A DNA stretch of 64,000 nt, from IMG/VR virus record IMGVR_UViG_3300009370_000009, positions 26,383-90,382 of that record. One strand, 5' to 3'. This document shows, in pieces, positions 1 through 64,000 of this stretch (positions are counted from its first letter, which is position 1; the number at the start of each line of letters is the position of its first letter). The notes beneath the pieces were generated by a model. The model saw only the letters and a program-made list of their open reading frames with translations. It made no database searches and was not told the origin of the DNA. Made by a program: the position numbers and the translations under genes. Source of the stretch: a virus.

Positions 1-222
1 TCTAAGACTTCTAAGACGGTTGATGGCCAGTATGGTAGAGATTATTTGAAAAGTTTAGTCGGGAACCGGCAGATGTTGGAGTTCTTTGTTCAAGATAAAC
101 CTAATGATGCTGGATCTACTTACACTGTTTTTATAGAGTCATACAATGAAGATCTAGTTCGTAGAGAACTCAACACGGGGACACACTTTTATAATGTTTC
201 ATTAGTGTTAAGGGAGAGTTAA
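1..222 (+). CDS. 3' end of a tail/baseplate protein (distal-tail-like domain), truncated by the window edge
   Basis: Frame 1 is open from base 1 to TAA at 220-222 (...DGQYGRDYLKSLV...YTVFIESYNEDLVRRE...HFYNVSLVLRES); similar to the C-terminus of the next ORF. Confidence 0.7.
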   Translation, partial: SKTSKTVDGQYGRDYLKSLVGNRQMLEFFVQDKPNDAGSTYTVFIESYNEDLVRRELNTGTHFYNVSLVLRES

Positions 223-3006
223 ATGGCTACAGCTTTTAATGACGGCTATAATTCGTTTACTCATCCGTTAACTTATTCATTCACTGGTACTACTCGAGAG
301 ATTGAGAGTGGCGCCATAACTATTTCAGCGTCTGGTTCTGCTGTCACTGCTGCAACGTTGGTGGAGCATCTTGCTGCTGCGGTTATTGGTGCAGGTTCTG
401 CTGTTATTGCGGCTTATGGTGAGCGGGTTGGCGTTTGTCAGATGTCGGGTTCTGGGTCTGTTTCTTGTGCGGCATCTAAGGTTGCTGTGGCTAGTTCTGC
501 GGTGTCTGGTGCTGGTTCTGTTTCGGCTACGGGTATTGAGGAGTTGTTGGCTTCTTCGTCGCCGTCTGGTTCAGGTTCTGTGTCTGCGACGGCTTATGAG
601 ATAATCCATGCTTCTGTGGCGATTTCTGGTACGGGTTCGTCGGTTACGGTTGGTATTGAAGAGTTGTTGCCGACGGTTGCGTTGTCTGGTTCGGGGTCGG
701 TGTCGTGTTCTGCGATGGAGATTCTGTTTGGTTCTGTTGCTATTTCTGGTACGGGTTCTTCTGTTACTGTTGGCATAGAGGAGTTGTTGCCAACGGTTAC
801 TATGTCTGGGACTGGTACTTTGTCGTGTACTGGTATAGAGGTTCTTCTGGGTGCTGCATCGTTGTCTTGTTCGGGTTCTGCTGTTACTGTTGCTATTGAA
901 GAGTTGTTGCCAACTGTGACTTTGGCTGGGGCGGGCACTGTGTCTGCTACTGCAACGCCTATATTGTTCGCGTCTGCTGCTGTTTCGGGAGCCGGGGCGG
1001 TGTCGGCGTCTGCTGTTGAAATCTTGTATGCTTCTGCGGCACTATCTTGTTCTGGTTCTGCTGTATCTGTCGGGATGGAGGAACTGCTACCAGAGATTAC
1101 TTTGTCTGGAACGGGTACGCTTTCAGTTTCGCATTCTGGCATCCAGTATGCTTCGGCGGCTATTTCCGGGTCTGGTACTGCGGTGTCGGTTGCTGGTCTG
1201 ATTGAATATGCTTCTTCTGCGATAATCGGTGTTGGTTCTACTCTGTCGGTGGCAATCGAGGTATTGCTTGATTCGACAACACTTGCCTGTACTGGAACTC
1301 TGTCAGCGACTGGTACGGAAGTTCTGCATGGCGCTTCAGCGGTTTCTGGTTCTGGTTCTGTGTCGTGCGTTCCGTTGGTGTTTAATGCTGGCGCTGTTGT
1401 ATTGTCTGGATCTGGTTCTGTTGATGCGGATTATGGTACTGGTTTGTTCGCCAGTGCGGCTTTGGCTGGAAGTGGTTCTGCTGTTTCTGCAGCCGGTTTG
1501 ATAGAGCATCTGGCTTCTGCTCTTGTTGGTGCTGGTTCTTCGTTTATTGCTGCTATGGGGATACGATTTGGTAATGCAACTGTTACTGCAAGCGGTAGTG
1601 TTGCTGCTACTGGAACAGAGATCAATCACCGTTCAGTTGCTGTGTCTGGGTCTGGTACGTTGTCTTGCGTTTCGCATGCTGTTAGACCTGGGTATCCTTC
1701 GGTTTTGGCCGGTTCTGGTTCTACTGCTGCTGTTGGTCGGGAAGAACTTCTGGGTGTGTCTGCGTCTAGTGGTTCTGGTAGCGTGTCGGGGACTTCGTAT
1801 AAGATTAGGTATCTGTCGATATCTATATCTGCTACTGGTTCGTCTCTGGCGGCGGGTAGGGAGGTTTTGTTTAATACTTCGGCTCAGTCTGGTATCGGAT
1901 CTTTGGCTGCTGCCCCTGTTGTTGTCAAGAGTTTGAGTGCTGCTATATCTGGTAGTGGTTCGGTTGCAACTGATTATACCAGGCATGCTTTGTCAAGTTC
2001 TGCGTTCTCTGGTGCTGGATCTGTTTCTTCTTCTGGTACTGAGGTGTTGTTTGGTAGTGTTGCTCCTATATCTGTTGGTTCTACGGCTACGGTTGGGAGT
2101 GAGGTGCTGTTAGCTACTTCTACGATATCGGGTGCCGGTTCTGTTTCTGTTACTGGTACGGAGGTTGTGTTTGCCAGTGCGTCGTTGTCTGGTTCTGGCA
2201 CCGTTCCTGATGTTGCGTGCAGCAAGATTGCTGTTGGGTCTTCTGGCCCTGTTGCGGGTTCTGGTTTGGTTGCGGTTATCGCTAGGGAAGTTTTGTTGGT
2301 GGCGAAGGAGTTGTCTGGGTCTGGTTCTGTTCCTGCTGTGTCATCAACGGCGGATCGGATAGTTGATCCTCCAGCCATGTCGGGTGCAGGAGCCGTGACT
2401 GCTGTTGGGGAGATTCAGATTGTGGCTTCTCCTACGTTGTCTGGTTCTGGATCGATTAGTGTTGTGGTTACTCAGATTGGGAGAGCGGTTCTTAGTGCTG
2501 ATAGAAGCAAAGTTGGTGTGATGGATGATTGGCTGTACCTTATGCGTCTTGATAATAATCCTATAACTGAGCAAAATAGGAAATTTGGGATTTCTGAAAA
2601 GTTTAATTCTGTGTCTACGGTTAGTAGGGCAGATGGGAATACTAACAGGTTTTTCCCAACAGATTACAATAAGAAGGTATTTAAGTTTACTTGGAAGTTT
2701 ATAGCAAACGACAAGCAGGGTAATTTCGATTTCTTGAATGGGCGTGATTATTTGAAGTCTGTTGCTGATGCCGATTCGATTCATACTCTTGGTTTGCGTA
2801 GTGCAACGAGTTCGGTATTTGATGCTGATGGGGATTACAGTGTTGTGGTAAAATCATATAGTGAGAATCTTGTCCGTAGGGCGGTTGTTACTGATACTGT
2901 TGATGGTGTTGTGTCTGATGATGCTGAGATTGGGACGCCGTTGAATAGTGATAGTAAGTATGGTAAATATTTTTGGGATGTTACTATGGAGTTTGAAGAG
3001 GTATGA
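223..3006 (+). CDS. Virion protein: long Ser/Gly/Ala/Val 20-aa repeat region fused to a C-terminal distal-tail-like domain
   Basis: 927 aa; SGSGSVS-type repeats with 60/120-nt periodicity; C-terminal GRDYLKS...SYSENLVRR...FWDVTMEFEEV; lies in the tail gene cluster. Confidence 0.75.
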   Translation: MATAFNDGYNSFTHPLTYSFTGTTREIESGAITISASGSAVTAATLVEHLAAAVIGAGSAVIAAYGERVGVCQMSGSGSVSCAASKVAVASSAVSGAGSVSATGIEELLASSSPSGSGSVSATAYEIIHASVAISGTGSSVTVGIEELLPTVALSGSGSVSCSAMEILFGSVAISGTGSSVTVGIEELLPTVTMSGTGTLSCTGIEVLLGAASLSCSGSAVTVAIEELLPTVTLAGAGTVSATATPILFASAAVSGAGAVSASAVEILYASAALSCSGSAVSVGMEELLPEITLSGTGTLSVSHSGIQYASAAISGSGTAVSVAGLIEYASSAIIGVGSTLSVAIEVLLDSTTLACTGTLSATGTEVLHGASAVSGSGSVSCVPLVFNAGAVVLSGSGSVDADYGTGLFASAALAGSGSAVSAAGLIEHLASALVGAGSSFIAAMGIRFGNATVTASGSVAATGTEINHRSVAVSGSGTLSCVSHAVRPGYPSVLAGSGSTAAVGREELLGVSASSGSGSVSGTSYKIRYLSISISATGSSLAAGREVLFNTSAQSGIGSLAAAPVVVKSLSAAISGSGSVATDYTRHALSSSAFSGAGSVSSSGTEVLFGSVAPISVGSTATVGSEVLLATSTISGAGSVSVTGTEVVFASASLSGSGTVPDVACSKIAVGSSGPVAGSGLVAVIAREVLLVAKELSGSGSVPAVSSTADRIVDPPAMSGAGAVTAVGEIQIVASPTLSGSGSISVVVTQIGRAVLSADRSKVGVMDDWLYLMRLDNNPITEQNRKFGISEKFNSVSTVSRADGNTNRFFPTDYNKKVFKFTWKFIANDKQGNFDFLNGRDYLKSVADADSIHTLGLRSATSSVFDADGDYSVVVKSYSENLVRRAVVTDTVDGVVSDDAEIGTPLNSDSKYGKYFWDVTMEFEEV

Positions 3007-6000
3007 TTACTGTAAATGACCAGGGGACAGCGTTGAGTTCTGCTTTCGATACGGCTACGGCGTCGGGGGTTCAGCAGGTTTTGCCTAAGATTATTGCTGA
3101 GTGGAGGAATTCTAAGACTTTAGATAATGTTGCTGTGACTGTTACGCCTTCGTCGGAGGATTATACTGATTCTGAGAAGGCGGATGGGGAGGTTGGAGAT
3201 TATTTTGATGGTAGGCAGGTCACTAATGGGTGGAATAGGCAGGCTACAACTTGGGCTGTTGCCGGCGATAAGGATGTTGATGGTTTAACGATTCGTGCTG
3301 ATGGCACATGGCATGCGATGCCGGAAAAGAATGATGGGGCGACAGAGTTTGGTTGGCGTGCGAAGAATGCTACTAACTCGTCTGGCGTGTATTCAACTGA
3401 GCCGGTTGTAACAATGACTTTTGATCAGGAAAAAATAAACTATATTGATGTTTATACTTCTGAGTATTCTGGCGCTGTCAAAGAGTATACTTTGCAATAT
3501 AAGGATTCAAACGGAACTTATCAGAATGTTGTTACGAACCATGTTTTATCTAAGGGCACTCACACTTATAGGCACACGCTGAATTCTGGTAACACGCTGG
3601 ATGTGCAGGGAGTTAAACTGACAGTACATAAGACTCAGAATGGATCAGATCACGCAAGGATTAATGAAATAAATCCTGTATATGAAACAGATATTAGTGA
3701 TAAGGTTGTAAGTTGCAGCACTGCAAAGAATAGGGAGATACATGATACTACTTTGCCTTTGGGTGGGATTGCAGCTAATGAGTTTTCTATGACGTTGGAT
3801 AATCACGATCATAGTTTTACTATTGGTAATAATAAGTTGTATGGCGGTTATATAAATAAAGATGTTAAGTTTACTATTTCTATGGGTTGGAGGACTTCTG
3901 AGAATCCTGATGTTTTTGAATATGTAAATTGTGGTACTTACTGGGCTGATGAGTGGAAGCAGTCTAGTAATATGACGATGGAGGTTAGGGCTAGAGATTT
4001 TACTAGGTTCATGACTGATGTGGCTATTGATGGTGGGTTTATTGTTGAAAACTCTGATGCGGGTGCTGCTCTGAGAACTCTGGTGACGCAGAAGAACTTC
4101 CCACGGGCTGACTTCCAGTCTCTGTATCCGTATCGAAAGGCGGTTAGGGAGGATGGGGCGATTGCCCACTTCCGCTTCTCAGAGGGGGTCGGTGACGGGA
4201 CCGCGAGCGGTACAGACTCCATTACCCCCTCTAATGGCCTCGTAGCCCGCTGGTGGGCCTTACAGGAGGTCTCAGAGCATATTATGGAGGTCCAGAAGGC
4301 GCAGAATCCTGACACGTTGGTGTTCCAGACTCAGATTCCGTCCCTTTCGGGGAGGGAGTTGATTGACTACACTAGGTCACCGAATGTAACTGAAAATAGT
4401 TTGGAAAATGCTGCGACAACTAATAATGCCATAGATTTCGATAACCGAACGATAGGCGGGCAGACAGATTATTATCATGCCGTATTCGATGGATTTTTCA
4501 TTCCTCCAAGTAGTAACAATTATCAGTTTAAAGTCACTGTCGCTAATGGCGGGTTTAGGTTGTATATTGGGGGAAATTCGTCTAGAACGATATACGAGTC
4601 TGGTAAGGGAAGCGAGACTTTGCGTAGGGATATGGATACGCATAAGGGCTATTTGAGATTGGACAAGTTGTTCAAGTCGTCTGATAATTATACTACTGAT
4701 AGTATTTATCTTTATGCTGGGCGACCTGTACCTATTAGGGTTGAGGCTTTTCATGCTGATGGTACATTTGATTTCAAGGTAGAGCGCAATATTGGTGGCG
4801 GTTCTTTTTCGGCAATTACGAATACGGAGACTAGGACTGAGGTTGCATTTGACGTTATTGGATCTAGGAATGATTTCGTTGCCACTAATAACTATTCGTC
4901 AGATATTAGAAATCATGGCACATATTCTGGTGATCCGTTGCTTCGCAAACCTGGTGGTTTAACTTCGGATCGGGAAGATCATGCTGTTCAGTTTGATCAT
5001 ACTAGTGGAAGCGACGATTATGTTACTATTCCATATGACTTATCTCTTGACCTTACCAATAATACTAGTAGCAACTATACTGGCGAGTTTAGTCTTGAAG
5101 CATATGTAAACTTTACTGCATTTGTATCGGGTCAAGGTGTTTATGCCGGCAATATGGATAATGCAACATCTGGTACTGGGACTAAGGGTGTTGGGTTGTA
5201 TTGGAAGAGTTCGAGTCGTGGGGTTAAGTTTATCAATAGTTCAGGGACGATGCATCAGGCATCTGTTACTGCGGCTGGGGCAATAGATAGCTGGGTTCAC
5301 GTTGTCGCTACATACGATGGTACAGATTTAAAGTATTATGAGAATGGGGTCTTGAAGGATACGGCGACGAGCGTTGGCGCCCCGGCAGGTTGGTCTAGTC
5401 AGGATTTCTTGCTTGGTAAGCATACTTATGGGTCTACAAGCACTACTCATTTCCGTGGGTATTTCGATGAGTTTGCTATTTACCGAAAGGCGCTGACGGC
5501 AGATCAGGTGCGGGATCATTATTATATTACCACTATGTCTGAGTTGAGGATTCATCCGTATCTGTTTGGCAATCAGAATGCTTTTGAGATTGCAGGTCAG
5601 ATTGCTACTGGTGATTTGGGCATGTTTTATTTCGATGAGTTTGGGAAGTTCAGGTACGATCACTTCTATAGACTTCACGAGGCAGCCATTACGGATCACG
5701 CTGTGTCTCAGGCCACTCTGAGCGATTCTTCTAATATTGAGAATGCGGAGAGGCGTATCGAATTGCTTGCGAATAAGGTTACAGTGGTAGTTAATCCTAC
5801 TATCAAAAAGAATATAGGAATTAACTCGTTGTGGAGGGCGCCTAATAATCATAGTGTTACAGTTACGAAACTTGCTAGCGATCCGTTATCTGCTTCTGCC
5901 ACTCAAATGTTGGTTGATAATATCTCAGATCCACCGTGGCCGGAAAAGGGGTATGTGAAAATAAATTCAGAAATTATTAAGTATGATTCGACTACTGGAA

Positions 6001-6677
6001 GCCAGTTGTTAGAACTTACTAGGGGCCAGTTTGGAACTACTGCTGCTGAACATGCACGACTTTCTATTGTTAGAGAGACGAAGTTTTACCAGTTTGGTTG
6101 GACGCAGGCCCCTGCTGTTGATATTAAAGATCCATTTATTGCTGCTATAGAGTTTGAAAACCCAGATTTGGTTGAAATTGAGAGATTTATTAAAAAACCT
6201 TATTCTGGTGAAATAGTTATTTCGGCCACAACTGATGTCCCGATTGAATCCAACTCTGGACAAGTAGTGTTGTTGGATGGAAAGAATGAGTACACTGGCG
6301 TTGAGTATTTCACCTCTATTGCGGGGGTGGCAATTTCTGATGCCGGCGCAACTTCTGAGGTGAATAGCAAGAGTGCTAACTATTCTGATAGTATTAGAAA
6401 ATACGGTTTGAAAGAGATAAAGATAAATAACAGGTTCTTTTCTGATGAGGATTACGCTCAAAGGATAGCTGACTTTCTGATTAGCAAGATGGAAAATGGG
6501 TCACCAATATTGGATGTGAATGTGATATCTATGCCTAGGCTTCAATTGGGTGATCGTGTCACGATTTCTAGCCTAGAGCAGCTTGGGATTTCCAATCGTG
6601 ACTACTGGGTTATTGAGTCTAAAATAGAGTATACTGGAGGAGTGAAGCAAAAACTTACTCTTAGGGAGGTTTCCTGA
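3003..6677 (+). CDS. Minor tail/baseplate protein with PA14-like and LamG (concanavalin A-like) carbohydrate-binding domains
   Basis: 1224 aa; PA14-like AVFDGFFIPPSSNNYQFKV...GGFRLYIGG...AGRPVPIRVE; LamG-like FSLEAYV...WVHVVATYDG...YYENG...FDEFAIYRKALTADQV. Confidence 0.8.
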   Translation: MITVNDQGTALSSAFDTATASGVQQVLPKIIAEWRNSKTLDNVAVTVTPSSEDYTDSEKADGEVGDYFDGRQVTNGWNRQATTWAVAGDKDVDGLTIRADGTWHAMPEKNDGATEFGWRAKNATNSSGVYSTEPVVTMTFDQEKINYIDVYTSEYSGAVKEYTLQYKDSNGTYQNVVTNHVLSKGTHTYRHTLNSGNTLDVQGVKLTVHKTQNGSDHARINEINPVYETDISDKVVSCSTAKNREIHDTTLPLGGIAANEFSMTLDNHDHSFTIGNNKLYGGYINKDVKFTISMGWRTSENPDVFEYVNCGTYWADEWKQSSNMTMEVRARDFTRFMTDVAIDGGFIVENSDAGAALRTLVTQKNFPRADFQSLYPYRKAVREDGAIAHFRFSEGVGDGTASGTDSITPSNGLVARWWALQEVSEHIMEVQKAQNPDTLVFQTQIPSLSGRELIDYTRSPNVTENSLENAATTNNAIDFDNRTIGGQTDYYHAVFDGFFIPPSSNNYQFKVTVANGGFRLYIGGNSSRTIYESGKGSETLRRDMDTHKGYLRLDKLFKSSDNYTTDSIYLYAGRPVPIRVEAFHADGTFDFKVERNIGGGSFSAITNTETRTEVAFDVIGSRNDFVATNNYSSDIRNHGTYSGDPLLRKPGGLTSDREDHAVQFDHTSGSDDYVTIPYDLSLDLTNNTSSNYTGEFSLEAYVNFTAFVSGQGVYAGNMDNATSGTGTKGVGLYWKSSSRGVKFINSSGTMHQASVTAAGAIDSWVHVVATYDGTDLKYYENGVLKDTATSVGAPAGWSSQDFLLGKHTYGSTSTTHFRGYFDEFAIYRKALTADQVRDHYYITTMSELRIHPYLFGNQNAFEIAGQIATGDLGMFYFDEFGKFRYDHFYRLHEAAITDHAVSQATLSDSSNIENAERRIELLANKVTVVVNPTIKKNIGINSLWRAPNNHSVTVTKLASDPLSASATQMLVDNISDPPWPEKGYVKINSEIIKYDSTTGSQLLELTRGQFGTTAAEHARLSIVRETKFYQFGWTQAPAVDIKDPFIAAIEFENPDLVEIERFIKKPYSGEIVISATTDVPIESNSGQVVLLDGKNEYTGVEYFTSIAGVAISDAGATSEVNSKSANYSDSIRKYGLKEIKINNRFFSDEDYAQRIADFLISKMENGSPILDVNVISMPRLQLGDRVTISSLEQLGISNRDYWVIESKIEYTGGVKQKLTLREVS

Positions 6678-9600
6678 TGTCTGAGGGAACTCCCGAAAAT
6701 AAGGTAACGTATTTTACTGCCCAGGGCCATAGCCACGATGGAATTAATTCCACTAAGATAGATTTTTCTGGCTATGATTTGTTTGATTTTATAACGGAAG
6801 GCGATTTAAAGCGTATCGTCCTGAACATTGTTGACGATAACCCGTTACGACCTAAGGGCGGGATTATAATAGAACCCCCAGAGGGTGGTGCTGATGGGGT
6901 GTTTATTGGCCCAACTGTACCTGGCACATTAACTGGCTTGGCATCGACTTGCGAGATAGTTGACGATGGGGCGTCGATCAGGAATGTTACATGGAATAAA
7001 GTTCCGGGGGCGTCGTCGTATATTGTTCAGTTATATAGAAGTATTGATGATGGAGCCAACTATTTGAAAGTTGCGGAAGTCGAAACTTCTATTACGAGCC
7101 ATTCGTTTGAGCAGGTTCCGATGGCGAATGTTGCGGATACTAAATATAAATTGATTGCTTATGGTAAGAGTGGAGCGGGAATATCTGGGGGGAACCAAAT
7201 AATAAGCAATATTTCGGCTTGTGTTGATACAACTGCGCCGAGTGGACCTAAGTTTGAAGATTCGTCTAGTTCGTCTACTCCGAATATGTTTGTTAGCTTC
7301 AAGGGGTTTATAGCGAGGCTTCAGGAGCAGACTGAGGCAGATACCAAGTGGGGTATCGGCCAGTTTGAATATAGTGTTTCTACGAGCCTGGCATCTGAAG
7401 GTCAGTGGGTTTCTAACGAGGTTAAGAGTGGCCGCCAGACGGGCAGGATTATTACTGCTTCTGGTTTGACTACTGGAACTGCATATTATTTACGGGTCCG
7501 TGCTTATGACAATTCTAACAATTATAGTCCTTGGACTTATTGGAACGGTCTTGGCGATGACGGGGACGCAACGATGTCAAACGCTGACTCGATTACTCCT
7601 GCTAGGATAACAGGAAATGCTGATATTGTTGCTAATAGTATTACGGCATCAGAGATCGCTGCGCATACTATAACTGCTGGGGAAATTCAGGCTAACACTA
7701 TATCGGCTGATCGTCTACAGACAACGTTTGCTTTGGTTGACCATACGATTCAATCTAATTCCTATACTGCTGGCGATGAGGGTTGGATGATCCAATATGA
7801 TGGGACCGCTGAATTTAATGGTGCCGTGACGGCTAGGAACTTGACTATTGTTGGCAAGACGAGCGATAGTAATGATTGTTCTATAGAGCTGCAAGCTAGC
7901 AATGGCGATCCTTTGTTTAAGGTAGATCCGAATGGTGATGTAACTGCTAAGGCTGATTTAACGGTAGGGAATTGGACATCGAGTTCTGGGAAGGGCATGA
8001 ATTGGGACAGTTCGGCTGGAGAGTTGAGTATTCGTGGTGTTATTGGTATTGTTGGGGGGTGGACGATTGATGCTAGCGCCATGTATGTTGGCAGTCGAAC
8101 AACTAGTGGATATTCGTCTTCTGGGATAACATTCTACAGCGGTGGATCGTTACATTCTAAAAACTTTTATATTGACAGTAGCGGAGAAGCACACTTTAGT
8201 ACATCTGGAAGCGGAACAGGTGCTAAGTTGGTTATTTCGCCTACAGCCTCAAGTGTGGCTGAACATTCATGGATTCAAGGATATACTGGAAGTGGAAATG
8301 AGGCGTATCCTGGGCTGTTGATCTTCACTACAGATAGCTCAACAGAGTCAGCAGTCTATTTGGCTGCCCCAAGATTTACCACCACAACGAATTTTTCTGG
8401 TTTTAAAGCCGTTCATAATACAGCTGGTCGGGGGTTTGTTACTATGGGAACTCCTGATAAGCAGAATACATTTATATCAACATCCACTAGCGCCAGTGCT
8501 GTTACTAATGTTTTGGGATATGGGGGGTTGTCGTTTGCTGAGCATGGAGATCCTGGGGCCGGGGTAGGAAATACTTTGTATCGAAAGAATACTAATGAGT
8601 TGTGGTGGAATGATTCTCGAATTGATGGCGGCTCTACGTATACGTTCTCCTCGCCACTGTCAGAGTCTGGTGGGACGGTCAGCATCGATCTGACTTCTTA
8701 TATGACGCATTGGAAGGTTCAAGGGGATGACGCCAGCCCTACAGATATTGGCCCCACTCAGGAGACGTTGACCATCTCTGGGGGCACACATTTAACTTCT
8801 GCTAGGGCATCTAATCAGATTACGATTAATCACAATTCTGGTGCTGGATCTAATCATATACCTGCAGGGGGAAGCAGCGGGCAGGTATTGGAATATGGTG
8901 GTTCCTCCGGTACAGCACAATGGGCTTCTGCAAGTGGTGGTGTAACAGATCATGGGGCTTTATCTGGTTTGTCTGACGATGACCACCCCCAGTATCTGAA
9001 ACTTACCGGGGGCACAATGAGTGGTGGTATAACATTCTCTAATGGCAACCACATAACCGGCTCTAGCAGTAGCAACGTCTACTTCCAAGGCGGGTCTAGT
9101 GGAACCTCATGGTTGAGGGCTTACTCTGGAAGTAGCGCCAAGATCAAGTGCGGCAGCGCTGGAGACATCGTTTTTTATGCCTCTCCTAGGCCTAATGGGA
9201 ACATGTACCACGATCTTGGGACTTCTAGCCTGTGGTGGAACTACTCGTACCACTACAAGATGGATACTTCTGCGTTGCCCGGTGCTGCTGGTTCCGGTTG
9301 GTACATGTGGTTCAACACATCTGACCAGGTGATGAAAACATCGTCATCAGAGCGCATCAAGAAGGACATCGTTACGATTCCGACAACTGAAGCCTTGGAC
9401 AGAATTAAGGATCTACGGCCCGTTGAGTTCTCAGCCAAGACAAACCCCAGCGATCTAGTGATAGACGACATGTGGGAGTTCAAGCGTTATAGGGGTTTCA
9501 TCGCAGAAGAGGCGGCAACGGTCGATAAGGACTACGGTTTGTACAACTGGTGGAAGTCGAATGATCCTGATAGCGAGGACTATGACAAGGTGCTGCCCAG

Positions 9601-9781
9601 CCTCTCGTCTCTACAGAGGGAGTGGACTGATGAAGAGGTCGCTGCTTATTATGATCTTGATGAAGCAAGGCCGCAGATGTTTGATCTGCATGCTATTTTG
9701 GCTGATTCTGTAGGGGCTATACAAGAACTATCAAACAAATTAGAGGCTGCAGAGGCCAGATTGGCTGCTTTGGAAGCCTAA
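6677..9781 (+). CDS. Tail fibre/spike with FN3-like domain and C-terminal intramolecular chaperone (peptidase S74-like)
   Basis: GLTTGTAYYLRVRAYD...YSPW (FN3-like); SSERIKKDI...LRPVEF...GFIAEE...AIQEL plus coiled coil (S74/ICA). Confidence 0.85.
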   Translation: MSEGTPENKVTYFTAQGHSHDGINSTKIDFSGYDLFDFITEGDLKRIVLNIVDDNPLRPKGGIIIEPPEGGADGVFIGPTVPGTLTGLASTCEIVDDGASIRNVTWNKVPGASSYIVQLYRSIDDGANYLKVAEVETSITSHSFEQVPMANVADTKYKLIAYGKSGAGISGGNQIISNISACVDTTAPSGPKFEDSSSSSTPNMFVSFKGFIARLQEQTEADTKWGIGQFEYSVSTSLASEGQWVSNEVKSGRQTGRIITASGLTTGTAYYLRVRAYDNSNNYSPWTYWNGLGDDGDATMSNADSITPARITGNADIVANSITASEIAAHTITAGEIQANTISADRLQTTFALVDHTIQSNSYTAGDEGWMIQYDGTAEFNGAVTARNLTIVGKTSDSNDCSIELQASNGDPLFKVDPNGDVTAKADLTVGNWTSSSGKGMNWDSSAGELSIRGVIGIVGGWTIDASAMYVGSRTTSGYSSSGITFYSGGSLHSKNFYIDSSGEAHFSTSGSGTGAKLVISPTASSVAEHSWIQGYTGSGNEAYPGLLIFTTDSSTESAVYLAAPRFTTTTNFSGFKAVHNTAGRGFVTMGTPDKQNTFISTSTSASAVTNVLGYGGLSFAEHGDPGAGVGNTLYRKNTNELWWNDSRIDGGSTYTFSSPLSESGGTVSIDLTSYMTHWKVQGDDASPTDIGPTQETLTISGGTHLTSARASNQITINHNSGAGSNHIPAGGSSGQVLEYGGSSGTAQWASASGGVTDHGALSGLSDDDHPQYLKLTGGTMSGGITFSNGNHITGSSSSNVYFQGGSSGTSWLRAYSGSSAKIKCGSAGDIVFYASPRPNGNMYHDLGTSSLWWNYSYHYKMDTSALPGAAGSGWYMWFNTSDQVMKTSSSERIKKDIVTIPTTEALDRIKDLRPVEFSAKTNPSDLVIDDMWEFKRYRGFIAEEAATVDKDYGLYNWWKSNDPDSEDYDKVLPSLSSLQREWTDEEVAAYYDLDEARPQMFDLHAILADSVGAIQELSNKLEAAEARLAALEA

Positions 9782-9784
9782 TAA

Positions 9785-9793
9785 TGGTATAAT
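9785..9793 (+). promoter_or_regulatory. Extended -10 element (TGgTATAAT)
   Basis: tggtataat 9 nt upstream of the ATG at 9803. Confidence 0.5.
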
Positions 9794-9802
9794 GGAGATG
9801 TC

Positions 9803-10402
9803 ATGGGATATAACACTTATTCTACTGTAAGTTGGAGCGACGGCACTCCAATAACGTCAGATCGTTTACAGCAAATGTCGTCAAATTCTGAGGCGATCAA
9901 GACTACTACGGATGAGTATGCTCAGGGCCTTTTGGCTCATCAGGAGTATGGTACGTCTGGTTCTGCCATTACAGATACTAGTGCGGATAAGGTTATTGGG
10001 CTTGATAGTTCTAGTTCTTGGGATAATAGTGGAGATAATAGAGTAACAATTGGAGCCAATAGATGGCTTAAGATAACCTTTAGCATTTCTGGGGTTGAGT
10101 TTACTGATCTTGCTAACGGAGCGATTGGAGCTGGGTACTATTTTAAGTTAGTTGAAGGTACGGCCAGTTCAGATACTACTGTGGCGCAGTGGTATTTTGC
10201 AACACCGGATGAGGATGCTTCAGACATGAAAACTACTGGAGGTGCTTATACTGTAATGTTGGATAGCGGCGCTACGGGCAAAACGAACGTTGCGTATACA
10301 GTATTCATGTCTAGAGAAAGTGGCGCTACTTCGTACAAAACTCTGGCTTCGAGTACCTCTAAGAAGCAATTGTTTGCTGAAGACTGTGGCAAGAAGGTCT
10401 AA
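9803..10402 (+). CDS. Hypothetical, probably virion-associated protein
   Basis: 199 aa Ser/Thr/Gly-rich ORF following the tail fibre. Confidence 0.6.
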   Translation: MGYNTYSTVSWSDGTPITSDRLQQMSSNSEAIKTTTDEYAQGLLAHQEYGTSGSAITDTSADKVIGLDSSSSWDNSGDNRVTIGANRWLKITFSISGVEFTDLANGAIGAGYYFKLVEGTASSDTTVAQWYFATPDEDASDMKTTGGAYTVMLDSGATGKTNVAYTVFMSRESGATSYKTLASSTSKKQLFAEDCGKKV

Positions 10403-10859
10403 GCAACTTCCCTCTCAGAGGGGAGAGATTGATTGGCGTGTTGACCATTATTTTGACGGGTCTGCTAATCCAAATTTTGGCGGGGGTAAGTATGTGGATG
10501 ATAAAGGTTACGTAAGGGTTTTGCGTCCAGATCATCCTAACGATATTTGCGGCTATGTGTATGAGCATCGTGTAGTTATGGAAGATTTTTTACAGAGATA
10601 CCTGGAGAGTTGGGAGACCGTGCATCATATTAACGAAGAAAAATTGGACAATCGGATAACCAATTTGTATCTGTGTACCGCTCAGGAGCATACTGCTATT
10701 CATAGCGAAGGCAGGCGTTTGACTTGGAAGCATAAGGACAAGTTGAGGGAGACAGCGAGCAAGACTGCTGAGAAGCGTCGGGGGCGTAAGGTGGTGAAGC
10801 GTGACCTCTCAGGGAAATCTGCCCTAGGTCCGCGTTCCGCGTCGAACGACGGTGTATGA
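10386..10859 (+). CDS. HNH endonuclease (HNH_3-like)
   Basis: YVYEHRVVME...LESWETVHHINEEKLDNRITNL...H; start moved to GTG 10386. Confidence 0.85.
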   Translation: MARRSKQLPSQRGEIDWRVDHYFDGSANPNFGGGKYVDDKGYVRVLRPDHPNDICGYVYEHRVVMEDFLQRYLESWETVHHINEEKLDNRITNLYLCTAQEHTAIHSEGRRLTWKHKDKLRETASKTAEKRRGRKVVKRDLSGKSALGPRSASNDGV

Positions 10860-10886
10860 TGGTCTGAAGCCATTCACGGAGGACGT

Positions 10887-12062
10887 ATGAAGGTATGTGA
10901 GGCAGCGGGGTGTGGAATCAAGTTCATCCCCAATGTACATAATCAAAAATATGCAGATCCTAGATGTAGGAAAGATCTTGACGCCTGCGAGGGCGAGAAG
11001 ATTTGCCGCTTTAGGCTCGAGTCAGGAGATTTCCCTGTGGAAACAGACCCACTTAGTGGTGATAAGTACGATAACGATTACGAACTTAGAGCCGCTTATA
11101 ACAAGTTAGTAACAGAATATAATAAAGTTAAAGATAAGAAAGATGATCTTGCTGGTGCAATTTATGAAGCGGTGAAAGATGAAATTTCAACGCTGTCTTT
11201 GCCTGATGTTCCTGCTCCAAAGAAGGATAGGAGAACTAAGGGGGAAGAGGTTGCAGTAGCGGTCTTAGCGGATTGGCAACTCGCTAAGGTGACTCCAGAT
11301 TACGATTCTTCCGTTTGTGAAGAAAGAATCCAGAAGTTTGCGGAAAAAGTCGTACATCTGACTAACATTCAAAGAGAGAATCATCCAGTTAAGAAGTTGC
11401 ATGTTTGGGCACTGGGTGACATTGTTGAAGGAGAGTTGATTTTTCCAGGGCAATCGTTTTTAATTGATGGTGGCTTGTATAGGCAAGTTACGGTTGATGG
11501 CCCGAGGATTATGGCAACGTTCCTTAGGACAATGCTTGAAAATTTTGAGTCCGTTCATGTTTCTGGCGTTATTGGCAATCATGGTGCCATAGGCGGTAGG
11601 GCAAGGAAGGATCATGATCCCGAAACAAATGCCGACCGAATGCTTTATAGGATTATAAGTCTAATGTTTGAATCTGAACCAAGGATTACATTTGACATTC
11701 CTGACGGGCACGGGGAGCGAAATTGGTATACGGTAGACAGAATCGGGAATTATAGTTGTCTACTGTGTCATGGCGACCAGTTCAGGTCTTTTGGTTCGTT
11801 TTATCCGTTCCAGAAGAAGATATATGGCTGGAAAGTTGGGGCTGTCCAAGAAGAATTTCAAGATGTTTTCTGTGGACACTGGCATACTCCTACAAAGATG
11901 ACGTTTAATACTGTTCAATGTAGGGTTGCTGGAAGCCCTGAGTCTACTAATACATATGCTATGGAATCACTGGCTGCTATTGGCAGACCATCTCAGCATT
12001 TACAGTTTGTGCATCCTGAAAATGGGATTGTCACGGCTGAATATACGTGCTGGCTAGATTAA
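10887..12062 (+). CDS. Calcineurin-like metallophosphoesterase/nuclease with Cys-containing N-terminus
   Basis: Motifs LADWQ, LGDIVEG, GNHG, HGDQ, GHWH. Confidence 0.8.
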   Translation: MKVCEAAGCGIKFIPNVHNQKYADPRCRKDLDACEGEKICRFRLESGDFPVETDPLSGDKYDNDYELRAAYNKLVTEYNKVKDKKDDLAGAIYEAVKDEISTLSLPDVPAPKKDRRTKGEEVAVAVLADWQLAKVTPDYDSSVCEERIQKFAEKVVHLTNIQRENHPVKKLHVWALGDIVEGELIFPGQSFLIDGGLYRQVTVDGPRIMATFLRTMLENFESVHVSGVIGNHGAIGGRARKDHDPETNADRMLYRIISLMFESEPRITFDIPDGHGERNWYTVDRIGNYSCLLCHGDQFRSFGSFYPFQKKIYGWKVGAVQEEFQDVFCGHWHTPTKMTFNTVQCRVAGSPESTNTYAMESLAAIGRPSQHLQFVHPENGIVTAEYTCWLD

Positions 12063-12072
12063 AGGAGAAAAA

Positions 12073-12282
12073 ATGTTAAATTCAACTTTTATTAAGGATG
12101 CTCTTGAGAGGGCTATCTGGACTGCAGCTCAGGCTTTTCTTGCTGTCTTTACTGTTGGCGATATGGCCAGCGCGAAGGCTGCGGGTGTCGCTGCTGTTGG
12201 TGCCGGAATATCTGTTCTGAAGAGTGTTGTTGCAACTCAGGTTGGCGAAAGCGGCACTGCTGCTACCTTACCAAAGGGTTAA
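12073..12282 (+). CDS. Holin (actinophage type)
   Basis: 69 aa; FIKDALERAIWTAAQAFLAV plus a second hydrophobic segment; AAGGAG RBS. Confidence 0.75.
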   Translation: MLNSTFIKDALERAIWTAAQAFLAVFTVGDMASAKAAGVAAVGAGISVLKSVVATQVGESGTAATLPKG

Positions 12283-12284
12283 AA

Positions 12285-12479
12285 ATGGAAAAGGCTAGTA
12301 TTTTTTGCAAAAAGTGCAATGGCAGGGTACTTGCTAGTGAGGTACCTGGGTATCCGTACATTGATCTAACTTGTTTAGGTTGTGGATGGTCAAGAGACGT
12401 TCCTAAAGATGTATGGGCTAATGCAACTAAGGCTAGCCTAAGACAAATAGTAGATAAGGCTGACAAACTTGAATTTTAA
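12285..12479 (+). CDS. Small zinc-ribbon protein
   Basis: CKKC...CLGCGW. Confidence 0.6.
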   Translation: MEKASIFCKKCNGRVLASEVPGYPYIDLTCLGCGWSRDVPKDVWANATKASLRQIVDKADKLEF

Positions 12480-12921
12480 AGTTTCGCCAAATAAGGTATA
12501 TTCTTATGGGCCTGATTTGGTGAAAGTTTTGTCTATTCATAAAAAATTTAATAAAGTTAAAATAAAACAACTGGCTTCGGGAGATATCCTCGAGATACCA
12601 TTAGATAATGCGTATCTATTCTTGAAGCGAGTTTATACGATAGGGGAAGTGGCCAAGATTGTTCAGAGGAAACCTGATACAATCAGGAGGTATGAGCGTC
12701 TTGGCCACTTATCCCCACCAGAGCGGGTTGGTGGGGGTTCCGGTTTAAAGAATTGGCGAGTGTATACGCAAGATGACGTTGCGGATGTGCTATCATTCTT
12801 TTCGGAGCGGAAGCCTCCGGGGCGCCCGCCTAAGAAAAATATAACCAGTAGAGAACTCAGGTCCAGAATAAGAGACTTGAGTGCAAAGAGCAAAAGAGCA
12901 TTGGAGAATTTCAATGAGTGA
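12469..12921 (+). CDS. MerR-like helix-turn-helix DNA-binding protein
   Basis: YTIGEVAKIVQRKPDTIRRYERLG...WRVYTQDDV. Confidence 0.8.
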   Translation: MNFKVSPNKVYSYGPDLVKVLSIHKKFNKVKIKQLASGDILEIPLDNAYLFLKRVYTIGEVAKIVQRKPDTIRRYERLGHLSPPERVGGGSGLKNWRVYTQDDVADVLSFFSERKPPGRPPKKNITSRELRSRIRDLSAKSKRALENFNE

Positions 12922-13114
12922 TAATCATAAAGATGGTAAGATTTGGGTGTCATTGGGCATTACGAAGAATCTAGGGAATTATGAGTCCCTGAGATTGGAT
13001 GCTGGCGCAGAGGTTAGGACTGATGCCTTTGATAACAATACGTTATGGGCACAACTGTGGCAGAAGGTTGACGAGCAGATTGAGGAAAAGCTTTCCGAGT
13101 TAGATAAGGAATAG
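12914..13114 (+). CDS. Conserved hypothetical phage protein
   Basis: KIWVSLGITKNLGNYESLRLDAG; overlaps the upstream stop. Confidence 0.65.
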   Translation: MSDNHKDGKIWVSLGITKNLGNYESLRLDAGAEVRTDAFDNNTLWAQLWQKVDEQIEEKLSELDKE

Positions 13115-13116
13115 GC

Positions 13117-13404
13117 ATGCCGAATTTGGACGGGGCTTTATGTAGAGGAAATGCCCGTGAAAATTATTGGCTGAGTTACGTTGAGGCAGAGGTCGAGTGT
13201 GCCAAAAGCATTTGTATGGAATGCCCAGTTATATCGGAATGTGCTTTACTGATGATGATGCAGTATGCCGAAGGTGACATACCGGTAGGTGTTTTTGCCG
13301 GAACCAGTGAATTTGATAGGCTTGAATCCTTGTGGAAGGAGGTTGGAGATGGCAAAGAAAGTAACTGGTCAGGATTTGATAGCCTTATTCCAGAAGGAAT
13401 GTGA
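13117..13404 (+). CDS. whiB: WhiB-like transcription factor
   Basis: C...AKSICMECPVISEC...GVFAGTSEFDR. Confidence 0.75.
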   Translation: MPNLDGALCRGNARENYWLSYVEAEVECAKSICMECPVISECALLMMMQYAEGDIPVGVFAGTSEFDRLESLWKEVGDGKESNWSGFDSLIPEGM

Positions 13405-13660
13405 TAAACACGGTAAGTTGTTTGTACCGGACCCTCCAAGGCAAGAGCAAGTCGCAAAGAGTTTGGTTGATCATTTCAATTACAAAGATCTAGAGCCTGC
13501 TGTTGCTAAGTTTGTTGTGGATACTTATGGTGCGATTTTAGTTTTCGATTTCGCTTTGAAATCCAAAGATTTGATAGAAAGGTCTAAATTTGAAGAAGCG
13601 TCAAAAAAGAGATTTAAAGACATTGTTGAGCAAACTAGACTTAAGATGGAGTCAAATTGA
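13349..13660 (+). CDS. Hypothetical protein upstream of the helicase
   Basis: ATG 13349 after GGAGG; coupled to dnaB. Confidence 0.6.
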   Translation: MAKKVTGQDLIALFQKECDKHGKLFVPDPPRQEQVAKSLVDHFNYKDLEPAVAKFVVDTYGAILVFDFALKSKDLIERSKFEEASKKRFKDIVEQTRLKMESN

Positions 13661-14877
13661 ATTACGAAACTAAACTGTTGAACGCCATTGTCGCAGATGG
13701 CGACTTTGCGCTATGTGGTACGGAAAATGTTAAAAATGTGTTTGTTGAGCAGAAAGATGTTTGGTCTTTTATTGCCGACCACTACGACGTACACAAGAAG
13801 GTACCATCTACTGAAACTATCAAGCATCATTTCCCCGACTTTGAAGTATTCCATGTCACAGAACCCTTGCAATATTATATAGATATTGCTCATAGGGAGT
13901 CTCTGTCTCAGCAAGTAAGAACTGCGTTGTCAAGAAGTAATGATCTTGTAGATGAATCTGGTCCCAAAGAGGCAATTGGATACCTCATGTCTAGGGCTAG
14001 TGAACTTACCAAAGTTAGTTCTTCCTTGAAGGATTCAAACTTAGTTGAGGAATGGGAGGATCGTTTTGAGGATCTCCTAACACGATCAAAGGAGAAGAAC
14101 AGGGATATTGTCGGAGTGCCTAGCGGAATCTCTATCATGGATAAGATTTTCGGCGGCTGGCAGGATGGCGATTTTGTTGTTTTACTGGGATGGACTGGCG
14201 TAGGCAAGTCATTCGTTGCTCGTTTGTTTGCTGTGAATGCTTGGCGTGCTGGTTATACTCCTTTGGTTATCTCATTAGAGATGAATAAGCAGCAGGAAGC
14301 TCAGCGTATCGACACACTGTTGAATAATGGTGAGGGGCATTTCACGAATACCGATTTGGTTAGTGCAAACCCAGGTATCGTTGATAAGTATAAGTCTTGG
14401 GCCAAGGAGACTTATGAAGGAAAGCACCCTATTCACGTTGTGACTACTGAGGGCATGGACACTGCGGATCAGCACATGGTTCAGGCTAAGATTGATCAGT
14501 ATAAGCCGGATTTGGTTATCCTTGACTATCATGGATTATTCGATGATGCTAGCGGTGCTAGGAATGAGACTGAGAAAGCGAAGAATCTTTCTAAGGCATT
14601 CAAAAGGATGGCTGTGAAGAATTCTGTTCCGATCATCGACGTTGCTGCAGTAACCATGTCTGATGGCCACTCTGAGCGTCCACCAGAGTTGGAAGAAGTT
14701 GCGTGGTCTAAGCAGTTGGCTTACGATGCCGACTTGGTGTTGGCTATACATAGGGATTTCAATTCCGATGTGTTTCAGGTGGTAAGCAGGAAGGTGAGAA
14801 GGGCAACTCATTTTGGTTTCTATCTTCGTTGGAATTTGGACACGGGTGATTGGAAGGAAGAGTGGGATCTGGCATGA
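13657..14877 (+). CDS. dnaB: DnaB-like replicative helicase
   Basis: Walker A GWTGVGKS, SLEM, VILDY, YDADLVL. Confidence 0.92.
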   Translation: MNYETKLLNAIVADGDFALCGTENVKNVFVEQKDVWSFIADHYDVHKKVPSTETIKHHFPDFEVFHVTEPLQYYIDIAHRESLSQQVRTALSRSNDLVDESGPKEAIGYLMSRASELTKVSSSLKDSNLVEEWEDRFEDLLTRSKEKNRDIVGVPSGISIMDKIFGGWQDGDFVVLLGWTGVGKSFVARLFAVNAWRAGYTPLVISLEMNKQQEAQRIDTLLNNGEGHFTNTDLVSANPGIVDKYKSWAKETYEGKHPIHVVTTEGMDTADQHMVQAKIDQYKPDLVILDYHGLFDDASGARNETEKAKNLSKAFKRMAVKNSVPIIDVAAVTMSDGHSERPPELEEVAWSKQLAYDADLVLAIHRDFNSDVFQVVSRKVRRATHFGFYLRWNLDTGDWKEEWDLA

Positions 14878-15101
14878 GTGACTATCATCAGATTAGCGAA
14901 TTTTTAGAGTTTGAGGGTGACAATCCTGCTGTTACTGGGATTGTGGAGAATCCGGGGGCGCTGAATAGGATTAAGCCTTGGATTGGTGATATGATCAGCA
15001 ATGAGATATATGATGGACGAGAAGTCAAGTCTAGGCTTTTACTCGAGTATATGCATGGGGAGGATTTGTACTACTTTAAGTTGGTGTTTCAAGAATGCTA
15101 G
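14874..15101 (+). CDS. Hypothetical protein
   Basis: ATGA overlap with the helicase stop. Confidence 0.55.
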   Translation: MSDYHQISEFLEFEGDNPAVTGIVENPGALNRIKPWIGDMISNEIYDGREVKSRLLLEYMHGEDLYYFKLVFQEC

Positions 15102-15979
15102 AGGATATCAAGAAACTTCTTGACAGGGCCAATGTTAATATACAATCACAGGGGATAGAAGAGGTAGCAATCTACTGTCCATTCCATAGAAATACTGACA
15201 GCGCTTCGTGCTATATAAATACAAAGAGTGGACTGTGGCAGTGCTTTAATCCGTCATGTGGCGCAAAGGGGAATTATAGGCAGCTACACAGAAGATTGCT
15301 TAATGAAGATGTCACAGAGAACACTGTTGTAAATCCTGAGTTGTTGAAAATTAAGTTAAATAGGAAAGTAGACATTAGTGAAGATATAGAAATGTCTATT
15401 GATGGCTTAACTTTGGATTACGAACTTGATGGTCATAAGTTGTCCTCTTTGACAGACCGAGGGTTTGACATGGATACGTTGAAATACTTTGAGGTCTGCT
15501 TCTCAGATAAGAAGCAGAGGGTAGTCATCCCGGTCAGAGATGAGAGTTATAAGTTGGTTGGGATGATAGGAAGGGCAACTGATAGTAATCAAGAGCCAAG
15601 GTATTTGTATACTAATGGGTTTAAGCGTGCAAAGGTATTGTTCAATCTGTGCAATGCTAAACAGTATGACTCTGTGATTATTACTGAAGGAAGCCTAGAT
15701 GCTATAAAGATACACCAGGCTGGGTTCCCAAATGTGATAGCAACGCTAGGTTCTAAGATTTCAGAACATCAGTACACTCTGATCAGAAAGTATTTTGATG
15801 AAATTATCGCATTTCCCGATGCAGATGAGGCCGGTCGGGTCATGGGACATGATATAATGGTGTCATGCCGTGGACGGCGTGTGCGATGGGCAGAATGCTC
15901 AGATGGGCGCGCCGACCCCGGTGACATGACAGCTTCTGAGATTTCAGAGGCTGTCGATAACAGTAAAATTAAACTATAA
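15095..15979 (+). CDS. dnaG: DNA primase (zinc finger plus TOPRIM)
   Basis: CPFH...CFNPSCG; EGSLDA; FPDADEAG; DPGD. Confidence 0.9.
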   Translation: MLEDIKKLLDRANVNIQSQGIEEVAIYCPFHRNTDSASCYINTKSGLWQCFNPSCGAKGNYRQLHRRLLNEDVTENTVVNPELLKIKLNRKVDISEDIEMSIDGLTLDYELDGHKLSSLTDRGFDMDTLKYFEVCFSDKKQRVVIPVRDESYKLVGMIGRATDSNQEPRYLYTNGFKRAKVLFNLCNAKQYDSVIITEGSLDAIKIHQAGFPNVIATLGSKISEHQYTLIRKYFDEIIAFPDADEAGRVMGHDIMVSCRGRRVRWAECSDGRADPGDMTASEISEAVDNSKIKL

Positions 15980-15997
15980 AATAACTAAGGAGAAAAA

Positions 15998-16645
15998 GTG
16001 AAAACGTTTACATCGTTACAAGAAATGGAAAAGCAAATTGGTGCAACCTCAACTGGGGGTGGCACTAAAAAGTATTTTAGCCTAAAGGATGGGGATTCTT
16101 TTAAGATTAGGTTCCGTCAGGAACTGACAGAAGATTCCGCCAATTTTGATTCTGAGGCTGGCACGGCAATGACTACTAACGTGGTTACTTCGGTGATCAA
16201 TTGGAAGTGGAAGGTTGCTTCTACCGCTCAGAGTGAGCAGCATGGGTACCGTTGCTGGGGCACTGAGCAGGCTATGAACAATGGCAGATGGAAGCCGCGA
16301 CCGCATTTATTGGTCAATGTCGCAGTTGAGGTTGAGCCGGGGGTATGGGAGCCTAGAGTTGTCGATACTACGTTCAATCAGCGACATATTGGTTTAACGC
16401 TAATTGAGTATGCTAAAGAGTTTGGTACGATCACGGATCGTTATTACAAGTATTCCCGTACTGGATCTGGTGCGTCGGATACTAACTATACTCTTATCCC
16501 GTTGGAGATTGCTGCTGAGCCTGAGGCTGTTACCGCCTTGCAGTTGCATGATCTGAATGGCATGTACATGTCTCTGCCATATAGTGAGCAGGAGACTTAT
16601 CTTACGACTGGCGAGCGTGCAAGCGCTCCAGCCAGCGACTGGTAG
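15998..16645 (+). CDS. Single-stranded DNA-binding protein (gp32-like)
   Basis: YFSLKDGDS..IRF, SRTGSGASDTNYTLIP; position after the primase; strong RBS. Confidence 0.7.
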   Translation: MKTFTSLQEMEKQIGATSTGGGTKKYFSLKDGDSFKIRFRQELTEDSANFDSEAGTAMTTNVVTSVINWKWKVASTAQSEQHGYRCWGTEQAMNNGRWKPRPHLLVNVAVEVEPGVWEPRVVDTTFNQRHIGLTLIEYAKEFGTITDRYYKYSRTGSGASDTNYTLIPLEIAAEPEAVTALQLHDLNGMYMSLPYSEQETYLTTGERASAPASDW

Positions 16646-16658
16646 AAAGTGGGTCGTT

Positions 16659-16691
16659 GAGGGGGGAGGGGCAAACTGTCCCTCTCCCCTC
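16659..16691 (+). terminator. GC-rich stem-loop after the SSB gene
   Basis: gaggggggagggg...tccctctcccctc; no strong U tract. Confidence 0.45.
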
Positions 16692-16701
16692 GACTTACGA
16701 T

Positions 16702-17226
16702 ATGATATTTGGACTAGACATAGATGGCGTTGTGTGCGATTTCCTTGCAGGTGCGAGGGCGTTGGCAGATAGGTTAGATCTGGATGTTAGTGATAGGGAG
16801 TTGGTTCTGGAGTATGAGGGGATGCCGGATAGTTATGAGTCTGTGTTGGATGGGGAGCCGTTCTGGTTGAACATGAAGCCTATTAAAACTTCTTGGCATG
16901 TGGTGAATGATCTGTTTGGCAAGGGTAACGATGTTCATTTTGTGACTTCTAGGGCGAAGGAGTCTGCTATAATGGTTACTGAAAGGTGGCTGGATGAGTG
17001 GGGCTTCATGTATTCAGGGGTTCATTTTTCATCGAATGGGCATAAGGTCGAGTTGTATAAAGAACTAGGCATGGATGTTTTCGTAGATGATAATCCAGGG
17101 ATTGTTGGCGAAATAAATACAGTGGGAATGGGGATATTGATGTCTCAAGATTACAATATTACTGATGAAGCGTCTATAAGGATTGACGATTTGTCTGATT
17201 TATACGAGTTTGCGTGGTCAAAATGA
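16702..17226 (+). CDS. HAD-family 5'(3')-deoxyribonucleotidase-like protein
   Basis: LDIDGVVCDF, FVTSR, K, FVDD. Confidence 0.8.
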   Translation: MIFGLDIDGVVCDFLAGARALADRLDLDVSDRELVLEYEGMPDSYESVLDGEPFWLNMKPIKTSWHVVNDLFGKGNDVHFVTSRAKESAIMVTERWLDEWGFMYSGVHFSSNGHKVELYKELGMDVFVDDNPGIVGEINTVGMGILMSQDYNITDEASIRIDDLSDLYEFAWSK

Positions 17227-17720
17227 AGCAACTAAAGCATGATCCGAATAATAGGCCAGACTGGGATTCGTATTTTTTTAATATAGCGCAGGTTGTTTCG
17301 CAAAGGTCTACTTGTCCATCAAGAGCTGTTGGTGCTGTCATTGTTGACTCTGAAACGATGGGCATCATATCTACTGGATATAATGGCTCTCCGAAGGGGA
17401 CTGAACATTGCGCTATCTCTTGTTTAACAAGGGAGCCTGGTAGTGATTTCCGCAAGTGTAGAGCGGTACATGCTGAACTTAATGCAATATTGCATGCTGC
17501 ACATAACGGTGCAAAGACTAAGAACGCCACAATGTATCTTACTACTACTCCGTGTGTGTTCTGTGCTAGGACTATCATAAATGCTGGTATCAAAGAAGTT
17601 AGGGCTATGACTAAGTATCATCATGAAGACGCCATTGACCTCCTTAGTCAAGGTGGAGTGGCCACGGCAGTCATCTCCCCAGTTGAGTTGCGTCACTTGT
17701 TGAAGATGTGGCAAAATTAA
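17223..17720 (+). CDS. dCMP deaminase
   Basis: RSTC...VGAVIV...TGYNG...HAELNA...PCVFC. Confidence 0.92.
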   Translation: MKQLKHDPNNRPDWDSYFFNIAQVVSQRSTCPSRAVGAVIVDSETMGIISTGYNGSPKGTEHCAISCLTREPGSDFRKCRAVHAELNAILHAAHNGAKTKNATMYLTTTPCVFCARTIINAGIKEVRAMTKYHHEDAIDLLSQGGVATAVISPVELRHLLKMWQN

Positions 17721-20700
17721 TGGATGACTTTGTACACTTACATTGTCATTCCGAATACAGTCTTTTGGACGGAATGTCAACGCCTAATGATATTGCACGC
17801 ATAACTTCAAAGCATGGTCAGGTTGCTGCAGCCATTACCGATCATGGAACTATGGGTGGGGTGCTTAAGTTTCAGAAGGCTTGCAAGGATCATGATGTCA
17901 AACCTATCTTCGGGATAGAGGCGTACTTCGTTCCAGACGTTAATAATGACGATATGGACGCCAAGTCGGAGAGGTTCCATTTGATATTGCTTGCTAAGAA
18001 CAATGAGGGATTGACAAAGTTATTTAAATCAACTAAAACTGCGTGGTCTGATAATTTTTATTACAAGCCGAGAATAGATTTCAAATTATTGGAATCATTG
18101 GTTGACAATGATGTGGTAGCGTTATCTGGGTGCAGAGGTAGTGCTATTGCGAAGGCTTTGGAGAATGGGGATGAAAGTCGTGCTGCGAAACTGTCTGAAA
18201 AGTTTATCAGTATATTCGGAGACGACTTCTATTTTGAGATCCAACCTTGGAATCCTAAAGAGATCAACGATGGCATTGTTGATCTAGCGCAGGCGTATGG
18301 GAAGAAGGTCGTTGGGACGGCGGATTGCCATTACCCAACTAAGCATGATGCTGGGTGCGAAGAGGTTCTTCTGACTGCAGCCCAGTACCCCGGTTTTAAC
18401 GCTGAAGTGCTGAGGCACGCAACTGATCATAGTTGTGCGACTATTACGTCAATGTCGGTGACGGATAAATTAAATACGATGTATCCGAATAGGTTCTTGC
18501 GGTTCGATGACATTAGTCCGTACATTGCAGATGCAGAAGAGATATCTAGTTGGTTTGAGGCAGCAGGCTATGGGGATAGCGCTATACTCTCTAACACAAT
18601 TGAAGTAGCGGAGAAGTGTTCGGCTGAGGTTCAGACGAGACAGTCGTTGCTGCCAAAGTATATTAAAAGTCTCAATTCTAACGAGTATTTGCAGGATATA
18701 GCGGTGCATGCTTTGGAAGAAAAGGGATTGGGCGAAGACGACAGGTATTTCAACAGATTAATGGAAGAGTTGGATATTGTCGCAAAGTTGGATTTCTCTG
18801 ACTATTTCTTGATTATTTGGGATCTGGTTAAGTGGGCAGATCAAAGCGGTATAGGTCGTGGCCCTGGTCGTGGGTCTGTTGGTGGCTCCTTGTTGGCTTA
18901 CGTACTGGATATCACTATTGTAGATCCTATAAAGTATGACCTCTTGTTCGCTAGATTTATCAACCCTGAAAGGAACGACTATCCAGATATTGACTTGGAT
19001 TTTGAGGATAAGAGGCGTAAAGAGGTTAAAGACTATCTAGTTGAAAAATGGGGCTACGAGAATGTTGCTGCTATTTCGACTTATGGGGAATTCAAGGCTA
19101 AGTCTGTTATCAAAGATGTGTCGAGGGTATTCGCTCTACCCTATGCAGATGTAAATGGTATTACGCCTTTGTTTGAGACTCTTGATGAACTTAAAAGCAA
19201 TGATAAGGGTAAGTTGTTTTGTCAAAAGTATCCTGATATTATAAGTACCGCTGAGAAGTTGGAGGGGAGAATACGTAATACTGGTATTCATGCTGCTGGA
19301 ATGGTGGTGTCGTCTGTCCCTCTCAGCGAGGTCTGCCCAATGGAGACTCGCAAAGAGGTTGGGGGCAGCGAGAGGTCACTGGTGTCTGCTTTTGAGATGA
19401 ACGATGCTGAGGCTGTTGGGCTAATTAAGATTGACATCCTTGGGCTTAAGACGGTTGCTGTAATATCTGATTGTCTAAAGAAGATCAAAGAGTTGCATGG
19501 GGTTGATGCCGCAGAGGATTCTTTGAGGCTGGACGATCCTGAAGTATATAAAGCTATTGATTCTGGCAGTACGGCAGGGGTGTTTCAGGCTGAGGCTGGG
19601 GCGTACACTAATCTTATTGATCGAATGGGCATATCGGATTTTAATGATCTAGTCGTTAGTAATGCTTTGGTTAGGCCGGGGGCGCTGCTGTCTCAGGGGA
19701 AAGATTATATTGCGTGTAAGAAGGGCGAACGGAAGCCTAAGTATATTCATGAATCAGTTGAGTCGATTCTTAGCGATACGTATGGGACAGTGGTGTTTCA
19801 GGAGCAGTTGATGGCGGTTGCTGTTGAGATTGCAAACTTTTCATGGTCAGAAGCAGATACATTGCGTAAGATTATCGGAAAGAAGCGTGATATTCGGGAA
19901 TTTGATAAGTTCAAGGATAAGTTCTTGAATAATGACAAGTTAAGTTTAGATGTATCCAAGAAGGTATGGAATGACTTTGAGTTATCTTCTTTATATATGT
20001 TTAACAAATCTCATGCTGTTGCGTATTCTATGCTTACGTATCAAACAATGTGGTTGAAGCACCATTATCCTTTGGAGTACATGTGGAGCATGTTGTCTAA
20101 TGAGAATAACAAGGAGAAGATAACTGCTTATATTCTGGAGGCTAAGAGGATGGGGATAGAAGTTCTGCCTCCAGATGTTAACACTTCGGATGATTATTTT
20201 ACTATTGATACTGCTGATCACATTGAGGGTTATGGTATTAGATTTGGATTGTCAAATGTTGCTTCTTGCGGGAAGAAGGCGATAGAAGAAATAAAGAGTA
20301 AAAGGCCATTCTCTTCATATGAAGAGTTTACCGGTAAATGCCGCAAGAGTGCTGTGAATAAGACTATCACGGAGAACCTAGACAAGGTTGGGGCGTTCGC
20401 TTCATTACGGCATGTATCTGAGTATGAGCATGAGAAGTATTATCTCCCGATACTTGGGTTGCCTGTAAAACAAAACTTCAACGATGATTTCACTGACTAT
20501 GTTGAGAACTGCGCAGACTTTGACGTTAAAGAGCCTGAGCTGCATATTGTAAGAGGTGTCGTTCGTGCTGCAAAGAAGTGGCCTGGCAATATGCGAGTCG
20601 AGTTGGAAGACGAAACTGGATCTCTGACATTGTTTGCTGATAGGGATTGTGAAATATCCACTAGGGATTATATTTATGCATTAGTTGGGGACAAGGGTGT

Positions 20701-21127
20701 CCATATGCATTGCGATGCTTTTGAATATGAGGACACGGATATGCATAAATTTGTTAAATTGATGCATAAAGGTAAGCAACATCACTATAGCGCTTTGTAC
20801 GGTCATGGGCTTGGACTGTTTGGCGAAGAGAAGTCGTTGATGTATTGCTTTGACTACCGAGTGTTCCAGACTTCTAAGGGGACGAAGATGGCCAATATGT
20901 ATTGTTGGGATGGCGAGTCGATGTCTAAGATTGTCATATTCCCCAAATTGTATGGTGTTTTTGCTACAATGTTAAGTAGCAACCAGTGGTACGCAGCCAA
21001 ATTGGAGGCTATTACTGATAGGAGAACTAGGATTGCAAAGCTTGATGGGTACAAGTTGAGTACCCCGAACTCGATGATTAAGATCGAAGACTATATCGAA
21101 AGGAAGAATTTGAATGTTAGTAATTGA
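17708..21127 (+). CDS. dnaE: DNA polymerase III alpha subunit (DnaE-type)
   Basis: PHP domain HLHCHSEYSLLDG, ITDHG; GRGSVGGS; PDIDLDF; HAAG; FNKSHA. Confidence 0.97.
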   Translation: MAKLMDDFVHLHCHSEYSLLDGMSTPNDIARITSKHGQVAAAITDHGTMGGVLKFQKACKDHDVKPIFGIEAYFVPDVNNDDMDAKSERFHLILLAKNNEGLTKLFKSTKTAWSDNFYYKPRIDFKLLESLVDNDVVALSGCRGSAIAKALENGDESRAAKLSEKFISIFGDDFYFEIQPWNPKEINDGIVDLAQAYGKKVVGTADCHYPTKHDAGCEEVLLTAAQYPGFNAEVLRHATDHSCATITSMSVTDKLNTMYPNRFLRFDDISPYIADAEEISSWFEAAGYGDSAILSNTIEVAEKCSAEVQTRQSLLPKYIKSLNSNEYLQDIAVHALEEKGLGEDDRYFNRLMEELDIVAKLDFSDYFLIIWDLVKWADQSGIGRGPGRGSVGGSLLAYVLDITIVDPIKYDLLFARFINPERNDYPDIDLDFEDKRRKEVKDYLVEKWGYENVAAISTYGEFKAKSVIKDVSRVFALPYADVNGITPLFETLDELKSNDKGKLFCQKYPDIISTAEKLEGRIRNTGIHAAGMVVSSVPLSEVCPMETRKEVGGSERSLVSAFEMNDAEAVGLIKIDILGLKTVAVISDCLKKIKELHGVDAAEDSLRLDDPEVYKAIDSGSTAGVFQAEAGAYTNLIDRMGISDFNDLVVSNALVRPGALLSQGKDYIACKKGERKPKYIHESVESILSDTYGTVVFQEQLMAVAVEIANFSWSEADTLRKIIGKKRDIREFDKFKDKFLNNDKLSLDVSKKVWNDFELSSLYMFNKSHAVAYSMLTYQTMWLKHHYPLEYMWSMLSNENNKEKITAYILEAKRMGIEVLPPDVNTSDDYFTIDTADHIEGYGIRFGLSNVASCGKKAIEEIKSKRPFSSYEEFTGKCRKSAVNKTITENLDKVGAFASLRHVSEYEHEKYYLPILGLPVKQNFNDDFTDYVENCADFDVKEPELHIVRGVVRAAKKWPGNMRVELEDETGSLTLFADRDCEISTRDYIYALVGDKGVHMHCDAFEYEDTDMHKFVKLMHKGKQHHYSALYGHGLGLFGEEKSLMYCFDYRVFQTSKGTKMANMYCWDGESMSKIVIFPKLYGVFATMLSSNQWYAAKLEAITDRRTRIAKLDGYKLSTPNSMIKIEDYIERKNLNVSN

Positions 21128-22028
21128 TAAAAGACGGGGCGATGAGATCCCGAAAAGAGAAATCATACCTACTCCAAGCATGGGGCTTAATCGTGCTTTG
21201 GGCGGTGGGTTCTATACTGGGGCCACGCACCTGTTATGGGGAACCCCGTCAGCGGGTAAGACGACTATGGCGTATCACGTTATGGCGAACGCTCAGGAGA
21301 TGGGGTATAGGCCCGTTGTTGTTGACTCTGAGTATTCTTATAATGACGAGTACGCTGCAAAATGCGGTATCAATACAGATGACATTGTTTTGATGCAGGG
21401 AACTGTTGTTGAGGATCTGATTAAGAATCTGATCGGATACCTAGAACATCCTGTTGAGAAGCATATTTTCTTATTTGATTCTTTAAGCAATATTATCAAG
21501 GAAGAGTTCTACGACAAGCCAGAAGGGGGAAAGGCATTGGGTCTACAGGCGAGATCCCAAGGGTACTTCCTACAGAAACTGGTGCATCATTTGCATAAAG
21601 AGAGAAACATAATGCTGTTCATAGCCCATCAGACTGTTGATCTAAGCGGGCTGTATGCACAGCTGAAGGCGAAGATGGGCAATTCGGTCCACCACAATAT
21701 GCACAATATCGTCAGGTTGTTCCTGTCATATTCAGCAAAAGAGATGGAGAGGGACGATTCAAAGATGATTACTAGTCAGAAGGTTGTGTGGACGATTGAC
21801 AAGACCAAACAGATTCCATCCATCGGCTCGTCGGGGCACTACTACATTCTGCCACAGGAGGGTACGATAGACTATGATCGGGAACTGATTGATACTGCTA
21901 TTGAAGGCGGGTTTATTGAGAGAAGGGGTGCATGGTTCAATTTTGATGACAAGAAGTGGAATGGGCTAAACGCCATAGACCTGTCCGCAGAGGACAAGGA
22001 CAAACTTAAGGAGTTGATGAATGCCTAA
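21114..22028 (+). CDS. recA: RecA/UvsX-like recombinase
   Basis: LNRALGGG, GTPSAGKTT, VDSE, FDSL, GAWF. Confidence 0.9.
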   Translation: MLVIDKRRGDEIPKREIIPTPSMGLNRALGGGFYTGATHLLWGTPSAGKTTMAYHVMANAQEMGYRPVVVDSEYSYNDEYAAKCGINTDDIVLMQGTVVEDLIKNLIGYLEHPVEKHIFLFDSLSNIIKEEFYDKPEGGKALGLQARSQGYFLQKLVHHLHKERNIMLFIAHQTVDLSGLYAQLKAKMGNSVHHNMHNIVRLFLSYSAKEMERDDSKMITSQKVVWTIDKTKQIPSIGSSGHYYILPQEGTIDYDRELIDTAIEGGFIERRGAWFNFDDKKWNGLNAIDLSAEDKDKLKELMNA

Positions 22029-22329
22029 GCGCACTGAGAAGGAAGAGATTAAGAAAGATGGCGCTCAGGGAGTCAAAAACTCTGGGCGTGGAATGATGAA
22101 GGGTGATGCCAAGTTGGGGAAGTTTCTCATTGATTACAAACATAATGGGAAAACGTTCACTCTTACAAGAGAGGCTTGGAGGAAGATGCGCAAGGATGCC
22201 TGGAATTCGCAATACAGGCATCCTTGTATTTCTGTTGTCATGGGTGAAGATAGCGATGTTAAGGTTGCTATAATTGAATGGTCGTTATTTAGACAGTTGA
22301 TAGAGGATACCGGGTATGATTTACAGTGA
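22021..22329 (+). CDS. PD-(D/E)XK nuclease, Holliday junction resolvase-like
   Basis: NSGRG..KGD...FLIDYK. Confidence 0.7.
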   Translation: MPKRTEKEEIKKDGAQGVKNSGRGMMKGDAKLGKFLIDYKHNGKTFTLTREAWRKMRKDAWNSQYRHPCISVVMGEDSDVKVAIIEWSLFRQLIEDTGYDLQ

Positions 22330-22849
22330 GGATTTGCCTGACAAGAAGTATAACACTCTTACAATAGATCCTCCTTGGCCAATTTCGTTATCGTCAAGGA
22401 GCTTTAGAGGGGCAACTAGGCATGAAATGACGTATAAAACGATGTCTCTTGACGAGATAAGGGGGCTGCCAATTGAAAGCTTAACTAATGATGGAGCTCA
22501 TGTTTATACTTGGACAACTAATAAGTTTCTAGAAGAAACATTTGATATAATTAGGGGATGGGGTGTGAGGTATCATTTAACTATGGTTTGGACTAAACCA
22601 AGAGCATTGGCGCCGTCAATGGGATACCAGTTCGCAACAGAGTTCTGTCTGTTAGGATTCAGAGGCCAACCGATGAAAAAATTTGAAAAAATGGGGCAGT
22701 CGAATTGGATCCACGAAGTAAGTGCAAAGCACAGTACAAAACCTGAGCTTTTTAAAGAGAGGGTTGAAGTTGTCAGCCCTGGTCCTAGATTAGAGATGTT
22801 TGCAAGAGCCAGCCGTGAAGGTTGGGACTCTTGGGGCGACGAGTTGTAG
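22316..22849 (+). CDS. MT-A70 family adenine methyltransferase
   Basis: IDPPW, YKTMS, VWTK, TEFCLLG, HSTKP, LEMFAR, WGDE. Confidence 0.9.
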   Translation: MIYSEDLPDKKYNTLTIDPPWPISLSSRSFRGATRHEMTYKTMSLDEIRGLPIESLTNDGAHVYTWTTNKFLEETFDIIRGWGVRYHLTMVWTKPRALAPSMGYQFATEFCLLGFRGQPMKKFEKMGQSNWIHEVSAKHSTKPELFKERVEVVSPGPRLEMFARASREGWDSWGDEL

Positions 22850-22861
22850 AAAGGGAGTATA

Positions 22862-23179
22862 ATGGATATAGTAGTTGATACAAATTATATTAGAGAGGCA
22901 ATGGGGAGTGAGGCTGAGGAATTCATAGAGGTCATGCGGATTGTTGGTGACATTATTGAGAATCCTAATGATTATCTAGGAATTCAGGCGTCTAAATGTG
23001 CTACAATATTAGCAGCGTATAGGACGCAAATGATTGTTAAGTCACAGGCTTACAAGAGAAGATCTTCTCGCATGACTGAGACAGACAAACTGAGAAATGA
23101 TATTTGGAAAACGCTGTATCAAGCGTTGGAAGAGAATATCAACACGTTGAAGTTGAGTGCCAAGGGAGGCATTAATTAA
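22862..23179 (+). CDS. Hypothetical helical protein (possible recombination mediator)
   Basis: 105 aa ORF between the MTase and the Cas4-like gene. Confidence 0.55.
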   Translation: MDIVVDTNYIREAMGSEAEEFIEVMRIVGDIIENPNDYLGIQASKCATILAAYRTQMIVKSQAYKRRSSRMTETDKLRNDIWKTLYQALEENINTLKLSAKGGIN

Positions 23180-23934
23180 TGAAAAGTCTTGAGAGGTTAC
23201 GAGTCAAACCTGTGTCTGAGCCTAAGAAGGAGGCGGTCGTTGAGGTTAATGCCGACGATATTTCTGATAGGCTGCTGAAGTCGATAGACGATCATCTTGC
23301 TAAAAGAAATAAAACAGAGTTGAAGCGCGTTGATGGATTTCATCCGAGTTACACTAACCAGTGTGCTAGATACTGGGTGTATCTGTTCAGGGGGGTTGAA
23401 GTTGAAAATACTTTTGAACCACAGACACATAGAATATTTGACAATGGGCATGCTGTACATGACAGGATCTACTCCTATCTCAGAGAAATGGGCATCCTAG
23501 AGTCTGAAGAAATTCCGGTGAATCTAGATGATCCTCCTGTTAGTGGAACTGCTGATGGGATTATCAATTTCGACGGTAGACAGTTGATCGAATTGAAGTC
23601 TATATCTGATGCCGGCTTTGCTTATAGAAGAACATATAACAGGCCAAAAGATGACCATGTTAGGCAGGCGCAGATATACATGCATTGTCTAGATTTGTCA
23701 AGTGGTTTTGTAATTTATGAAAATAAGAATAATCAAGAAATTTTACCTATTTATATTAAACGTGATGATGATTTTATAGAGAAATTATTTAAGAAGTACA
23801 GGAAAATATATGGGGCATTTCTTGAAGACAAGCTACCGGTTCGTCCGTATAAAAGCGCAAGTTCTCAGCAATGCCTCTATTGCAATGCTAGAGATTTTTG
23901 TTGGGCGGATAAGGATGTCGGACAGAAAATCTAA
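23179..23934 (+). CDS. Cas4-like PD-(D/E)XK exonuclease
   Basis: FHPS...CAR; GHAVH; GTADG...IELKS; QAQIY; C-terminal CLYC...C. Confidence 0.85.
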   Translation: MKSLERLRVKPVSEPKKEAVVEVNADDISDRLLKSIDDHLAKRNKTELKRVDGFHPSYTNQCARYWVYLFRGVEVENTFEPQTHRIFDNGHAVHDRIYSYLREMGILESEEIPVNLDDPPVSGTADGIINFDGRQLIELKSISDAGFAYRRTYNRPKDDHVRQAQIYMHCLDLSSGFVIYENKNNQEILPIYIKRDDDFIEKLFKKYRKIYGAFLEDKLPVRPYKSASSQQCLYCNARDFCWADKDVGQKI

Positions 23935-24232
23935 AGTTTGCGCCAATGACGGGTGTGAAGTTGAATTCGTTCCAAAAGTATATAATGCTATATATTGCTC
24001 TACCGCCTGTAGGCGGATTGTCACTAATGCTAAGATTCTTAAACGTTATCATGATAATAAAGAAGCCTTTTCTAAGAAGCGAATATGCTCTGGTTTCAAC
24101 AGAGAGTGCAGCACAATCTTATCTAGGTATAATAAAGAGGATATTTGTGAAAGGTGTAAAACAGAGAGATATGTAATGCGGCTCGTCAATTGGGGTTGGG
24201 ACGAAAAAAAATTAAGAGAGGAAATGCAATGA
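23915..24232 (+). CDS. Cys-rich zinc-finger protein
   Basis: CANDGC...YCSTAC...CSGFNRECSTILSRYNKEDICERC. Confidence 0.7.
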   Translation: MSDRKSKVCANDGCEVEFVPKVYNAIYCSTACRRIVTNAKILKRYHDNKEAFSKKRICSGFNRECSTILSRYNKEDICERCKTERYVMRLVNWGWDEKKLREEMQ

Positions 24233-24810
24233 TCATGAAAACGCTAGGTTCACTTAAAAAGCAGAAAATAATAGCAATAGATCCATCTACTAGGTCGTTA
24301 GCTTATGCCATTATGGATTCTGATGACGAGATAATTGAGATAGGGAATATTGATTTATCTGGTGTATCCGATTTTAAAGAAAAACTACGTATAATTAGTT
24401 GCTCATTGCCTGGGATTATGGAATTGCATAAGCCAAACGTAGCGGTTATTGAGGAAGCTGTGTATATCCAGAATTTCAAGACTAGTAAATTGATATCCTA
24501 TATTATAGGACATACAATGGGTATACTTGCCGCTACTTGTCCGTTTGTTTTTGAGGCGAATCCTATTGTGTGGAAAAATAAGATTGGATATAAGAAAGTT
24601 ACTAAGGCCGAAAAGGAACAATATGAGGCAAAATGGGGGGCTACTGAAGCGAAAAAGTGGGCTGCTAAAGAGAGGAAGTCCAGGGTAAGGGAGTTGATGA
24701 AAGATAAGTATGGAAATGCATTGGAAGATTCATCGTACAATTCCGACGAAATCGACGCTCTCGCCATCGGGGTGTGGTACAATTTGTGTGGAGGAAAGCC
24801 ATGCCAATAG
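24229..24810 (+). CDS. ruvC: RuvC-like Holliday junction resolvase
   Basis: IAIDPS, VIEE, WK, DEIDALAIG. Confidence 0.85.
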   Translation: MIMKTLGSLKKQKIIAIDPSTRSLAYAIMDSDDEIIEIGNIDLSGVSDFKEKLRIISCSLPGIMELHKPNVAVIEEAVYIQNFKTSKLISYIIGHTMGILAATCPFVFEANPIVWKNKIGYKKVTKAEKEQYEAKWGATEAKKWAAKERKSRVRELMKDKYGNALEDSSYNSDEIDALAIGVWYNLCGGKPCQ

Positions 24811-25109
24811 AACCGTATAAAGATAAGGGATGGCTTTACGAGCATTATGTTAAGAAACGAATGAATCTATCCGATATAGCAAAAAGGTTAGATCAGAGTC
24901 ACAATATTTCCATATCACCGCAAGCCTTGTACAACTGGGTTAAGAAATTTGATTTATTGAAATTTAGAGGGAAAGGCAGAAATTTGGCTAGCACTTCTAT
25001 GAAGCGTCCAAAATCTAAAATGCAAGAGCAGGTTGAAAAACAAAAACGTAAACAGCGTGCCGAAATGATGAATAGACGTAAAGCGATGCAGAAAGGGCGT
25101 AAAAGATGA
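24801..25109 (+). CDS. Helix-turn-helix DNA-binding protein with basic tail
   Basis: YKDKGWLYEHYV...LSDIAK...ISPQALYNWVKKF. Confidence 0.7.
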   Translation: MPIEPYKDKGWLYEHYVKKRMNLSDIAKRLDQSHNISISPQALYNWVKKFDLLKFRGKGRNLASTSMKRPKSKMQEQVEKQKRKQRAEMMNRRKAMQKGRKR

Positions 25110-25909
25110 CTACCTCAAAAATGCGACACACTGTTGACTCTGCAGATGTGGCCCTGTTCGGACAGTTGGATATGGTTTACAACCAATTGAGATTTGTTGA
25201 AGCAGAGCAGAATGAAACGAAGTATGCCTGTAAGGGTTCCGGTAAGTGTTGTAGAATAGGTTTGCGTGTTCACATGTTTGAGTGTGCGAACATAGCCTAC
25301 AATATTAGGCAGCAGTATTACCTTGTCATGGAAGATAACGGTAAGCAGGCTGCTGATGACTTTATGAATGCCACCATTGATAGACTGGTGGATGCCATGC
25401 ATGATGAAGATTGGGCAGAGGATGGCAGCACAAAGAGGTTCTGTGCCTTCTATGATAATGGGTGTACGATCTACGGATATCGCCCGATGGTGTGTCGGGC
25501 GTTTGGCACGATCACACACGTTGACGACTACTGTCCTAGAGAACGCAATGAGCATGGGCATATAGACTATTTTTCTGGCGGTCCAATTGAAGATGCCGTC
25601 AAGTCGTTTCAAGGCATGATGCAAAGATACGCTAACAGCAAGGAGTCTGGAGGGAACTATGACTTGGTTATATATATGCCTCTAGGCGTCCTGTCGTTTC
25701 TGTTACCGGATGAGCAACTGAAAGAGTTGTATCAACAGACTGATCCGAAGTTTTGGATGACCGCTGAAGGGTGGTTTAACTATCGAGTTCACTTTACGAA
25801 GTTATACGGTTATGACAAAGATACACTTACGAAGGCGGCTAATGATGCTGGACATGATATAGTGTTTGACGATGTTGAAGATGGAACTCTAGTAGAGATA
25901 GAGAGATGA
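25106..25909 (+). CDS. YkgJ/CxxCxxCC-like Cys-cluster (Fe-S or Zn) protein
   Basis: CKGSGKCCR...CAFYDNGCTIYGYRPMVCRAFG. Confidence 0.75.
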   Translation: MTTSKMRHTVDSADVALFGQLDMVYNQLRFVEAEQNETKYACKGSGKCCRIGLRVHMFECANIAYNIRQQYYLVMEDNGKQAADDFMNATIDRLVDAMHDEDWAEDGSTKRFCAFYDNGCTIYGYRPMVCRAFGTITHVDDYCPRERNEHGHIDYFSGGPIEDAVKSFQGMMQRYANSKESGGNYDLVIYMPLGVLSFLLPDEQLKELYQQTDPKFWMTAEGWFNYRVHFTKLYGYDKDTLTKAANDAGHDIVFDDVEDGTLVEIER

Positions 25910-25910
25910 G

Positions 25911-27353
25911 ATGGATAGACTTAAAGTTGGTGCTATGTGTGCTGGCTATGGAGGGCTGGAACTTGGCTTATCATATGCCGGTTTTAACGTACAACTTGAA
26001 TGGGTTGCGGAAAGTGATAAATGGGCATCGGTAGTTCTTGAAGAACGATTCGGTGTTGAAAATCTAGGAGACATAACCAAAATAGAAGATCCCCCTGTTG
26101 TCGATATCTGTGTGGCTGGGTTTCCATGCCAGCCAGTATCGCAGGCAGGCAGTCAGAGGGGAATAAACGATGAAAGATGGTTGATTGATGATGTTGTCAG
26201 AGTCGCAAACGCAGCAGGAGCCAGATGGCTCTTCTTGGAGAATGTTCTTGGAATATACACCGCCAACGAAGGTGACGCCTTCGGGCAAGTCCTCGCTAGT
26301 TTGGCCAAGGGTGGGTACGATGCAAGATGGACAAATATGCGAGCAGATCACGCATGTGGGGCACCCCATAGAAGAAACAGATGGTTCTGCATCGCCTACA
26401 GGGGAAACGGATGGCTCAAGAATGGGTCAGATGAGTCTGAATCTTTCTTCTTCAAGTCAAGAGAGCTTATCGACAACATCCTCTCCAGTGAGTCCGAAAA
26501 ATGTAGTAAGGGATTTGTTTCCGACTCCGACGGTGGTTCATTTGATTCGGAACGACGAGGACAGTGTGGAGGATTATTTGGAGCGGAGGCGTTTGGCGAA
26601 GTTGAAGGCGAAGAACGGGAATGGGTTCGGTCTGTCTTTGCCGATGGCGGTGAAGATGTTGCCGACTCCGACTGCTCAGGCAGCGAAGCATGGGGGGACG
26701 CCGGATGTGACGGCGGATGGTCACGGGTTCAATCTGTGGGATCTGCCTCATCTGTTGCCGACTCCGCGAACGTCGGATACGAATGGTCCGGGGAAGCGGG
26801 GAGAGGGAGGGAAGGATTTGAGGACGGCGGTGTCTCTTCTTCCAACCCCTCAGGCGGGGGAGGCGTTTTTGCCGAATCATCCTCTGCACATTTCGTGGAG
26901 GATTCGTGCGGAGCAGGCGAGGTTGGCGGGGGAGCCAATGCCGAAGCCGGTGGGTGGTCCGAAGGGGAAGTTTACGGAGGACAAGTTGTTGCCGACTCCG
27001 ACGAGCAGGGATCACAAGGGCAGGAATCAGAGGGACGACGACAGTTGTCTGCATGGGGCGATAGAGCAGCATGTGACTGGGGACAGTACGGAGACGCTGT
27101 AAGGCGTTGGGAGTGTATGTTAGGTAGGTTTGCTCCTGAGCCGTCTGAGCCGTCTTTGACGAAGACTGGGGAGCCTAGTTCTCGTTTGGCTGTTCCGTTT
27201 GTTGAGTGGATGATGGGTTTGCCTTCTGGTTGGGTTACTGATGTTGAGATGGCTCGAACTCACCAATTAAAGTTGTTGGGTAATGGTGTTGTGCCTCAGC
27301 AGGCTGCTGTGGCTTATTTGTCGTTGTTGGGTTTGATTGATGTTGAGGTTTGA
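25911..27353 (+). CDS. dcm: DNA (cytosine-5) methyltransferase
   Basis: Motif I CAGYGG, IV GFPCQ, VI ENV, VIII RNRWF, IX EWMMG, X LGNGVVP. Confidence 0.9.
   Translation: MDRLKVGAMCAGYGGLELGLSYAGFNVQLEWVAESDKWASVVLEERFGVENLGDITKIEDPPVVDICVAGFPCQPVSQAGSQRGINDERWLIDDVVRVANAAGARWLFLENVLGIYTANEGDAFGQVLASLAKGGYDARWTNMRADHACGAPHRRNRWFCIAYRGNGWLKNGSDESESFFFKSRELIDNILSSESEKCSKGFVSDSDGGSFDSERRGQCGGLFGAEAFGEVEGEEREWVRSVFADGGEDVADSDCSGSEAWGDAGCDGGWSRVQSVGSASSVADSANVGYEWSGEAGRGREGFEDGGVSSSNPSGGGGVFAESSSAHFVEDSCGAGEVGGGANAEAGGWSEGEVYGGQVVADSDEQGSQGQESEGRRQLSAWGDRAACDWGQYGDAVRRWECMLGRFAPEPSEPSLTKTGEPSSRLAVPFVEWMMGLPSGWVTDVEMARTHQLKLLGNGVVPQQAAVAYLSLLGLIDVEV
26185..27102 (+). CDS. Nested alternative-frame ORF carrying PTP repeats (probable MTase partner or target-recognition polypeptide)
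   Basis: 305 aa open frame inside dcm with five LPTP/FPTP repeats and WPRVGTMQDG; start uncertain. Confidence 0.6.
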   Translation: MMMLSESQTQQEPDGSSWRMFLEYTPPTKVTPSGKSSLVWPRVGTMQDGQICEQITHVGHPIEETDGSASPTGETDGSRMGQMSLNLSSSSQESLSTTSSPVSPKNVVRDLFPTPTVVHLIRNDEDSVEDYLERRRLAKLKAKNGNGFGLSLPMAVKMLPTPTAQAAKHGGTPDVTADGHGFNLWDLPHLLPTPRTSDTNGPGKRGEGGKDLRTAVSLLPTPQAGEAFLPNHPLHISWRIRAEQARLAGEPMPKPVGGPKGKFTEDKLLPTPTSRDHKGRNQRDDDSCLHGAIEQHVTGDSTETL

Positions 27354-27589
27354 TTGTTGTGGTTTATGATGTTGATGGTTCGTTTGATGGCGAGACGCGT
27401 TTTTGCGTTAAGGTTGATGAGGGTAGGGAGTTGGTTGTTGTTGTGACTTCTGAGGGTATTATTATGGATGTGTATGATAATGTGGAGTTGGATGAGGATG
27501 AGGGGGTTGTTTTGGATGATTCTCACTCTGGGTCTGTTGGGATGTTGTTTGGTGAGTGGGCTGAGTGGGTTTGTGATGAAAGATCCTGA
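27350..27589 (+). CDS. Hypothetical acidic protein
   Basis: Overlaps the dcm stop. Confidence 0.5.
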   Translation: MIVVVYDVDGSFDGETRFCVKVDEGRELVVVVTSEGIIMDVYDNVELDEDEGVVLDDSHSGSVGMLFGEWAEWVCDERS

Positions 27590-27806
27590 GGTTGTTTTTG
27601 TTGAGAGTATGATTGCTAGGTTTAGGGATAGGGCTGAGGCTGTTAGGAAGCGTACTTTGCCTCCTGTTGCTGGGGCTGAGCGTCGTTTGTTTGTGAAGCA
27701 GGCTGAGTTGGATTTTCAGGATTTTGCTATTTTGGCTGATGCTGAGGGTTGTATTGATGATGGTGTTTTGTGTTTGAGGGTTGATTTGAGTGGACGAGAA
27801 GCCTGA
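27576..27806 (+). CDS. Hypothetical protein
   Basis: MIARFRDRAEAVRKRTLPPVAGAERR...LRVDL; ATG 27576. Confidence 0.6.
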   Translation: MKDPEVVFVESMIARFRDRAEAVRKRTLPPVAGAERRLFVKQAELDFQDFAILADAEGCIDDGVLCLRVDLSGREA

Positions 27807-27946
27807 TAGGTGTTTTGTGTATGGGAAGGATGGTTATAGGTTTGTTGACCATAAGTGGAAGTCTTTGGAGGTTCCTGAGGATCAACCTCACCATCATGGG
27901 TGGTTGTGGATTCGTTGTTCTGGTTGTGGCCTGATTAGGAGGGCAG

Positions 27947-28123
27947 ATGACTCATAAGTGTTATGTTGAACGTATTTATCATTTGACTTGTTCTTCTTGC
28001 GAGAATTGGTGGTCGTATGCTCATGAGGATCGGTTGTATGATTTGAAGTTGCCGTCTGTTTTGAGTGTTATGTGTTGTCCTCATTGTGGGGAGAAGAATT
28101 CTGTTGAGAGGTCTGATATGTGA
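27947..28123 (+). CDS. Small zinc-ribbon protein (not in the ORF track)
   Basis: 58 aa MTHKC...CSSCENWW...CCPHCG; GGAGG RBS. Confidence 0.5.
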   Translation: MTHKCYVERIYHLTCSSCENWWSYAHEDRLYDLKLPSVLSVMCCPHCGEKNSVERSDM

Positions 28124-28237
28124 TGAAGTTGTTTTTGCATGCTGTTTGGTTGACTGTTTTTGGTGTTGGTTGTGTTGTGATTGCTTTGTTTGTAGCGTTG
28201 TTTGTGGATCGTTTGGTTTACAGGAAAGGGTTTAGGA

Positions 28238-29251
28238 ATGTCAGATAGTAATTTTTTGTGTTATGATGATGTGTTGATTGTGCCGGGGTATTCTGAGGTC
28301 GAGTCTCGTAAGGGTTGTGATACTTCTGTTGCGTTTTCTGGGCTGGGTGGTGTTCATTTGGGTTTGCCTGTGATTGCTGCTAATATGGATACTGTTTGTG
28401 AAGCGGAGATGTGTAGGGCTATTTCTAAGCATGGTGGTATCGGTGTTTTGCACCGCAATTTGTCTGTTAAGCAACGTAGGGATCAGTTTCTTAGTGTTGT
28501 TAATGGCGGGTATCAGTGTGGTATTGCTTTGGGGGTTAATGAGGTTCCTTTGATGTCTGCTCGTTCGTTTCTGTTTCATGGGGCGAATATGATTGTGTTG
28601 GATGTTGCTCACGGCCATTCTAAGCGTGTTGGGGACGTTGTGACGGCTTTGAGGGGGCTTATTGATAAGAATGGGTATAAGTGTACGTTGGTGGCTGGTA
28701 ATGTGGCTACTCCTGCTGGTGCGGAGTTTTTGGCTGATGCTGGTGCTGATATGGTTAAGGTTGGTATTGGCCCGGGGGCTGCTTGTACGACTAGGTTGCA
28801 GACTGGTGTTGGTGTGCCGCAGTTTTCTGCGGTGATGGAGTGTTCTGAGGCTTTGTCTGGTTATTCGGATGTGCAGATTATTGCTGATGGGGGGATTAAG
28901 AATCCTTGTGATGTGGCTAAGGCGTTGGGTGCTGGGGCTGATGTTGTAATGTTGGGCGGTATGTTGGCTCGTTGTGTTGAGGCTCCAGGTAGGGTTAAGA
29001 AGGTTGATGGTGTTAGGTTGAAGCAGTATCGTGGTATGGCTTCTGCTGGTGCCGGCTCGAGCTATGTTGAGGGTGCGGAAGGTTGGGTTGTCTGTGATAC
29101 TGATGTTGGTTCTGTGATGACTTCTATTTCTAATGGTTTGCAGAGTTCTATGTCTTATGTTGGGGCTAGGACTTTGAGGGAGTTTGGGGAGAATGTTGCG
29201 TTTGTTACTGTGTCTCCTATGTGTGTGAATGAAAACGGAACAAACTTTTAA
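28238..29251 (+). CDS. IMPDH/GMP reductase family enzyme without CBS domains
   Basis: [49 protein letters not shown]. Confidence 0.9.
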
Positions 29252-29338
29252 AAAAATGGTTTGTTCCCTGCGGTGGCGTTTCGTGTGTGGTAAAATGTGT
29301 ATGGAAACAAGTTGCCGAAGGCAACGGAATGGAGAAAA

Positions 29339-30346
29339 ATGAGTAGTTTATTAACTTTAGATGAAGCAAAGAATACTATTAATGAGAAGATGGAAGATAC
29401 TGAGATTGTACCTTTTTCTTTTAACGATTTGAGCGTTGAAAGTAAGAGTGTTTTCAGTATTAATGGCGACAGGGTTAAACTTTCGGAGGAGGCTTCTAAG
29501 CAGTTTTCCGAATTGATTAGTGTGCCTTTCCCGTATGTGAAGCGTAGCCCAAATGAGTTGGTTGCTATGAATTACAATTATCATATTGATGAGACACCGG
29601 GTCGTTCTTTGAACGCTGTGTTTAGGGGCGATACTGTGTCGTCGTTTTCGGAGATGGATTTGCCGAATGTTGGGCATGGTGATGTTTTGGACGCTGCGGC
29701 TTTGGCTGTAGGGGATGATGCCATGATTAAGCATTTCCGTATCAGCGATGCAGGCCAGTTAGGGGCGGTTATCACTACGGATGAGTTTAACTTTTTGAGC
29801 GAAGACACTCCGTATTATGGCGGTGTTAAAATCAAGTTTTCCGATACTTGGGCTATTAGTCCAGTCGTTGAGGCTTATTTGGAGAGGGAGTGGTGCAGTA
29901 ATGGTTCCACTACTCAGGTTGATAACCGTAAGTTCCGTGTGCGTGGTTATAGTCGTGATGCTATAGTCGAACAGTTTGCGGAGTTTGCGGGTATTGCTAA
30001 ACGACAGATCAAGCCGATGTTTGAGGGTTTCCTACATCTTCGTGATGAAAGGGTTAACGATGTCAGGGGCGTCGTCCTGCGTATCTGTCAGGAGAATGGC
30101 GTTCCGACTAAGGTGTTTAATCGTATCATGGAGTATTGGGGCGGGGAGGGGTTTAGGTCTACGTTCCCCAGCCCAGAGAGCATAGTGAACAATCCGACGA
30201 TGTACCATGTTGTCAATCTGTTTACTTATGTTGGTTCTCATTGCCCGGACTTATCTCCAGAGCATAAGGAGTTGTTGATTGCTATTGGTGGTAATAATGC
30301 TTTAACGCATCATGACCGTTGCAATTCTTGTGGGACGCGTGTCTGA
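29339..30346 (+). CDS. Conserved hypothetical protein (DUF932-like)
   Basis: ...AYLEREWCSNG... and T.YHVVN.FTY motifs. Confidence 0.55.
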   Translation: MSSLLTLDEAKNTINEKMEDTEIVPFSFNDLSVESKSVFSINGDRVKLSEEASKQFSELISVPFPYVKRSPNELVAMNYNYHIDETPGRSLNAVFRGDTVSSFSEMDLPNVGHGDVLDAAALAVGDDAMIKHFRISDAGQLGAVITTDEFNFLSEDTPYYGGVKIKFSDTWAISPVVEAYLEREWCSNGSTTQVDNRKFRVRGYSRDAIVEQFAEFAGIAKRQIKPMFEGFLHLRDERVNDVRGVVLRICQENGVPTKVFNRIMEYWGGEGFRSTFPSPESIVNNPTMYHVVNLFTYVGSHCPDLSPEHKELLIAIGGNNALTHHDRCNSCGTRV

Positions 30347-30728
30347 GTTGGATTCCCATGCTATGGGTGCGCAGCCTGACAGATTAGTTGAGCGGGCTAC
30401 TGAGTCGTCCTCTGATGAGAGGCACGAGCGTTTAATGTGGATGCATAGCGTTATAGAGTATATTGGTACTAGGGGTACCGATGCTGATGTTGAAGAGGCT
30501 ATAAAGAAGTTTTCTATGGCTCATTGGGACAGTAACCCTAGTAAGCATGACTTTGCTAAGATGTTCGCTATTGCATCGTCGTCTATGCGTAAGGCTATTG
30601 AGGCTAAACTCGTTAAGCCTTTAGAGAAGACTTTAGACAAGGAAGAGGAAGAGAAGCTTAGATTGAAGAAAGAGGCAGCCTACGTTAAGCGAAAGACTGC
30701 TAAGAAGCGTGCTTCAAAGAAAGTATAG
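30339..30728 (+). CDS. Hypothetical protein with basic C-terminus
   Basis: Continuous + strand ORF. Confidence 0.55.
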   Translation: MSELDSHAMGAQPDRLVERATESSSDERHERLMWMHSVIEYIGTRGTDADVEEAIKKFSMAHWDSNPSKHDFAKMFAIASSSMRKAIEAKLVKPLEKTLDKEEEEKLRLKKEAAYVKRKTAKKRASKKV

Positions 30729-31266
30729 CATAGTTTATGCTGATCCTCCTTGGGACTACAAGGGACAGAGGCAGCACGCCGGTATCGGTAAGCCCGATAC
30801 TGGTGCTGCTGTCTCTCATTATGATACAATGCATATTGATGATATAAAAAATATGGATGTAAAGAGTATTGTTGATGACAAAGAGTCATTATTATTCCTG
30901 TGGTCTAGTAGCCCTCATCTTCCCCAGGCATTGGATGTTATGGATGCTTGGGGGTTTTCTTGGGCTACAGTTGCTTTCGTTTGGGATAAGCAAAGGGTTA
31001 ACCCTGGGTTTTACACAATGAGTCAAGTGGAATTGTGTTTGGTGGGCAAGATGGGGAAGATACCTCAACCTAGGGGTGCGAGGAATGTTAGGCAGTTTAT
31101 TTCTGAAATGCGTGGAGAGCATAGTTCTAAGCCTATTGAAGTTAGGGAAAGGATAGAACAAATGTTCCCCGCTCAACGAAAGATAGAGTTGTTTGCTAGG
31201 AATACTGCTCCGGGATGGGACTCTTGGGGCGAAGGTGTCGGTAAAACAGAATGGATGTTTCAATGA
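30709..31266 (+). CDS. Second MT-A70 family adenine methyltransferase
   Basis: YADPPWDY, HYDTM, FVWDK, ELCLVG, HSSKP, IELFAR. Confidence 0.9.
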   Translation: MLQRKYSIVYADPPWDYKGQRQHAGIGKPDTGAAVSHYDTMHIDDIKNMDVKSIVDDKESLLFLWSSSPHLPQALDVMDAWGFSWATVAFVWDKQRVNPGFYTMSQVELCLVGKMGKIPQPRGARNVRQFISEMRGEHSSKPIEVRERIEQMFPAQRKIELFARNTAPGWDSWGEGVGKTEWMFQ

Positions 31267-31503
31267 GAAGTTTTATTAATTGGGGTACCGCCGTACAGAT
31301 TTTGGCATTTGCTGTATTGTGGGTTTTATTTATATAAATGTACTCAATTTGGAGGAATATTTAATTGACATTTGATCCTGAAGATCCTGCAGAGACTGAG
31401 TTTGATGGTGACGAAGAGTTGCACTGGAGAGAAGAGATGACGGGCGAGCGTCCTATTCTCAATCCTATTGGCGACCCTTACCACCCCAATAGTCTGTAGG
31501 GTA

Positions 31504-31512
31504 TGGTATAAT
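31504..31512 (+). promoter_or_regulatory. Extended -10 (TGgTATAAT), probably driving a leaderless transcript
   Basis: tggtataat 5 nt before the ATG at 31518. Confidence 0.5.
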
Positions 31513-31517
31513 ATAAT

Positions 31518-32183
31518 ATGACAGATATCGCTATTGAGGACGAATCTGGCAACCAATTATCACTTATAGATCGTCTTGAGTTGGTAGATCAGGTTGGCGG
31601 TTATCACATCAAAGGATACAATGTAACTGAAATTGCATCTTTGATGGATTTAGATCGCGCCAATGTCCGTTCTTACATTGATGAGTTTAAATTGATCCTG
31701 TCCCGTCAGGCCGACGCTGATCCGTACTTCTTAGAGCGTGTTCAGTTGAACACTATCAAAGCTCTAAGCGAATTTGATGAGATAGGCAAAGAGGCTTGGG
31801 AAACAGTAACTATCGCAACCGATCATGGCATGGTAAGCGCAAGGATTCAAGCATTAAAACTTGCGGCTGAGGTTGCCCACAAAAAAGCACAGTTGCATCA
31901 GTTGATGAATAACAATCAGACTGATGTAGAATATGTTGCCAGAATGCAGAGAGCAGAGTCTGTCAATAATTTGTTATCGAAAATCATTCGTGACGTTATC
32001 TCGCAATATCCTGAGATTAGGGATAAAGTTCAAAGAGATCTGGCGGATGCATTTGAAATCCTGGATCAGAATATAATTGATGCAGAAGCCTCGTCCGTAT
32101 TTGAGAGTTCAAATAATATAGTTGACGCTCCCATCCTCGCAGAAGGGGTATCCGATAATGATTCCGCTCAGGGGGAAGTATAG
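31518..32183 (+). CDS. Putative terminase small subunit (HTH)
   Basis: HTH-like GYNVTEIASLMDLDRANVRSYI; directly upstream of TerL. Confidence 0.6.
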   Translation: MTDIAIEDESGNQLSLIDRLELVDQVGGYHIKGYNVTEIASLMDLDRANVRSYIDEFKLILSRQADADPYFLERVQLNTIKALSEFDEIGKEAWETVTIATDHGMVSARIQALKLAAEVAHKKAQLHQLMNNNQTDVEYVARMQRAESVNNLLSKIIRDVISQYPEIRDKVQRDLADAFEILDQNIIDAEASSVFESSNNIVDAPILAEGVSDNDSAQGEV

Positions 32184-32189
32184 CAGACC

Positions 32190-33932
32190 ATGAGTGATTA
32201 CATGGGTCTGAATCTTGAACTAGACGATTTTAGTAAGTTGTTGAATCAAGATGAGTTAGTGGAAGAACCGGTACCGCTAGAAGTTTTCGTGCAAGATAAA
32301 AGATATTTGAATTTACCTCCTTTGTCTAAAATTCAAACTGAGATAGTAAAACAGAGCACGCAGATTTTCAAAGAGGAGACTTTAAAAAAGATATACGGGG
32401 ACAAAGAGGGGATAGACTATTATAATAAGTATACTCAGAACGAAGTCATATGTCAGTTAGGTAAAGGATCTGGTAAAGACCATTGTTCTAGAATATCGAT
32501 GGCTAGAACGGTTTACCTGTTGCATTGTCTAAGAGATCCCCTGATGTATTATGGTAAGGCTAATGGTGTATATGTTGACCTTCTAAACCTTGCTGTTAAC
32601 GCTCAACAGGCGCAAAGGGTTTTCTTCGAGCCTTTGAAAAATCTTTTGTTGGGCAGCCCCTGGTTTAACGATCAAGGGTTTGAGCCTAGAGTAAGTGAAA
32701 TCTTCTTCTTTTCCAGACCAGTCAGATGTTTCTCTGGCCACTCTGAATCTGAGGGTTGGGAAGGTTATGAGGTTATGACTGTTGTTTTAGATGAGATTTC
32801 AGCTTTCAAAACCGATTCAGAATTGAAGGGGGAGATTAGAAATAAAGGTTCAGCGTCTGCAATCTATAATATGAGCAAGTTGTCTGTTATGTCTAGATTT
32901 CCAGAGGTGGGAAAGGTTATCCTGCTGTCGTTCCCTAGGTATAAGGGTGACTTCATTCAGCAGAGATATGAGGGGGCAATCGAAAAGAATGAACCCAAAA
33001 CTTGGTGTATTAAAGCATCAACGTGGGACGTTAATCCAACTATTGAAAGACACCAATTGGAATCGGAATACGTTCGTAACCCTATTGAGGCTGCTGCAAG
33101 GTTTGAATGTGAACCTCCACACATGGAGGACGCATACTTTAGAGATGCAGAGCGTGTAAGGAAATCGTTCATGTATCATGATGATCCGATTGAAGAAGAT
33201 GGAACATTTAAGAAGTGGTTTAATGGTGAAGATGGCAAGTTGAGGTATATGCATGTTGACCTTGGTCTTAAAAGAGACAGGGCTGCATTGTCTATGGTTC
33301 ATGGTGCTGGCTTTACTGAGATAAAAACTTCTATGGGAACTGAGTTGCTTCCGATAATAAATGTTGATCTGATCCACTACTGGGAAGCTGTTCCGGGGAA
33401 AGAAATCAATTTCTCTGCTGTAAGGCAAATGATTCTAGATCTTAACAGGAAGTTTGAGTTAGTTTCTGTTACATTTGATCAATGGCAGTCTGTTGATATG
33501 ATACAGACTTTAAGAAGTCTTGGGGTTAGTGCTGATTTACATGGCGTGAAGAAAACAGATTATGATACTTTGATGACTGCCATTTATGATAACAGGTTGC
33601 GTGGCTATTGGAGCGAACTTCTGGTTGAAGACGAATTGTTGAAATTGAAGTTAATAAACAATACCAAGATAGACCATCCGACTAAAGGAACTAAAGATTT
33701 GGCTGACTCATTAGCTGGTGCAGTATTTGCGTGTGCAAAAAATATTAACATGGATACGGAAGTAGAGATAGAAATCATAAATACTGGCCCTGGTGTTCAC
33801 GAAAAATATGAGAATGAAAAAGAGATGAGCGAAGTGCTAATGATGGATGAAAACAGTTTAGCTTGGGAATCGACAAACTCTACAGTAAGAAGTATGCCAA
33901 GTGAACTCCAAGAATGGTTTGGACATGTCTAA
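32190..33932 (+). CDS. terL: Terminase large subunit
   Basis: Walker A GKGSGKD, Walker B VLDEISAF, nuclease HVDLG, KDLADSLAG. Confidence 0.9.
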   Translation: MSDYMGLNLELDDFSKLLNQDELVEEPVPLEVFVQDKRYLNLPPLSKIQTEIVKQSTQIFKEETLKKIYGDKEGIDYYNKYTQNEVICQLGKGSGKDHCSRISMARTVYLLHCLRDPLMYYGKANGVYVDLLNLAVNAQQAQRVFFEPLKNLLLGSPWFNDQGFEPRVSEIFFFSRPVRCFSGHSESEGWEGYEVMTVVLDEISAFKTDSELKGEIRNKGSASAIYNMSKLSVMSRFPEVGKVILLSFPRYKGDFIQQRYEGAIEKNEPKTWCIKASTWDVNPTIERHQLESEYVRNPIEAAARFECEPPHMEDAYFRDAERVRKSFMYHDDPIEEDGTFKKWFNGEDGKLRYMHVDLGLKRDRAALSMVHGAGFTEIKTSMGTELLPIINVDLIHYWEAVPGKEINFSAVRQMILDLNRKFELVSVTFDQWQSVDMIQTLRSLGVSADLHGVKKTDYDTLMTAIYDNRLRGYWSELLVEDELLKLKLINNTKIDHPTKGTKDLADSLAGAVFACAKNINMDTEVEIEIINTGPGVHEKYENEKEMSEVLMMDENSLAWESTNSTVRSMPSELQEWFGHV

Positions 33933-33991
33933 ATGATTCCTCGAAAAATATATACTCAATTTCACTGAAACATTCAGTCAAATCCCGAGGG

Positions 33992-34007
33992 TTTGTAACA
34001 TTACAAA
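33992..34007. promoter_or_regulatory. Lone TGTAA-NN-TTACA palindrome outside the cassette array
   Basis: tttgtaacattacaaa. Confidence 0.65.
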
Positions 34008-34180
34008 ACGCAGGGCAGCCCGATAGAGAAATGTCGAGGGTTTAAATCAGAGTTTACAGAGATTTTCGTTTGATCCGCGATGGAGAATGGTGCGTGTGGT
34101 AGTGTGTTTATTGGCGCCTGAGGGTCATGCCCTCATTCGTTTAGTTAAATCCATTGGATAGATTAACAAAAGGAAAAACA

Positions 34181-34489
34181 ATGAGCATTGTTAAGGTTGA
34201 TGCGTTGCCGGATATCGTTAGGCATAGCGTTGCTAGTGGGCTGATTCTGGAGATCAGAGAAGCCCTTACGGAATCCATTAAGTCAGGTCAGGCTTTTAAG
34301 ATTGATGACCTGCTTGAGGATAAGGATTTCCACAACATGCAGCAGAGAGTTAGGACTCAGGCTAGGAAACTGGGTATGAATGTCTCTGTCCGTAGGGCTA
34401 AGGAAGAGAATGCTCTCTACTTTGTTGCCCTGTCAGATGATATTAAGAAGGATGCAAAGAAGCTTCCTTCTGAGGATTCTGATAAGTAA
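34181..34489 (+). CDS. Small putative DNA-binding protein, weakly similar to the 55152 and 55997 ORFs
   Basis: SGLILEI...GQAF...RVRTQARKLG..VSVR; has its own -10 (TAGTGT 34100) and terminator. Confidence 0.65.
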   Translation: MSIVKVDALPDIVRHSVASGLILEIREALTESIKSGQAFKIDDLLEDKDFHNMQQRVRTQARKLGMNVSVRRAKEENALYFVALSDDIKKDAKKLPSEDSDK

Positions 34490-34517
34490 CACATCTTAAT
34501 ATAAAACTGAATTCAGT

Positions 34518-34551
34518 AAAAGAGGGGCACCCTTCGGGGTGTCCCTCTTTT
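34518..34551 (+). terminator. Intrinsic (probably bidirectional) terminator
   Basis: aaaagaggggcaccc-ttcg-gggtgtccctctttt. Confidence 0.9.
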
Positions 34552-34581
34552 CTGGTTGTCGATAGTTTAGAAGGTAGGAAT

Positions 34582-34860
34582 GTGAAAGAAGATGAACAAT
34601 TATCGAAGAATATGTGTCCTAGGTGTTTGGGGGATATACAGGGATATCCCGCAACAAGTAGAACAGATAACTTGACAGAAATATGCTCGCCATGCGGACA
34701 GACAGAAGCTATGGAGGACTTTATATATAGCACTATAAAAACACAAGACATGTGGCCGACCCATGAGGGTTTTGCTAAACAGTCTTATTGGAATAAGATG
34801 AACAAACTGACCGGTATGATTACTGATTTAACCAAAAAGGATAGTGATAAAAATGAGTGA
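34582..34860 (+). CDS. Zinc-finger hypothetical protein
   Basis: CPRC...PATSRTDN.TEICSPCG..EA. Confidence 0.65.
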   Translation: MKEDEQLSKNMCPRCLGDIQGYPATSRTDNLTEICSPCGQTEAMEDFIYSTIKTQDMWPTHEGFAKQSYWNKMNKLTGMITDLTKKDSDKNE

Positions 34861-35338
34861 TATAATTTCCATTGATGTTTCGGCTCTGATCCAGGAAATA
34901 ACTAATGACGATAGTGGCTATCTTTCCAGTTATGTTGCAGATGCTGTTGATGAAAGGATTACTGAGGCGGTTGGAGATGCGGTAGATGATTACTTGCGCT
35001 ATGGTAGCGATATTGCTGATATTGTAAGTGACTGTGTTACTGATTATCTGAGTTCATCCCTTGGAGAGGAATTGTCGTCGTTATTGAATGATGTTGGGGA
35101 GACGAATCTATGCGGTTTAGGAAGTGATTTTGCGAGAGCAATCAATACTGTTTTAAAGCATCATGTACCCTGGTCGCAGGTTATTGAAGACAGTGAATTG
35201 GCGGATATTATCAAGTCTAACGAATCGACTGAGAACATTCAGAAAATTGTTTCTGATAAGTTCAATAAGGAAATGAAGGTTGAGGTTAGTTTTGTAGATA
35301 AGGAGCCGCCTGAGGTGGTTGGTGGGAGTGTTATTTGA
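34853..35338 (+). CDS. Hypothetical acidic protein
   Basis: Coupled + strand ORF. Confidence 0.55.
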   Translation: MSDIISIDVSALIQEITNDDSGYLSSYVADAVDERITEAVGDAVDDYLRYGSDIADIVSDCVTDYLSSSLGEELSSLLNDVGETNLCGLGSDFARAINTVLKHHVPWSQVIEDSELADIIKSNESTENIQKIVSDKFNKEMKVEVSFVDKEPPEVVGGSVI

Positions 35339-35541
35339 TGCCTCTGACTGAAGAGGAAAAAGCAGAGATTCGTCTTGAAACTGAGTATAGATGCGATATT
35401 TATACTAATGGAGACTGGTTTCAGGAAAGGGTTAGAGAAGCCCTATGCGAACTGCTATTTCCAGACGTTGAGTCGTGCGATGGAGAATGTCACATAGACT
35501 TTCTAGAATTATTGAAAAGAGCTTTAGATGCCAAAGTATGA
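35335..35541 (+). CDS. Hypothetical protein
   Basis: Coupled + strand ORF. Confidence 0.5.
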   Translation: MMPLTEEEKAEIRLETEYRCDIYTNGDWFQERVREALCELLFPDVESCDGECHIDFLELLKRALDAKV

Positions 35542-35722
35542 TATTGAAGTTGAACTTGTGGGTTCTGATGGTAATGCATTTGCGATTATGGGTAAAGTCA
35601 AGGATGCGTTGAAACGTAATGGCGTTACCCCCGAGGAAGTAAATAAATATATGGAAGAGTCAATGTCTGGTGATTATGATAACCTGCTGAATACTGCTAT
35701 GGAATGGGTGAATGTGTTATGA
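35528..35722 (+). CDS. Conserved small phage protein
   Basis: LVGSDGNAFAIMGKVKDALKRNG...SGDYDNLL. Confidence 0.7.
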   Translation: MPKYDIEVELVGSDGNAFAIMGKVKDALKRNGVTPEEVNKYMEESMSGDYDNLLNTAMEWVNVL

Positions 35723-36063
35723 GTTACACTAAGGAAGAAATAAAGAAGGCTATTGACGATGGTATTATCGTCAGTAATGGTCATGCTATTATTGACCCTG
35801 CTCATTATGCGCCGTTTGATGTTAGCCATCTAATTAAGGAACACAAGTCTAACTTTAGTTCAAGTAAACAGACTATCTATACTGACGGGGTTGCAGTAGA
35901 ATCAGTAGTTGGCGTAAACAATTTAGACTTCCTGTATTCTCTAGTGCTTCAGTTGAATCTAGATTACGTGTCTTACTTTGGCAGAGGAACCCAGGCAGTA
36001 GAGATGGTTGAAGTTTTAAGTAGATGGGCACATAGTAAGGAAGAAGAATATGCCTCTAGATAG
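35719..36063 (+). CDS. Hypothetical protein
   Basis: ATGA overlap. Confidence 0.55.
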   Translation: MSYTKEEIKKAIDDGIIVSNGHAIIDPAHYAPFDVSHLIKEHKSNFSSSKQTIYTDGVAVESVVGVNNLDFLYSLVLQLNLDYVSYFGRGTQAVEMVEVLSRWAHSKEEEYASR

Positions 36064-36274
36064 AACATTAGAAGGGCGCAGGGTGCGTCTTGTCAAGACT
36101 AACGATCCGTATACTAAACTTGAGCGTGGTTCTTTAGGTACGGTTAAGTATGAAACGTATGACGAATTGTGGGGTGATGAAAAACTATCAGTAGATTGGG
36201 ATGATGGTTCAAAACTTATGCTTATAGCAGGTGAGGATCATTGGCAAATATTGCCTATGGAAGAAGTAAAATGA
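36050..36274 (+). CDS. DUF4314-like protein
   Basis: GRRVRL..TNDPY..L..G..GTV...VDWDDGS.L.LI.GED. Confidence 0.75.
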   Translation: MPLDRTLEGRRVRLVKTNDPYTKLERGSLGTVKYETYDELWGDEKLSVDWDDGSKLMLIAGEDHWQILPMEEVK

Positions 36275-36462
36275 TACATATTGGATCAAGGGTTAAAGTC
36301 ATTGATCAAGATATAACGGGAACTGTTGTTAGGTATGACGGCAGTAAGCTTTGTGTATTGGATGATGACAGAGATATGTGGCGTTTTGATATAGAGCCAG
36401 AAGGTGAAGAAGGAATACTTATTTATCGGCAATCAGAAGTTGAGGAAATAAATGAAGAATAA
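36271..36462 (+). CDS. Small SH3-like hypothetical protein
   Basis: IGSRVKV...GTVV. Confidence 0.5.
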   Translation: MIHIGSRVKVIDQDITGTVVRYDGSKLCVLDDDRDMWRFDIEPEGEEGILIYRQSEVEEINEE

Positions 36463-36820
36463 GACTAAGTTAGCAGGGTTCTGTGGCGTGGATTCAGGCC
36501 AAATAATGGTCATTGATCCATGCTATGCGTTTAAGGATGACTATTTCGGTAGCGATACTCCTCCAACAGGTGGAAACTATGATTCTGTTTGCAGGGTAAG
36601 TATTGCAGATACGTTTGGAGAGTTTTCGTTACCTGCTAATGGTTACCACGGCAGTATTGGTGTAGTTACATCTTCTGGTTATGGTGACGGTAGATATCCT
36701 GTTTTTGTTGATGTTAATGACGACGGCAGGGTTGTTGAATTGCGTATTGCCTTTGATGGCATTAGGCATGATGATCTTCAAGTTATGATGAATTGGGAAG
36801 AAGAGGAAGGGCTTATCTGA
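36452..36820 (+). CDS. DUF4241-like protein
   Basis: GVDSGQ..VIDPCY...SSGYGDG.YPV. Confidence 0.65.
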   Translation: MKNKTKLAGFCGVDSGQIMVIDPCYAFKDDYFGSDTPPTGGNYDSVCRVSIADTFGEFSLPANGYHGSIGVVTSSGYGDGRYPVFVDVNDDGRVVELRIAFDGIRHDDLQVMMNWEEEEGLI

Positions 36821-37392
36821 TGCCTAATTGGTGTACAAATACGTTGAACATTTGCGGGCCTGTTGCTGAAGTAGACGGGTTTGTCAAAGCCATTAAGAGT
36901 GATGATGACGGTCAGGAATATACTATTCTTGAAAGTCTCTATCCTATTCCAGATGACCTAAAAGATCTGCCTTCTAGGTTTGGTGCTATTCCTGATGATG
37001 ATCCAGATAAGGAGAAGAAGGAGAGTAATAAGGAAAAGTACGGTGCTGTAGATTGGTATGATTGGTGCTGTAATAATTGGGGCACTAAGTGGGCTGATTG
37101 TCATACTGAGTATATTACTGATGATCAATCAGAAGGTCTAAAGAAAGTTATGTTTAGATTTGATAGCGCTTGGTCGCCGCCAATTGATGGATTCAATGCT
37201 ATTGCTATGATGTTTCCAAAGCTTGTATTTGACCTTAGGTATGAAGAACCTGGTATGTGTTATCAAGGTTACAAGATTTGGGGTAATGGTGAATCAGTAG
37301 CCGAAGCGGAAATGGAGTATATGGCTTCAGGGGATATGATTTTTGATACTATTGATTGGGATTATGAACATTATTGCGGCAAGGAGGATTAG
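36820..37392 (+). CDS. DUF1281/ferredoxin-like-fold phage protein
   Basis: MPNWCTN...WYDW...NWGTKW...FDSAWSPP...YEEPG. Confidence 0.75.
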   Translation: MPNWCTNTLNICGPVAEVDGFVKAIKSDDDGQEYTILESLYPIPDDLKDLPSRFGAIPDDDPDKEKKESNKEKYGAVDWYDWCCNNWGTKWADCHTEYITDDQSEGLKKVMFRFDSAWSPPIDGFNAIAMMFPKLVFDLRYEEPGMCYQGYKIWGNGESVAEAEMEYMASGDMIFDTIDWDYEHYCGKED

Positions 37393-37397
37393 TAAAG

Positions 37398-37667
37398 ATG
37401 AGTAGTAATTATCCGCCGGGTGTTACTGGAAATGAATATGAGATTGCTGGACCTGATGAGCAGTGGGACGAGGAGTATTTTTGTGAAAAGTGTGAAACGG
37501 ATACTATGTTCAGTTGTGAATCATTTCAAGGACAAAGATCTGGTGTATGTGGGGAGTGTAATTCTGATCTTGATCTTGGTCACAGGGATGACTATATTGA
37601 TTGGGAATGGGTAGAGGATCAGAAAGAAGATTTGGATCTTCATAGAGCAGAGATGGGATGGGACTAA
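37398..37667 (+). CDS. Small zinc-ribbon protein
   Basis: SNYPPGVTG...CEKC...CGEC. Confidence 0.6.
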   Translation: MSSNYPPGVTGNEYEIAGPDEQWDEEYFCEKCETDTMFSCESFQGQRSGVCGECNSDLDLGHRDDYIDWEWVEDQKEDLDLHRAEMGWD

Positions 37668-38191
37668 TGGCGAGTCCAAAGCGAAATAAAGAGTTATTTT
37701 TTGAGATAGCAGATATTGTTGATTTTGAACATAGTAAATATCAGCAAGAGTATTGGGCTTCAACATATCCAATTGAAATTGATGTTGACAGTCCTAATCC
37801 CTTAAGTGTAGCAATTGATGTTAAAGAGTGTAATACTTCAGGCTGTATTGCTGGGTGGGCTGCTTTATTAAGTGGATGGTATCCTAGGATTCATCTTCGA
37901 TATGACAACGGAATCGCTTTTGATTATACTTTCATGGCTGAACAGCCTCTCGTTAATAGAGGTGGGACGTTTAAGTATGATTTAAAAGGGTATATGCATC
38001 CGTTAGAAGATGAAGAGATCAATTTCCGCTCTCCAGAGGATATTGGGCAAGAATTATTAGGTTTGGATCATGATGAGGCAGAGCATGTGTTTGCCGAATT
38101 TCAAGATTGGACTGGTGATGATTTGAGGAAAATGGGAAAGGGGGCGGATGTCTTTGAGATGGGCATGGAAGGCTGTGAAGAAGAAGATTAA
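37667..38191 (+). CDS. Hypothetical protein, paralogue of 49164-49886
   Basis: LF.EIADIVDF...CNTSGCIAGWAALLSGWYP. Confidence 0.65.
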   Translation: MASPKRNKELFFEIADIVDFEHSKYQQEYWASTYPIEIDVDSPNPLSVAIDVKECNTSGCIAGWAALLSGWYPRIHLRYDNGIAFDYTFMAEQPLVNRGGTFKYDLKGYMHPLEDEEINFRSPEDIGQELLGLDHDEAEHVFAEFQDWTGDDLRKMGKGADVFEMGMEGCEEED

Positions 38192-38420
38192 GGTTTCTGA
38201 ACTGCAGATTGTAGAGGGTAGATTGAATCGTAAATACGACAGTCTGAGAAATTTTTATGAGATGAAATTGCGAGAACAACGTGAAGAGATAAACGTGCTT
38301 AAGATGGAAGTGACGTTGCTGTCTAATATGCTGTGGGAAATTAAGAAAGATTTGGAGCATAGTCGAGAGCATCAATACAGTAAATCTAAGTTACAAGATT
38401 GGCTACTTAAGAAGGATTGA
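38148..38420 (+). CDS. Hypothetical coiled-coil protein (start uncertain)
   Basis: + strand ORF filling the gap. Confidence 0.45.
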   Translation: MSLRWAWKAVKKKIKVSELQIVEGRLNRKYDSLRNFYEMKLREQREEINVLKMEVTLLSNMLWEIKKDLEHSREHQYSKSKLQDWLLKKD

Positions 38421-38427
38421 ATAAGGT

Positions 38428-38688
38428 ATGACAACGTATAGATCGTCAGAGAAAGAATTGCTTGAGAAGGATTTGTCGGTATTGCATGGTGCTACGATTG
38501 TATCCACTTTTGTTGAGGATGACGATTGGGATGCTTGGCCTGTATTGGTGTTGGAAATTCAGGGTAAAGGCGGTACTAAATTTGTTGATAGTGTGGTTAT
38601 ATCCCAAGATATGGAGGGGAATGGTCCTGGTGTTTTAATTGGTTTATGGGATATTGTTAACAAGGTTAGGGATACGGAATTGGTATGA
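38428..38688 (+). CDS. Hypothetical protein
   Basis: SQDMEGNGPG motif; RBS. Confidence 0.6.
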   Translation: MTTYRSSEKELLEKDLSVLHGATIVSTFVEDDDWDAWPVLVLEIQGKGGTKFVDSVVISQDMEGNGPGVLIGLWDIVNKVRDTELV

Positions 38689-38825
38689 AGGAATCAGAGA
38701 GGCCACATATCGGTCAAAGATTAGTTACTAATGTTAGGTGTTATGAGTGTAACAGGTTGTTTGATTTATTAGATGAGACTGATGCTCAAGAATACTATTA
38801 TGGGCATGATTGCGAGGTTTAGGGT

Positions 38826-39224
38826 TTGATGGAAACTGAAAATAGGTTAACTGAAACCGAGCAGAACGATATTGATGCTCAGTTGTCATACGAGAATATG
38901 ACGACAATAGTTGGCGATATTCAGAAGAAGCATCTTGGTGAAGAGTTTATGGAGGATTATGACGAATATTGGGATACACTACATGATATGGTGTTGAGTA
39001 TTGAAGAGAGAAAAGTTTATGAAATATGTTTGGGAACTGGTGGGCCTGGTTATCATTTGAATGTCGAAGTTAGAGGGAGTGGTAATCTTGCAGATGTTGA
39101 ACGTATGTCGTATACTTATTTAAGCTGGTTTTACCGAAAGGACATCCCTATTGATAAGGGTACCAAAGAGTGGGATGTTTGGGAAGAATTTGCTCGCAAT
39201 TTCGTAGAGGAATGGGTGGTGTAA
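38826..39224 (+). CDS. Hypothetical protein
   Basis: ICLGTGGP motif. Confidence 0.6.
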   Translation: MMETENRLTETEQNDIDAQLSYENMTTIVGDIQKKHLGEEFMEDYDEYWDTLHDMVLSIEERKVYEICLGTGGPGYHLNVEVRGSGNLADVERMSYTYLSWFYRKDIPIDKGTKEWDVWEEFARNFVEEWVV

Positions 39225-39520
39225 TGCCGGCGCATAATAAATATTATGTAGTCGAATACCGTTATGCGGTACGCATTGATGGCGTCAATAATGTTATGAC
39301 TGCTGTTGCGAAAGCTAATGAAATTGTTGAGAGGAAGTGGGGGTTTAGACCGACGAATTGGTTTGCTAGGATATTTGAATATTTCGGCGGTCCAGATCAT
39401 ACAGGCCCATCGAATGAGTATTTCTATAATCCACACAGTGTGTCTTATAGGGAGATAGATAAGAACTGGGAATCGCATCAGGAATTGATCAAGAATGGAG
39501 AAGAGCCAAATGCCAGTTAA
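39224..39520 (+). CDS. Hypothetical protein
   Basis: TAATG coupling. Confidence 0.55.
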   Translation: MPAHNKYYVVEYRYAVRIDGVNNVMTAVAKANEIVERKWGFRPTNWFARIFEYFGGPDHTGPSNEYFYNPHSVSYREIDKNWESHQELIKNGEEPNAS

Positions 39521-39782
39521 AGTTGCGGATTGGAAAACGCCTCGCGTCAAGGTTTTCTTGGCGCCAGAGGATTCAACTGTTATTGGGACTATGGAATTCC
39601 AAAAAAACCAGGAAAGTGGTTTACTGGATCTAGTTGTACAGTTTAGAAACGATACGGTTTATCATTACTTTGATGTCGAAGAAGAAGATATCGCTCAGGT
39701 GCTGTTTTCGCATTCGATTGGGTCTGCGTTTAACAATTTGATAAGTAAGACTGACAAGTATAGATTTGAGAAGGTCATCTAG
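39510..39782 (+). CDS. KTSC domain protein
   Basis: LVVQFRNDTVYHYFDV...SIGSAFN..I. Confidence 0.75.
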   Translation: MPVKVADWKTPRVKVFLAPEDSTVIGTMEFQKNQESGLLDLVVQFRNDTVYHYFDVEEEDIAQVLFSHSIGSAFNNLISKTDKYRFEKVI

Positions 39783-39783
39783 T

Positions 39784-40368
39784 ATGATATTGAAAGGGCT
39801 GTCTGTTTTTATAATATTGTTTGCGTCTATAGGTAGTCCGTTAAATAATACTGTGTATGATGAAATGCTGTTAAATAATAACCGTATACCTGGGCCTGTG
39901 GCAATAAATAACGAAGGTCCAGGTGTATTTGTTAGTTATGAAACTAACGAGTATGATGAATGGGAAAGAGAATTTAAGCGGGAATTGGGGTATGAAGAGG
40001 GTAAGGAATGTCCTGAGACTGGATCTTGTGATATACCAGAAGAAATTTGGTTAGGTCATTATCCTACGTTGAATGAAATGGTTAGTTATTTCTTTCTGCC
40101 AGAAGATAGGGAGTGGGCATTAAGGGTTGCATACTGTGAATCAAGTGCTAGGCCAGAAGATAAGTTTAACGAGGCTGTAAACGAGTTATCTGGAGCTGTG
40201 GGTTTCTATCAGCATTTACCTAAGTATTGGACTGAGAGATCGTATTATGCTGGGTATTTTGGTTTCGCTATGAATCATCCTAAGGCAAACGTTGGAGTTG
40301 CTGCCTGGTTATACTATGAGTATGGTGGTAGTAGTCATTGGAATGCCTCAAAATCGTGTTGGGAATAG
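39784..40368 (+). CDS. Secreted SLT-like lytic transglycosylase
   Basis: N-terminal hydrophobic signal; LRVAYCESS...AVN..SGAVGFYQ...N..VAAWLY..GG..HW. Confidence 0.75.
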   Translation: MILKGLSVFIILFASIGSPLNNTVYDEMLLNNNRIPGPVAINNEGPGVFVSYETNEYDEWEREFKRELGYEEGKECPETGSCDIPEEIWLGHYPTLNEMVSYFFLPEDREWALRVAYCESSARPEDKFNEAVNELSGAVGFYQHLPKYWTERSYYAGYFGFAMNHPKANVGVAAWLYYEYGGSSHWNASKSCWE

Positions 40369-40562
40369 GAGATTGGTATAGATGATGCCGGCCAGAAAAA
40401 TATATACTCAACTTGACGCAAGAAATAAGATAAAAGTGCTGGGCGCACTTAATGAAACACTCAATCATTCACTCAATCACTAGAGCAGACATTTCTGCCG
40501 CCTATTGCCGGCGATTGTCTGCACCTTTGATTGCCCCATTCCCAGGCGTTTATTGCCATGAA

Positions 40563-40601
40563 AAGCAAGAGTTTCTGTCGCGTTTCTCTCTATGATAGTC
40601 T
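40563..40601 (+). promoter_or_regulatory. Promoter of the AMGCAA-N27-TANNNT class
   Basis: AAGCAA 40563-68, 27 nt, TAGTCT 40596-601. Confidence 0.55.
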
Positions 40602-40729
40602 AGTGTTTGTGGGAGGGAATCACTCGACCAATTGCGAGAGTAACTTGAACGAAAACCTAAACTATAAGTTTGAAGGGGGTTCAAATCTACTCAAAGTAAT
40701 TGGTAAACATAAACCTGAAAGGGGGAGTT

Positions 40730-41149
40730 GTGGCTAGTAAATTGCGAAAGAAGAAGTGTGGTTGCGAAACCATAATCTCAATTCTTGGTGATCCTGAATT
40801 CGATAAGAATTGGGATGGGAAAGACATTAGTGTTTCTTGCGAGATTGATTATTTGTGCCAGAAGCACAAGGATGAGCTTTTGCTTAAGAAGTGGGCTGGT
40901 CATCACATTGTGGTGAATGGAAACGACTACGGTTTGGTTGTTGCTGTGGCCCAGGAAAACAATATAAGGTGTTTGGTTACTGATAAAGAGTATGCCATAC
41001 CTTATGCTGCCTATTTGAACTATCGAATTACCAATTGTGTTGATGAAGATGGTGAAAAGCTAGTTCATTACCCTGATGGTACTAGGTTGTCTAAGAGTAA
41101 TGTTGGACCTAAGTTTCCTGAACGGCGTAAGCGTAGTTATCCTAACTAG
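40730..41149 (+). CDS. Hypothetical protein
   Basis: GTG after GAAAGGGGGAG. Confidence 0.6.
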   Translation: MASKLRKKKCGCETIISILGDPEFDKNWDGKDISVSCEIDYLCQKHKDELLLKKWAGHHIVVNGNDYGLVVAVAQENNIRCLVTDKEYAIPYAAYLNYRITNCVDEDGEKLVHYPDGTRLSKSNVGPKFPERRKRSYPN

Positions 41150-41430
41150 AAAGGTAATACATTGAGTATTATTCGTTGTCGTTGTGATAAGTGCCGTAAG
41201 AATGATCCTAACGGTAGGGGTTTCATTTGGGAATACGTTGATGGAACCTGGAAGAAGTTGTACGCAGTAAAGGCATAGAAAGGAGTTACTGATATGCCTC
41301 AGAAATGCGCTAACTCAATGGATATGCGTGATCGTATTGGTTGCGATTGCGAAGAGTGTAAGCAATTCTGGATTGAATACTACAATGAGGTACCCAATCC
41401 GATTGAAGAAACTCTGTAGTAATTGGTTTC

Positions 41431-41512
41431 GCTCCAGTGGTGGAATTGGCATACACAACAGACTTAAAATCTGTCGCTGAAAAGCATAAGGGTTCGAGTC
41501 CCTTCTGGAGCA
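41431..41512 (+). tRNA. tRNA-Leu(TAA)
   Basis: GCTCCAG/CTGGAGC acceptor, acaga-cTTAAaa-tctgt, variable arm, GTTCGAGTCC. Confidence 0.92.
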
Positions 41513-41549
41513 CGCTTAAGTTAGTTTAATCTATTAGATTGGAGAGGTA

Positions 41550-41780
41550 ATGCTTGAGTTTGATATTGCTACGTTAAGTGAACTTATGGCTGAGGATGCC
41601 CTTCAGGATTACTATGATAGTATTGCTGAGGAGTTGCAATTAGATGATGATCCTGGTTTAGTTGAGGAAGATGGTCCTGTTTATTATGGTTGTCTTGAGT
41701 CGCTTAGCCATGAGGAATTGGTTTACAAGTATCAGATGCTTTCGATTGAGTTTGAGAGGTTGTCAAATGTCAGAAGTTGA
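41550..41780 (+). CDS. Hypothetical acidic protein
   Basis: GGAGAGG RBS. Confidence 0.55.
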   Translation: MLEFDIATLSELMAEDALQDYYDSIAEELQLDDDPGLVEEDGPVYYGCLESLSHEELVYKYQMLSIEFERLSNVRS

Positions 41781-41988
41781 AAACGAAGAGGTAGTAGAGA
41801 AGAAGTGGGTTGATCCAGCACTTTATTTCCCGAATAGGAGAGGTGGAGTGCGTAAGGCTAAGGGGCCGTTGTTGCCTGAGATTAGTCATTCCAGGAGAAT
41901 GGAAATTGAAGATAACTTGCGTAACCGTAGGTTGCGTTTGGAGGAAATCCGCGAGGAAAGGAAAAGGGATGCCGAATCTAACGTTTAG
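41767..41988 (+). CDS. Hypothetical protein
   Basis: ATG 41767 after GAGAGG. Confidence 0.5.
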   Translation: MSEVENEEVVEKKWVDPALYFPNRRGGVRKAKGPLLPEISHSRRMEIEDNLRNRRLRLEEIREERKRDAESNV

Positions 41989-42379
41989 TGAACGTCTGCA
42001 AAATTCTGTTAACGATTATTTCGCTGATGGGATTAAGGAACTGAAAGAGCGTTCCGAAAAGGGAGCAAAGTTGCTGGAAGAACAGCAAAGGAAGCAAGAA
42101 GAGTTTGTAGCTGAAGCATATAAGAGTTACATTCCTCCTAAGGGAATGCTCGAGTTGGGAGTGGGAGATTTCTTCTTCTTTCACAACTTCTTCATGAAGA
42201 ATGTTGGTGGATTCATGGAGGTATTTAGTTGGCGTTATGGTCAGTGTTTCTTCAACATATTGATGGATCATAACTGGCGTGTTGCAGAAAAGCTAAGGGG
42301 ATCTATTATTGATCCTTATCACAAAGATGAAGTCTCAGCAGAGGTTTGGGATTTCCTAATGGATCACTGGGAGGACTAG
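41969..42379 (+). CDS. Hypothetical protein
   Basis: WRYGQ..FN.L......AE.LRG...DP motif. Confidence 0.6.
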   Translation: MPNLTFSERLQNSVNDYFADGIKELKERSEKGAKLLEEQQRKQEEFVAEAYKSYIPPKGMLELGVGDFFFFHNFFMKNVGGFMEVFSWRYGQCFFNILMDHNWRVAEKLRGSIIDPYHKDEVSAEVWDFLMDHWED

Positions 42380-42383
42380 TAAC

Positions 42384-42587
42384 ATGAAGTCATTGCATTG
42401 GAAGAGTGAGTTGGTTTACTCTGATGACGTTACTGACGTTTATGAATCCCTGATGGGTATTCAGACCATTTGGAAGAAGGATGGTAGTGACAGGAATGGG
42501 GTTAGGGGTAAGGAGGGGACCAGTAAAATGGTTTACTTTGATCCTAAGCCTAGGGCTATGTCTTTGAAGAAGAAGTACCGTAAGTAA
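42384..42587 (+). CDS. Hypothetical protein
   Basis: GGAGG RBS. Confidence 0.5.
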   Translation: MKSLHWKSELVYSDDVTDVYESLMGIQTIWKKDGSDRNGVRGKEGTSKMVYFDPKPRAMSLKKKYRK

Positions 42588-42593
42588 GGGGGA

Positions 42594-43058
42594 ATGATGG
42601 ATTCTTTCTGTTACATATATATTGGGGGTACGGCTCCCTATAGTGAAAAGTGTGTTCTTGTCGGTCAGCCTGGATATGACTTTAGGGCTAAGTTGGAGGG
42701 ACAGCTTTTCATTGACCAGATTTATGCTTATTACGGTAAGCCTAAGGGATCTGGAGAGTTGAGGGTTGGTAAATCTTTAGATTATGATCCTGGCACATAC
42801 TACTCATTAGAGTATGGTTATTGTCAGAATGACAAGGTTGCTTTGGATTATGGGAACATGATCGAAAAGGATGACCAGAAAGCTTTGGCACGTTGGGATT
42901 CTTTGCGTGCTCCTTTGGCTAAGATGATTCGTGATATGAAAGAATTGTCTGACATTGAGGATTATCGTCGGCTAGTTCTCGAGACTTATCGTAACGAAAT
43001 TAATAAGGCTATCAATACTGTAAACGAGCGGTATGAAAAGGAGTATGGCCGGCTATGA
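42594..43058 (+). CDS. Hypothetical protein
   Basis: AP..E.C..VG.PGY...AK.E motif. Confidence 0.6.
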   Translation: MMDSFCYIYIGGTAPYSEKCVLVGQPGYDFRAKLEGQLFIDQIYAYYGKPKGSGELRVGKSLDYDPGTYYSLEYGYCQNDKVALDYGNMIEKDDQKALARWDSLRAPLAKMIRDMKELSDIEDYRRLVLETYRNEINKAINTVNERYEKEYGRL

Positions 43059-43687
43059 ATGTAAAAGAAACAGATCTGGGAACCTTTAAGGCATACCCAG
43101 GTGAAGACGGCAAGGTTTACTATCGCGATTCCGAATACGGTTATCTTGATAGTGAACAGGGTTACATCATGGGTGAAGTATCAAATAGCAGTAATGAGAT
43201 GGTTGTTATAAACAATAGGCAGCATCTTGTGTTTGTTAGTTATCCTGATGGTGAATGGGTTACGACTGGGAAAATGATTCCAAGAGAAAGTGGGATTATT
43301 AGTGACCCTGAGAGAGTGTTTAATCCTGGAGAACCGGTAAGGTTTATGATTCCTCTTGTCCTCGAGATTTGTATAAGGTGTAGGGGTAAGGGAACTATGG
43401 CCAATCCGTCATTTAATGGTACAACTATTGAGTGGTGGAAAGAGCAAGGTGGACCTGATTGGCAGGAAGATCTTGACGAATACATTCATGGTGATCTTTA
43501 CGATGTTGAGTGTGAATTTCATTGCGACCAGGGTAAGGCTTGGGGTATTGATTGGGCATACTTGATGAATCAGTGGAAAGATGATCCTGTAGTTGCCAAT
43601 AAGCGTGCCGATGAGATTAGGCAGCGGGTTGGGGATTATTATGACTATATGGCAGAGCGTGCCAGTGAAGAAAGATGGGGTTACTAA
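43055..43687 (+). CDS. Hypothetical protein with DnaJ-like Cys motif
   Basis: CIRCRGKG...YDVECEFHC.QG. Confidence 0.6.
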   Translation: MNVKETDLGTFKAYPGEDGKVYYRDSEYGYLDSEQGYIMGEVSNSSNEMVVINNRQHLVFVSYPDGEWVTTGKMIPRESGIISDPERVFNPGEPVRFMIPLVLEICIRCRGKGTMANPSFNGTTIEWWKEQGGPDWQEDLDEYIHGDLYDVECEFHCDQGKAWGIDWAYLMNQWKDDPVVANKRADEIRQRVGDYYDYMAERASEERWGY

Positions 43688-44001
43688 TGTCTAGTGACAG
43701 CGTTGAATTTGGTGTTCCTCTTGAGTATGTGGATGACACATACGAAGGAGTGTGTGCTGAGATTCAGTATAGGGAAAACAGAAATGGTGAGGGTCCGGTT
43801 CATTCTGATCTTTGCCCAACAAATCATGAATTCAGCAGTATTGATGCGGAAATGCGTGAAATGTATCATCGCTGTTTGGATGAGTGGTTGAATAACTCTA
43901 AGGGTACTGGTCATTTCTTTATTGGAGATGCCAGAACGATTAGGTTTATTCCATCCGAAGATGAAAAGGCTGCGTTGCAGCTTATTAACGAAGCATTCTG
44001 A
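43687..44001 (+). CDS. Hypothetical protein
   Basis: TAATG coupling. Confidence 0.55.
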   Translation: MSSDSVEFGVPLEYVDDTYEGVCAEIQYRENRNGEGPVHSDLCPTNHEFSSIDAEMREMYHRCLDEWLNNSKGTGHFFIGDARTIRFIPSEDEKAALQLINEAF

Positions 44002-44009
44002 GAGGAATC

Positions 44010-45533
44010 ATGTATATCAAGATTACGAATGAGACTGAAGGATTTTCTAGGCTTTACCTGGAACTTCTAGGTGTCTCTACAAAAAGAGATAACGATGACA
44101 CTATTGGCCAGTTTGGATCGGGGACTAAGTTTGCTCCTATCTATGCTTTAAGAAATGGCTGGGAGTGGGTTAATACAGGACATGATGAAGATGGACTGTA
44201 TACGATGTGGTACGATATTGACAACGATAATCCTGCTGGAATTGACGTTGTTCAGTTCGTGTATGAGGATGAGGATAGGTGTAGAGTAGTGAAGAACTCA
44301 TCCTATTCTAGTGGCGCTGGGGAATTGGGATGGGATTCACCATTCCAAATCTTTAGGGAGGCGTTCGCCAATGCTTTGGATGCTCATTATGAGTTTGGTT
44401 CAAAGTATTGGATTGATCTGGTTGAAGAAGTTGGCCAGCCTAAGTGGGGCGAATTCTCAGTGTATATTACTGCTGATGATGGACTCCTAGAAATCTATAA
44501 TAACTTTGATAGGTACTTCTCTATCAACAGGACTGACGTTATCCATGAGGATACTCTTGGGGCAAAGATTTACGAGAAGTTGCCTGGAGAAAAAGAGGGT
44601 GGCGTAAGGATTTACCATAAGGGTGTCCTTGTGTATGGTCCTGAAATAGACGGTCTGATGTGCCAATCTCTTTACGATTATGACTTGCCTAAGGTTTCCC
44701 TCAATGAGGAGAGAACTTTAAAGTCTGTCGTAAGTAATGAGTTGAAGGCTATCGCTGAACTCTTTGGTGCCAATCAGAAGTATTGGGACAAGGGCATCTC
44801 AAAAGTTGTCAATGACATTGTTGATAAAGCTGCATATAATGATAATGATGGTGTGTTTGAGTGGAGAAATGCGCCATATGTATGGGCTATGTCTAAGTAT
44901 GACGATTACTTCGATGTAGAAGATGACAGTTGCTTTGGCCATGTGTTCACTAAAAAGTGCATGGAAGAGTATACGGATAGCGTCACTCCAGAAGTTGCTT
45001 TCGTATCAGAGGATGCTGCCGGTTTCGGAGAGATTTATATGAAACTGAAGGAACGTGGTTATGTGGGAATCACTGTTTCTAAGGCAATGTATAACCTTCT
45101 GGAGTCAACAGGTGCTAAGGACAGAATGGATAAGAATGTTCTTGGCGCTGAGTTTGATAACGACTTTGTTGAACTTGAGCCTAGGGATCAGAGATTCTTT
45201 GACCTGGCGCAAGAGACATTGGTTTCCTATGACATGGATATTCTGTGTTATCCTATCAAGGTGATCAAGTCAACAGAGAGAAATAAGCATATCCTGGGTA
45301 AGGCTGTCATTGAGGAAGATGGAGGGTTTATCATTCTCAATGAAAGTCTGATCAAGTCTAGGAATATGAAACAGCTTGTGGCTACGATGGTTCATGAGTT
45401 GGATCATTTGATTTCGGAAGTTGGCGATAATACTCGAGAGTTTAGGGATGTTGCTGATAGCCGTTTGGGTGAACTAATCTTGAAGCATTATTGCGACAAG
45501 AGCCATCTTCTTTCTATTATGAGAGAGGAGTAG
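44010..45533 (+). CDS. GHKL (Hsp90-like) ATPase with permuted motif order and C-terminal HExxH domain
   Basis: LLGVSTKR...IGQFGSGTK; FREAFANALDA; TMVHELDH. Confidence 0.7.
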   Translation: MYIKITNETEGFSRLYLELLGVSTKRDNDDTIGQFGSGTKFAPIYALRNGWEWVNTGHDEDGLYTMWYDIDNDNPAGIDVVQFVYEDEDRCRVVKNSSYSSGAGELGWDSPFQIFREAFANALDAHYEFGSKYWIDLVEEVGQPKWGEFSVYITADDGLLEIYNNFDRYFSINRTDVIHEDTLGAKIYEKLPGEKEGGVRIYHKGVLVYGPEIDGLMCQSLYDYDLPKVSLNEERTLKSVVSNELKAIAELFGANQKYWDKGISKVVNDIVDKAAYNDNDGVFEWRNAPYVWAMSKYDDYFDVEDDSCFGHVFTKKCMEEYTDSVTPEVAFVSEDAAGFGEIYMKLKERGYVGITVSKAMYNLLESTGAKDRMDKNVLGAEFDNDFVELEPRDQRFFDLAQETLVSYDMDILCYPIKVIKSTERNKHILGKAVIEEDGGFIILNESLIKSRNMKQLVATMVHELDHLISEVGDNTREFRDVADSRLGELILKHYCDKSHLLSIMREE

Positions 45534-45539
45534 GCTACA

Positions 45540-45612
45540 GGGGGTGTAACTCAATTGGTAGAGTAGCGGACTTTTAATCCGAAAGTTGTGGGTTCGATTC
45601 CCACCACCCCCA
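45540..45612 (+). tRNA. tRNA-Lys(TTT)
   Basis: GGGGGTG/CACCCCC acceptor, cgga-ctTTTaa-tccg, GTTCGATTCC. Confidence 0.92.
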
Positions 45613-45713
45613 CGATAAGAATATGTATTCAAGTTATCCATCCGGTAAGATAAAAAATGCCGGGTGCAGTTATTAGTTTAGCCAATAATGCTTGAGAGGA
45701 TCAGGTAATACAA

Positions 45714-46085
45714 ATGAGTAAGACAATTGATGGGCATAGAGCAGAAAGGAGCACAGAAGAAGTGTACGATTCTGGCAAACATTCTTTCTGTGATAGGTGC
45801 GAGTGTCAGGTGGATAGGGTTTTCTCTGACTCAGAGCTTGAGGGTACGGATAGACAGGTAAGTAATGGTTTGCATGTCTTTACCTCAGGGTATTATGGTG
45901 GCTTTTGGGATACCATGTCTTTTATGGGCGAGGGTCCAGTAGGGGTAACTCTTTGCCATGATTGTTCTGTTTGGTTGTGTAATGAAATTCCGGCTTTTGC
46001 TAAAGAAGCAAAGGGTGGTCATGGTTTTGATTCAAATGAGCAAGATAGGTGTTGTGAATACGCCTTCGATTATACAAGGGGATAG
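45714..46085 (+). CDS. Cys-rich hypothetical protein
   Basis: CDRC...GYYGGFWD...LCHDC. Confidence 0.6.
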   Translation: MSKTIDGHRAERSTEEVYDSGKHSFCDRCECQVDRVFSDSELEGTDRQVSNGLHVFTSGYYGGFWDTMSFMGEGPVGVTLCHDCSVWLCNEIPAFAKEAKGGHGFDSNEQDRCCEYAFDYTRG

Positions 46086-46088
46086 GTA

Positions 46089-46475
46089 GTGACTGTAGTA
46101 CGAGGTTTACAAACCTGGCAGTTGAACTTTTCAATTGAGGTTGAAGATGAAGACCAGGCAAACTGTATGTTTGATTTAATCTCTAATACTCTTTCTGATG
46201 CCGGAAAGACTCAATGGAGCGGTAAGATGTATCGTGATTTAGATATGGAGAGAGCTCTAGAGGTATTTCGGCAGCATAAAGAAGAGATTCTCTCTTCTTT
46301 GCCAGTAGAGGTTGTTCAGCAATTCTATCCAGATAGTGTTCCTGTTAGTGATGAGATAGCAGAGAAGTATGCTCATCTGAGTCCAGAGACTCAAAGGTCT
46401 ATGCAACGTAAGCACAATAGTTTATTGCCACACTTGGAAGTAGTTCCAGATTTGGAGGAAGATTATGATGAGTGA
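46089..46475 (+). CDS. Hypothetical protein
   Basis: + strand ORF. Confidence 0.5.
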   Translation: MTVVRGLQTWQLNFSIEVEDEDQANCMFDLISNTLSDAGKTQWSGKMYRDLDMERALEVFRQHKEEILSSLPVEVVQQFYPDSVPVSDEIAEKYAHLSPETQRSMQRKHNSLLPHLEVVPDLEEDYDE

Positions 46476-46926
46476 CCGTGATAGGATGTGGGTAGAAAAG
46501 CAGACATCTATGATGCTTCCGCAATACTATTCCGATAAAGAGGCTGCAAAGGCAAAGTTTGTAGCAGCTAAAATGTTCAAGTTGAATAGTGATACTATCC
46601 GAAAGTCTGGGCATGCGCATTATATGTATGGGAATAGTGCTGATATCTTGAACAGGCTAAAGGAAAAGCGATTGCATGATCTCAAGGTTGAGAGAAACAT
46701 AAGGATCTTCTTTGGTATTATTCCTGAGCCTGGTTATTTGAGAATTCCTTATGACATCATACTGATGATTGACAGGGTATTGTTTGGCAAGGATAGTAGT
46801 TATAGGCGAAGGGTATTTGGAATGACTCCTTGGCCTATGAAGCCATTTTATAGACTTTATGATTGGCAGCATTCTAGGTGGGTAGAAAAGCAACCGCTTG
46901 ATCCTAAGTGGATGGAGGTAAAGTAG
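46465..46926 (+). CDS. Hypothetical protein
   Basis: + strand ORF with GGAGG. Confidence 0.55.
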   Translation: MMSDRDRMWVEKQTSMMLPQYYSDKEAAKAKFVAAKMFKLNSDTIRKSGHAHYMYGNSADILNRLKEKRLHDLKVERNIRIFFGIIPEPGYLRIPYDIILMIDRVLFGKDSSYRRRVFGMTPWPMKPFYRLYDWQHSRWVEKQPLDPKWMEVK

Positions 46927-46928
46927 TT

Positions 46929-47177
46929 ATGTCAGGAGTGGAAGACTTTTGGAATTCGATTACGGATACCGTTAAAGTTGATACTGCACCATGCTTTCTT
47001 TGTGGGAAAAGTGGTCAGGTAGAGATGTTGGTTCACCATTATCTTGAGTGGCAAAATGGTGGATTAATTAACATGGTGTGTCCCGAAATGCCGGCTGAAC
47101 AAAGAGAAATGCTCATTAGTGGGACGCATCCTGAATGTTGGAATACTTTGTACGAAAACGATGAGGAGGAGGGTTAA
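46929..47177 (+). CDS. Small zinc-binding protein
   Basis: CFLCG...REMLISGTHPECW. Confidence 0.65.
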   Translation: MSGVEDFWNSITDTVKVDTAPCFLCGKSGQVEMLVHHYLEWQNGGLINMVCPEMPAEQREMLISGTHPECWNTLYENDEEEG

Positions 47178-47352
47178 TGATGACGATAACCCTGGAAGAA
47201 ATGATTCGTGATGCTGCGATAAGCATTGTGTATAGCGATGAGAGCTACCATAAGGCATCGTTTAGTTCAGAGATTGTGAAAATGAATGCCATTGTAAGAA
47301 CTTTACTTCATAATGAGGTTAAGGATCTAGAACGACGGAAGGAAAAAGAAGC

Positions 47353-47544
47353 ATGACTAGAGCAGAAGCGTTGGTGATTTGGAGATCTATGAGTGTCTCT
47401 GATCAAGAGAAGTTGTGGGCACATAACTGTGATAACTCTAATGATTTCACTAGAACATGGACATTTGGTATGTTTAGGGCATCCACTTCGGTAATGTGGA
47501 AGGCTATGTGTAGGTTTCACGGAGAGGAAATGGTGGGCCGATAA
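47353..47544 (+). CDS. Hypothetical protein
   Basis: + strand ORF. Confidence 0.45.
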   Translation: MTRAEALVIWRSMSVSDQEKLWAHNCDNSNDFTRTWTFGMFRASTSVMWKAMCRFHGEEMVGR

Positions 47545-47656
47545 TGAGCAAGAAGAAGAAGTTCAACAGATTCAGCAAGGCAAACTATTGGGCAAACAAG
47601 CGTGTAACCCCTAAGGGTTACAGTAGAATTTCGTGGCCAAAAGGGAGGAACAACTA

Positions 47657-47932
47657 ATGCCTTATTACGCTAATGTTTATGAGGTGGATAGGTGTTATGG
47701 TGGGCAAGAGGAAGGTGGTTGGTGGTTCACTACTTATACACCTAAGGTTAGCCGTAAGTGTTGGACTAAGTTTGGGGCAGAGTTCAGGCTTGGTTTGTTG
47801 AAGGATAAGTTTGACAAGATTGAGCCGGAATGGGATTTGCATTCTGTCAACTATGACGGTGGTGTATTTGATTTCCGTGTAGAGAAGAATGAGGCTGAAC
47901 ATGAGCCACAGGGTCCAGTTCATTATGCGTAA
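47657..47932 (+). CDS. Conserved small phage protein
   Basis: NVYEVDRCYGGQEEGGWWF. Confidence 0.7.
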   Translation: MPYYANVYEVDRCYGGQEEGGWWFTTYTPKVSRKCWTKFGAEFRLGLLKDKFDKIEPEWDLHSVNYDGGVFDFRVEKNEAEHEPQGPVHYA

Positions 47933-47964
47933 GTGTTCAGATTGCAAGAAGGTCTATAAAGATT

Positions 47965-48121
47965 TACTGGGCTAGCCATTATTCCTTTCAATGGTGAAGG
48001 GAAACCTGCTGTCTATTCTTGCTAGTCGTGTGGCGAGAATGGAACGTTAAATGGATTTGGAGTGTTAGGGTAGAAAATGATACTTCATACGTCATGTATC
48101 CTAAAGGTTTCCCGCCCAGTA
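47965..48121 (+). ncRNA. Candidate structured ncRNA immediately 5' of tRNA-Arg
   Basis: Nested helices TACTGGGC/GCCCAGTA and GGGAAACCT/AGGTTTCCC plus three internal hairpins; no ORF; strand inferred from context. Confidence 0.55.
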
Positions 48122-48124
48122 TTT

Positions 48125-48198
48125 GCCCTATTAGCTCAATTGGATAGAGCAACAGATTTCTACTCTGTAGGTTGAGGGTTCGATTCCTTCATAGGGCG
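48125..48198 (+). tRNA. tRNA-Arg(TCT)
   Basis: GCCCTAT/ATAGGGC acceptor, acaga-ttTCTac-tctgt, GTTCGATTCC. Confidence 0.92.
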
Positions 48199-48312
48199 CT
48201 AAAAATTCATTCAAGTTGGCTAAGGGAAAGGCAAGAAAACGCCGGGAGGAAAAAGGTAAAAGTTGAGAAAAGTGGTCAAAATGTACAAAAAGTATTACAA
48301 TTGGAGGCAATT

Positions 48313-48936
48313 ATGAGCCAAATTAGACAAGATTATGCCGGTTCTGATGAACATATCATTGAAATGGCCAATTTGAGTATGAAGCGTCCCGATGATTTTG
48401 GTTATTGGGGTAGCATAGATATGTTTAATTCCTGGGGATTTGCTGGGATTGATCTATCAAGAGATGCTACATGTTTAGATGAGTCAAACTTCCAGGCATT
48501 TCATCGGGATATCGTTCCAAAGTATCCTGACGATTTTACTGTGGAGAACTTTGGACATTGGGCAGTAGGTAGTTTAGATAGAACACTTGTTCGTGTGTTG
48601 AAAGATGAGCATGGGGATGTAGAGGTTGAAAACATTACTGATGCCTTTATTGAGACACTTGAGATTCTGGAAGCTCTTCAGGATTACTGTGTGTTGGATG
48701 ATGGTTTGTATTTTGATGCTGAACATAAGAAGTTGATTGAAAATATTGAGTGGTATTGCACACAGTTCAAGGCTGATGAAATAAATCAGAATGGTGCTGA
48801 ATGGGTCGAGGATATACTTTCTAAGTTGTACGAGATGGAAGTTGAGTTATGTCCTGATGCTGAACTGTACCCTACAGAAGAAGAATTAGAAGAAGCCGCC
48901 AAAGAGTTAGGTATATGGAATGGGAATACAGAGTAG
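48313..48936 (+). CDS. Conserved hypothetical acidic protein
   Basis: SRD...LDESNF...HWAVG...L.DY.VLD; ATG 48313 after GGAGG. Confidence 0.65.
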   Translation: MSQIRQDYAGSDEHIIEMANLSMKRPDDFGYWGSIDMFNSWGFAGIDLSRDATCLDESNFQAFHRDIVPKYPDDFTVENFGHWAVGSLDRTLVRVLKDEHGDVEVENITDAFIETLEILEALQDYCVLDDGLYFDAEHKKLIENIEWYCTQFKADEINQNGAEWVEDILSKLYEMEVELCPDAELYPTEEELEEAAKELGIWNGNTE

Positions 48937-49038
48937 TATTAGACCAGATAATTCGGAAACGTTTACATTGAAAGAGATTCTTGAGGCCAGAAAGGAGGAT
49001 GAAGAAGAGGAAGAAGAGGAGTAATTATTATGCTTTAT

Positions 49039-49112
49039 GGGGCAGTAGCATAAAAGGTAAATGCACAGTTCTTATAAAGCTGAGAGAGTGGGTTCAATTC
49101 CCACCTGCCCTA
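49039..49112 (+). tRNA. tRNA-Ile(TAT)
   Basis: GGGGCAG/CTGCCCT acceptor, cagtt-ctTATaa-agctg, GTTCAATTCC. Confidence 0.88.
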
Positions 49113-49163
49113 CGTGAATTTATTTGTATTGCCAATAATATATGGAGAGTAAGGAATTAGATA

Positions 49164-49886
49164 ATGGAACCTAGAGAATCACAAGATTTATTCAATCAAA
49201 TAGCAGATGTTATTGATTTTATTCCTGAGAGATATGATCAGACAGTTTGGGGGACAGCATTGACCCTGGAACGATTTAGAGATTCTGATGGAGTTGTCGA
49301 TGACACGGTTCATATGTATGAAGATGATGAGTGCAGCGATGTAGACTTTAGTATGTCATCTGGTGTCGGTATAAAATCTATAGAGTGCGGTACAAGTTGT
49401 TGTGTTGCTGGTTGGACTGCTTTACTTGAAGGTTGGCACCCTACAATAGAGGTCCTTGGCTCTGAGGATTTCTCAGAGACTTATCTGAGTAGAAGGCTTA
49501 GGGATGATGGTCACGATGGGTATATCGCTAAGGCTGAGCATAAAGTTTATGAACTCAATTACCAGTTTGTTGCCAGCGAGCCTGGAGTTGAATATGAGGG
49601 TTGGCAATGGGAAGACGTAGACCTGTGGCATAATGGTGTATTAAATCTTGGCAACGGCGTTAAGGTTGGAAGAGTAGATATTGTTGCCCAGAAGGCATTG
49701 GGAATAAGTGCAGCAGAATCCTCTGTATTGTTTAATAGTGATTTGAAGTTGGATGCTGACGATCTTCGTCTTATTGGCAAAGGTGAAGATATTATAGAGT
49801 TGTGCGCAGATCAGGCTATAGATAAAACGAGTTACCGTTATCATCGATACGGATTGGATGAAGGGAGTGTTTATAGTGGAACGTAG
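49164..49886 (+). CDS. Hypothetical protein, paralogue of 37667-38191
   Basis: LFNQIADVIDF...CGTSCCVAGWTALLEGWHP. Confidence 0.65.
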   Translation: MEPRESQDLFNQIADVIDFIPERYDQTVWGTALTLERFRDSDGVVDDTVHMYEDDECSDVDFSMSSGVGIKSIECGTSCCVAGWTALLEGWHPTIEVLGSEDFSETYLSRRLRDDGHDGYIAKAEHKVYELNYQFVASEPGVEYEGWQWEDVDLWHNGVLNLGNGVKVGRVDIVAQKALGISAAESSVLFNSDLKLDADDLRLIGKGEDIIELCADQAIDKTSYRYHRYGLDEGSVYSGT

Positions 49887-50032
49887 ATTGGTGATTGATA
49901 GAGTTTTCGACAAATTGGAACGCGTTTTATTTGGTGATGCTGTAATATATTTCGGAATCTTTGTTTGCGTATCAATGTCAGTATTGATAGTTGCTAATAT
50001 AATTCGTTGGATCTGGTAAGGGAGTCATTATA

Positions 50033-50476
50033 ATGGGGTATTACGTTCATATTGAAGATTCAAATTTTATGTTGCCTTATGAACATGCTCGTTTGGCGTA
50101 TTGGCGTATGTGTGATTTGAATAAGCATGATGATTTGAAAAGGGGTGGGTCATCAACTGGAGAAAAGTGGTTCTCTTGGATGGCCTCAGATTATCCAGAA
50201 CGGTTAAAGACTGCTTTGGACATTTTAATTGAACTTGGATTTGATGTTGAAGAAGGTGACGAAGGTTTAGTCGTCTATGCTTATGACAACAAGTCAGGTC
50301 AGGAAGAGCTGTTCTTAGAAGCTATTAGTGATCTTATAGTTCCGCAAACTGGTGAAGATAAGCCATATATTGTTTGGCGTGGTGAAGATGATATGGTCTG
50401 GAAAGACATTTACGGAGAGAAAACTGTAAGGTCTTTGACAGGCGTTATCACTTTTCAAGAGAATCCGATTGGATGA
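50033..50476 (+). CDS. Conserved hypothetical phage protein
   Basis: MGYYV...KRGG...WFSWM...YDNKSGQE...WRGED. Confidence 0.65.
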   Translation: MGYYVHIEDSNFMLPYEHARLAYWRMCDLNKHDDLKRGGSSTGEKWFSWMASDYPERLKTALDILIELGFDVEEGDEGLVVYAYDNKSGQEELFLEAISDLIVPQTGEDKPYIVWRGEDDMVWKDIYGEKTVRSLTGVITFQENPIG

Positions 50477-50479
50477 GAT

Positions 50480-50935
50480 ATGGGACTAGATAATATACCT
50501 TATGAATATCCTTGTATTAGTGAAGGATTACAAGATCCAGATGAACAGATAGATTGCCAAGCAAATATCGATGACAATAAGTGTCCCTGGCATAGAGAAC
50601 TGGGTGATGAAAATGGTGTCGTTTATGGCATGTTTGGTACGCATTGTTGGTATAGAGGTAAGAGCGGAAACTACATGTTGGATGAATTGAGACAACATGG
50701 ATTTGATCCGCCAACTACGTTTTATGGTGATGATGAACTTGACGATGGTAGTGAAGGTATTTCGCCAGAGGCGTGTTTAGATTTAGCATCGTGGATGGCA
50801 GAGAATGGTGAACTCTATGCTAGCATTGCGAATACGGAATACGAAACTTTAGAAGAAGCAATTGATTATTATCGGTATGCCATTAGTTGGCTCAAATTTG
50901 TATCGGAGTACGGTGGAACAAAAGTCTGGTATTAA
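50480..50935 (+). CDS. Hypothetical protein
   Basis: MGLDN...GMFGT.CWYRGK. Confidence 0.6.
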   Translation: MGLDNIPYEYPCISEGLQDPDEQIDCQANIDDNKCPWHRELGDENGVVYGMFGTHCWYRGKSGNYMLDELRQHGFDPPTTFYGDDELDDGSEGISPEACLDLASWMAENGELYASIANTEYETLEEAIDYYRYAISWLKFVSEYGGTKVWY

Positions 50936-51263
50936 TTATAGTTGGGAAGACGACGCTGCGTGCAGAAACCTTTCTGAAGAAAAGAAGTCAGATTTCTTTC
51001 CTAGCAGGGAAGAAGGTTTGGCTAAATTGATGAAGAAGCAGGTCAGAAATGCTAGGAGTGTGTGTTTAGAATGTCCAGTTATATACGATTGTCTTCATGC
51101 TGCTTTGGTCACTAATGAGAAGCATGGTATTTGGGCTTTGTCTACTCCTAAGCAAAGAATAGTGTTGCGCAGGAGCAAGGATAAGGATGGGAATCCTATG
51201 TATATGGATATTGAGAATATACCGATTCTATTTGAACAGATGATTGGCGATATGACTATTTAG
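50913..51263 (+). CDS. whiB: WhiB-like transcription factor (start uncertain, 50862 or 50913)
   Basis: WEDDAACR...FFP...ARSVCLECPVIYDCL..AL...GIWA...QR. Confidence 0.85.
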   Translation: MEQKSGINYSWEDDAACRNLSEEKKSDFFPSREEGLAKLMKKQVRNARSVCLECPVIYDCLHAALVTNEKHGIWALSTPKQRIVLRRSKDKDGNPMYMDIENIPILFEQMIGDMTI

Positions 51264-51270
51264 TTGGGAG

Positions 51271-51699
51271 GTGAAATGGTTGAATTCCAAAGTTTGTGCT
51301 GGATGTGAAAAGTATTTATCTGGTGCTGTAACACGTTTTAGAGGTAAGACCTTCTGTGGGGATGAAGATTGTAAAAAGATAATCGATAAGAGAAGATCTG
51401 AAGCCAACAGAAGGAAGAAGATTAAGCGTAAGAAACAAGGAATTGTGTACAGGGGAGTTAATTCTAATGTACGCAGAAAGATTGTCAGTAGAGATGAGGG
51501 GAAGTGCGCTTTATGTGGTAGTGAAGTTGATGTCCAGGTTCATCATATAGTTCCGTCTTCTGAGGGAGGAACAGATAGCTTTGAGAACTTGATATGTTTG
51601 TGTGATAAAGATCATACAAAGGTTCATTTGAATTTGAGTAAGTACACTGACAGATTGTCAAAAATAGCGAAAGGTAGAGAAGATGCAAGAAGAAGATAA
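51271..51699 (+). CDS. HNH endonuclease
   Basis: RDEGKCALCG...VHHIVP.SEGG....NLICLC...H. Confidence 0.85.
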   Translation: MKWLNSKVCAGCEKYLSGAVTRFRGKTFCGDEDCKKIIDKRRSEANRRKKIKRKKQGIVYRGVNSNVRRKIVSRDEGKCALCGSEVDVQVHHIVPSSEGGTDSFENLICLCDKDHTKVHLNLSKYTDRLSKIAKGREDARRR

Positions 51700-52114
51700 T
51701 CTAGGGCCAGGTTATGACGAGATAGCGAAGGCTGCGCTGGAGGTATTGAGTGCATTTTTTCTCGAGGATGCGGAAGGAGAAGATAATGAGTTGATGCTTG
51801 ATATATTGACAAGTCTTCTTGGGGAAGATCCAGAAGGTAAAGAGTCAGTTGAGGATCGATTAGAAGCGTATCAAGAATTATGCATGAAGCTGACTAATAT
51901 GTTTAGTGGGATGCTTTGTCATGTTGTCAATATGATTAGGGTATTGGCTATGATGAGTATGCGTGCTGATGTAAAAGCGTATCAGTCTTACGTACAGTAT
52001 TTCCATCATCTATTGCCTACTTGGGAGACAGTTGAAACTGAAGAAGAAATGATGGAGTTCTTAGAGAGACTTCACCATTACTTCGGAGTGGAGATTCCAG
52101 ATGAAATTGAGTGA
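51683..52114 (+). CDS. Hypothetical protein
   Basis: Coupled + strand ORF. Confidence 0.55.
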   Translation: MQEEDNLGPGYDEIAKAALEVLSAFFLEDAEGEDNELMLDILTSLLGEDPEGKESVEDRLEAYQELCMKLTNMFSGMLCHVVNMIRVLAMMSMRADVKAYQSYVQYFHHLLPTWETVETEEEMMEFLERLHHYFGVEIPDEIE

Positions 52115-52670
52115 ATATGCAGCAATACAATTGGGTAGTGAAATAGTTGAAGAGTTTGAAGAGTGGGAGAATAAATCTGAACCTCCTCATGACTTTGATA
52201 ACGATAACACTGCCGAACTTGATGATGAAGATAGATTTATTCACAACGAAGAAGATTTGGAGTATAGGGAGAAATGGCCTTGGTATAACAAGACTGTACC
52301 TAAGAATGTTCTAGATCTCTTGGTGGAGATAAAAGATGACGCCTTCTTCAATATTCCAGGTATGGATATCATATTAAGAGACTTCTACGCTAAGAATGTC
52401 TATGACTTTTATTGCCAGCCTAGCAATGTCTTTGAGTGGCTTCATGGTTTTGCTAAGAGGTACATCAAATTAGTTGATAGTGCCCCGGATAAAGCTAAGT
52501 TTGTCATGCTTGACATTAGTGAAGAAGGAATGGAGGATATTGATAACCAAACTTGGGCCTTGGTCAGGGGTGTTTCTTGGCCTTTAGCCCAGTTGTTTGG
52601 CTATGATATAGACCGGTTAGATAACCGGTATTTGTCGTATTTGATGCAAGAAATATTCCCAGAAGAATAA
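52101..52670 (+). CDS. Hypothetical acidic protein
   Basis: Coupled + strand ORF. Confidence 0.55.
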   Translation: MKLSEYAAIQLGSEIVEEFEEWENKSEPPHDFDNDNTAELDDEDRFIHNEEDLEYREKWPWYNKTVPKNVLDLLVEIKDDAFFNIPGMDIILRDFYAKNVYDFYCQPSNVFEWLHGFAKRYIKLVDSAPDKAKFVMLDISEEGMEDIDNQTWALVRGVSWPLAQLFGYDIDRLDNRYLSYLMQEIFPEE

Positions 52671-52710
52671 ATAAACATTCCCTGGGAATATATAGAGAAA
52701 GAAGTGGGTT

Positions 52711-53268
52711 ATGGATGTAAAAATTCCACCGGTTAGCAGTGACAAAGAGGCGTTCTATTTCATAGTAGATCACCTTAAGAAACAGGATCAAAGATCTGTT
52801 TATCTTGATGATAAAACAGGTTGTCAATACAGAATTGAAGAGTATGGCAATGTGTTGAAGTGCGCAGTTGGGGCTTTGATTTCTATTCATGAATACGGGG
52901 AGCATTTAGAGGATCAAACTATTCAGTTTGATGGTGAAGTATATGATGCCGTTAACAACTCTAATCCCGATTGGATGGTTACTGAGAATAGTGTAGACAT
53001 CCTAACTGCTTTACAGAGGTTTCATGATGAGATTCCTGTAGATCATTGGGGCTGGGTATTTGATGTTATTGATAAAGCCATTGAGGAGTTTGGATTCGAC
53101 AATATCGTTTATCGAAATGGCAAGACTAGAAGTGCGTTGTATGCGATAGTGTCTATGGCACAAAGTCATATAACGGAAAACGATTCAAGAGTGGAATCGT
53201 GGAATTTTGTGGAAACATCGTTGGAATGGTTTGAGGGTACTCGACAGAAAGTGATGGCAATGCAATGA
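52711..53268 (+). CDS. Conserved hypothetical phage protein
   Basis: HL.KQ..RS...CQYR...KCAVGALI...LQ..HD. Confidence 0.65.
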   Translation: MDVKIPPVSSDKEAFYFIVDHLKKQDQRSVYLDDKTGCQYRIEEYGNVLKCAVGALISIHEYGEHLEDQTIQFDGEVYDAVNNSNPDWMVTENSVDILTALQRFHDEIPVDHWGWVFDVIDKAIEEFGFDNIVYRNGKTRSALYAIVSMAQSHITENDSRVESWNFVETSLEWFEGTRQKVMAMQ

Positions 53269-53633
53269 GTTTAGACTGGAGTATTGGTAATTGTCGTGAT
53301 TGGGAAGAGTTGAATTCCGATGAGGAGTGGCCGATCACTAATGAATTGATTTGGGCTAATCTTGTCGTTCATTTAGGGGAAATCACAGAGAAGAATTGGG
53401 AAGAGTTCTACGCCAGGTATACGATTTGGTGCAGGATGGGTGGGGACAGTAGAGGTACTAAGGTTACCCCAATGGATGTCCATAGAAGGATCGGTATGGC
53501 TACCAATGTCTTTCCGGCTAAGACTAGGCTTCAGTGGATAAGGGAGATGACCAATAGGGAGTTGGATGCTTCAGCTCATCATGCTGAGTGGACTTTAGAG
53601 AAGTCTTTGCCTAAGGAGTCTACTGATGCCTGA
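53265..53633 (+). CDS. Conserved hypothetical phage protein
   Basis: MSLDW...LGEITEKN..EFY.R...RIG..TNV. Confidence 0.65.
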   Translation: MSLDWSIGNCRDWEELNSDEEWPITNELIWANLVVHLGEITEKNWEEFYARYTIWCRMGGDSRGTKVTPMDVHRRIGMATNVFPAKTRLQWIREMTNRELDASAHHAEWTLEKSLPKESTDA

Positions 53634-53847
53634 GTCAATAGATCCTGCTTTGTTTCATGATGTGGTTGAGGATTTGGTCATCAAATCGAAGCAGCCTGGC
53701 AATGATGTTTCTTTATTGTTTTTCAATGAGGAAACTGGCAGTTGGGAGATGGAAATGACTTATGATACTGTGCTGCGAGTTGCCGGCGATAAATTGAAGA
53801 GAGAGACAGAGGAATTCTTGAAGGGATTCCCGGAGAATTTGGTATGA
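53626..53847 (+). CDS. Hypothetical protein
   Basis: AAGGAG RBS. Confidence 0.55.
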   Translation: MPESIDPALFHDVVEDLVIKSKQPGNDVSLLFFNEETGSWEMEMTYDTVLRVAGDKLKRETEEFLKGFPENLV

Positions 53848-54038
53848 TCAAATACCCTGCGAGTATGCGGGAGATAGATAGAAGAATGAAGGCTATGAAT
53901 AAACTCTTCTATGATCTTCGTAGAGATGGAATGACTTATGTAGAGATTGGCCAATTGATGGAGTGCTCTGCGAGTTGGGCTAGACAAAGGGTTATGAAGT
54001 ATGAAGAACTTCTTGAGAAGGGCGTTGTGAATGAATAG
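53844..54038 (+). CDS. Small HTH protein (sigma-70 region 4-like)
   Basis: LRRDGMTYVEIGQLMECSASWARQ. Confidence 0.7.
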   Translation: MIKYPASMREIDRRMKAMNKLFYDLRRDGMTYVEIGQLMECSASWARQRVMKYEELLEKGVVNE

Positions 54039-54354
54039 AATGGAAAGACGACAGAAAGCATTTCCAATGGATGACACAGACAAGGGCGAGTTGAAGACTT
54101 TAGATCTTGATCCGTCTAAGATAATCAAGGGTTCTGTACAATGGCATATCTTGAATCTTTGCCGGGTATTGGATTACCTTGGTACAGGTACAATAGAGCA
54201 CGATTACGTCGTCAGTATTCTCGAGGATAGGCTGAAGGAATACGAGGCGGGGCTGAGAGAGAATAGTGGTCTATGCGATAAGTGTGGACTAGAGAGATTC
54301 GATCCAGATTGTGGTTGCGTATGTGATTGTAACCATAAATGTGGGCGGGGCTGA
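54031..54354 (+). CDS. Hypothetical protein with Cys-rich C-terminus; last gene of the + strand arm
   Basis: CDKC...CGCVCDC. Confidence 0.55.
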   Translation: MNRMERRQKAFPMDDTDKGELKTLDLDPSKIIKGSVQWHILNLCRVLDYLGTGTIEHDYVVSILEDRLKEYEAGLRENSGLCDKCGLERFDPDCGCVCDCNHKCGRG

Positions 54355-54880
54355 GAAGCATATAATCATGTATAAGAAGAGGACACAAGGCCAGCAGAAG
54401 TTGAGTCCTCTCAAAACATAAAATAACCCTGGTGTTATTCAATATTTGCTCCAATAATTGAAATAATGGCCTGGGTTTACGTAAAAGGTTTATTTTTTTT
54501 TAAATATTGATCTAAATCGGGTCTTTTTTTAGAAATAAATGTTATGGGTTGTCGGCTGGGTAGGGTAGTGTATATAGGGGGGGTATAGTTACCTTATCCA
54601 GCCGGCATTTGGCATTAGCCACGTACATATTTAGGTGAGGCCAATAATGTGGTTTGCGTTAAGTGATTGAATGAGTGATTCAATACCGATTCAATAATCG
54701 TGATTATTGAGTAGTGATTTCTCGAGTCTTTGAGTCAAAGAATTAATTTTGATAAATGCTGTAAATGACCTGGACAATGGTTGAGAATGACACGTATGTA
54801 AGTTGTAAGAGAAATAATGGTAGTTGATTGAGTTTATGATTACCTCAATCAATTACAAAAAAATTTTGTCTTGTCCGTTT

Positions 54881-55049
54881 TGTAACCTTACAAAACCTGC
54901 GTTCTGTAACATTACAAAATCCACGGGCGCTCCATTTCGTAAAATTACAAAGGCCATATTGCGGGGTTGTAACCTTACAAAATTGTTCAATTTGGCACTT
55001 TGTAACATTACAAAATCTCGGGCGCCGGCGACAGCTTTGTAACGTTACA
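54881..55049. repeat. Cluster of six TGTAA-NN-TTACA palindromes
   Basis: 54881, 54905, 54938 (CGTAA variant), 54968, 55001, 55038. Confidence 0.9.
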
Positions 55050-55065
55050 AAGTGAAATTACAATG

Positions 55066-55127
55066 AAAGAGGCCCGCAACCTCCGGGAGCCTTAGGGCTG
55101 CCGTTATGTAAGGTTGCGGGCCTCTTT
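55066..55127 (-). terminator. Long stem-loop downstream of the 55152 gene
   Basis: AAAGAGGCCCGCAACCT...AGGTTGCGGGCCTCTTT, 17-bp stem. Confidence 0.75.
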
Positions 55128-55151
55128 ATTTGTAACGTTCCGACGTGACCC

Positions 55152-55430
55152 CTAGGCGACCCGCGTCACGAGTGGAAGATTACTATCCGTCCACTGGACG
55201 GACGCCTTCTCCCACCCCGCGACGCGTGCCCCGGTCGTGATCGCGGAACGAATCCGGCCACGATCCTTGGAGGTGTCTGCCTTGAATTTGGAACCTTCCA
55301 AAGCAGCCGCCTTCCCAATGGGGCATCCGTCCAGCAGTTTGGAAACTTCCAAAGCCAGAGCGGAGGGCTTCCGGCCCTTGCCGGGCACGCGCCCGGCAAA
55401 GTCCGAAGGGTCAATGAATTTGGGCGCCAT
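55152..55430 (-). CDS. Small basic putative DNA-binding protein (cassette gene A1)
   Basis: 92 aa; PGKGRKPSALA...CPIGK...RGRIRSAITTGA...SV.WTD...RVA; GAAAGG RBS. Confidence 0.8.
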   Translation of the reverse strand: MAPKFIDPSDFAGRVPGKGRKPSALALEVSKLLDGCPIGKAAALEGSKFKADTSKDRGRIRSAITTGARVAGWEKASVQWTDSNLPLVTRVA

Positions 55431-55546
55431 TTCTGGAACCTTTCATTGAATGTCGGCGTTATGTAATTCTGAATCATTCAGTAAATGAATGACTCAAACA
55501 TTACAGAACGGAGCCGGGGAACCTGCTCCCCCGAACCACAAATACT

Positions 55547-55607
55547 AATTTAGCACACCACTATTCTCTCGCGTAAACCTTGCGTTTCACTCAACAAATT
55601 ACTTTCT
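55547..55607 (-). promoter_or_regulatory. Cassette promoter: AGAAAGTAATTT...ACGCAA-N27-TAAATT
   Basis: Fixed spacing shared with four other cassettes. Confidence 0.6.
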
Positions 55608-55750
55608 CCCAACCATTTCCATTCCGCCATTTGGAAACATTACAACTTAATAATAATCTAAATAATACAGAAATCTGTTTACTGAATTGAAACTTAATAA
55701 TATTACAAAATAATAAGTAAATAAATTACAAATTCATTCAATCTCGAGTT

Positions 55751-55829
55751 TGTAAAATTACAAAATTCCACGGGAGCGCGTTGTTGCTGGAATTTGAGCG
55801 CTCCCGTAGGGGGCTTTTGTAATTTTACA
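55751..55829. repeat. Box-hairpin-box element 1
   Basis: TGTAAAATTACA...ACGGGAGCGC-18nt-GCGCTCCCGT...TGTAATTTTACA. Confidence 0.9.
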
Positions 55830-55908
55830 GAGTGGGGTTGCCGGCGATTTGTAAGGTTACAGGCTGGCTCCTGGTTTGTAACCTTACATAGTGAAATTAC
55901 CAAATGAA

Positions 55909-55962
55909 AAGGCCCCGGTAGCAACTCCCGTAGGGTGGAGTTTGTAATGCTACCGGGGCCTT
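55909..55962 (-). terminator. Stem-loop downstream of the 55997 gene
   Basis: AAGGCCCCGGTAGCA...TGCTACCGGGGCCTT. Confidence 0.75.
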
Positions 55963-55996
55963 CTGTTCTTTGTAATGATACGGTCCGCCTAGCGGG

Positions 55997-56308
55997 CTAG
56001 GCGACGCGAACGACCAGCGGGTGGTTGTCGTCGGTCCATGACACGGAGACCTTCGACCAGCCCGCCATCTTCGCGCCGGTGGTGATGCCGGATCGGATGC
56101 GACCACGTTCAGCCTTGTCGTCAGGCTTGACCGTAATCTTACCCATCAGGAATCCCTTACCGACGGGGCAACCCTTCGCATCCGCGGCGACCTGTGTCGC
56201 CAACGCGGAAGGCTTGCGCCCGCGGCCCGGAACCTTACCGGCCATGCTGGCCGGGTCGATGAAGTTCGGAATGGTAATCTTTCCCCTTTCTGGTTTGTAA
56301 TCTGCCAA
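55997..56308 (-). CDS. Small basic putative DNA-binding protein (A2, paralogue of A1)
   Basis: FIDP...AGKVPGRGRKPSALA...CPVGK...RGRIRSGITTGA...WTD...RVA. Confidence 0.8.
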   Translation of the reverse strand: MADYKPERGKITIPNFIDPASMAGKVPGRGRKPSALATQVAADAKGCPVGKGFLMGKITVKPDDKAERGRIRSGITTGAKMAGWSKVSVSWTDDNHPLVVRVA

Positions 56309-56552
56309 CCATCCGGTACCAATCAGATGGTCTGCGTTCTGGTTTGTAACCTTTCGGCAGAGGCTCTAGCGTGTGTGTGCGGCAACCGGGCGAGGGTGCT
56401 AGCAACCCTCGCCCGGTCTGTAAGGTATTGACCGTTGGTCCGTAGTTCAGACGGCACCATCCCGACGGGGGCTTTGTAATGAGACGAATCTTCGTCGTCG
56501 CTACCCCCGTGACTAGTGTGATGGTCGGTACCTACGCCTTGCCACGAACAAC

Positions 56553-56635
56553 AAGGTATGCGATAGCCCACCCTTTCAGCGAATGTTGCGTGACACCCTG
56601 GAAATTACTTTCTGGCTTGTTAGGTGCCCCTAACA
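56553..56635 (-). promoter_or_regulatory. Cassette promoter with DtxR/IdeR-like palindrome
   Basis: TGTTAGGTGCCCCTAACA 56618-35; AAATTACTTTCT; ACGCAA-N27-TACCTT. Confidence 0.6.
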
Positions 56636-56744
56636 GGTCGGGAATAATGTAGCCTGGAAGGTTACAAAGTGTCAGCCTGGAAGATTACATAATCCCTAAG
56701 CGCCGGCGCCGGCTAAGTAAGATTACAAAATTCATTCCACATTG

Positions 56745-56825
56745 TGTAAAATTACAAAGCTTTCCTAGGGGAGCGCACAGAAGCGAAAACGAACGTGCGC
56801 TCCCCCAGAATTTTGTAATCTTACA
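56745..56825. repeat. Box-hairpin-box element 2
   Basis: TGTAAAATTACA...GGGGAGCGCAC-16nt-GTGCGCTCCCC...TGTAATCTTACA. Confidence 0.9.
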
Positions 56826-56839
56826 CAGTGTTTTGTAAC

Positions 56840-56868
56840 AAAAAAAAGCCCGCCCCGTAGGGCGGGCC
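56840..56868 (-). terminator. Intrinsic terminator
   Basis: aaaaaaaa-gcccgccc-cgta-gggcgggc (U tract on the - strand). Confidence 0.85.
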
Positions 56869-56880
56869 TCTTTTGTAATA

Positions 56881-56973
56881 CTACTTCTTGGGGGGCGTGT
56901 ACCGCCCGTTGGCCTTGGGCCGCCGATTCGTAATGGTACGAATCTTAGGCTTGGACCGCTTGCCGATCGGCAT
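56881..56973 (-). CDS. 30-aa highly basic micropeptide (not in the ORF track)
   Basis: MPIGKRSKPKIRTITNRRPKANGRYTPPKK; GAAAGGTTACA RBS; followed by a terminator. Confidence 0.65.
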   Translation of the reverse strand: MPIGKRSKPKIRTITNRRPKANGRYTPPKK

Positions 56974-56990
56974 GGTCTGTAACCTTTCTG

Positions 56991-57173
56991 CTATACGTCG
57001 ATGGGACGCTTGTGGATGGGGATGTTTTTGTAACATTTGTTACAGATGTCGTCGTCGTTGTATTTCGACAGGATGGTGGAGCAGTTGCGAGTCTTACAAA
57101 CTCGCTGGGGCGCTCCGGGCGCCATCCTCGCCTTCTGGCGTTCCCGCTTGCTGGGCTTTCGTGGTTTGGCCAC
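56991..57173 (-). CDS. Basic zinc-finger protein
   Basis: GTG 57173 after GAAAGGTTACA; CKTRNCSTILSKYNDDDICNKC. Confidence 0.75.
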   Translation of the reverse strand: MAKPRKPSKRERQKARMAPGAPQRVCKTRNCSTILSKYNDDDICNKCYKNIPIHKRPIDV

Positions 57174-57234
57174 TATGTAACCTTTCTGTTGTGGTGGTGG
57201 GGAGGGTGTGACCCCTCCCCACCGGACGACTATG

Positions 57235-57450
57235 TTAGCCGTGGACCTTGATGGTCTTTGTAAGGTTCGAGTAGCGAACCCACACTTCGGCATCTCCCGC
57301 GTGACGCTGGGCGTCGCGGTTGTTGATGTAGCGACCAGAGTCAGGATGTAATCCTACAATCTGGAAGTCCATCCCCTCCTGCCACGCCAGTAACACGGCG
57401 GGGCCAGAGGTGTAGTCCCGCCCATAGGCGGGAACCACGGTGATGTTCAT
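57235..57450 (-). CDS. Conserved small phage protein
   Basis: ATG 57450 after GAAAGG; PAYGRDY....V...W..G.DF. Confidence 0.75.
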   Translation of the reverse strand: MNITVVPAYGRDYTSGPAVLLAWQEGMDFQIVGLHPDSGRYINNRDAQRHAGDAEVWVRYSNLTKTIKVHG

Positions 57451-57529
57451 AACGTAACCTTTCGGTAGTAGGTAAGGCGTGGGAGGGACTAGGGCTACTG
57501 GCGGAACCCCGGTCCCTCCCACAACCAAT

Positions 57530-57613
57530 ACGGTAGGTCATTCCCCAACCTATTGACGAACGTTGCGTTACACCTAGAAAATTACTTTCTCGCATTGTTA
57601 GGTGTACCTAACA
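57530..57613 (-). promoter_or_regulatory. Cassette promoter with DtxR/IdeR-like palindrome
   Basis: TGTTAGGTGTACCTAACA 57596-613; AAATTACTTTCT; ACGCAA-N27-TACCGT. Confidence 0.6.
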
Positions 57614-57695
57614 GTAAACAAATAATCAGATTGGAATATTACAAACCAATCTAATAATCTTCATGTAAAATTACAAATCCACTAAAGCCACGTTC

Positions 57696-57771
57696 TGTAA
57701 AATTACAAAAATCTACGGGAGCGCATTTTTACTGCAATTTGAGCGCTCCCGTCGCGTTTTGTAATTTTACA
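57696..57771. repeat. Box-hairpin-box element 3
   Basis: TGTAAAATTACA...ACGGGAGCGC-18nt-GCGCTCCCGT...TGTAATTTTACA; extra box at 57664. Confidence 0.9.
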
Positions 57772-57790
57772 GGATGGGTTTTGTAATTAT

Positions 57791-57831
57791 GAAAGGGCCA
57801 GGGTAGTTTGTAATTCTACCCTGACCCTTTC
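57791..57831 (-). terminator. Stem-loop downstream of the 57851 gene
   Basis: GAAAGGGCCAGGGTAG...CTACCCTGACCCTTTC. Confidence 0.7.
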
Positions 57832-57850
57832 GTTTTGTAACCTTCCGGGC

Positions 57851-58549
57851 TTAGCCGTGGCGCTCCACCGCCTCGTCCCAGTTGGCCTGCGATTCGTAGG
57901 CTTCCAGAACGCCGCCTTCGATGGAGAGCCGGGATGCCCGCATCTCCAGCGAGTTTGTAAGGTCGGCCATCATCTCGTCCCACTGGAGATCTGTAACGTG
58001 ACGCTTTACGGTCCATGCCTTGCGCCCCTTTGTAGGAATACGCAACGCCTGCGGGGCCTTCCGGTTCCATTCCTTGACGAGATTACGAAACTCGCCCACC
58101 TTACTAACCCACACGATGCCACCCTGGACGATGCCACCGGACACGGGCGGGAGGTCCATCGTGATGGTTCGGCATGGCTCCAGCATGGGGCAAGTGTTAC
58201 AAATCTCCAGAGCAGCGTGAACCCTGGAAATTACATTCTTCTCAGAGGGAACGGGGAAGAATGGATTCTTACTAACTCGCCGTGGGGTGCCGACGCCAGA
58301 CTTGCGGTTCGCCCGGATGGTCGGAAGCAGAACCGGGGTCGCCTCCCAGTCACGCTTACAAGCAGCCCTGGAAGTTACAAACCGGTACCGGTCGGTCACC
58401 CGCGACTTGCGGATGTAGTGGCCGGTAGTGGGCCGGTCTGTAATTCGGCAGGTCAGCCACTTGGCAACCTTACGGAATCCGACCGGGCGGGGTGGGCCGA
58501 TCAGGGCGTCCAGCATCCGGTCTAGGACCATGGTCAGGTGGTGGGTCAT
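57851..58549 (-). CDS. Extended WhiB-like protein (B1)
   Basis: AAC...NPFFP...ALEICNTCPMLEPC...GIVQGG; GAAAGG RBS. Confidence 0.75.
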   Translation of the reverse strand: MTHHLTMVLDRMLDALIGPPRPVGFRKVAKWLTCRITDRPTTGHYIRKSRVTDRYRFVTSRAACKRDWEATPVLLPTIRANRKSGVGTPRRVSKNPFFPVPSEKNVISRVHAALEICNTCPMLEPCRTITMDLPPVSGGIVQGGIVWVSKVGEFRNLVKEWNRKAPQALRIPTKGRKAWTVKRHVTDLQWDEMMADLTNSLEMRASRLSIEGGVLEAYESQANWDEAVERHG

Positions 58550-58800
58550 TATGTAGCCTTTCGGGGCTGCGGTCCCGGTCGATTTGACCGGGCTGATGGG
58601 TCAAATCGTATCGTCTATCATTCTGTAATTAGGCGCTTCTGGCCCAATTCTCTACATCGTCACACAATCGTAACAGTCACGATAACAGTCATTATCTTAC
58701 AGAATGGCCTGGGTCCCTGGAAATTACAAATAATAATAGGTATCCAAATTACAAAGTCAATAATACCCCCCTAAATTACAAAACCACTCAACTCCCACTT

Positions 58801-58877
58801 TGTAAAATTACAAAAAACTACGGGTGGACGCTTTGTACTGAATTCATGTCCACCCGTCAAATTTTTGTAATTTTACA
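58801..58877. repeat. Box-hairpin-box element 4
   Basis: TGTAAAATTACA...ACGGGTGGAC-18nt-GTCCACCCGT...TGTAATTTTACA. Confidence 0.9.
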
Positions 58878-58895
58878 TTGTGGGGTAAATTACAG

Positions 58896-58921
58896 AACCC
58901 CCCGGCTTGTGCCGGGGGGTT
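58896..58921 (-). terminator. Stem-loop downstream of the 58941 gene
   Basis: AACCCCCCGGC-ttgt-GCCGGGGGGTT. Confidence 0.75.
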
Positions 58922-58940
58922 TGTAAGGTTTCAGGTTGGG

Positions 58941-59687
58941 TTATGTATGCTTACGGACTGCCTTGGCCCATGCTTCGGCCATTGCGGTTTCGTAAGTTTC
59001 GTCGGCCCAATCGTAGGGGTCGAATCCGGCTACCTCGCGGGCGGTGTCTTTGTAATCATTCATAACGATTTCCAGAAGGGCACCGCGGAAGTCGTTGGCC
59101 CGGGTCAGGTTTGTAAGGTATTCCTCTAGTTGCGTGACGGTGGGGGTCCGTCGTAGGTCCCATGCGTTCCGGCCTTTTGTAGGAATACGAAGTGACCGCG
59201 GGGCCTTCTGGTTCCACGCCTTGATGAGTGCCCGGAATTCTGTAATCTTATCAACAAAGACCATCCCGCCTTGAACGATCCCGGTAGCGACCGGGGGAGT
59301 TTGTAGGGTTACGTCCCGGCACTCAGCCCGCACCGGGCAAACCTTACAAATCTCCAGCGCGGCGTGGACCCTAGCGACCTTGTTCTTCTCAGAATCGACC
59401 GGGAAGAATGGATTCTTACAAAGTGCCCGGGGGGTGCCCAATCCCGACTTCCTATTGTTACGAATCACCGGCAACATTACAGGGTCGGCTTCCCAATCGC
59501 GACCGTGGCAGGCCGCCTGAGAAGTTACAAAGTTGTGCCGGTCGGTAATCCGCGACTTGCGGATCGTCCAGAAATTACGAACCAGCGGACGGTCGCTGAT
59601 CCGGCAGGTCAGCCATTCCGTAGCTTTACGAATTGGCAGAATCTCGCCGGGCTTGGCGAGTCGGACTTTCGGGAACCAGTTCATCAT
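58941..59687 (-). CDS. Extended WhiB-like protein (B2, paralogue of B1)
   Basis: AAC...NPFFP...ALEICKVCPVRAEC...GIVQGG; ATG 59687 or 59684 after GAAAG. Confidence 0.75.
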   Translation of the reverse strand: MMNWFPKVRLAKPGEILPIRKATEWLTCRISDRPLVRNFWTIRKSRITDRHNFVTSQAACHGRDWEADPVMLPVIRNNRKSGLGTPRALCKNPFFPVDSEKNKVARVHAALEICKVCPVRAECRDVTLQTPPVATGIVQGGMVFVDKITEFRALIKAWNQKAPRSLRIPTKGRNAWDLRRTPTVTQLEEYLTNLTRANDFRGALLEIVMNDYKDTAREVAGFDPYDWADETYETAMAEAWAKAVRKHT

Positions 59688-59747
59688 GTAATCTTTCGAT
59701 TTGGGTGATCCGACTATGTAGGTCGGCTGACCCGGAGGGTCACCCAA

Positions 59748-59820
59748 ATTCTACAGCACGGCACTTTGTAATGAGAACCTTTGCTTTTAATTACAAATCT
59801 ATTGTTAGCTGGGCCTAACA
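59748..59820 (-). promoter_or_regulatory. Cassette promoter with imperfect DtxR/IdeR-like palindrome
   Basis: TGTTAGCTGGGCCTAACA 59803-20; AAGCAA-N27-TAGAAT. Confidence 0.55.
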
Positions 59821-59898
59821 CGCCGGCAACCGATTCGTCCGTAACATTACAAACCAATAATCTCTATGTAAAATTACAAATCCACTAAATCCTGGGTT

Positions 59899-59968
59899 TG
59901 TAAAATTACAAAAAACTACGGGAGGGCAACTTATTCCTGGTTTCCGCCCTCCCGCTCGTGAAATTACA
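59899..59968. repeat. Box-hairpin element 5 (right box degenerate)
   Basis: TGTAAAATTACA...CGGGAGGGC-18nt-GCCCTCCCG; extra box at 59867. Confidence 0.85.
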
Positions 59969-60242
59969 AATGTGTCAATAATTTTTGCGTGAAATTACAA
60001 ATCTACTCAATAATCTAGTTTCAAACATTACAAAACGCTGGGGGTCGCCGGCTTTGTAATTTTACGGGGGAGGTGGTGGGTTTGTAATTTGTGGGGAAAT
60101 TCGTAATTGTTACAGTTATGTGACGATGTGGGAAATTGGGCGGAATTGGGCCAAATTACAAATCGGGGGACGATAGCGTGGGGGCGTTCCGCCGAACGGC
60201 GGGACCGGCCCCACATAGGCCGTTGACCCCGAAGGGGATGAC

Positions 60243-60722
60243 ATGCTGTACCTGTCCACCGCAATGATCCGGGCCGCGATCCTCGCGGCCCTGCCGCGAC
60301 TCCGCGGCGACACCGCGAAGCGTGACCGCTGGGCCGCGCTGTTCGCGGGTTGGTTGGCCCCGTCCACCGGGACCGCCACGACCATCACGGCCCCGACCAC
60401 CGGGACCGCTTCCAACGTGGCCCGCCGCGCATGGAAGCACGGCGACCCCTTGAAGGGCACCGTCCCGGTGTCCCTGTCCCGCTGGACCTTCGACGACCTG
60501 ATGGTGAAGGTGTCCACCGCGACCCCCACCGTCGCATCCCAGCGGATCGCGATCACTCAGGCCGTGGACAAGGTTCAGGCCGCGGTCGAGGCGATCCTCG
60601 CGGACAAGGGCGCGACGCTGGACGCGATCCCGGAGGTCGCGGTGTCCGTCGATCCGACCGGCGAGGGCGTCATCGTGACGGCCTACTACCACGACCACGG
60701 CGAGGTCCGCCCCGGCGGCTGA
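60243..60722 (+). CDS. GC-rich hypothetical protein (C1)
   Basis: YLS...ALPRLRGD.AKRDRWAALFAGWLAP...; GAAGGGG RBS; paralogue of 62311-62751. Confidence 0.8.
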   Translation: MLYLSTAMIRAAILAALPRLRGDTAKRDRWAALFAGWLAPSTGTATTITAPTTGTASNVARRAWKHGDPLKGTVPVSLSRWTFDDLMVKVSTATPTVASQRIAITQAVDKVQAAVEAILADKGATLDAIPEVAVSVDPTGEGVIVTAYYHDHGEVRPGG

Positions 60723-60734
60723 CCCCGGTAGGCG

Positions 60735-60767
60735 CGAGGCCCCCGGTCCGTTGGGCCGGGGGCCTCG
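60735..60767 (+). terminator. Stem-loop after C1
   Basis: CGAGGCCCCCGG...CCGGGGGCCTCG. Confidence 0.7.
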
Positions 60768-60897
60768 TCGCGTCCGGCCTGGGGGCGTCCAACTCGAGGT
60801 GCCCCAATAATCGAATTGGAAAATTACAAACTCGCCTAGCACATGGCGGGGGAAATTACAAATCCACTTTAGTTAGAGAAGCTAACTACTTGCTATC

Positions 60898-60973
60898 CGA
60901 GGGGCGCTCGTAGCGGAAGCGATATGCCACGAGCGCCCCTCGAATTTTTGTAATTTTCCTTTGTAATTTTACA
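60898..60973. repeat. Hairpin-box element 6
   Basis: CGAGGGGCGCTCGT-17nt-ACGAGCGCCCCTCG...TGTAATTTT..TGTAATTTTACA. Confidence 0.8.
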
Positions 60974-60997
60974 TAGTGGGTGTTGGTAATTTACAGA

Positions 60998-61023
60998 ACC
61001 CCCCGGCTGGTTCGCCGGGGGGT
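60998..61023 (-). terminator. Stem-loop downstream of the 61055 gene
   Basis: ACCCCCCGGC-tggttc-GCCGGGGGGT, nearly identical to 58896. Confidence 0.75.
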
Positions 61024-61054
61024 CTGTAGGGTTACGGACTGGGCTTCTGTAAGG

Positions 61055-61390
61055 TTACGTGTGCCAGATCCAGAGTTCGCCGTCCACGATCTCGCAGGTC
61101 ATCTTGTAATTTGCCGGAATGTAATTCTGCTTACAGCCTGAGAGGTGACGGAAGTAGTCTGCCATCATGCGGGCACAGGCCATGCGTGGCGAGTAGTGCT
61201 TTGTAACCTTAGTCAGTGCGTTGTCGAGGGGCGGCCCGGTCAGGATCAGAACCATGTCGGGATCGTTGGCCCAGTTTGTAATTGCTTCCAGCCATTCATC
61301 GTTCAGGCCGGATGCGCCGGGGTTCGCACATTCTGTAATCTCATGTAGGGACATGGAACGGGCGCTAGGGTTGATGATGCTTTCGGACAT
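61055..61390 (-). CDS. Hypothetical protein
   Basis: GAAAGGTTACACAATG start context. Confidence 0.7.
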   Translation of the reverse strand: MSESIINPSARSMSLHEITECANPGASGLNDEWLEAITNWANDPDMVLILTGPPLDNALTKVTKHYSPRMACARMMADYFRHLSGCKQNYIPANYKMTCEIVDGELWIWHT

Positions 61391-61401
61391 TGTGTAACCT
61401 T

Positions 61402-61587
61402 TCAGTTAGTCGGGACTTTGGTGCCGTGGATGATCCCGCAGGATGCGATCCCACATTCTGTAATCTTGTCATTCTGGAAGATTCCTTCCAGCGCCGTGTC
61501 GGCGGCGGTAGTGGTGGCATAGGTGCCAACCTTGACGGTGCGGCCGGTGTCGCTAGCCACGTACCAGACGGTCCATTGCTCTCTCAT
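61402..61587 (-). CDS. Hypothetical protein
   Basis: ATG 61587 after an identical GAAAGGTTACACAATG. Confidence 0.7.
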   Translation of the reverse strand: MREQWTVWYVASDTGRTVKVGTYATTTAADTALEGIFQNDKITECGIASCGIIHGTKVPTN

Positions 61588-61598
61588 TGTGTAACCTT

Positions 61599-61823
61599 TC
61601 AGCCGCAGTAGTCTGCGGGGTTGGGGCGGGTATCGCCGGTGTAGTATTCCCAGACGTAGTGCCAGTGGCATGAGTCTGTAATTATTGCTTCTAGGGCAAG
61701 GCAGGCTCCCCCGAAAGCAGCGACGCCGAAAATTACAAACAGGCATCGGATCAGGGTATCCCGCGTGGTGATCAGCGGGGTACCGGGGTGAATGTGGCGG
61801 GTGATGTCTAGGTGGTTCCTCAT
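61599..61823 (-). CDS. Small membrane protein, possibly leaderless
   Basis: TM-like CLFVIFGVAAFGGACLALEAII; TAGAGT -10 seven nt upstream of the ATG. Confidence 0.55.
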   Translation of the reverse strand: MRNHLDITRHIHPGTPLITTRDTLIRCLFVIFGVAAFGGACLALEAIITDSCHWHYVWEYYTGDTRPNPADYCG

Positions 61824-61989
61824 GGGAACCACTCTACACCAGCCTGGTTTGTAATTTGCTATTCATTTCTTATCCATTACATTCATGTTACAAATTACAA
61901 ACAATGTAAATGTCAAATTACTGTTACCCTTTTAGTAAAGTTCCAATAATGCGCTATGAAAGATTACAAACTCGTTCAATAATGTGAAT

Positions 61990-62067
61990 TGTAAAATTAC
62001 AAAGTTGCCGGGTGTTCATGGCACGCACTTCCGCCAGGAACACCCGCCGGCGATTTTATAATTTAAT
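61990..62067. repeat. Box-hairpin element 7 (right box degenerate)
   Basis: TGTAAAATTACA...CGGGTGTTC-20nt-GAACACCCG...TATAATTTAATA. Confidence 0.8.
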
Positions 62068-62310
62068 AGGCGATTTTCTCGGCAAATTCTATTTCCTAAA
62101 ACTCAGTTTCTCCTGAATTTTTATTCTCTAAATGGGCAGTTTCTCGGCGGATTTATTGCGTGGTTTGTCAATTGAATTGGCGGAGAAAATTACGTAATGG
62201 GAATAGAATTTCTGATCGCGTTCGGCCTGGTGATGCTCGATGTCCGACCCGTGGCCGAACGCGGAAAGGCGCCCGACCCCTTTCGGGACCGGGCGCCTGC
62301 CGCGCTGGGA

Positions 62311-62751
62311 TTAGCGGTCCAGCATGTAGGCGGTGACGGTCACGCCTTCAGCGTGCGGGTCCACGGACACGGCAGCCTGCGGGTCGCAGTCCAGCCCGTC
62401 CGCGAGATCCGCGATCGCGGACTGGATCTTGTCCACGGCTTGCGTGATCGCGATTCGCTGGGAATCCACGCTGGGGGTGGCGCTGGACGCCTTGACCATT
62501 AGGTCATCGAACGTCCAGCGGGCGATGCTGACCGGGCGGGTTCCGCGCAGCGGGTCGCCCGCCTTCCATGCGCGGCGGGCGACATTCGATGCCAGCCGCG
62601 TCGTGCCAGCGGTGATGGTGGTGCCACCATGGTTGGGGGCCAACCAGCCCGCGAACAACGCGGCCCAGCGATCGCGCTTCGCAGCGTCGCCGCGCAAGCG
62701 TGGAAGCGCGAGGATGATCGCCTTCCGGATGAGTGGGAGGGATAGGTACAT
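62311..62751 (-). CDS. GC-rich hypothetical protein (C2, inverted paralogue of C1)
   Basis: MYLS...ALPRLRGDAAKRDRWAALFAGWLAP...; GAAAGG RBS; stem-loop at 62268-62297. Confidence 0.8.
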   Translation of the reverse strand: MYLSLPLIRKAIILALPRLRGDAAKRDRWAALFAGWLAPNHGGTTITAGTTRLASNVARRAWKAGDPLRGTRPVSIARWTFDDLMVKASSATPSVDSQRIAITQAVDKIQSAIADLADGLDCDPQAAVSVDPHAEGVTVTAYMLDR

Positions 62752-62855
62752 GATGATCCTTTCGGGATCGGCGCCCGGTCGTTCCGGGTTCCCCGTCAGC
62801 GTAGCAGCATTCCGTAGCCTTTCCGCGCATCGGGCGGGCAATTCGTAGGGGCAAT

Positions 62856-62896
62856 TTCTATTCCTAATAAGTCCAGAATTCTATTCCTAATAAGTC
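62856..62896. repeat. 18-bp direct repeat TTCTATTCCTAATAAGTC x2
   Basis: 62856-73 and 62879-96. Confidence 0.85.
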
Positions 62897-62952
62897 ATTA
62901 ATTCTATTATGTAATAACTCAATTTCTAGACGAATTTAATTCGCTAAATAGC

Positions 62953-63028
62953 AAAATTACAAAAAAAAGGGAGCGCAAGCTCGCAAGCGCCTCGGTTGCG
63001 CTCCCTTCAAATTTTTTGTAATTTTACA
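62953..63028. repeat. Box-hairpin-box element 8
   Basis: AAAATTACA...AAGGGAGCGCAA-17nt-TTGCGCTCCCTT...TGTAATTTTACA. Confidence 0.88.
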
Positions 63029-63063
63029 GGCTGGGTTTGTAATTTTCCATAGAATAGACGCGG

Positions 63064-63105
63064 GAGAGTCCCCACCTTGTCCGACTTTGTAAGGTGGGGA
63101 CTCTC
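63064..63105 (-). terminator. Stem-loop downstream of the 63141 gene
   Basis: GAGAGTCCCCACCTT...AAGGTGGGGACTCTC. Confidence 0.75.
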
Positions 63106-63140
63106 AACCGCCCCGGAACCCATCCCGGGAGTTTGTAAGG

Positions 63141-63452
63141 TTACGCCATCGGGATCAGGTGGTCGTTCTCCCGGTGGGCGGGGACGGAGGCGTCGTGTGC
63201 GCCCAGTCCCCACGCCTTCTGCCAGAGGTCGGCCACGAATTCGGCCTGCTCCAGAGTGCGGCAGGGGAGGTGGAAGATTACAGAGTCGGACTGGTCGCCG
63301 GTCGGGGACTGGCACCAGATCTCCACTTTGTAATCTGCCCGGTCGTTGGCGACCACGAAGGCGGCTTCGACCTTGCCCGCCGGGGTGCGCATGGGGATGA
63401 TGGGACGGACTGCCATTCCGTCGCATCCGGTGGTTTCGGGTGATTCGTTCAT
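63141..63452 (-). CDS. Hypothetical protein
   Basis: ATG 63452 after AAGGAG-acattacaga. Confidence 0.7.
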   Translation of the reverse strand: MNESPETTGCDGMAVRPIIPMRTPAGKVEAAFVVANDRADYKVEIWCQSPTGDQSDSVIFHLPCRTLEQAEFVADLWQKAWGLGAHDASVPAHRENDHLIPMA

Positions 63453-63498
63453 TCTGTAATGTCTCCTTGTCGGGTACTTGGCTTCCCCAACAAGTACC

Positions 63499-63581
63499 AA
63501 GGTACATGATGCCGTTATGTAATGTCGTGCTTTGCGTGTGTCGTAGCTGAATCGTAACAATCGTGTTAGGTGTGCCTAACA
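63499..63581 (-). promoter_or_regulatory. Cassette promoter with DtxR/IdeR-like palindrome
   Basis: TGTTAGGTGTGCCTAACA 63564-81; ACGCAA-N27-TACCTT. Confidence 0.6.
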
Positions 63582-63781
63582 GGGTGGGAATAATGGAATT
63601 CAATAAATTACAGAATGGCGGCCTCTCTGTGTGTGTTCAATAATCCATCCTGTAAAATTACAAAGTCGTGGGTGGCGAAAATTACAGAGTAGCTGCGTGT
63701 GTGGCCGGCGTTCGGAATAATCGTTTTCGTAAAATTACAAAGTGGGTGCCGGCGAGGTAGTTAGGGAAGCTAACTACCAGG

Positions 63782-63813
63782 CCGAACACGTGTTCGGGGG
63801 AACGTATGTTCGA
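63782..63813. promoter_or_regulatory. Two tandem Gram-positive-type LexA (SOS) boxes
   Basis: CCGAAC-ACGT-GTTCGG and GAAC-GTAT-GTTCGA. Confidence 0.65.
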
Positions 63814-64000
63814 TGGATAGTTATTCAATTTTGTGAATAGTGCCGTGTGCGCGCCGTTGGAGAATGAGCGGAGCTCAATTCTGGCGCTCGTTTACGAGCG
63901 CCCAAAATTTTGGCCACTCTCCGTAGTCATGGGCTGGTCACTCTCCGTGGCTCGATGCCGGACCGGCCCCGGACGCGGACCGGCCCCGGCCCGTGATGGG

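Follow-up and report, generated by a model that had tools for sequence, protein, structure and literature searches.

An array of small gene cassettes joined by repeated hairpin- and promoter-like spacers in an uncultured marine phage

The final ~9 kb of the genome of an uncultured marine phage is made up of small self-contained genes in a row, and the near-identical spacers between them combine a terminator, a hairpin and promoter-like sequences. This gene block occupies 54.85-63.8 kb of the window, the 64,000-nt stretch of DNA analysed here, which is part of a 90-kb record that is ~87% complete; the contig opens within a gene, and a GC hairpin lies at its other end. Since a DnaE-type polymerase and WhiB-like genes are present, the phage looks like an actinophage. 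The block makes up ~10% of the genome, is rich in repeats and palindromes, and has a GC content of 52-62% compared with ~42% elsewhere; a GC-rich island is kept at the same map position across the phage family. Judged from its sequence, the block is hyperplastic and carries small, probably early genes of the host-takeover type in standardised transcription units. The genes and terminators are as follows.

55058-55135, minus strand, terminator-like hairpin after g92, 17-bp stem
55152-55430, minus strand, g92, 92-aa protein with a GRGRK motif, no assigned function
55911-55960, minus strand, terminator-like hairpin after g103, loop contains ATTACAAA
55997-56272, minus strand, g103, paralog of g92, start codon uncertain
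56848-56867, minus strand, predicted canonical intrinsic terminator after the g72-g61zn-g29 operon
56881-57450, minus strand, three-gene operon g72-g61zn-g29, GAAAGGTTAC ahead of each gene
56881-56973, minus strand, g29, 30 aa, very basic
56991-57176, minus strand, g61zn, zinc-ribbon-like
57235-57450, minus strand, g72
57795-57827, minus strand, predicted terminator hairpin after W1, gene-strand U.G wobble and conserved AATTACAAA loop
57851-58549, minus strand, W1, 232-aa WhiB-like protein (PF02467, E 4e-4, under the curated cut-off)
58941-59687, minus strand, W2, 248-aa WhiB-like protein (PF02467, 28.3 bits, above the cut-off)
60243-60722, plus strand, P+, 159-aa ORFan, 71% GC, without the TGTAA motif, inverted cassette
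61055-61823, minus strand, operon g77-g61-g111, gene content differs among relatives
61055-61390, minus strand, g111
61402-61587, minus strand, g61
61599-61823, minus strand, g77
62311-62751, minus strand, P-, paralog of P+, 68% GC
63141-63452, minus strand, g105, 103-aa ORFan

The cargo had been described in the earlier note as duplicated in pairs with one pair inverted, and this is confirmed: g92 and g103 are 58% identical, W1 and W2 55%, and P+ and P- 73%, the last pair lying in opposite orientations. All copies of GAAAGGTTAC in the window, six in number, lie on the gene strand.

All eight of the box-hairpin-box elements described in the earlier note were found, at the starts given there. 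Four of them (E1, E2, E3 and E4) are complete, with a box, a GC stem of 9-11 bp, a loop of 16-18 nt, the complementary stem and a second box. No strand is assigned to the elements.

55751-55830, E1, box-hairpin-box, stem ACGGGAGCGC, 18-nt loop, 81 bits with the covariance model
56745-56825, E2, box-hairpin-box, stem GGGGAGCGCAC, 16-nt loop of family B
57696-57771, E3, box-hairpin-box, stem ACGGGAGCGC, loop of family A, 82 bits
58801-58877, E4, box-hairpin-box, stem ACGGGTGGAC
59899-59955, E5, left box and hairpin, stem CGGGAGGGC, without a right box, 53 bits
60898-60975, E6, hairpin and right box, stem CGAGGGGCGCTCGT, E 0.02
61990-62067, E7, left box and hairpin, stem CGGGTGTTC, 20-nt loop, right box degenerate, 60 bits
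62953-63029, E8, hairpin, stem AAGGGAGCGCAA, left box without TGT

The loops of 16-20 nt are partly conserved, reading TCAAAT..CAG on the gene strand. E3 forms an imperfect palindrome of ~75 nt, with inverted boxes at its ends and 30-nt arms that are 90% complementary. The left box of E6 is displaced by a ~35-nt insert, and its T-run lies on the plus strand, downstream of the plus-strand gene P+. In most elements a gap of 3-9 nt separates the stem from the T-run; in E8 T-runs adjoin the 12-bp stem directly on both strands. A covariance model trained on 23 elements from the window and its relatives gave seven strong matches (E <= 5e-7) plus E6, all at 55753-63027; window positions 1-54800 and the first 26.5 kb of the genome gave none. 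Within the 90-kb record the elements are thus confined to 55.7-63.0 kb of the window.

Pairing of the hairpin is under selection. In the stems 95.6% of cells are paired, compared with only 41-59% in slid controls. The covariation score was 0.252 versus 0.080 in shuffles, none of 500 shuffles reaching the observed value, and 33 double-change cells were observed where 9.2 were expected. The stems are perfectly Watson-Crick, and changes in their core are all compensated on both sides without G.U intermediates. Compensated changes also separate orthologous elements, as in GCGC/GCGC to GTGC/GCAC and GGAC/GTCC to GGGC/GCCC.

The box-hairpin-box is the centre of a larger composite spacer between cassettes. 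On the gene (minus) strand, the first half runs from the stop codon through an ordinary terminator hairpin and two to five TTACAAA boxes to the GC hairpin. An A-tract precedes this hairpin and a T-tract follows it, so that either strand reads as a hairpin and then a U-run. The second half contains one to three tandem, strand-specific units of the form TTTGTAAT-N9-13-ATTAT(TG), followed by a leader, often with a TGTTAGG-N4-CCTAACA palindrome, the RBS GAAAGGTTACA and the start codon. The earlier note had placed the element mostly downstream of the terminator, and a separate terminator-like hairpin does precede it in seven of the eight spacers. The main promoter-like units and palindromes are listed below.

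54850-55055, no strand assigned, gene-free cluster of 6-7 TGTAA-NN-TTACA palindromes, spacing 24-37 bp, at the downstream end of the array, conserved in relatives
57596-57614, no strand assigned, palindrome TGTTAGG-N4-CCTAACA just after promoter-like units, further copies at 56618, 59803 and 63564
57617-57677, minus strand, two tandem promoter-like units TTTGTAAT-N11-ATTATT
58727-58782, minus strand, two tandem promoter-like units upstream of W1
59973-60034, minus strand, two tandem promoter-like units upstream of E5 and W2
60803-60830, minus strand, orphan promoter-like unit pointing into the 3′ end of P+
61942-62003, minus strand, two tandem promoter-like units upstream of the g77 operon

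The architecture is restricted to the block and obeys strict rules of strand and orientation, and the boxes are conserved in relatives. TGTAA-NN-TTACA and the TTACAAA half-site are roughly 100-fold enriched in the array. TGTAANNTTACA is found 22 times in the 9.2-kb array and once in the other 54.5 kb of the window; for TTACAAA and TTTGTAA the counts are 86 and 6. On the 5′ side of the hairpin TTACAA outnumbers TTGTAA by 22 to 4, and on the 3′ side the counts are 9 and 25. Sense-oriented TTACAAA boxes also occur in 3′ regions, in terminator loops and beside start and stop codons. That the motif is written into coding sequence holds for W1, W2 and g111, where it is concentrated, but not for g92, g103, P+ and P-, which have none; overall, coding sequence contains 30 copies of TGTAA/TTACA versus 9.4 ± 2.1 in synonymous-codon shuffles. 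The unit TTTGTAA[TC]-N9-13-ATTAT is present 14 times on the minus strand, with no copy on the plus strand or in the other 54.8 kb, and nine relatives carry 6-16 units per contig, always on the gene strand. The second unit at 58727-58782 overlaps a sigma-70-like match, TTGACT-16-TATTAT. The orphan unit is probably a relic of rearrangement. In relatives ~100 nt at 57617-57677 are nearly invariant, conservation stopping just past the second ATTATTTGT, and non-coding heptamers are 87% conserved against a background of 71%. A phage whose DNA polymerase is only 62% identical has 13 copies of the 12-nt TGTAA-NN-TTACA palindrome in its syntenic GC-rich island.

We also compared the array with twelve marine metagenome contigs, ~75% identical, that carry the same array. 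The contigs are collinear as far as the first WhiB-like gene; beyond it, cassette order, content and copy number differ, and the junctions lie in repeated inter-cassette sequence, as expected of the exchangeable cassettes proposed in the earlier note. These junctions fall in spacer repeats; where a single gene differs, they may instead fall in an 18-nt stop-RBS-start linker. The repeats concerned in the window are the following.

58864-58955, no strand assigned, direct repeat A, right box, terminator and gene end
60960-61059, no strand assigned, direct repeat B, ~85% identical to repeat A
61388-61405, minus strand, 18-nt linker cTGAAAGGTTACACAATG, copy 1, 100% identical to copy 2
61585-61602, minus strand, 18-nt linker, copy 2, the two copies flanking g61

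The g111/g77 operon has five different gene contents among ten contigs, and g61 belongs to a different operon in relatives. A minor contig of one source sample has the g105/g61 joint seen in relatives; contig L097 has a different small gene upstream of g105, at the position of g61 in other relatives. Two contigs, L095 and L101, are 99.7% identical, and L101 has an extra gene of ~320 nt between linker direct repeats. At a larger scale, direct repeats A and B, ~95 nt long, flank the block W2-E5-P+-E6, which is missing or placed differently in relatives; W2 itself is present only in the window and missing from all related contigs. Since viable rearrangements must break between genes, breakpoints in spacers are partly trivial.

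We consider it fairly probable that the block is a hyperplastic region of the PeSL (promoter-early stem-loop) type, named after regulatory cassettes of T4-type phages (Arbiol et al. 2010 PMC2839356; Comeau et al. 2014 PMC4122927), and that it is shuffled by recombination between standardised regulatory joints and not in an integron-like manner. Spacers and linkers are near-identical repeats, and for this reason general recombination between them could insert, delete, duplicate, move and invert genes, as proposed for PeSLs. The hairpin would be a backstop terminator working in both directions, or an insulator, so that units stay independent whichever way they point. We read the TTTGTAAT/ATTAT units as candidate promoters, and TGTAA-NN-TTACA as a putative site for a dimeric DNA-binding regulator of phage or host. 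The distance from the TTTGTAAT box down to the -10-like ATTAT is only ~11 nt and does not match sigma-70 spacing; consequently, the promoter model requires an additional factor or a non-standard polymerase contact. Several further features argue against this explanation: the hairpin loop is far larger than that of typical intrinsic terminators, the T-run is mostly set off from the stem by the gap of 3-9 nt, the conserved part of the loop is needless for a plain terminator, most elements already follow an ordinary terminator, and the explanation gives the sense-oriented TTACAAA boxes no role.

A possible but doubtful alternative is that the palindromes and oriented half-sites form an operator array, bound by one repressor or activator that switches the whole block, with the hairpin incidental. 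This idea is modelled on mycobacteriophage stoperators or T4 MotA boxes. The 12-mer is itself palindromic, as expected for a dimer site, confined to the block and kept in the distant relative; half-sites are oriented with transcription, a box lies at about -30 from a -10-like element in 14 units, and the sites of the gene-free cluster are about three helical turns apart. The block also encodes WhiB-like proteins, a group that binds sigma region 4 in other actinobacteria. However, no binder was found: g92 and g103 have no recognisable DNA-binding fold, and a hint of a helix-turn-helix was seen only in the ORF at 53844-54038, which weakly matches sigma-70 region 4. Hairpin covariation and loop conservation are also left unexplained. 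An operator array complements recombination between regulatory joints and does not exclude it.

We regard as unlikely an integron-like exchange in which a dedicated recombinase or nuclease acts on the hairpin, as single-stranded DNA or cruciform framed by the palindromic boxes, and so excises and inserts cassettes. Each cassette has about one element, the stems are perfect and compensated, and their folding energy has no strand asymmetry, which fits selection at the DNA level. The half-elements E5 and E6 bracket the sole inverted cassette, and HNH endonuclease and exonuclease genes lie elsewhere in the genome. A mechanism specific to the hairpin, as advanced in the earlier note, is nevertheless not supported. 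The 90-kb record yielded no tyrosine or serine recombinase, integrase, resolvase or HUH enzyme, nor a phage single-subunit RNA polymerase; as it is ~87% complete, a recombinase could sit in the missing part. The cassettes have their own promoter-like units, which integron cassettes do not. Single ORFs move and are joined at the 18-nt linker, which has no hairpin, and the breakpoints are therefore in repeated regulatory sequence generally. The ~95-nt homology flanking the block-level event is enough for general recombination, and P+ in relatives has complete elements on both flanks.

It is highly improbable that a selfish MITE- or REP-like unit of ~78 bp spread between genes and became useful only secondarily: the imperfect palindrome, the terminal inverted boxes and several diverged, strictly intergenic copies suit such an element, but orthologous copies keep their positions across contigs 25% diverged and are conserved above coding DNA, no Y1/HUH transposase, copy elsewhere in the genome (covariance-model search) or target-site duplication was seen, and the boxes extend outward as oriented arrays of promoter and terminator regions. 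Equally improbable is that the block is the leading injected end and that its repeats stop injection or protect the DNA, after the model of the first-step-transfer region of T5; its size, composition, palindromes and constant map position would suit this, but the contig is a fragment, the record has no reported terminal repeats, and in L097 the array is followed by another P copy and plus-strand genes, not by a terminus.

Among known systems, the host-takeover module of Bacillus phage SPO1 consists of many small early operons, each with a promoter, a strong RBS and a terminator. The array likewise packs small early-type operons closely in a row and gives them standardised strong signals, but it has no evidence of a terminal-repeat location and its spacers carry palindromes and a further hairpin. 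Stoperators of cluster A mycobacteriophages are asymmetric intergenic repressor sites oriented with transcription. The array resembles them in having dozens of copies of one short, intergenic, transcription-oriented site in a putative actinophage; in contrast to stoperators, its candidate sites are palindromes or switch direction at every hairpin, lie within a single 9-kb block, and have no repressor found for them. Like integron attC sites, the array has about one imperfect palindrome per gene-sized exchanged unit. It differs in that no IntI-type integrase was found in the 90-kb record, in the promoter-like units and terminators of its cassettes, in stems free of extrahelical bases, and in junctions that also fall at the hairpin-less linker. 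The analogy with PeSLs drawn in the earlier note is functionally apt, with cassettes exchanged at repeated joints. Both systems cluster small ORFan genes in a hyperplastic region, with a repeated composite of stem-loop and promoter (putative here) between the genes; where close relatives differ by an insertion, deletion, replacement or move, the change ends in these repeats, and no dedicated recombinase is known for either. The array, however, is from an unrelated phage lineage with unrelated sequence, its hairpin is additional to an ordinary terminator and has a partly conserved 16-20-nt loop and a palindromic box frame, its promoter-like unit is not sigma-70-spaced, and the 18-nt linker is a second, finer joint that exchanges single ORFs. 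We believe that the array is a variant of the PeSL cassettes of T4-like phages, built in a more elaborate way.

The window covers bases 26383-90382 of a linear virus record of 90,382 bp with an estimated completeness of ~87%. Window bases 1-54400 carry + strand genes at a GC content of ~42% and encode tail proteins, a DnaE-type DNA polymerase, a DnaB helicase, a primase and the large terminase, together with an exonuclease, an HNH endonuclease and a C5 methyltransferase. The isolates closest in polymerase sequence are large Streptomyces phages, at an identity of just 39%. From 54.8 kb to the window end the GC content rises to 52-62% and gene direction changes to the - strand. The genes of this hyperplastic array are small and mostly ORFans: 11 of the 13 have no Pfam match, and PHROG likewise gave nothing for the paralogs g92/g103 or for g105, g111 and P+. 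Because two array genes, the paralogs W1 and W2, are WhiB-like by Pfam, we infer that the host is actinobacterial. The WhiB-like proteins (57851-58549 and 58941-59687) are 2-3 times the usual length, with an insert of ~25 aa ahead of the motif NPFFP and, at the C terminus, an extension of ~100 aa in which PTKGR(K/N)AW occurs, and may couple sigma binding to DNA binding. The inverted paralogs P+ and P- (60243-60722, + strand, and 62311-62751, - strand; 815-1320 in the related contig L097) have a GC content of 68-71% and no TGTAA motif, and occur in 2-3 copies in either orientation. No homologs of known function were found for them, and P+ gave no usable match in the ESM Atlas. Flanked by a separate, TTCTATTCCTAATAAG-like repeat family (62054-62088, 62119-62153 and 62902-62936), the P genes look like a distinct cassette type, possibly foreign.

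All eight box-hairpin-box elements of the earlier note were found at the following start positions; they are confined to 55.7-63.0 kb, and five of the eight are complete or nearly so.

Box-hairpin-box elements of the array (start, element)
55751, E1
56745, E2
57696, E3
58801, E4
59899, E5, without right box
60898, E6, left box displaced
61990, E7, right box degenerate
62953, E8

The covariance-model search that the earlier note had asked for was made over the whole 90-kb record with a model trained on 23 elements. It returned seven strong matches plus E6, all within 55753-63027, and none in the other ~80 kb of the genome. Pairing of the hairpin is under selection. In the stems 95.6% of cells were paired, compared with just 41-59% in slid controls, and the covariation score was 0.252 versus 0.080 in shuffles, with 0 of 500 shuffles reaching the observed value. 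The differences between orthologous elements of relatives are compensated double changes. The best matches to curated Rfam covariance models were far below gathering scores, the exact box-hairpin-box pattern had no match across IMG/VR, and the array region gave no megablast match against 50,697 phage records.

An A-tract lies ahead of each E hairpin and a T-tract behind it, and therefore either strand reads as a hairpin followed by a U-run. E8 has a textbook terminator shape on both strands, and the T-run of E6 is on the + strand, where it follows the + strand gene P+. The elements other than E8 have 16-20-nt loops and 3-9 nt separating the stem from the T-run. Predicted stabilities range from -18 to -33 kcal/mol, and a simple terminator scan picks up just the inner parts of E1 and E3. 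The simplest role of the hairpin would be that of a two-way backstop terminator or insulator. Such a role leaves the conserved half of the loop (TCAAAT..CAG in family A, CGCTTTCGCTTC in family B) unexplained. Among 22 distinct hairpins, the comparison of sense with antisense folding energy came out 14 against 8, with a mean difference of -0.8 kcal/mol, which does not settle whether the hairpin acts at the RNA or the DNA level. The stems are perfect Watson-Crick helices without extrahelical bases; since they are perfect and show no strand asymmetry, a DNA-level role is possible. The non-coding stretch 61943-62153, containing E7 and two ~35-nt direct repeats, is the best-conserved part of the array (85-89% identical to relatives versus ~75% in other parts) and may either encode a regulatory RNA or serve as an origin-like site.

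The boxes are strongly concentrated in the array: TTACAAA/TTTGTAA occurs 86 times in its 9.2 kb versus 6 times in the other 54.5 kb of the window, and TGTAANNTTACA 22 times versus once. In coding DNA the motif is in excess overall (30 TGTAA/TTACA versus 9.4 ± 2.1 in synonymous shuffles), but the excess is uneven among genes, being concentrated in W1, W2 and g111 and zero in g92, g103, P+ and P-. Read on the gene strand, a spacer runs from the stop codon through a terminator-like hairpin, TTACAAA boxes and the E hairpin to TTTGTAA boxes. Several of the terminator-like hairpins hold ATTACAAA in the loop, and one has a conserved U.G wobble, present on the gene strand only. Sense-oriented TTACAAA is found in 3′ regions, in terminator loops and beside start and stop codons. 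Box orientation flips at the E hairpin, TTACAA versus TTGTAA being 22:4 on the 5′ side and 9:25 on the 3′ side.

The 3′ boxes form part of a bipartite unit, TTTGTAA[TC]-N9-13-ATTAT(TG), one form of which is TTTGTAAT-N11-ATTATTG. The window has 14 copies, all of them on the - strand and none in the 54.8 kb outside the array, and nine relatives have 6-16 units per contig, in every case on the gene strand. The units are arranged as tandem pairs with a spacing of ~32 nt. Alignment of the orthologous regions shows a stretch of ~100 nt, running from the hairpin to the second ATTATTTGT, that is almost invariant; conservation collapses beyond it, as would be expected if transcription started at that point. 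We infer that these promoter-like units function as promoters. The box lies ~11 nt from the -10-like ATTAT, a non-sigma-70 spacing, and its position resembles that of the T4 MotA-type activator box. A classical sigma-70 reading, with TTGTAA or TTTACA as the -35 sequence, fits the W1 promoter alone and was not retained as the general explanation. The RBS, GAAAGGTTAC, is present in 6 copies, on the gene strand only. Further signals lie in the leaders, where a second palindrome, TGTTAGG-N4-CCTAACA, is frequent; all four of its copies are inside the array.

Leader motifs and further palindromes
56618-56636, 57596-57614, 59803-59821, 63564-63582; palindrome TGTTAGG-N4-CCTAAC(A), just past promoter-like units in four cassettes
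L105 17677, 18284, 18908 and L106 ~1166; the same palindrome
55590-55612, 56590-56612, 57568-57595, - strand; leader motif AGAAAGTAATTT-N7-G(T/A)(A/C)ACGCAA in three cassettes
60868-60890, 63757-63780; third palindrome GTAGTTAG-N6-CTAACTAC, one copy between E6 and its box

The leader motif is kept in relatives; between it and the RBS lie variable hairpins of 100-250 nt. The candidate regulator-site sequences of the array are TGTAAAATTACA and TGTTAGG-N4-CCTAACA, and a gene-free cluster at 54850-55055 has 6-7 TGTAA-NN-TTACA sites spaced by about three helical turns. A literature search on the 12-mer palindromes found nothing relevant. The penultimate gene of the + strand block, a 64-aa ORF adjoining the array (53844-54038, + strand), is 82-85% conserved in relatives. 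Its match to a sigma-70 region-4-like helix-turn-helix is weak (E 0.001, below cut-off), and the ORF may encode a binder of one of the palindromes. The g92/g103 proteins were considered as box binders on account of an RGRK motif and rejected: they have no PDB, PHROG or Pfam relative, and an AlphaFold model (pLDDT 74) had no recognisable fold and no significant Foldseek match.

A pattern scan of metagenome contigs identified 12 true relatives, all marine, which share both the motif saturation and the elements of the window. Their identity is 76-78% to the window and 89-99.7% to one another. From 50.0 kb to ~58.95 kb they are collinear with the window, and they diverge beyond. The proposal that the cassettes are exchangeable was borne out, since past ~58.95 kb their content and order differ between relatives and the indels, replacements and moves end in repeats.

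Cassette order in the window and in contigs of relatives (cassettes separated by slashes)
Window: W1 / W2 / P+ / g111-g61-g77 / P- / g105
L095 and L100: W1 / g111-g77 / P+ / P-' / g105-g61; L095 stops after g77
L088, L089, L091 and L092: W1 / g77 / P+ / P-' / g105-g61
L097: as L100, with another small gene where L100 has g61, plus a third copy of P
L101: g111-znP-g77, znP being a zinc-ribbon paralog of g61zn
L098: znP-g77

L095 and L101 are 99.7% identical in their common part, yet L101 differs by the insertion of a ~320-nt gene, flanked by direct repeats CAT(T/A)(G/A)TGTAACCTTTCAG. On the gene strand this repeat is the linker: stop codon TGA, RBS GAAAGG, spacer TTACAnn and start codon ATG. 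Because contigs this similar differ by one gene, gene turnover is very recent. In the window g61 is likewise bracketed by two identical 18-nt linker copies, and the W2-E5-P+-E6 block by ~95-nt direct repeats consisting of right box, terminator and gene end. The parts are mosaic, for W2 combines an E3-type promoter copy with a leader of the TGTTAGG type, whereas the leader of its paralog W1 is of another type. In L097 a ~45-aa Cys-rich ORF (2020-2140, reverse strand) lies upstream of g105 instead of g61, a gene replacement at one position; the L097 sequence past the window end has no counterpart in this record. W1 as an IMG/VR query returned no relatives.

The assembled contigs of the probable source metagenomes contain one minor alternative joint and no circles: the relatives' joint of g105 to g61 is present on a minor contig (depth 6.4 versus ~25) from one source sample. 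Joints 57777>63714 and 63008>56812, at a depth of ~2, were too weak for use. Source-sample contigs break at 54518-54667, a two-allele stretch with 12 differences in 150 nt, and at 57206-57217, a GC hairpin (GGGGAGGGTGTGACCCCTCCCC).

Among IMG/VR contigs, about 140 encode a polymerase with 58-62% identity to that of this phage. One of them, G001, has a GC-elevated island at the syntenic position that holds 13 TGTAA-NN-TTACA palindromes. It also has three g92 paralogs, and in its cassettes the terminator is joined by a second hairpin, with GCGGGYGTAAG...CTTACRCCCGC as stem base. In G002 and G005, too, a GC-rich island occupies the map position seen in the window; G002 uses a TGTTAGG-N4-CCTAAC palindrome, lacks the TGTAA palindrome and has one hairpin per spacer. 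Since the window, G001, G002 and G005 all have the island, the cassette island is a family trait, and the box-hairpin-box is a lineage-specific elaboration of it. Gene order could not be compared with G001, G002 and G005, which at ~60% polymerase identity are too diverged; just 3 ORFs in the first 20 kb of G001 match this genome. The TGTTAGG palindrome, common to this array and that of G002 (~62% polymerase identity), is a candidate for the operator of a regulator acting across the family. In all four family phages examined the island consists of small cassettes, with GC 10-25 points above the rest and the same map position.

GC-rich islands
Window, 54.8-64 kb
L086, 6-13 kb
L105/L106, 18-23 kb
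L107/L108, 19-24 kb

The exchange probably proceeds by general, homology-driven recombination between repeats. The junctions lie in whatever sequence repeats (spacer, terminator or RBS linker), which matches the prediction of such recombination. Alternatively, the TGTAA/TTACA joints could be a dedicated recombination signal for a phage protein and the putative early region a programmed, diversity-generating cassette exchanger, which we consider improbable. The joints would then comprise the box-hairpin-box and the RBS linker, together with the motif copies inside W1, W2 and g111; the hairpin would be a folded DNA substrate, and the array would not be a passive victim of homologous recombination. 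The search of the remaining genome for a recombinase or HUH nuclease suggested in the earlier note found none in the ~87%-complete 90-kb record: tyrosine recombinase (PF00589) gave nothing at E ≤ 1 although the positive controls were detected, and a serine recombinase, a Y1/HUH (RAYT) transposase (PF01797) and a T7-type RNA polymerase were absent. An integron/attC-like mechanism, an analogy drawn in the earlier note, does not fit: the record encodes no integrase, promoter-like units belong to the cassettes themselves, and the linker at which single genes move has no hairpin. Integron cassettes are promoterless and end in an imperfect hairpin with extrahelical bases, whereas here we find promoter-like units, terminators and perfect stems. 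A REP/MITE-like mobile palindrome was rejected, PF01797 being absent and element copies being orthologous between relatives.

Homology-driven exchange has also been proposed for the promoter-early stem-loop (PeSL) cassettes of T4-type phages, in which sigma-70-like early promoters and terminator stem-loops, clustered in hyperplastic regions, mediate indels, replacements and mini-circles (PMC2839356, PMC4122927). The present findings extend modular shuffling of the PeSL type to a family of uncultured marine phages resembling actinophages, with shuffling visible at two scales, that of whole transcription units and that of single ORFs at the 18-nt stop-RBS-start linker. They also offer candidate regulatory parts for hosts that are not yet culturable, namely a putative promoter unit, two operator-like palindromes and a two-way hairpin. 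The likeness to PeSLs drawn earlier stands for the way of working, as the relatives' differences end in repeats, but not for the sequence family, which is unrelated; the array thus appears to work like PeSLs without belonging to their sequence family. As in PeSLs, the elements are confined to a hyperplastic region in which the relatives' indels, replacements and moves end in repeats. A putative counterpart of the PeSL promoter is the strand-specific promoter-like unit that follows the selected stem-loop in 14 places, with a spacing that is not sigma-70. Unlike T4-type PeSL phages, this phage has a DnaE-type polymerase (39% identical to that of Streptomyces phages), WhiB-like genes and an unrelated motif.

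Follow-up and report, generated by a model that had tools for sequence, protein, structure and literature searches.

The window is a 64-kb stretch of a 90.4-kb contig from an uncultured marine actinophage lineage. Towards its right-hand end lies the sole leftward-transcribed module of the contig, a block built of modular repeats of ~1 kb and saturated with a short palindromic word. The contig ends at the right edge of the block, which comprises the following genes.

54881..63900, minus strand: motif-saturated block, delimited by word counts, its edges by comparison with the relative L006
55152..55430, minus strand: A1, 92 aa, paralogue of A2, motif-free inside
55997..56308, minus strand: A2, 103 aa, with an invariant PGRGRKPS stretch, motif-free inside, candidate binder
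56881..57450, minus strand: s71-s60-s30 operon (s71, 57235-57450; s60, 56991-57173; s30, 56881-56973)
57851..58549, minus strand: B1, 232 aa, WhiB-like four-Cys core, 7 sites within the coding sequence (CDS)
58941..59687, minus strand: B2, 248 aa, WhiB-like, paralogue of B1, 8 in-CDS sites
60243..60722, plus strand: C1, inserted gene, paralogue of C2
61055..61823, minus strand: D77-D61-D111 operon (D77, 61599-61823; D61, 61402-61587; D111, 61055-61390)
62311..62751, minus strand: C2, inserted gene, paralogue of C1
63141..63452, minus strand: E103, 103 aa, 2 in-CDS sites, stop codon within an 11/12 box

A2 is the most conserved protein of the block, with 82-93% identity across the related loci described below, and s30, a very basic peptide of 30 residues, is 90-97% identical. 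The s60 protein has a basic tail and a CX4C...CX2C zinc-ribbon-like motif. Fold matches of A2 were at noise level (Z 4-5.8), and the structure model of B had a pLDDT of 41. C1 and C2 have a GC3 of 0.89, contain no copy of the word and are flanked by words of their own, GAATAGAAT and CCGAGAAA; they stand outside the motif system.

The core of the word, TGTAANNTTACA (TGTAA-NN-TTACA), is found in 23 perfect copies in the window where 0.02 are expected, a number reached in none of 100 shuffles. Twenty-two copies fall within 54881-63662, all at exactly the positions given in the preliminary description (54881 to 63651), and the only other one is that noted at 33994.

33994..34005: lone perfect box outside the block, with the full 16-bp consensus TTTGTAAcaTTACAAA, directly past the terminase gene

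If up to one mismatch is allowed, the block contains 40 copies and the rest of the window 2, where 2.5 are expected. Between 54801 and 64000, TTACA and TGTAA pentamers number 70 and 74 (base composition predicts ~7 each) and TTACAAA and TTTGTAA heptamers 44 and 42 (0.3-0.4 expected each). The full word is TTTGTAA-NN-TTACAAA, or TTTGTAAaaTTACAAA as a duplex, and ~90 copies crowd a block of ~10 kb. Over the whole contig, 86 heptamer half-sites lie in these 9.2 kb and 6 in the remaining 81 kb, where 11-15 would be expected; at ~2 SD, this avoidance outside the block is weak. The saturation is real, and stronger than first reported.

All 22 related loci collected from marine metagenomes harbour the identical word at equal density, and it supplies the top 7-mers in every one of them. 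Gene order is conserved as well, except that B is duplicated only in the window, D111 and E103 are present in some loci only, and C is found on either strand. The word is invariant even though the B proteins are only 43-62% identical across loci, and it is visible in the mis-called N-termini of A homologues at 45-50% identity. In 81 kb from 12 non-redundant loci, TGTAA and TTACA are inverted with a spacing of two nucleotides 124 times, of one nucleotide twice, of three never and of four once. With this strict spacing, the site looks like one recognised by a DNA-binding protein of two-fold symmetry. The dimeric binder proposed in the preliminary description fits this geometry, but the idea that it coats the region is not supported as such: A1 and A2, the most conserved genes, and the C genes are site-free.

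The invariance of the word could just as well stem from a host factor that is itself conserved and would keep it fixed while phage proteins diverge to 45-60% identity. Such a factor would be an actinobacterial transcription factor or nucleoid-associated protein, which the phage would recruit, sense or titrate, and host machinery presumably has to read the early genes, no phage protein being available at that time. Cellular genomes do use the same 16-bp palindrome, though only in tandem arrays of Bacteroidota. These were the sole matches of a double-box scan of 185,579 species genomes. The arrays have unrelated flanks and lack phage genes, and neither an actinobacterial nor a marine host genome was matched. 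To our knowledge, the word corresponds to no known actinobacterial regulator motif, and CRP/GlxR, Rex, LexA, IdeR and LacI-type sites differ from it in spacing. Moreover, the conserved small basic proteins of the block itself, A2 and s30, could hold a frozen specificity. We regard a host protein as an improbable reader of the word. Titration of a host regulator, as suggested beforehand, could still take place, but nothing that we found points to such a regulator.

Between the transcription units, the boxes are grouped, mostly around predicted terminator hairpins (listed without strand).

54881..55049: five perfect boxes (54881, 54905, 54968, 55001, 55038) and an 11/12 box at 54938
55751..55888: four perfect boxes (55751, 55818, 55850, 55877) flanking the hairpin 55770-55807
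56745..56825: perfect boxes at 56745 and 56814, on either side of the hairpin 56768-56805
57664..57771: three perfect boxes (57664, 57696, 57760) and the hairpin 57715-57752
58801..58877: perfect boxes at 58801 and 58866, on either side of the hairpin 58820-58857
59867..59955: two perfect boxes (59867, 59899) and the hairpin 59918-59955, with degenerate boxes beyond it
60898..60973: hairpin 60898-60942 and a perfect box at 60962
62969..63028: hairpin 62969-63005 and a perfect box at 63017, with an 11/12 box at 63038

The first of these clusters lies at the downstream end of the block, which converges there with the plus-strand genes. Strong hairpins are enclosed by 28 of the 41 unique box pairs, and their stems differ between copies. 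Around the hairpin 57715-57752, box, linker and stem together form inverted arms of 30 nt (57695-57724 and 57743-57772). The boxes occupy the A- and T-tracts of bidirectional terminators, and the symmetry of these tracts could supply part of the palindrome signal; it cannot be the whole of it, because the exact letters of TGTAA...TTACA and the strict two-nucleotide spacing are left unexplained. Furthermore, lone half-sites are polar and point towards the hairpins, with TTACA outnumbering TGTAA 58 to 4 upstream and TGTAA outnumbering TTACA 71 to 7 downstream.

This convergence is reminiscent of polar sequences steering a translocase to its target. A structural or recombinational signal of that or another kind (a cassette boundary, a packaging or injection site, an origin) would also suit the ~1-kb repeats, the B duplication, the patchy distribution of D111 and E103 and the variable strand of C. 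Yet the conserved gene order speaks against a shuffled array, no recombinase or transposase is encoded in it or adjoining it, sites within codons and Shine-Dalgarno (SD) spacers are not boundaries, and the C genes, which are the movers, lack the word. In L006, the block is not terminal but internal: it spans ~10 kb, and the sequence to its left and right is free of the motif. L006 does not appear to support the block as a genome end, which leaves the previously suggested injection stop, and likewise a protection of ends, without support, and we consider a structural role very improbable.

The word is also written into genes. In the 13 CDSs of the window, we counted 31 pentamers, compared with a mean of 9.9 and a maximum of 17 in 2000 synonymous-codon shuffles. 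The enrichment comes from B1, B2, D111 (61055), D61, D77 and E103 (63141), while A1, A2, C1, C2 and s30 contain no pentamer. These per-gene counts bear out the earlier observation of TTACA/TGTAA inside B1, B2 and the genes at 61055 and 63141 but not inside A1, C1 or C2, and the excess holds against a codon-preserving control. Across loci, the same type of shuffle gave 112 observed against 29.2 expected (maximum 43) for the B family, 25 against 6.1 for D77, 22 against 7.0 for D111, 13 against 2.4 for E103, 27 against 8.8 for s71 and 31 against 14.8 for s60. Where the encoded residues change (FVT/SVI/NVI), TGTAA is kept in 19 of 19 sequences, and TTACA is kept in 17 of 19 across ILTE/IITE/NLTK. 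The extended consensus AAnnTTACA(A/G)A is retained at in-CDS sites, and 11 of the 15 rare ACA codons of the block fall in TTACA. In the B alignment, extra synonymous conservation at motif codons was not significant (0.87 versus 0.83, p = 0.2). Taken at the sequence level, the shuffles and the retained positions show that the DNA word itself is under selection within genes.

Translation signals are similarly involved. GAAAGGTTACA occurs exactly on the minus strand at 56978, 57176, 61393, 61590 and 56345, and with one mismatch it precedes the starts of s71, B1, B2 and A1. The half-sites previously reported as fused to the SD sequences of the starts at 56973, 57173, 61390 and 61587 are correct, with an exact GAAAGGTTACA at each; at 61393 and 61590 the SD sequence is TGAAAGGTTACA, a box with one mismatch. 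The stop codons at 61055 and 63141 do sit within near-perfect boxes, as TGTAAGGTTACG matches the box at 11 of 12 positions at 61048-61059 and 63134-63145.

The SD-proximal copies all share the sense orientation (GAAAGGUUACA), copies are found within terminator loops, and around each hairpin the upstream UUACAAA is complementary to the downstream UUUGUAA. These features would suit recognition in mRNA, by a translational repressor, by an RNase or through long-range pairing of 3' ends and leaders. However, both orientations occur in CDSs (173:88, an in-frame TAA barring TGTAA from one frame), at similar rates per allowed frame, which argues for the DNA level. Strict 12-bp palindromes with a two-nucleotide centre are unable to form hairpins and typically indicate that a duplex is recognised, some sites are upstream of the presumed transcription starts, and a comparison with Rfam gave no match. 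Of the explanations weighed here, a function in RNA seems the least likely.

Upstream of the genes, half-sites form part of oriented promoter-like units of the form TTTGTAAT-N7-9-nATTATT.

63589..63741, minus strand: three tandem units before E103 (ATTATT starts at 63721, 63644, 63594)
63651..63739, no strand: boxes as upstream elements before E103 (perfect at 63651, 11/12 at 63728)
61945..62003, minus strand: two units before the D operon (ATTATT at 61983, 61950)
61990..62001, no strand: perfect box, doubling as upstream element of a unit ahead of the D operon
59856..60034, minus strand: three units before B2 (ATTATT at 60014, 59982, 59861)
58729..58784, minus strand: units before B1 (ATTATT at 58764, 58737)
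57621..57678, minus strand: two units before the s71-s60-s30 operon (ATTATT at 57658, 57626)
56643..56668, minus strand: unit before A2 (ATTATT at 56648)
56619..56634, no strand: second palindrome, GTTAGG-N4-CCTAAC, 8 nt past ATTATT
55649..55734, minus strand: unit before A1 (ATTATT at 55714, with more ATTATT copies)

A further unit on the B2 side (ATTATT at 60811) is cut off from the other three by the inserted C1. The second palindrome recurs at 57597-57612 and 63565-63580 and, imperfectly, at 59804-59819; its arms are invariant across loci, and in 15 of 28 contexts the last promoter-like unit lies 8 nt ahead of it. The distance from the start of TGTAA to ATTATT downstream is 16-18 nt in 130 of 222 unique contexts (25, 54 and 51 at 16, 17 and 18 nt, respectively).

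These units could mean that the word serves above all in promoters, TTTGTAAT being a '-30 box' for a monomeric activator or for a remodelled or alternative sigma factor, with nATTAT as a -10-like element. The arrangement is oriented and bipartite with a spacing tolerance of one nucleotide, ATTATT is found 25 times on the transcribed strand and twice on the other, and most units have a single strong half-site. One to three units precede each transcription unit, C excepted, and none has a conserved -35 element. WhiB proteins bind region 4 of sigma-A, which makes the WhiB-like B proteins candidates for docking there, and extra copies of the word would serve to enrich the factor or RNA polymerase at the module. 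The gap between box and nATTAT, 9-11 bp, falls short of a -35/-10 spacing and is near the 12±1 bp of the MotA boxes of T4 middle promoters (PMC2988021), which would be a working parallel. T4 middle promoters, however, need an excellent -10 element, whereas the one here matches TATAAT at only 4 of 6 positions. Half of the heptamers are in strict two-nucleotide-spaced palindromes, needless for a monomer or a sigma factor, and the sites in codons, in SD spacers and antisense upstream of terminators would be left unexplained. The Pfam matches listed included neither a sigma factor nor an RNA polymerase nor a MotA/AsiA-like protein, and if the block is early the activator would need to be a host protein or carried by the virion. 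On balance, we find a promoter element doubtful as the primary role of the word.

The timing of expression can be approached through codon usage. GC content is ~52-57% in the block and ~40-45% elsewhere on the contig, and GC3 is 0.72 versus 0.41. TTA, AGA and ATA codons number 2, 1 and 1 in the block, compared with 62, 69 and 108 in ten of the largest genes outside. The tRNA set of the phage is exactly Leu(UAA), Arg(UCU), Ile(UAU) and Lys(UUU); the block thus avoids the codons read by these four tRNAs, and its usage is host-like. From this partition, we infer that the block is probably an early module of small genes, which would be expressed via the host's own translation apparatus and probably have a role in host takeover.

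Our preferred reading, held tentatively and with slightly less than even confidence, is that the word serves as operator for a single dimeric, symmetric regulator, which would nucleate at the perfect palindromes and shut down or switch the module. Among the functions proposed in the preliminary description, silencing or switching of the region is the best fit. The sites are dense as it stated, but their placement is not that of a random coating, being patterned by promoter-like units, terminator tracts and polar half-sites. The sites are of two grades, perfect palindromes and sites with one perfect and one degenerate half. The former flank the bidirectional terminator hairpins between transcription units and would be high-affinity nucleation points, and on both sides the perfect half of the weaker sites faces the hairpin. 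Downstream of it, weaker sites overlap every promoter-like unit at its core, and with ATTATT taken as A(-11)TTAT(-7) their dyad centre would fall ~21-23 bp ahead of the start point. Upstream of it, they lie in the 3' halves of genes, at stop codons and in terminator loops, with further ones between SD and start codon and within codons. As the protein level rises, the palindromes would be filled first and occupancy would then spread over the weaker sites, occluding promoters and creating roadblocks within transcription units, so that the whole module may be switched as one unit, most likely off after the early phase.

Candidate binders are A2/A1, s60 and a MerR-type protein encoded at 12469-12921; the latter, the only recognisable helix-turn-helix protein, is 40 kb from the block. 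In the promoter-like units, the fixed orientation of the strong half and its near-constant spacing (±1) to ATTATT would be expected of a promoter element or activator site rather more than of a symmetric repressor operator.

Such a regulator would have counterparts in actinophages. Stoperators are repressor sites acting both at promoters and inside transcription units (PMC9283540), and the likeness lies in the network of sites, as it does for the CIR network of phiC31. Compared with both, the word described here is symmetric, far denser and partly located within codons.

The 22 perfect copies of TGTAANNTTACA that a preliminary description had counted manually between 54881 and 63651 were all recovered, as was a single copy at 33994, giving 23 in the window against a chance expectation of 0.02. 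When one mismatch was allowed, 40 such boxes (palindromes of the form TGTAA-NN-TTACA, extended to TTTGTAA-NN-TTACAAA) were found inside, and 2 outside, a block of small genes that covers 54881-63900 on the - strand. The half-site unit turned out to be longer than the pentamer originally described: the heptamers TTACAAA and TTTGTAA occur 44 and 42 times, respectively, in the last 9.2 kb, where composition predicts 0.3-0.4, and only 6 times in the other 81 kb of the 90,382-bp contig containing the window. Avoidance of the heptamers outside the block is weak (~2 SD). The ~40 full sites and ~90 half-sites are thus restricted to these 10 kb, which represent the sole leftward-transcribed stretch of the contig and at which the G+C content rises from ~40-45% to 52-57%. 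The block encodes the paralogues A1 and A2, the s71-s60-s30 and D77-D61-D111 operons, E103, and the B and C gene pairs, of which the latter two are located as follows:

57851-58549: B1
58941-59687: B2
60243-60722, + strand: C gene
62311-62751, - strand: C gene

The contig belongs to a tailed phage. It codes for tail and fibre proteins, a terminase and an exonuclease, for a replication and repair set comprising a DnaE-type polymerase, a primase/helicase, RecA-like and RuvC-like proteins, and for several DNA methyltransferases and nucleotide-metabolism enzymes. Among named phages, those of Streptomyces cluster BE come closest, with just 39% identity in DnaE; their terminal region is different and harbours no analogue of the block. 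Searches of named phages yielded no match to the block DNA and no B homologue, and searches of the IMG/VR viral contigs with B2, C2 and the alignments A3, A4 and A5 yielded no relatives. The double-box DNA pattern had only two matches in the latter, both unrelated and due to chance. A literature search found no paper describing such a block.

In metagenomes, about 18 homologues of B2 with ~50% identity were detected, and their alignment was used to retrieve 22 loci, all of them from marine samples. TTACAAA and TTTGTAA are the top-ranked 7-mers in every related locus, at a density like that of the window, and ATTATT, a -10-like element discussed below, is found on the B-gene strand there too. 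The loci share the gene order E, D genes, C (on either strand), B, s71-s60-s30, A2 and A1. Cross-locus identities reach 82-93% for A2 and 90-97% for s30, and only 43-62% for B. Traces of the word are visible even in A homologues with 45-50% identity, where LCNL, VDYK and TKGYIV, found in over-called N-termini, are the translations of TTTGTAAT, ATTACAAA and AAAGGTTACATAGTG, respectively. One locus, L006, contains both edges of the block, which forms an island of ~10 kb; its G+C content is 48-56%, compared with ~40% in the flanks, which lack the motif and whose genes are oppositely oriented to the block on both sides. The upstream edge corresponds to ~63.76-63.9 kb of the window. As the 5.5 kb past this edge in L006 have no counterpart in the contig, the contig is incomplete there, and the block, which is internal in L006, need not be a genome end. 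The L006 junction upstream of the block codes for a glycosyltransferase, an SNase-type nuclease and unknown proteins, with no recognisable regulator.

The geometry of the box is strict. In 81 kb from 12 non-redundant loci, TGTAA-N2-TTACA occurs in 124 cases, and the spacings N1, N3 and N4 in 2, 0 and 1, respectively. This inverted spacing is a signature that points to a two-fold symmetric dimer on duplex DNA. LacI/CcpA cre-type, CRP/FNR/NtcA-type and parS sites have spacings other than N2, and these identities were rejected for the box because of that mismatch. A scan of cellular genomes for double boxes also revealed TTTGTAA-NN-TTACAAAA within tandem units of ~41 bp in many Bacteroidota (L083 at 1-560, L032 at 420-490 and ~70 other loci among L026-L100), including Tannerellaceae, Proteiniphilum, Parabacteroides, Arcicella and Chitinophaga, with no phage genes nearby; some of these loci harbour pairs of boxes in divergent intergenic regions instead of arrays. 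We regard these 41-bp arrays, which contain the same 16-bp palindrome, as probably unrelated to the phage block.

Many boxes occur in pairs. Among the 41 unique pairs of boxes 35-75 nt apart, 28 enclose a strong GC-rich hairpin (dG <= -12 kcal/mol), whose stem varies from copy to copy between constant flanks (...TTACAAAA / ATTTTTGTAA...), so that box, linker and stem together constitute inverted arms of 30 nt. A GC-rich stem-loop is preceded by a 5' A-tract and followed by a 3' T-tract, as in intrinsic terminators, and the box-hairpin-box unit has the predicted anatomy of a bidirectional intrinsic terminator in which the word supplies the A- and T-tracts. These features are shared with bidirectional intrinsic terminators in general. 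However, the tracts here are the specific words TTACAAAA and TTTTGTAA within complete 12-16-bp palindromes, unlike those of generic terminators, and the hairpin loops are unusually large (11-20 nt). Separately, where the + strand genes meet the block (54400-54880), the DNA is AT-rich and contains long T-runs, few boxes, and small repeats of its own (GATTCAATA, GTGATT and AATAAT); this junction is probably a convergent terminator zone.

A second arrangement combines the box with ATTATT, which is present 25 times on the transcribed strand of the block and twice on the opposite strand. TGTAA begins 16-19 nt upstream of ATTATT in 16 of the 25 cases, and when unique contexts were pooled over the loci, spacings of 16, 17 and 18 nt accounted for 25, 54 and 51 of 222. 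The consensus of the unit is TTTGTAAT-N7-9-(g/c)ATTATT, and, with the exception of the C genes, each transcription unit has one to three such promoter-like units in front of it, at intervals of ~32 bp. If ATTATT is taken as A(-11)TTAT(-7), a gap of 9-11 bp separates the end of the box from the -10-like hexamer, and the dyad centre of the box lies near -22. The gap is too short for a -35 element, and by analogy the box would be placed either like an operator overlapping the promoter core or like the -30 box of MotA. The (g/c)ATTATT sequence departs from a near-consensus sigma-70 -10 element (TAtaaT), matching it at 4/6 positions without the T at -12. Canonical sigma-70 promoters were rejected, as a simple scan gave weak matches only and the box-ATTATT gap is too short. 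The same holds for a MerR-type promoter with a 19-20-bp spacer, given that the -35-like TTGAGT/TTAGTG at N20 is present in a few paralogous units only, and for the Bacteroidota promoter grammar (TTTG ... TAnnTTTG), which is unmatched, the WhiB genes and codon data pointing to Actinomycetota.

Exactly 8 nt past the last ATTATT unit, a second palindrome, TGTTAGG-N4-CCTAACA, is found in 15 of 28 unique contexts. In the window its copies are:

56619-56634: second palindrome
57597-57612: second palindrome
63565-63580: second palindrome
59804-59819: second palindrome, imperfect

Its arms are invariant, which suggests a second protein site at about +1, likely a second operator; a 5' hairpin may be an alternative or additional role. 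A conserved leader, GAAAGTAATTT-N7-8-GTAACGCAA, follows. We also considered an integron attC-like reading of GTTAGG...CCTAAC and rejected it, since its two halves have neither the expected order nor the expected distance and no integrase was seen among the listed Pfam matches. Elsewhere in the window, AAAATATATACTCAA occurs as two exact intergenic copies on the + strand (33945-33959 and 40397-40411) and may be a late-promoter word; the first copy lies 35 nt upstream of the sole perfect box outside the block (33994-34005), which has the full 16-bp consensus.

As the main rival to an operator function, the box could instead serve as a promoter element, recognised by an activator or a remodelled sigma factor. 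The oriented promoter-like units are well explained in this manner, yet the strict palindromes, the antisense-oriented sites and the sites located in codons are not. A dual role, as both operator and promoter element, is possible.

The preliminary description was also borne out for the sites located in and around genes. Half-sites are fused to Shine-Dalgarno (SD) sequences as GAAAGGTTACA before the starts at 56973, 57173, 61390 and 61587; the SDs at 61393 and 61590 have the sequence TGAAAGGTTACA, a single mismatch away from a perfect full box. Boxes matching at 11/12 positions enclose the stop codons at 61055 and 63141, and the word is present inside B1, B2, D111 and E103 and absent from A1, C1 and C2. 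The codon shuffle proposed at that time gave a positive outcome: the 13 CDSs of the window contain 31 pentamers, whereas 2000 synonymous-codon shuffles averaged 9.9 and never exceeded 17. Shuffles were also performed per family over the non-redundant loci:

Half-sites in coding sequences per gene family, compared with codon shuffles
Family; observed; shuffle mean; shuffle maximum
B; 112; 29.2; 43
D77; 25; 6.1; 12
D111; 22; 7.0; 14
E103; 13; 2.4; 6
s71; 27; 8.8; 17
s60; 31; 14.8; 21
C; 3; 2.0; 6

The 19 distinct genes of the B family harbour 7-12 sites each, at positions held despite residue changes: FVT, SVI and NVI all retain TGTAA (19/19), ILTE, IITE and NLTK retain TTACA (17/19), and four more positions are conserved in 14-19 of the 19 genes. 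Of the 15 rare ACA codons of the block, 11 are within TTACA. The in-CDS sites retain an extended consensus, AAnnTTACA(A/G)A, and thus have the appearance of a perfect half combined with a weak half. Extra synonymous conservation at the motif codons of the B alignment was not significant (p = 0.2), in a test whose power is low because the alignment contains too many close relatives.

On the sense strand of the CDSs, TTACA and TGTAA occur 173 and 88 times, respectively. TGTAA is barred from one frame, as it would create an in-frame TAA, and the rates per allowed frame are similar; this use of both orientations favours a DNA-level over an RNA-level signal. In an Rfam scan, only two sub-threshold matches were obtained. 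Lone half-sites are strongly polar. Within 150 nt upstream of the centre of a box-hairpin-box unit, TTACA outnumbers TGTAA by 58 to 4 on the sense strand, and downstream TGTAA outnumbers TTACA by 71 to 7, so that the perfect halves face the terminator from both sides. The trend recurs within the B genes, and long inverted repeats do not explain it. Such mirrored asymmetric sites around a strong centre are reminiscent of oriC, with its opposed arrays of DnaA boxes.

The block also differs from the rest of the phage in codon usage. The contig encodes four tRNAs, namely Leu(UAA), Lys(UUU), Arg(UCU) and Ile(UAU), whose genes are at:

41431-41513: phage tRNA
45540-45613: phage tRNA
48125-48199: phage tRNA
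49039-49113: phage tRNA

The + strand genes make frequent use of the codons read by these tRNAs, whereas the leftward block contains hardly any of them:

Codon usage in the block and in the rest of the phage (ten of its largest genes)
Measure; block; rest of phage
GC3; 0.72 (C genes 0.89); 0.41
TTA codons; 2; 62
AGA codons; 1; 69
ATA codons; 1; 108

The simplest reading of these data is that translation of the block would draw on the tRNAs of a GC-rich host, before those of the phage become available, and the block is probably an early module. Judged from codon content, the contrast thus appears to be a temporal codon partition within one phage. The contrast in base composition persists in relatives with ~50% protein identity, and hence it is maintained rather than being the trace of a recent transfer. 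The C genes (see also L006 at 4480-5182), which lack TTACA and whose strand varies between loci, are flanked (61990-62310 and 62752-62960) by repeats of GAATAGAAT and CCGAGAAA and by a sigma-70-like TTGCCG-N18/19-TATAAA; their features suggest an insert in the block that is regulated separately or is mobile.

We then considered which proteins might bind the box. B1 and B2 possess the C-Xn-C-X2-C-X5-C Fe-S motif of WhiB-like (Wbl) proteins and match PF02467 (28.2 bits for B2, with a cutoff of 23.6, and 21.2 for B1). Residues C60, C114, C117 and C123 are invariant in 20 B sequences, the top PDB sequence match is WhiB1 (E 0.08), and all of the 30 nearest atlas clusters are WhiB sets. The B proteins are three times as long as classical WhiB proteins, with additional N- and C-terminal regions, and their structure model has a pLDDT of 41. 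B is duplicated here and single in the related loci; the duplication covers whole modules of ~1.1 kb including the intergenic box-hairpin-box unit, with repeat spacings of 1105 and 1098. Small uncalled ORFs of the + strand with classical WhiB motifs (e.g. FFP...CLECPVIYDC) were noted at ~13115-13288 and ~50936-51270, so the phage harbours several WhiB-type genes. Together with the codon and tRNA data, the WhiB-like four-Cys core of B1/B2 and these extra ORFs point to an actinobacterial host.

Other block proteins are also of interest in this regard. A1 and A2 share an invariant PGRGRKPS stretch, and precisely on it falls a sub-threshold match to Pfam Histone_HNS, in its C-terminal part (E 0.14; 12.4 bits compared with a cutoff of 25.6). 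The stretch was compared with the Q/RGR motif that H-NS/Lsr2-type AT-hook-like minor-groove binders have in a loop of their small DNA-binding domain, and this sub-threshold match was the only one obtained. The A2 model (pLDDT 81.5) shows a small predicted alpha/beta fold, whose matches, to SpoVS/Alba-like and RepE/Pi C-terminal domains, are at noise level (Z 4-5.8). The s60 protein combines a basic tail with a zinc-ribbon-like motif. Among the matches listed in Pfam scans of 71 ORFs and the block proteins, which cover the contig beyond its first 26 kb, the sole clear helix-turn-helix protein is of the MerR type (150 residues, 12469-12921), and no sigma factor, RNA polymerase, integrase or L5-type repressor homologue was seen; MotA- and AsiA-like proteins were likewise absent from the listed Pfam matches. 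A2/A1, s60, the long WhiB-like B proteins and the MerR-type protein are all candidates for the box-binding protein.

From the observed site grammar, its conservation, the selection within genes, the half-site polarity and the codon partition, we infer binding, spreading, direction of regulation and timing as follows. One symmetric DNA-binding protein would recognise all sites, which would form a graded network. The perfect palindromes beside each terminator would serve for high-affinity nucleation, and weaker polar sites would extend the network outward, downstream to the promoter cores, and upstream to the 3' parts of genes, stop codons and SD spacers. Filling of the network would occlude promoters and create roadblocks, and the entire module would be switched together, most likely being shut down once the early phase is over. 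The abundance of strong sites would hold back repression until the protein accumulates.

A more comprehensive proposal is that a separately coded early domain, a grammar built from three words (box, ATTATT and TGTTAGG-N4-CCTAACA) and one spreading symmetric protein with multiple roles and titration-based timing operate jointly in uncultured marine actinophages; we consider it rather unlikely that all of these elements hold together. The host-like GC-rich codons of the module would require none of the tRNAs of the phage. The protein would spread both ways over polar half-sites in promoters, ribosome-binding sites, stop codons and codons, combining the functions of a promoter element, a roadblock and an enhancer of termination, while early shut-off would be timed by titration, according to how many high-affinity sites there are. 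The binder might be A2/A1, with a novel type of small DNA-binding fold, or else the long WhiB-like B proteins, acting via sigma-A.

Should the operator network reading hold, this would be the densest phage operator network known to us, with ~1 site/100 bp over 10 kb. It would, moreover, provide one of the few clear examples of a regulatory word kept inside coding sequences across relatives at 50% protein identity, at the expense of rare codons and even of amino-acid choices. A 16-bp probe, the candidate binders and the promoter-like unit offer a handle on early-gene timing in phages of uncultured marine Actinomycetota. A host-codon early module paired with tRNA-dependent late genes would illustrate temporal codon partitioning, and the strict grammar could become a compact, insulated design for expression cassettes in high-GC hosts.

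Among known systems, the stoperators of cluster A mycobacteriophages are asymmetric 13-bp sites bound by a monomeric two-domain repressor of the L5 gp71 type; they are found in promoters and in very short spaces by start and stop codons within transcription units, and their binding blocks both initiation and elongation, with an orientation that matters and correlates with the direction of transcription (PMC9283540). The likeness is that of an actinophage with one short multi-copy word at promoters, starts and stops, to which the notion of a dual block would also apply, and here the many copies are indeed in promoter-like units, SD-start spacers and stop codons. The lone half-sites are also strongly polar, but relative to the hairpins (58:4 upstream, 7:71 downstream), and hence their orientation flips within each transcription unit, the full sites being symmetric. 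In contrast with the stoperator, the block site is a strict palindrome, which would imply a dimer. Furthermore, stoperators number just over 20 over a whole temperate genome and are outside codons, whereas the sites described here are confined to 10 kb, with many in codons, beyond the definition of a stoperator.

The CIRs of the Streptomyces phage phiC31, of 17 bp and in roughly 18 copies, are intergenic only and are bound by the c repressor of this temperate phage. As in the block, they are conserved inverted repeats with many intergenic copies in an early region, close to promoters and terminators. The block nevertheless differs in having a several-fold higher density, sites in SDs, stop codons and codons, and polar half-sites, and also in that the CIR repressor is known, while no recognisable repressor gene was seen here among the listed Pfam matches.

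In T4 middle promoters, which rely on sigma appropriation by AsiA/MotA, the MotA box accompanies a sigma-70 -10 element; it is centred at -30, 12+/-1 bp from the -10 element and thus nearer to it than a -35 element, which it replaces (PMC2988021). With the box 9-11 bp before nATTAT and a tolerance of +/-1, the geometry of the block units is similar to that of T4 middle promoters, not identical. However, the MotA box has no symmetry, is recognised by a monomeric protein and requires an excellent -10 element, whereas half of the block sites are palindromes and their -10-like element is weak; moreover, T4 middle genes are not early, and the block looks early. Thus, the block would work like a multi-site operator network, yet it lacks defining features of each of stoperators, CIRs and T4 middle promoters. 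It differs from known networks in the symmetry of the sites, their density (~1 site/100 bp), their confinement to a single compositional island, their presence in SDs and codons, and the polarity of the half-sites.
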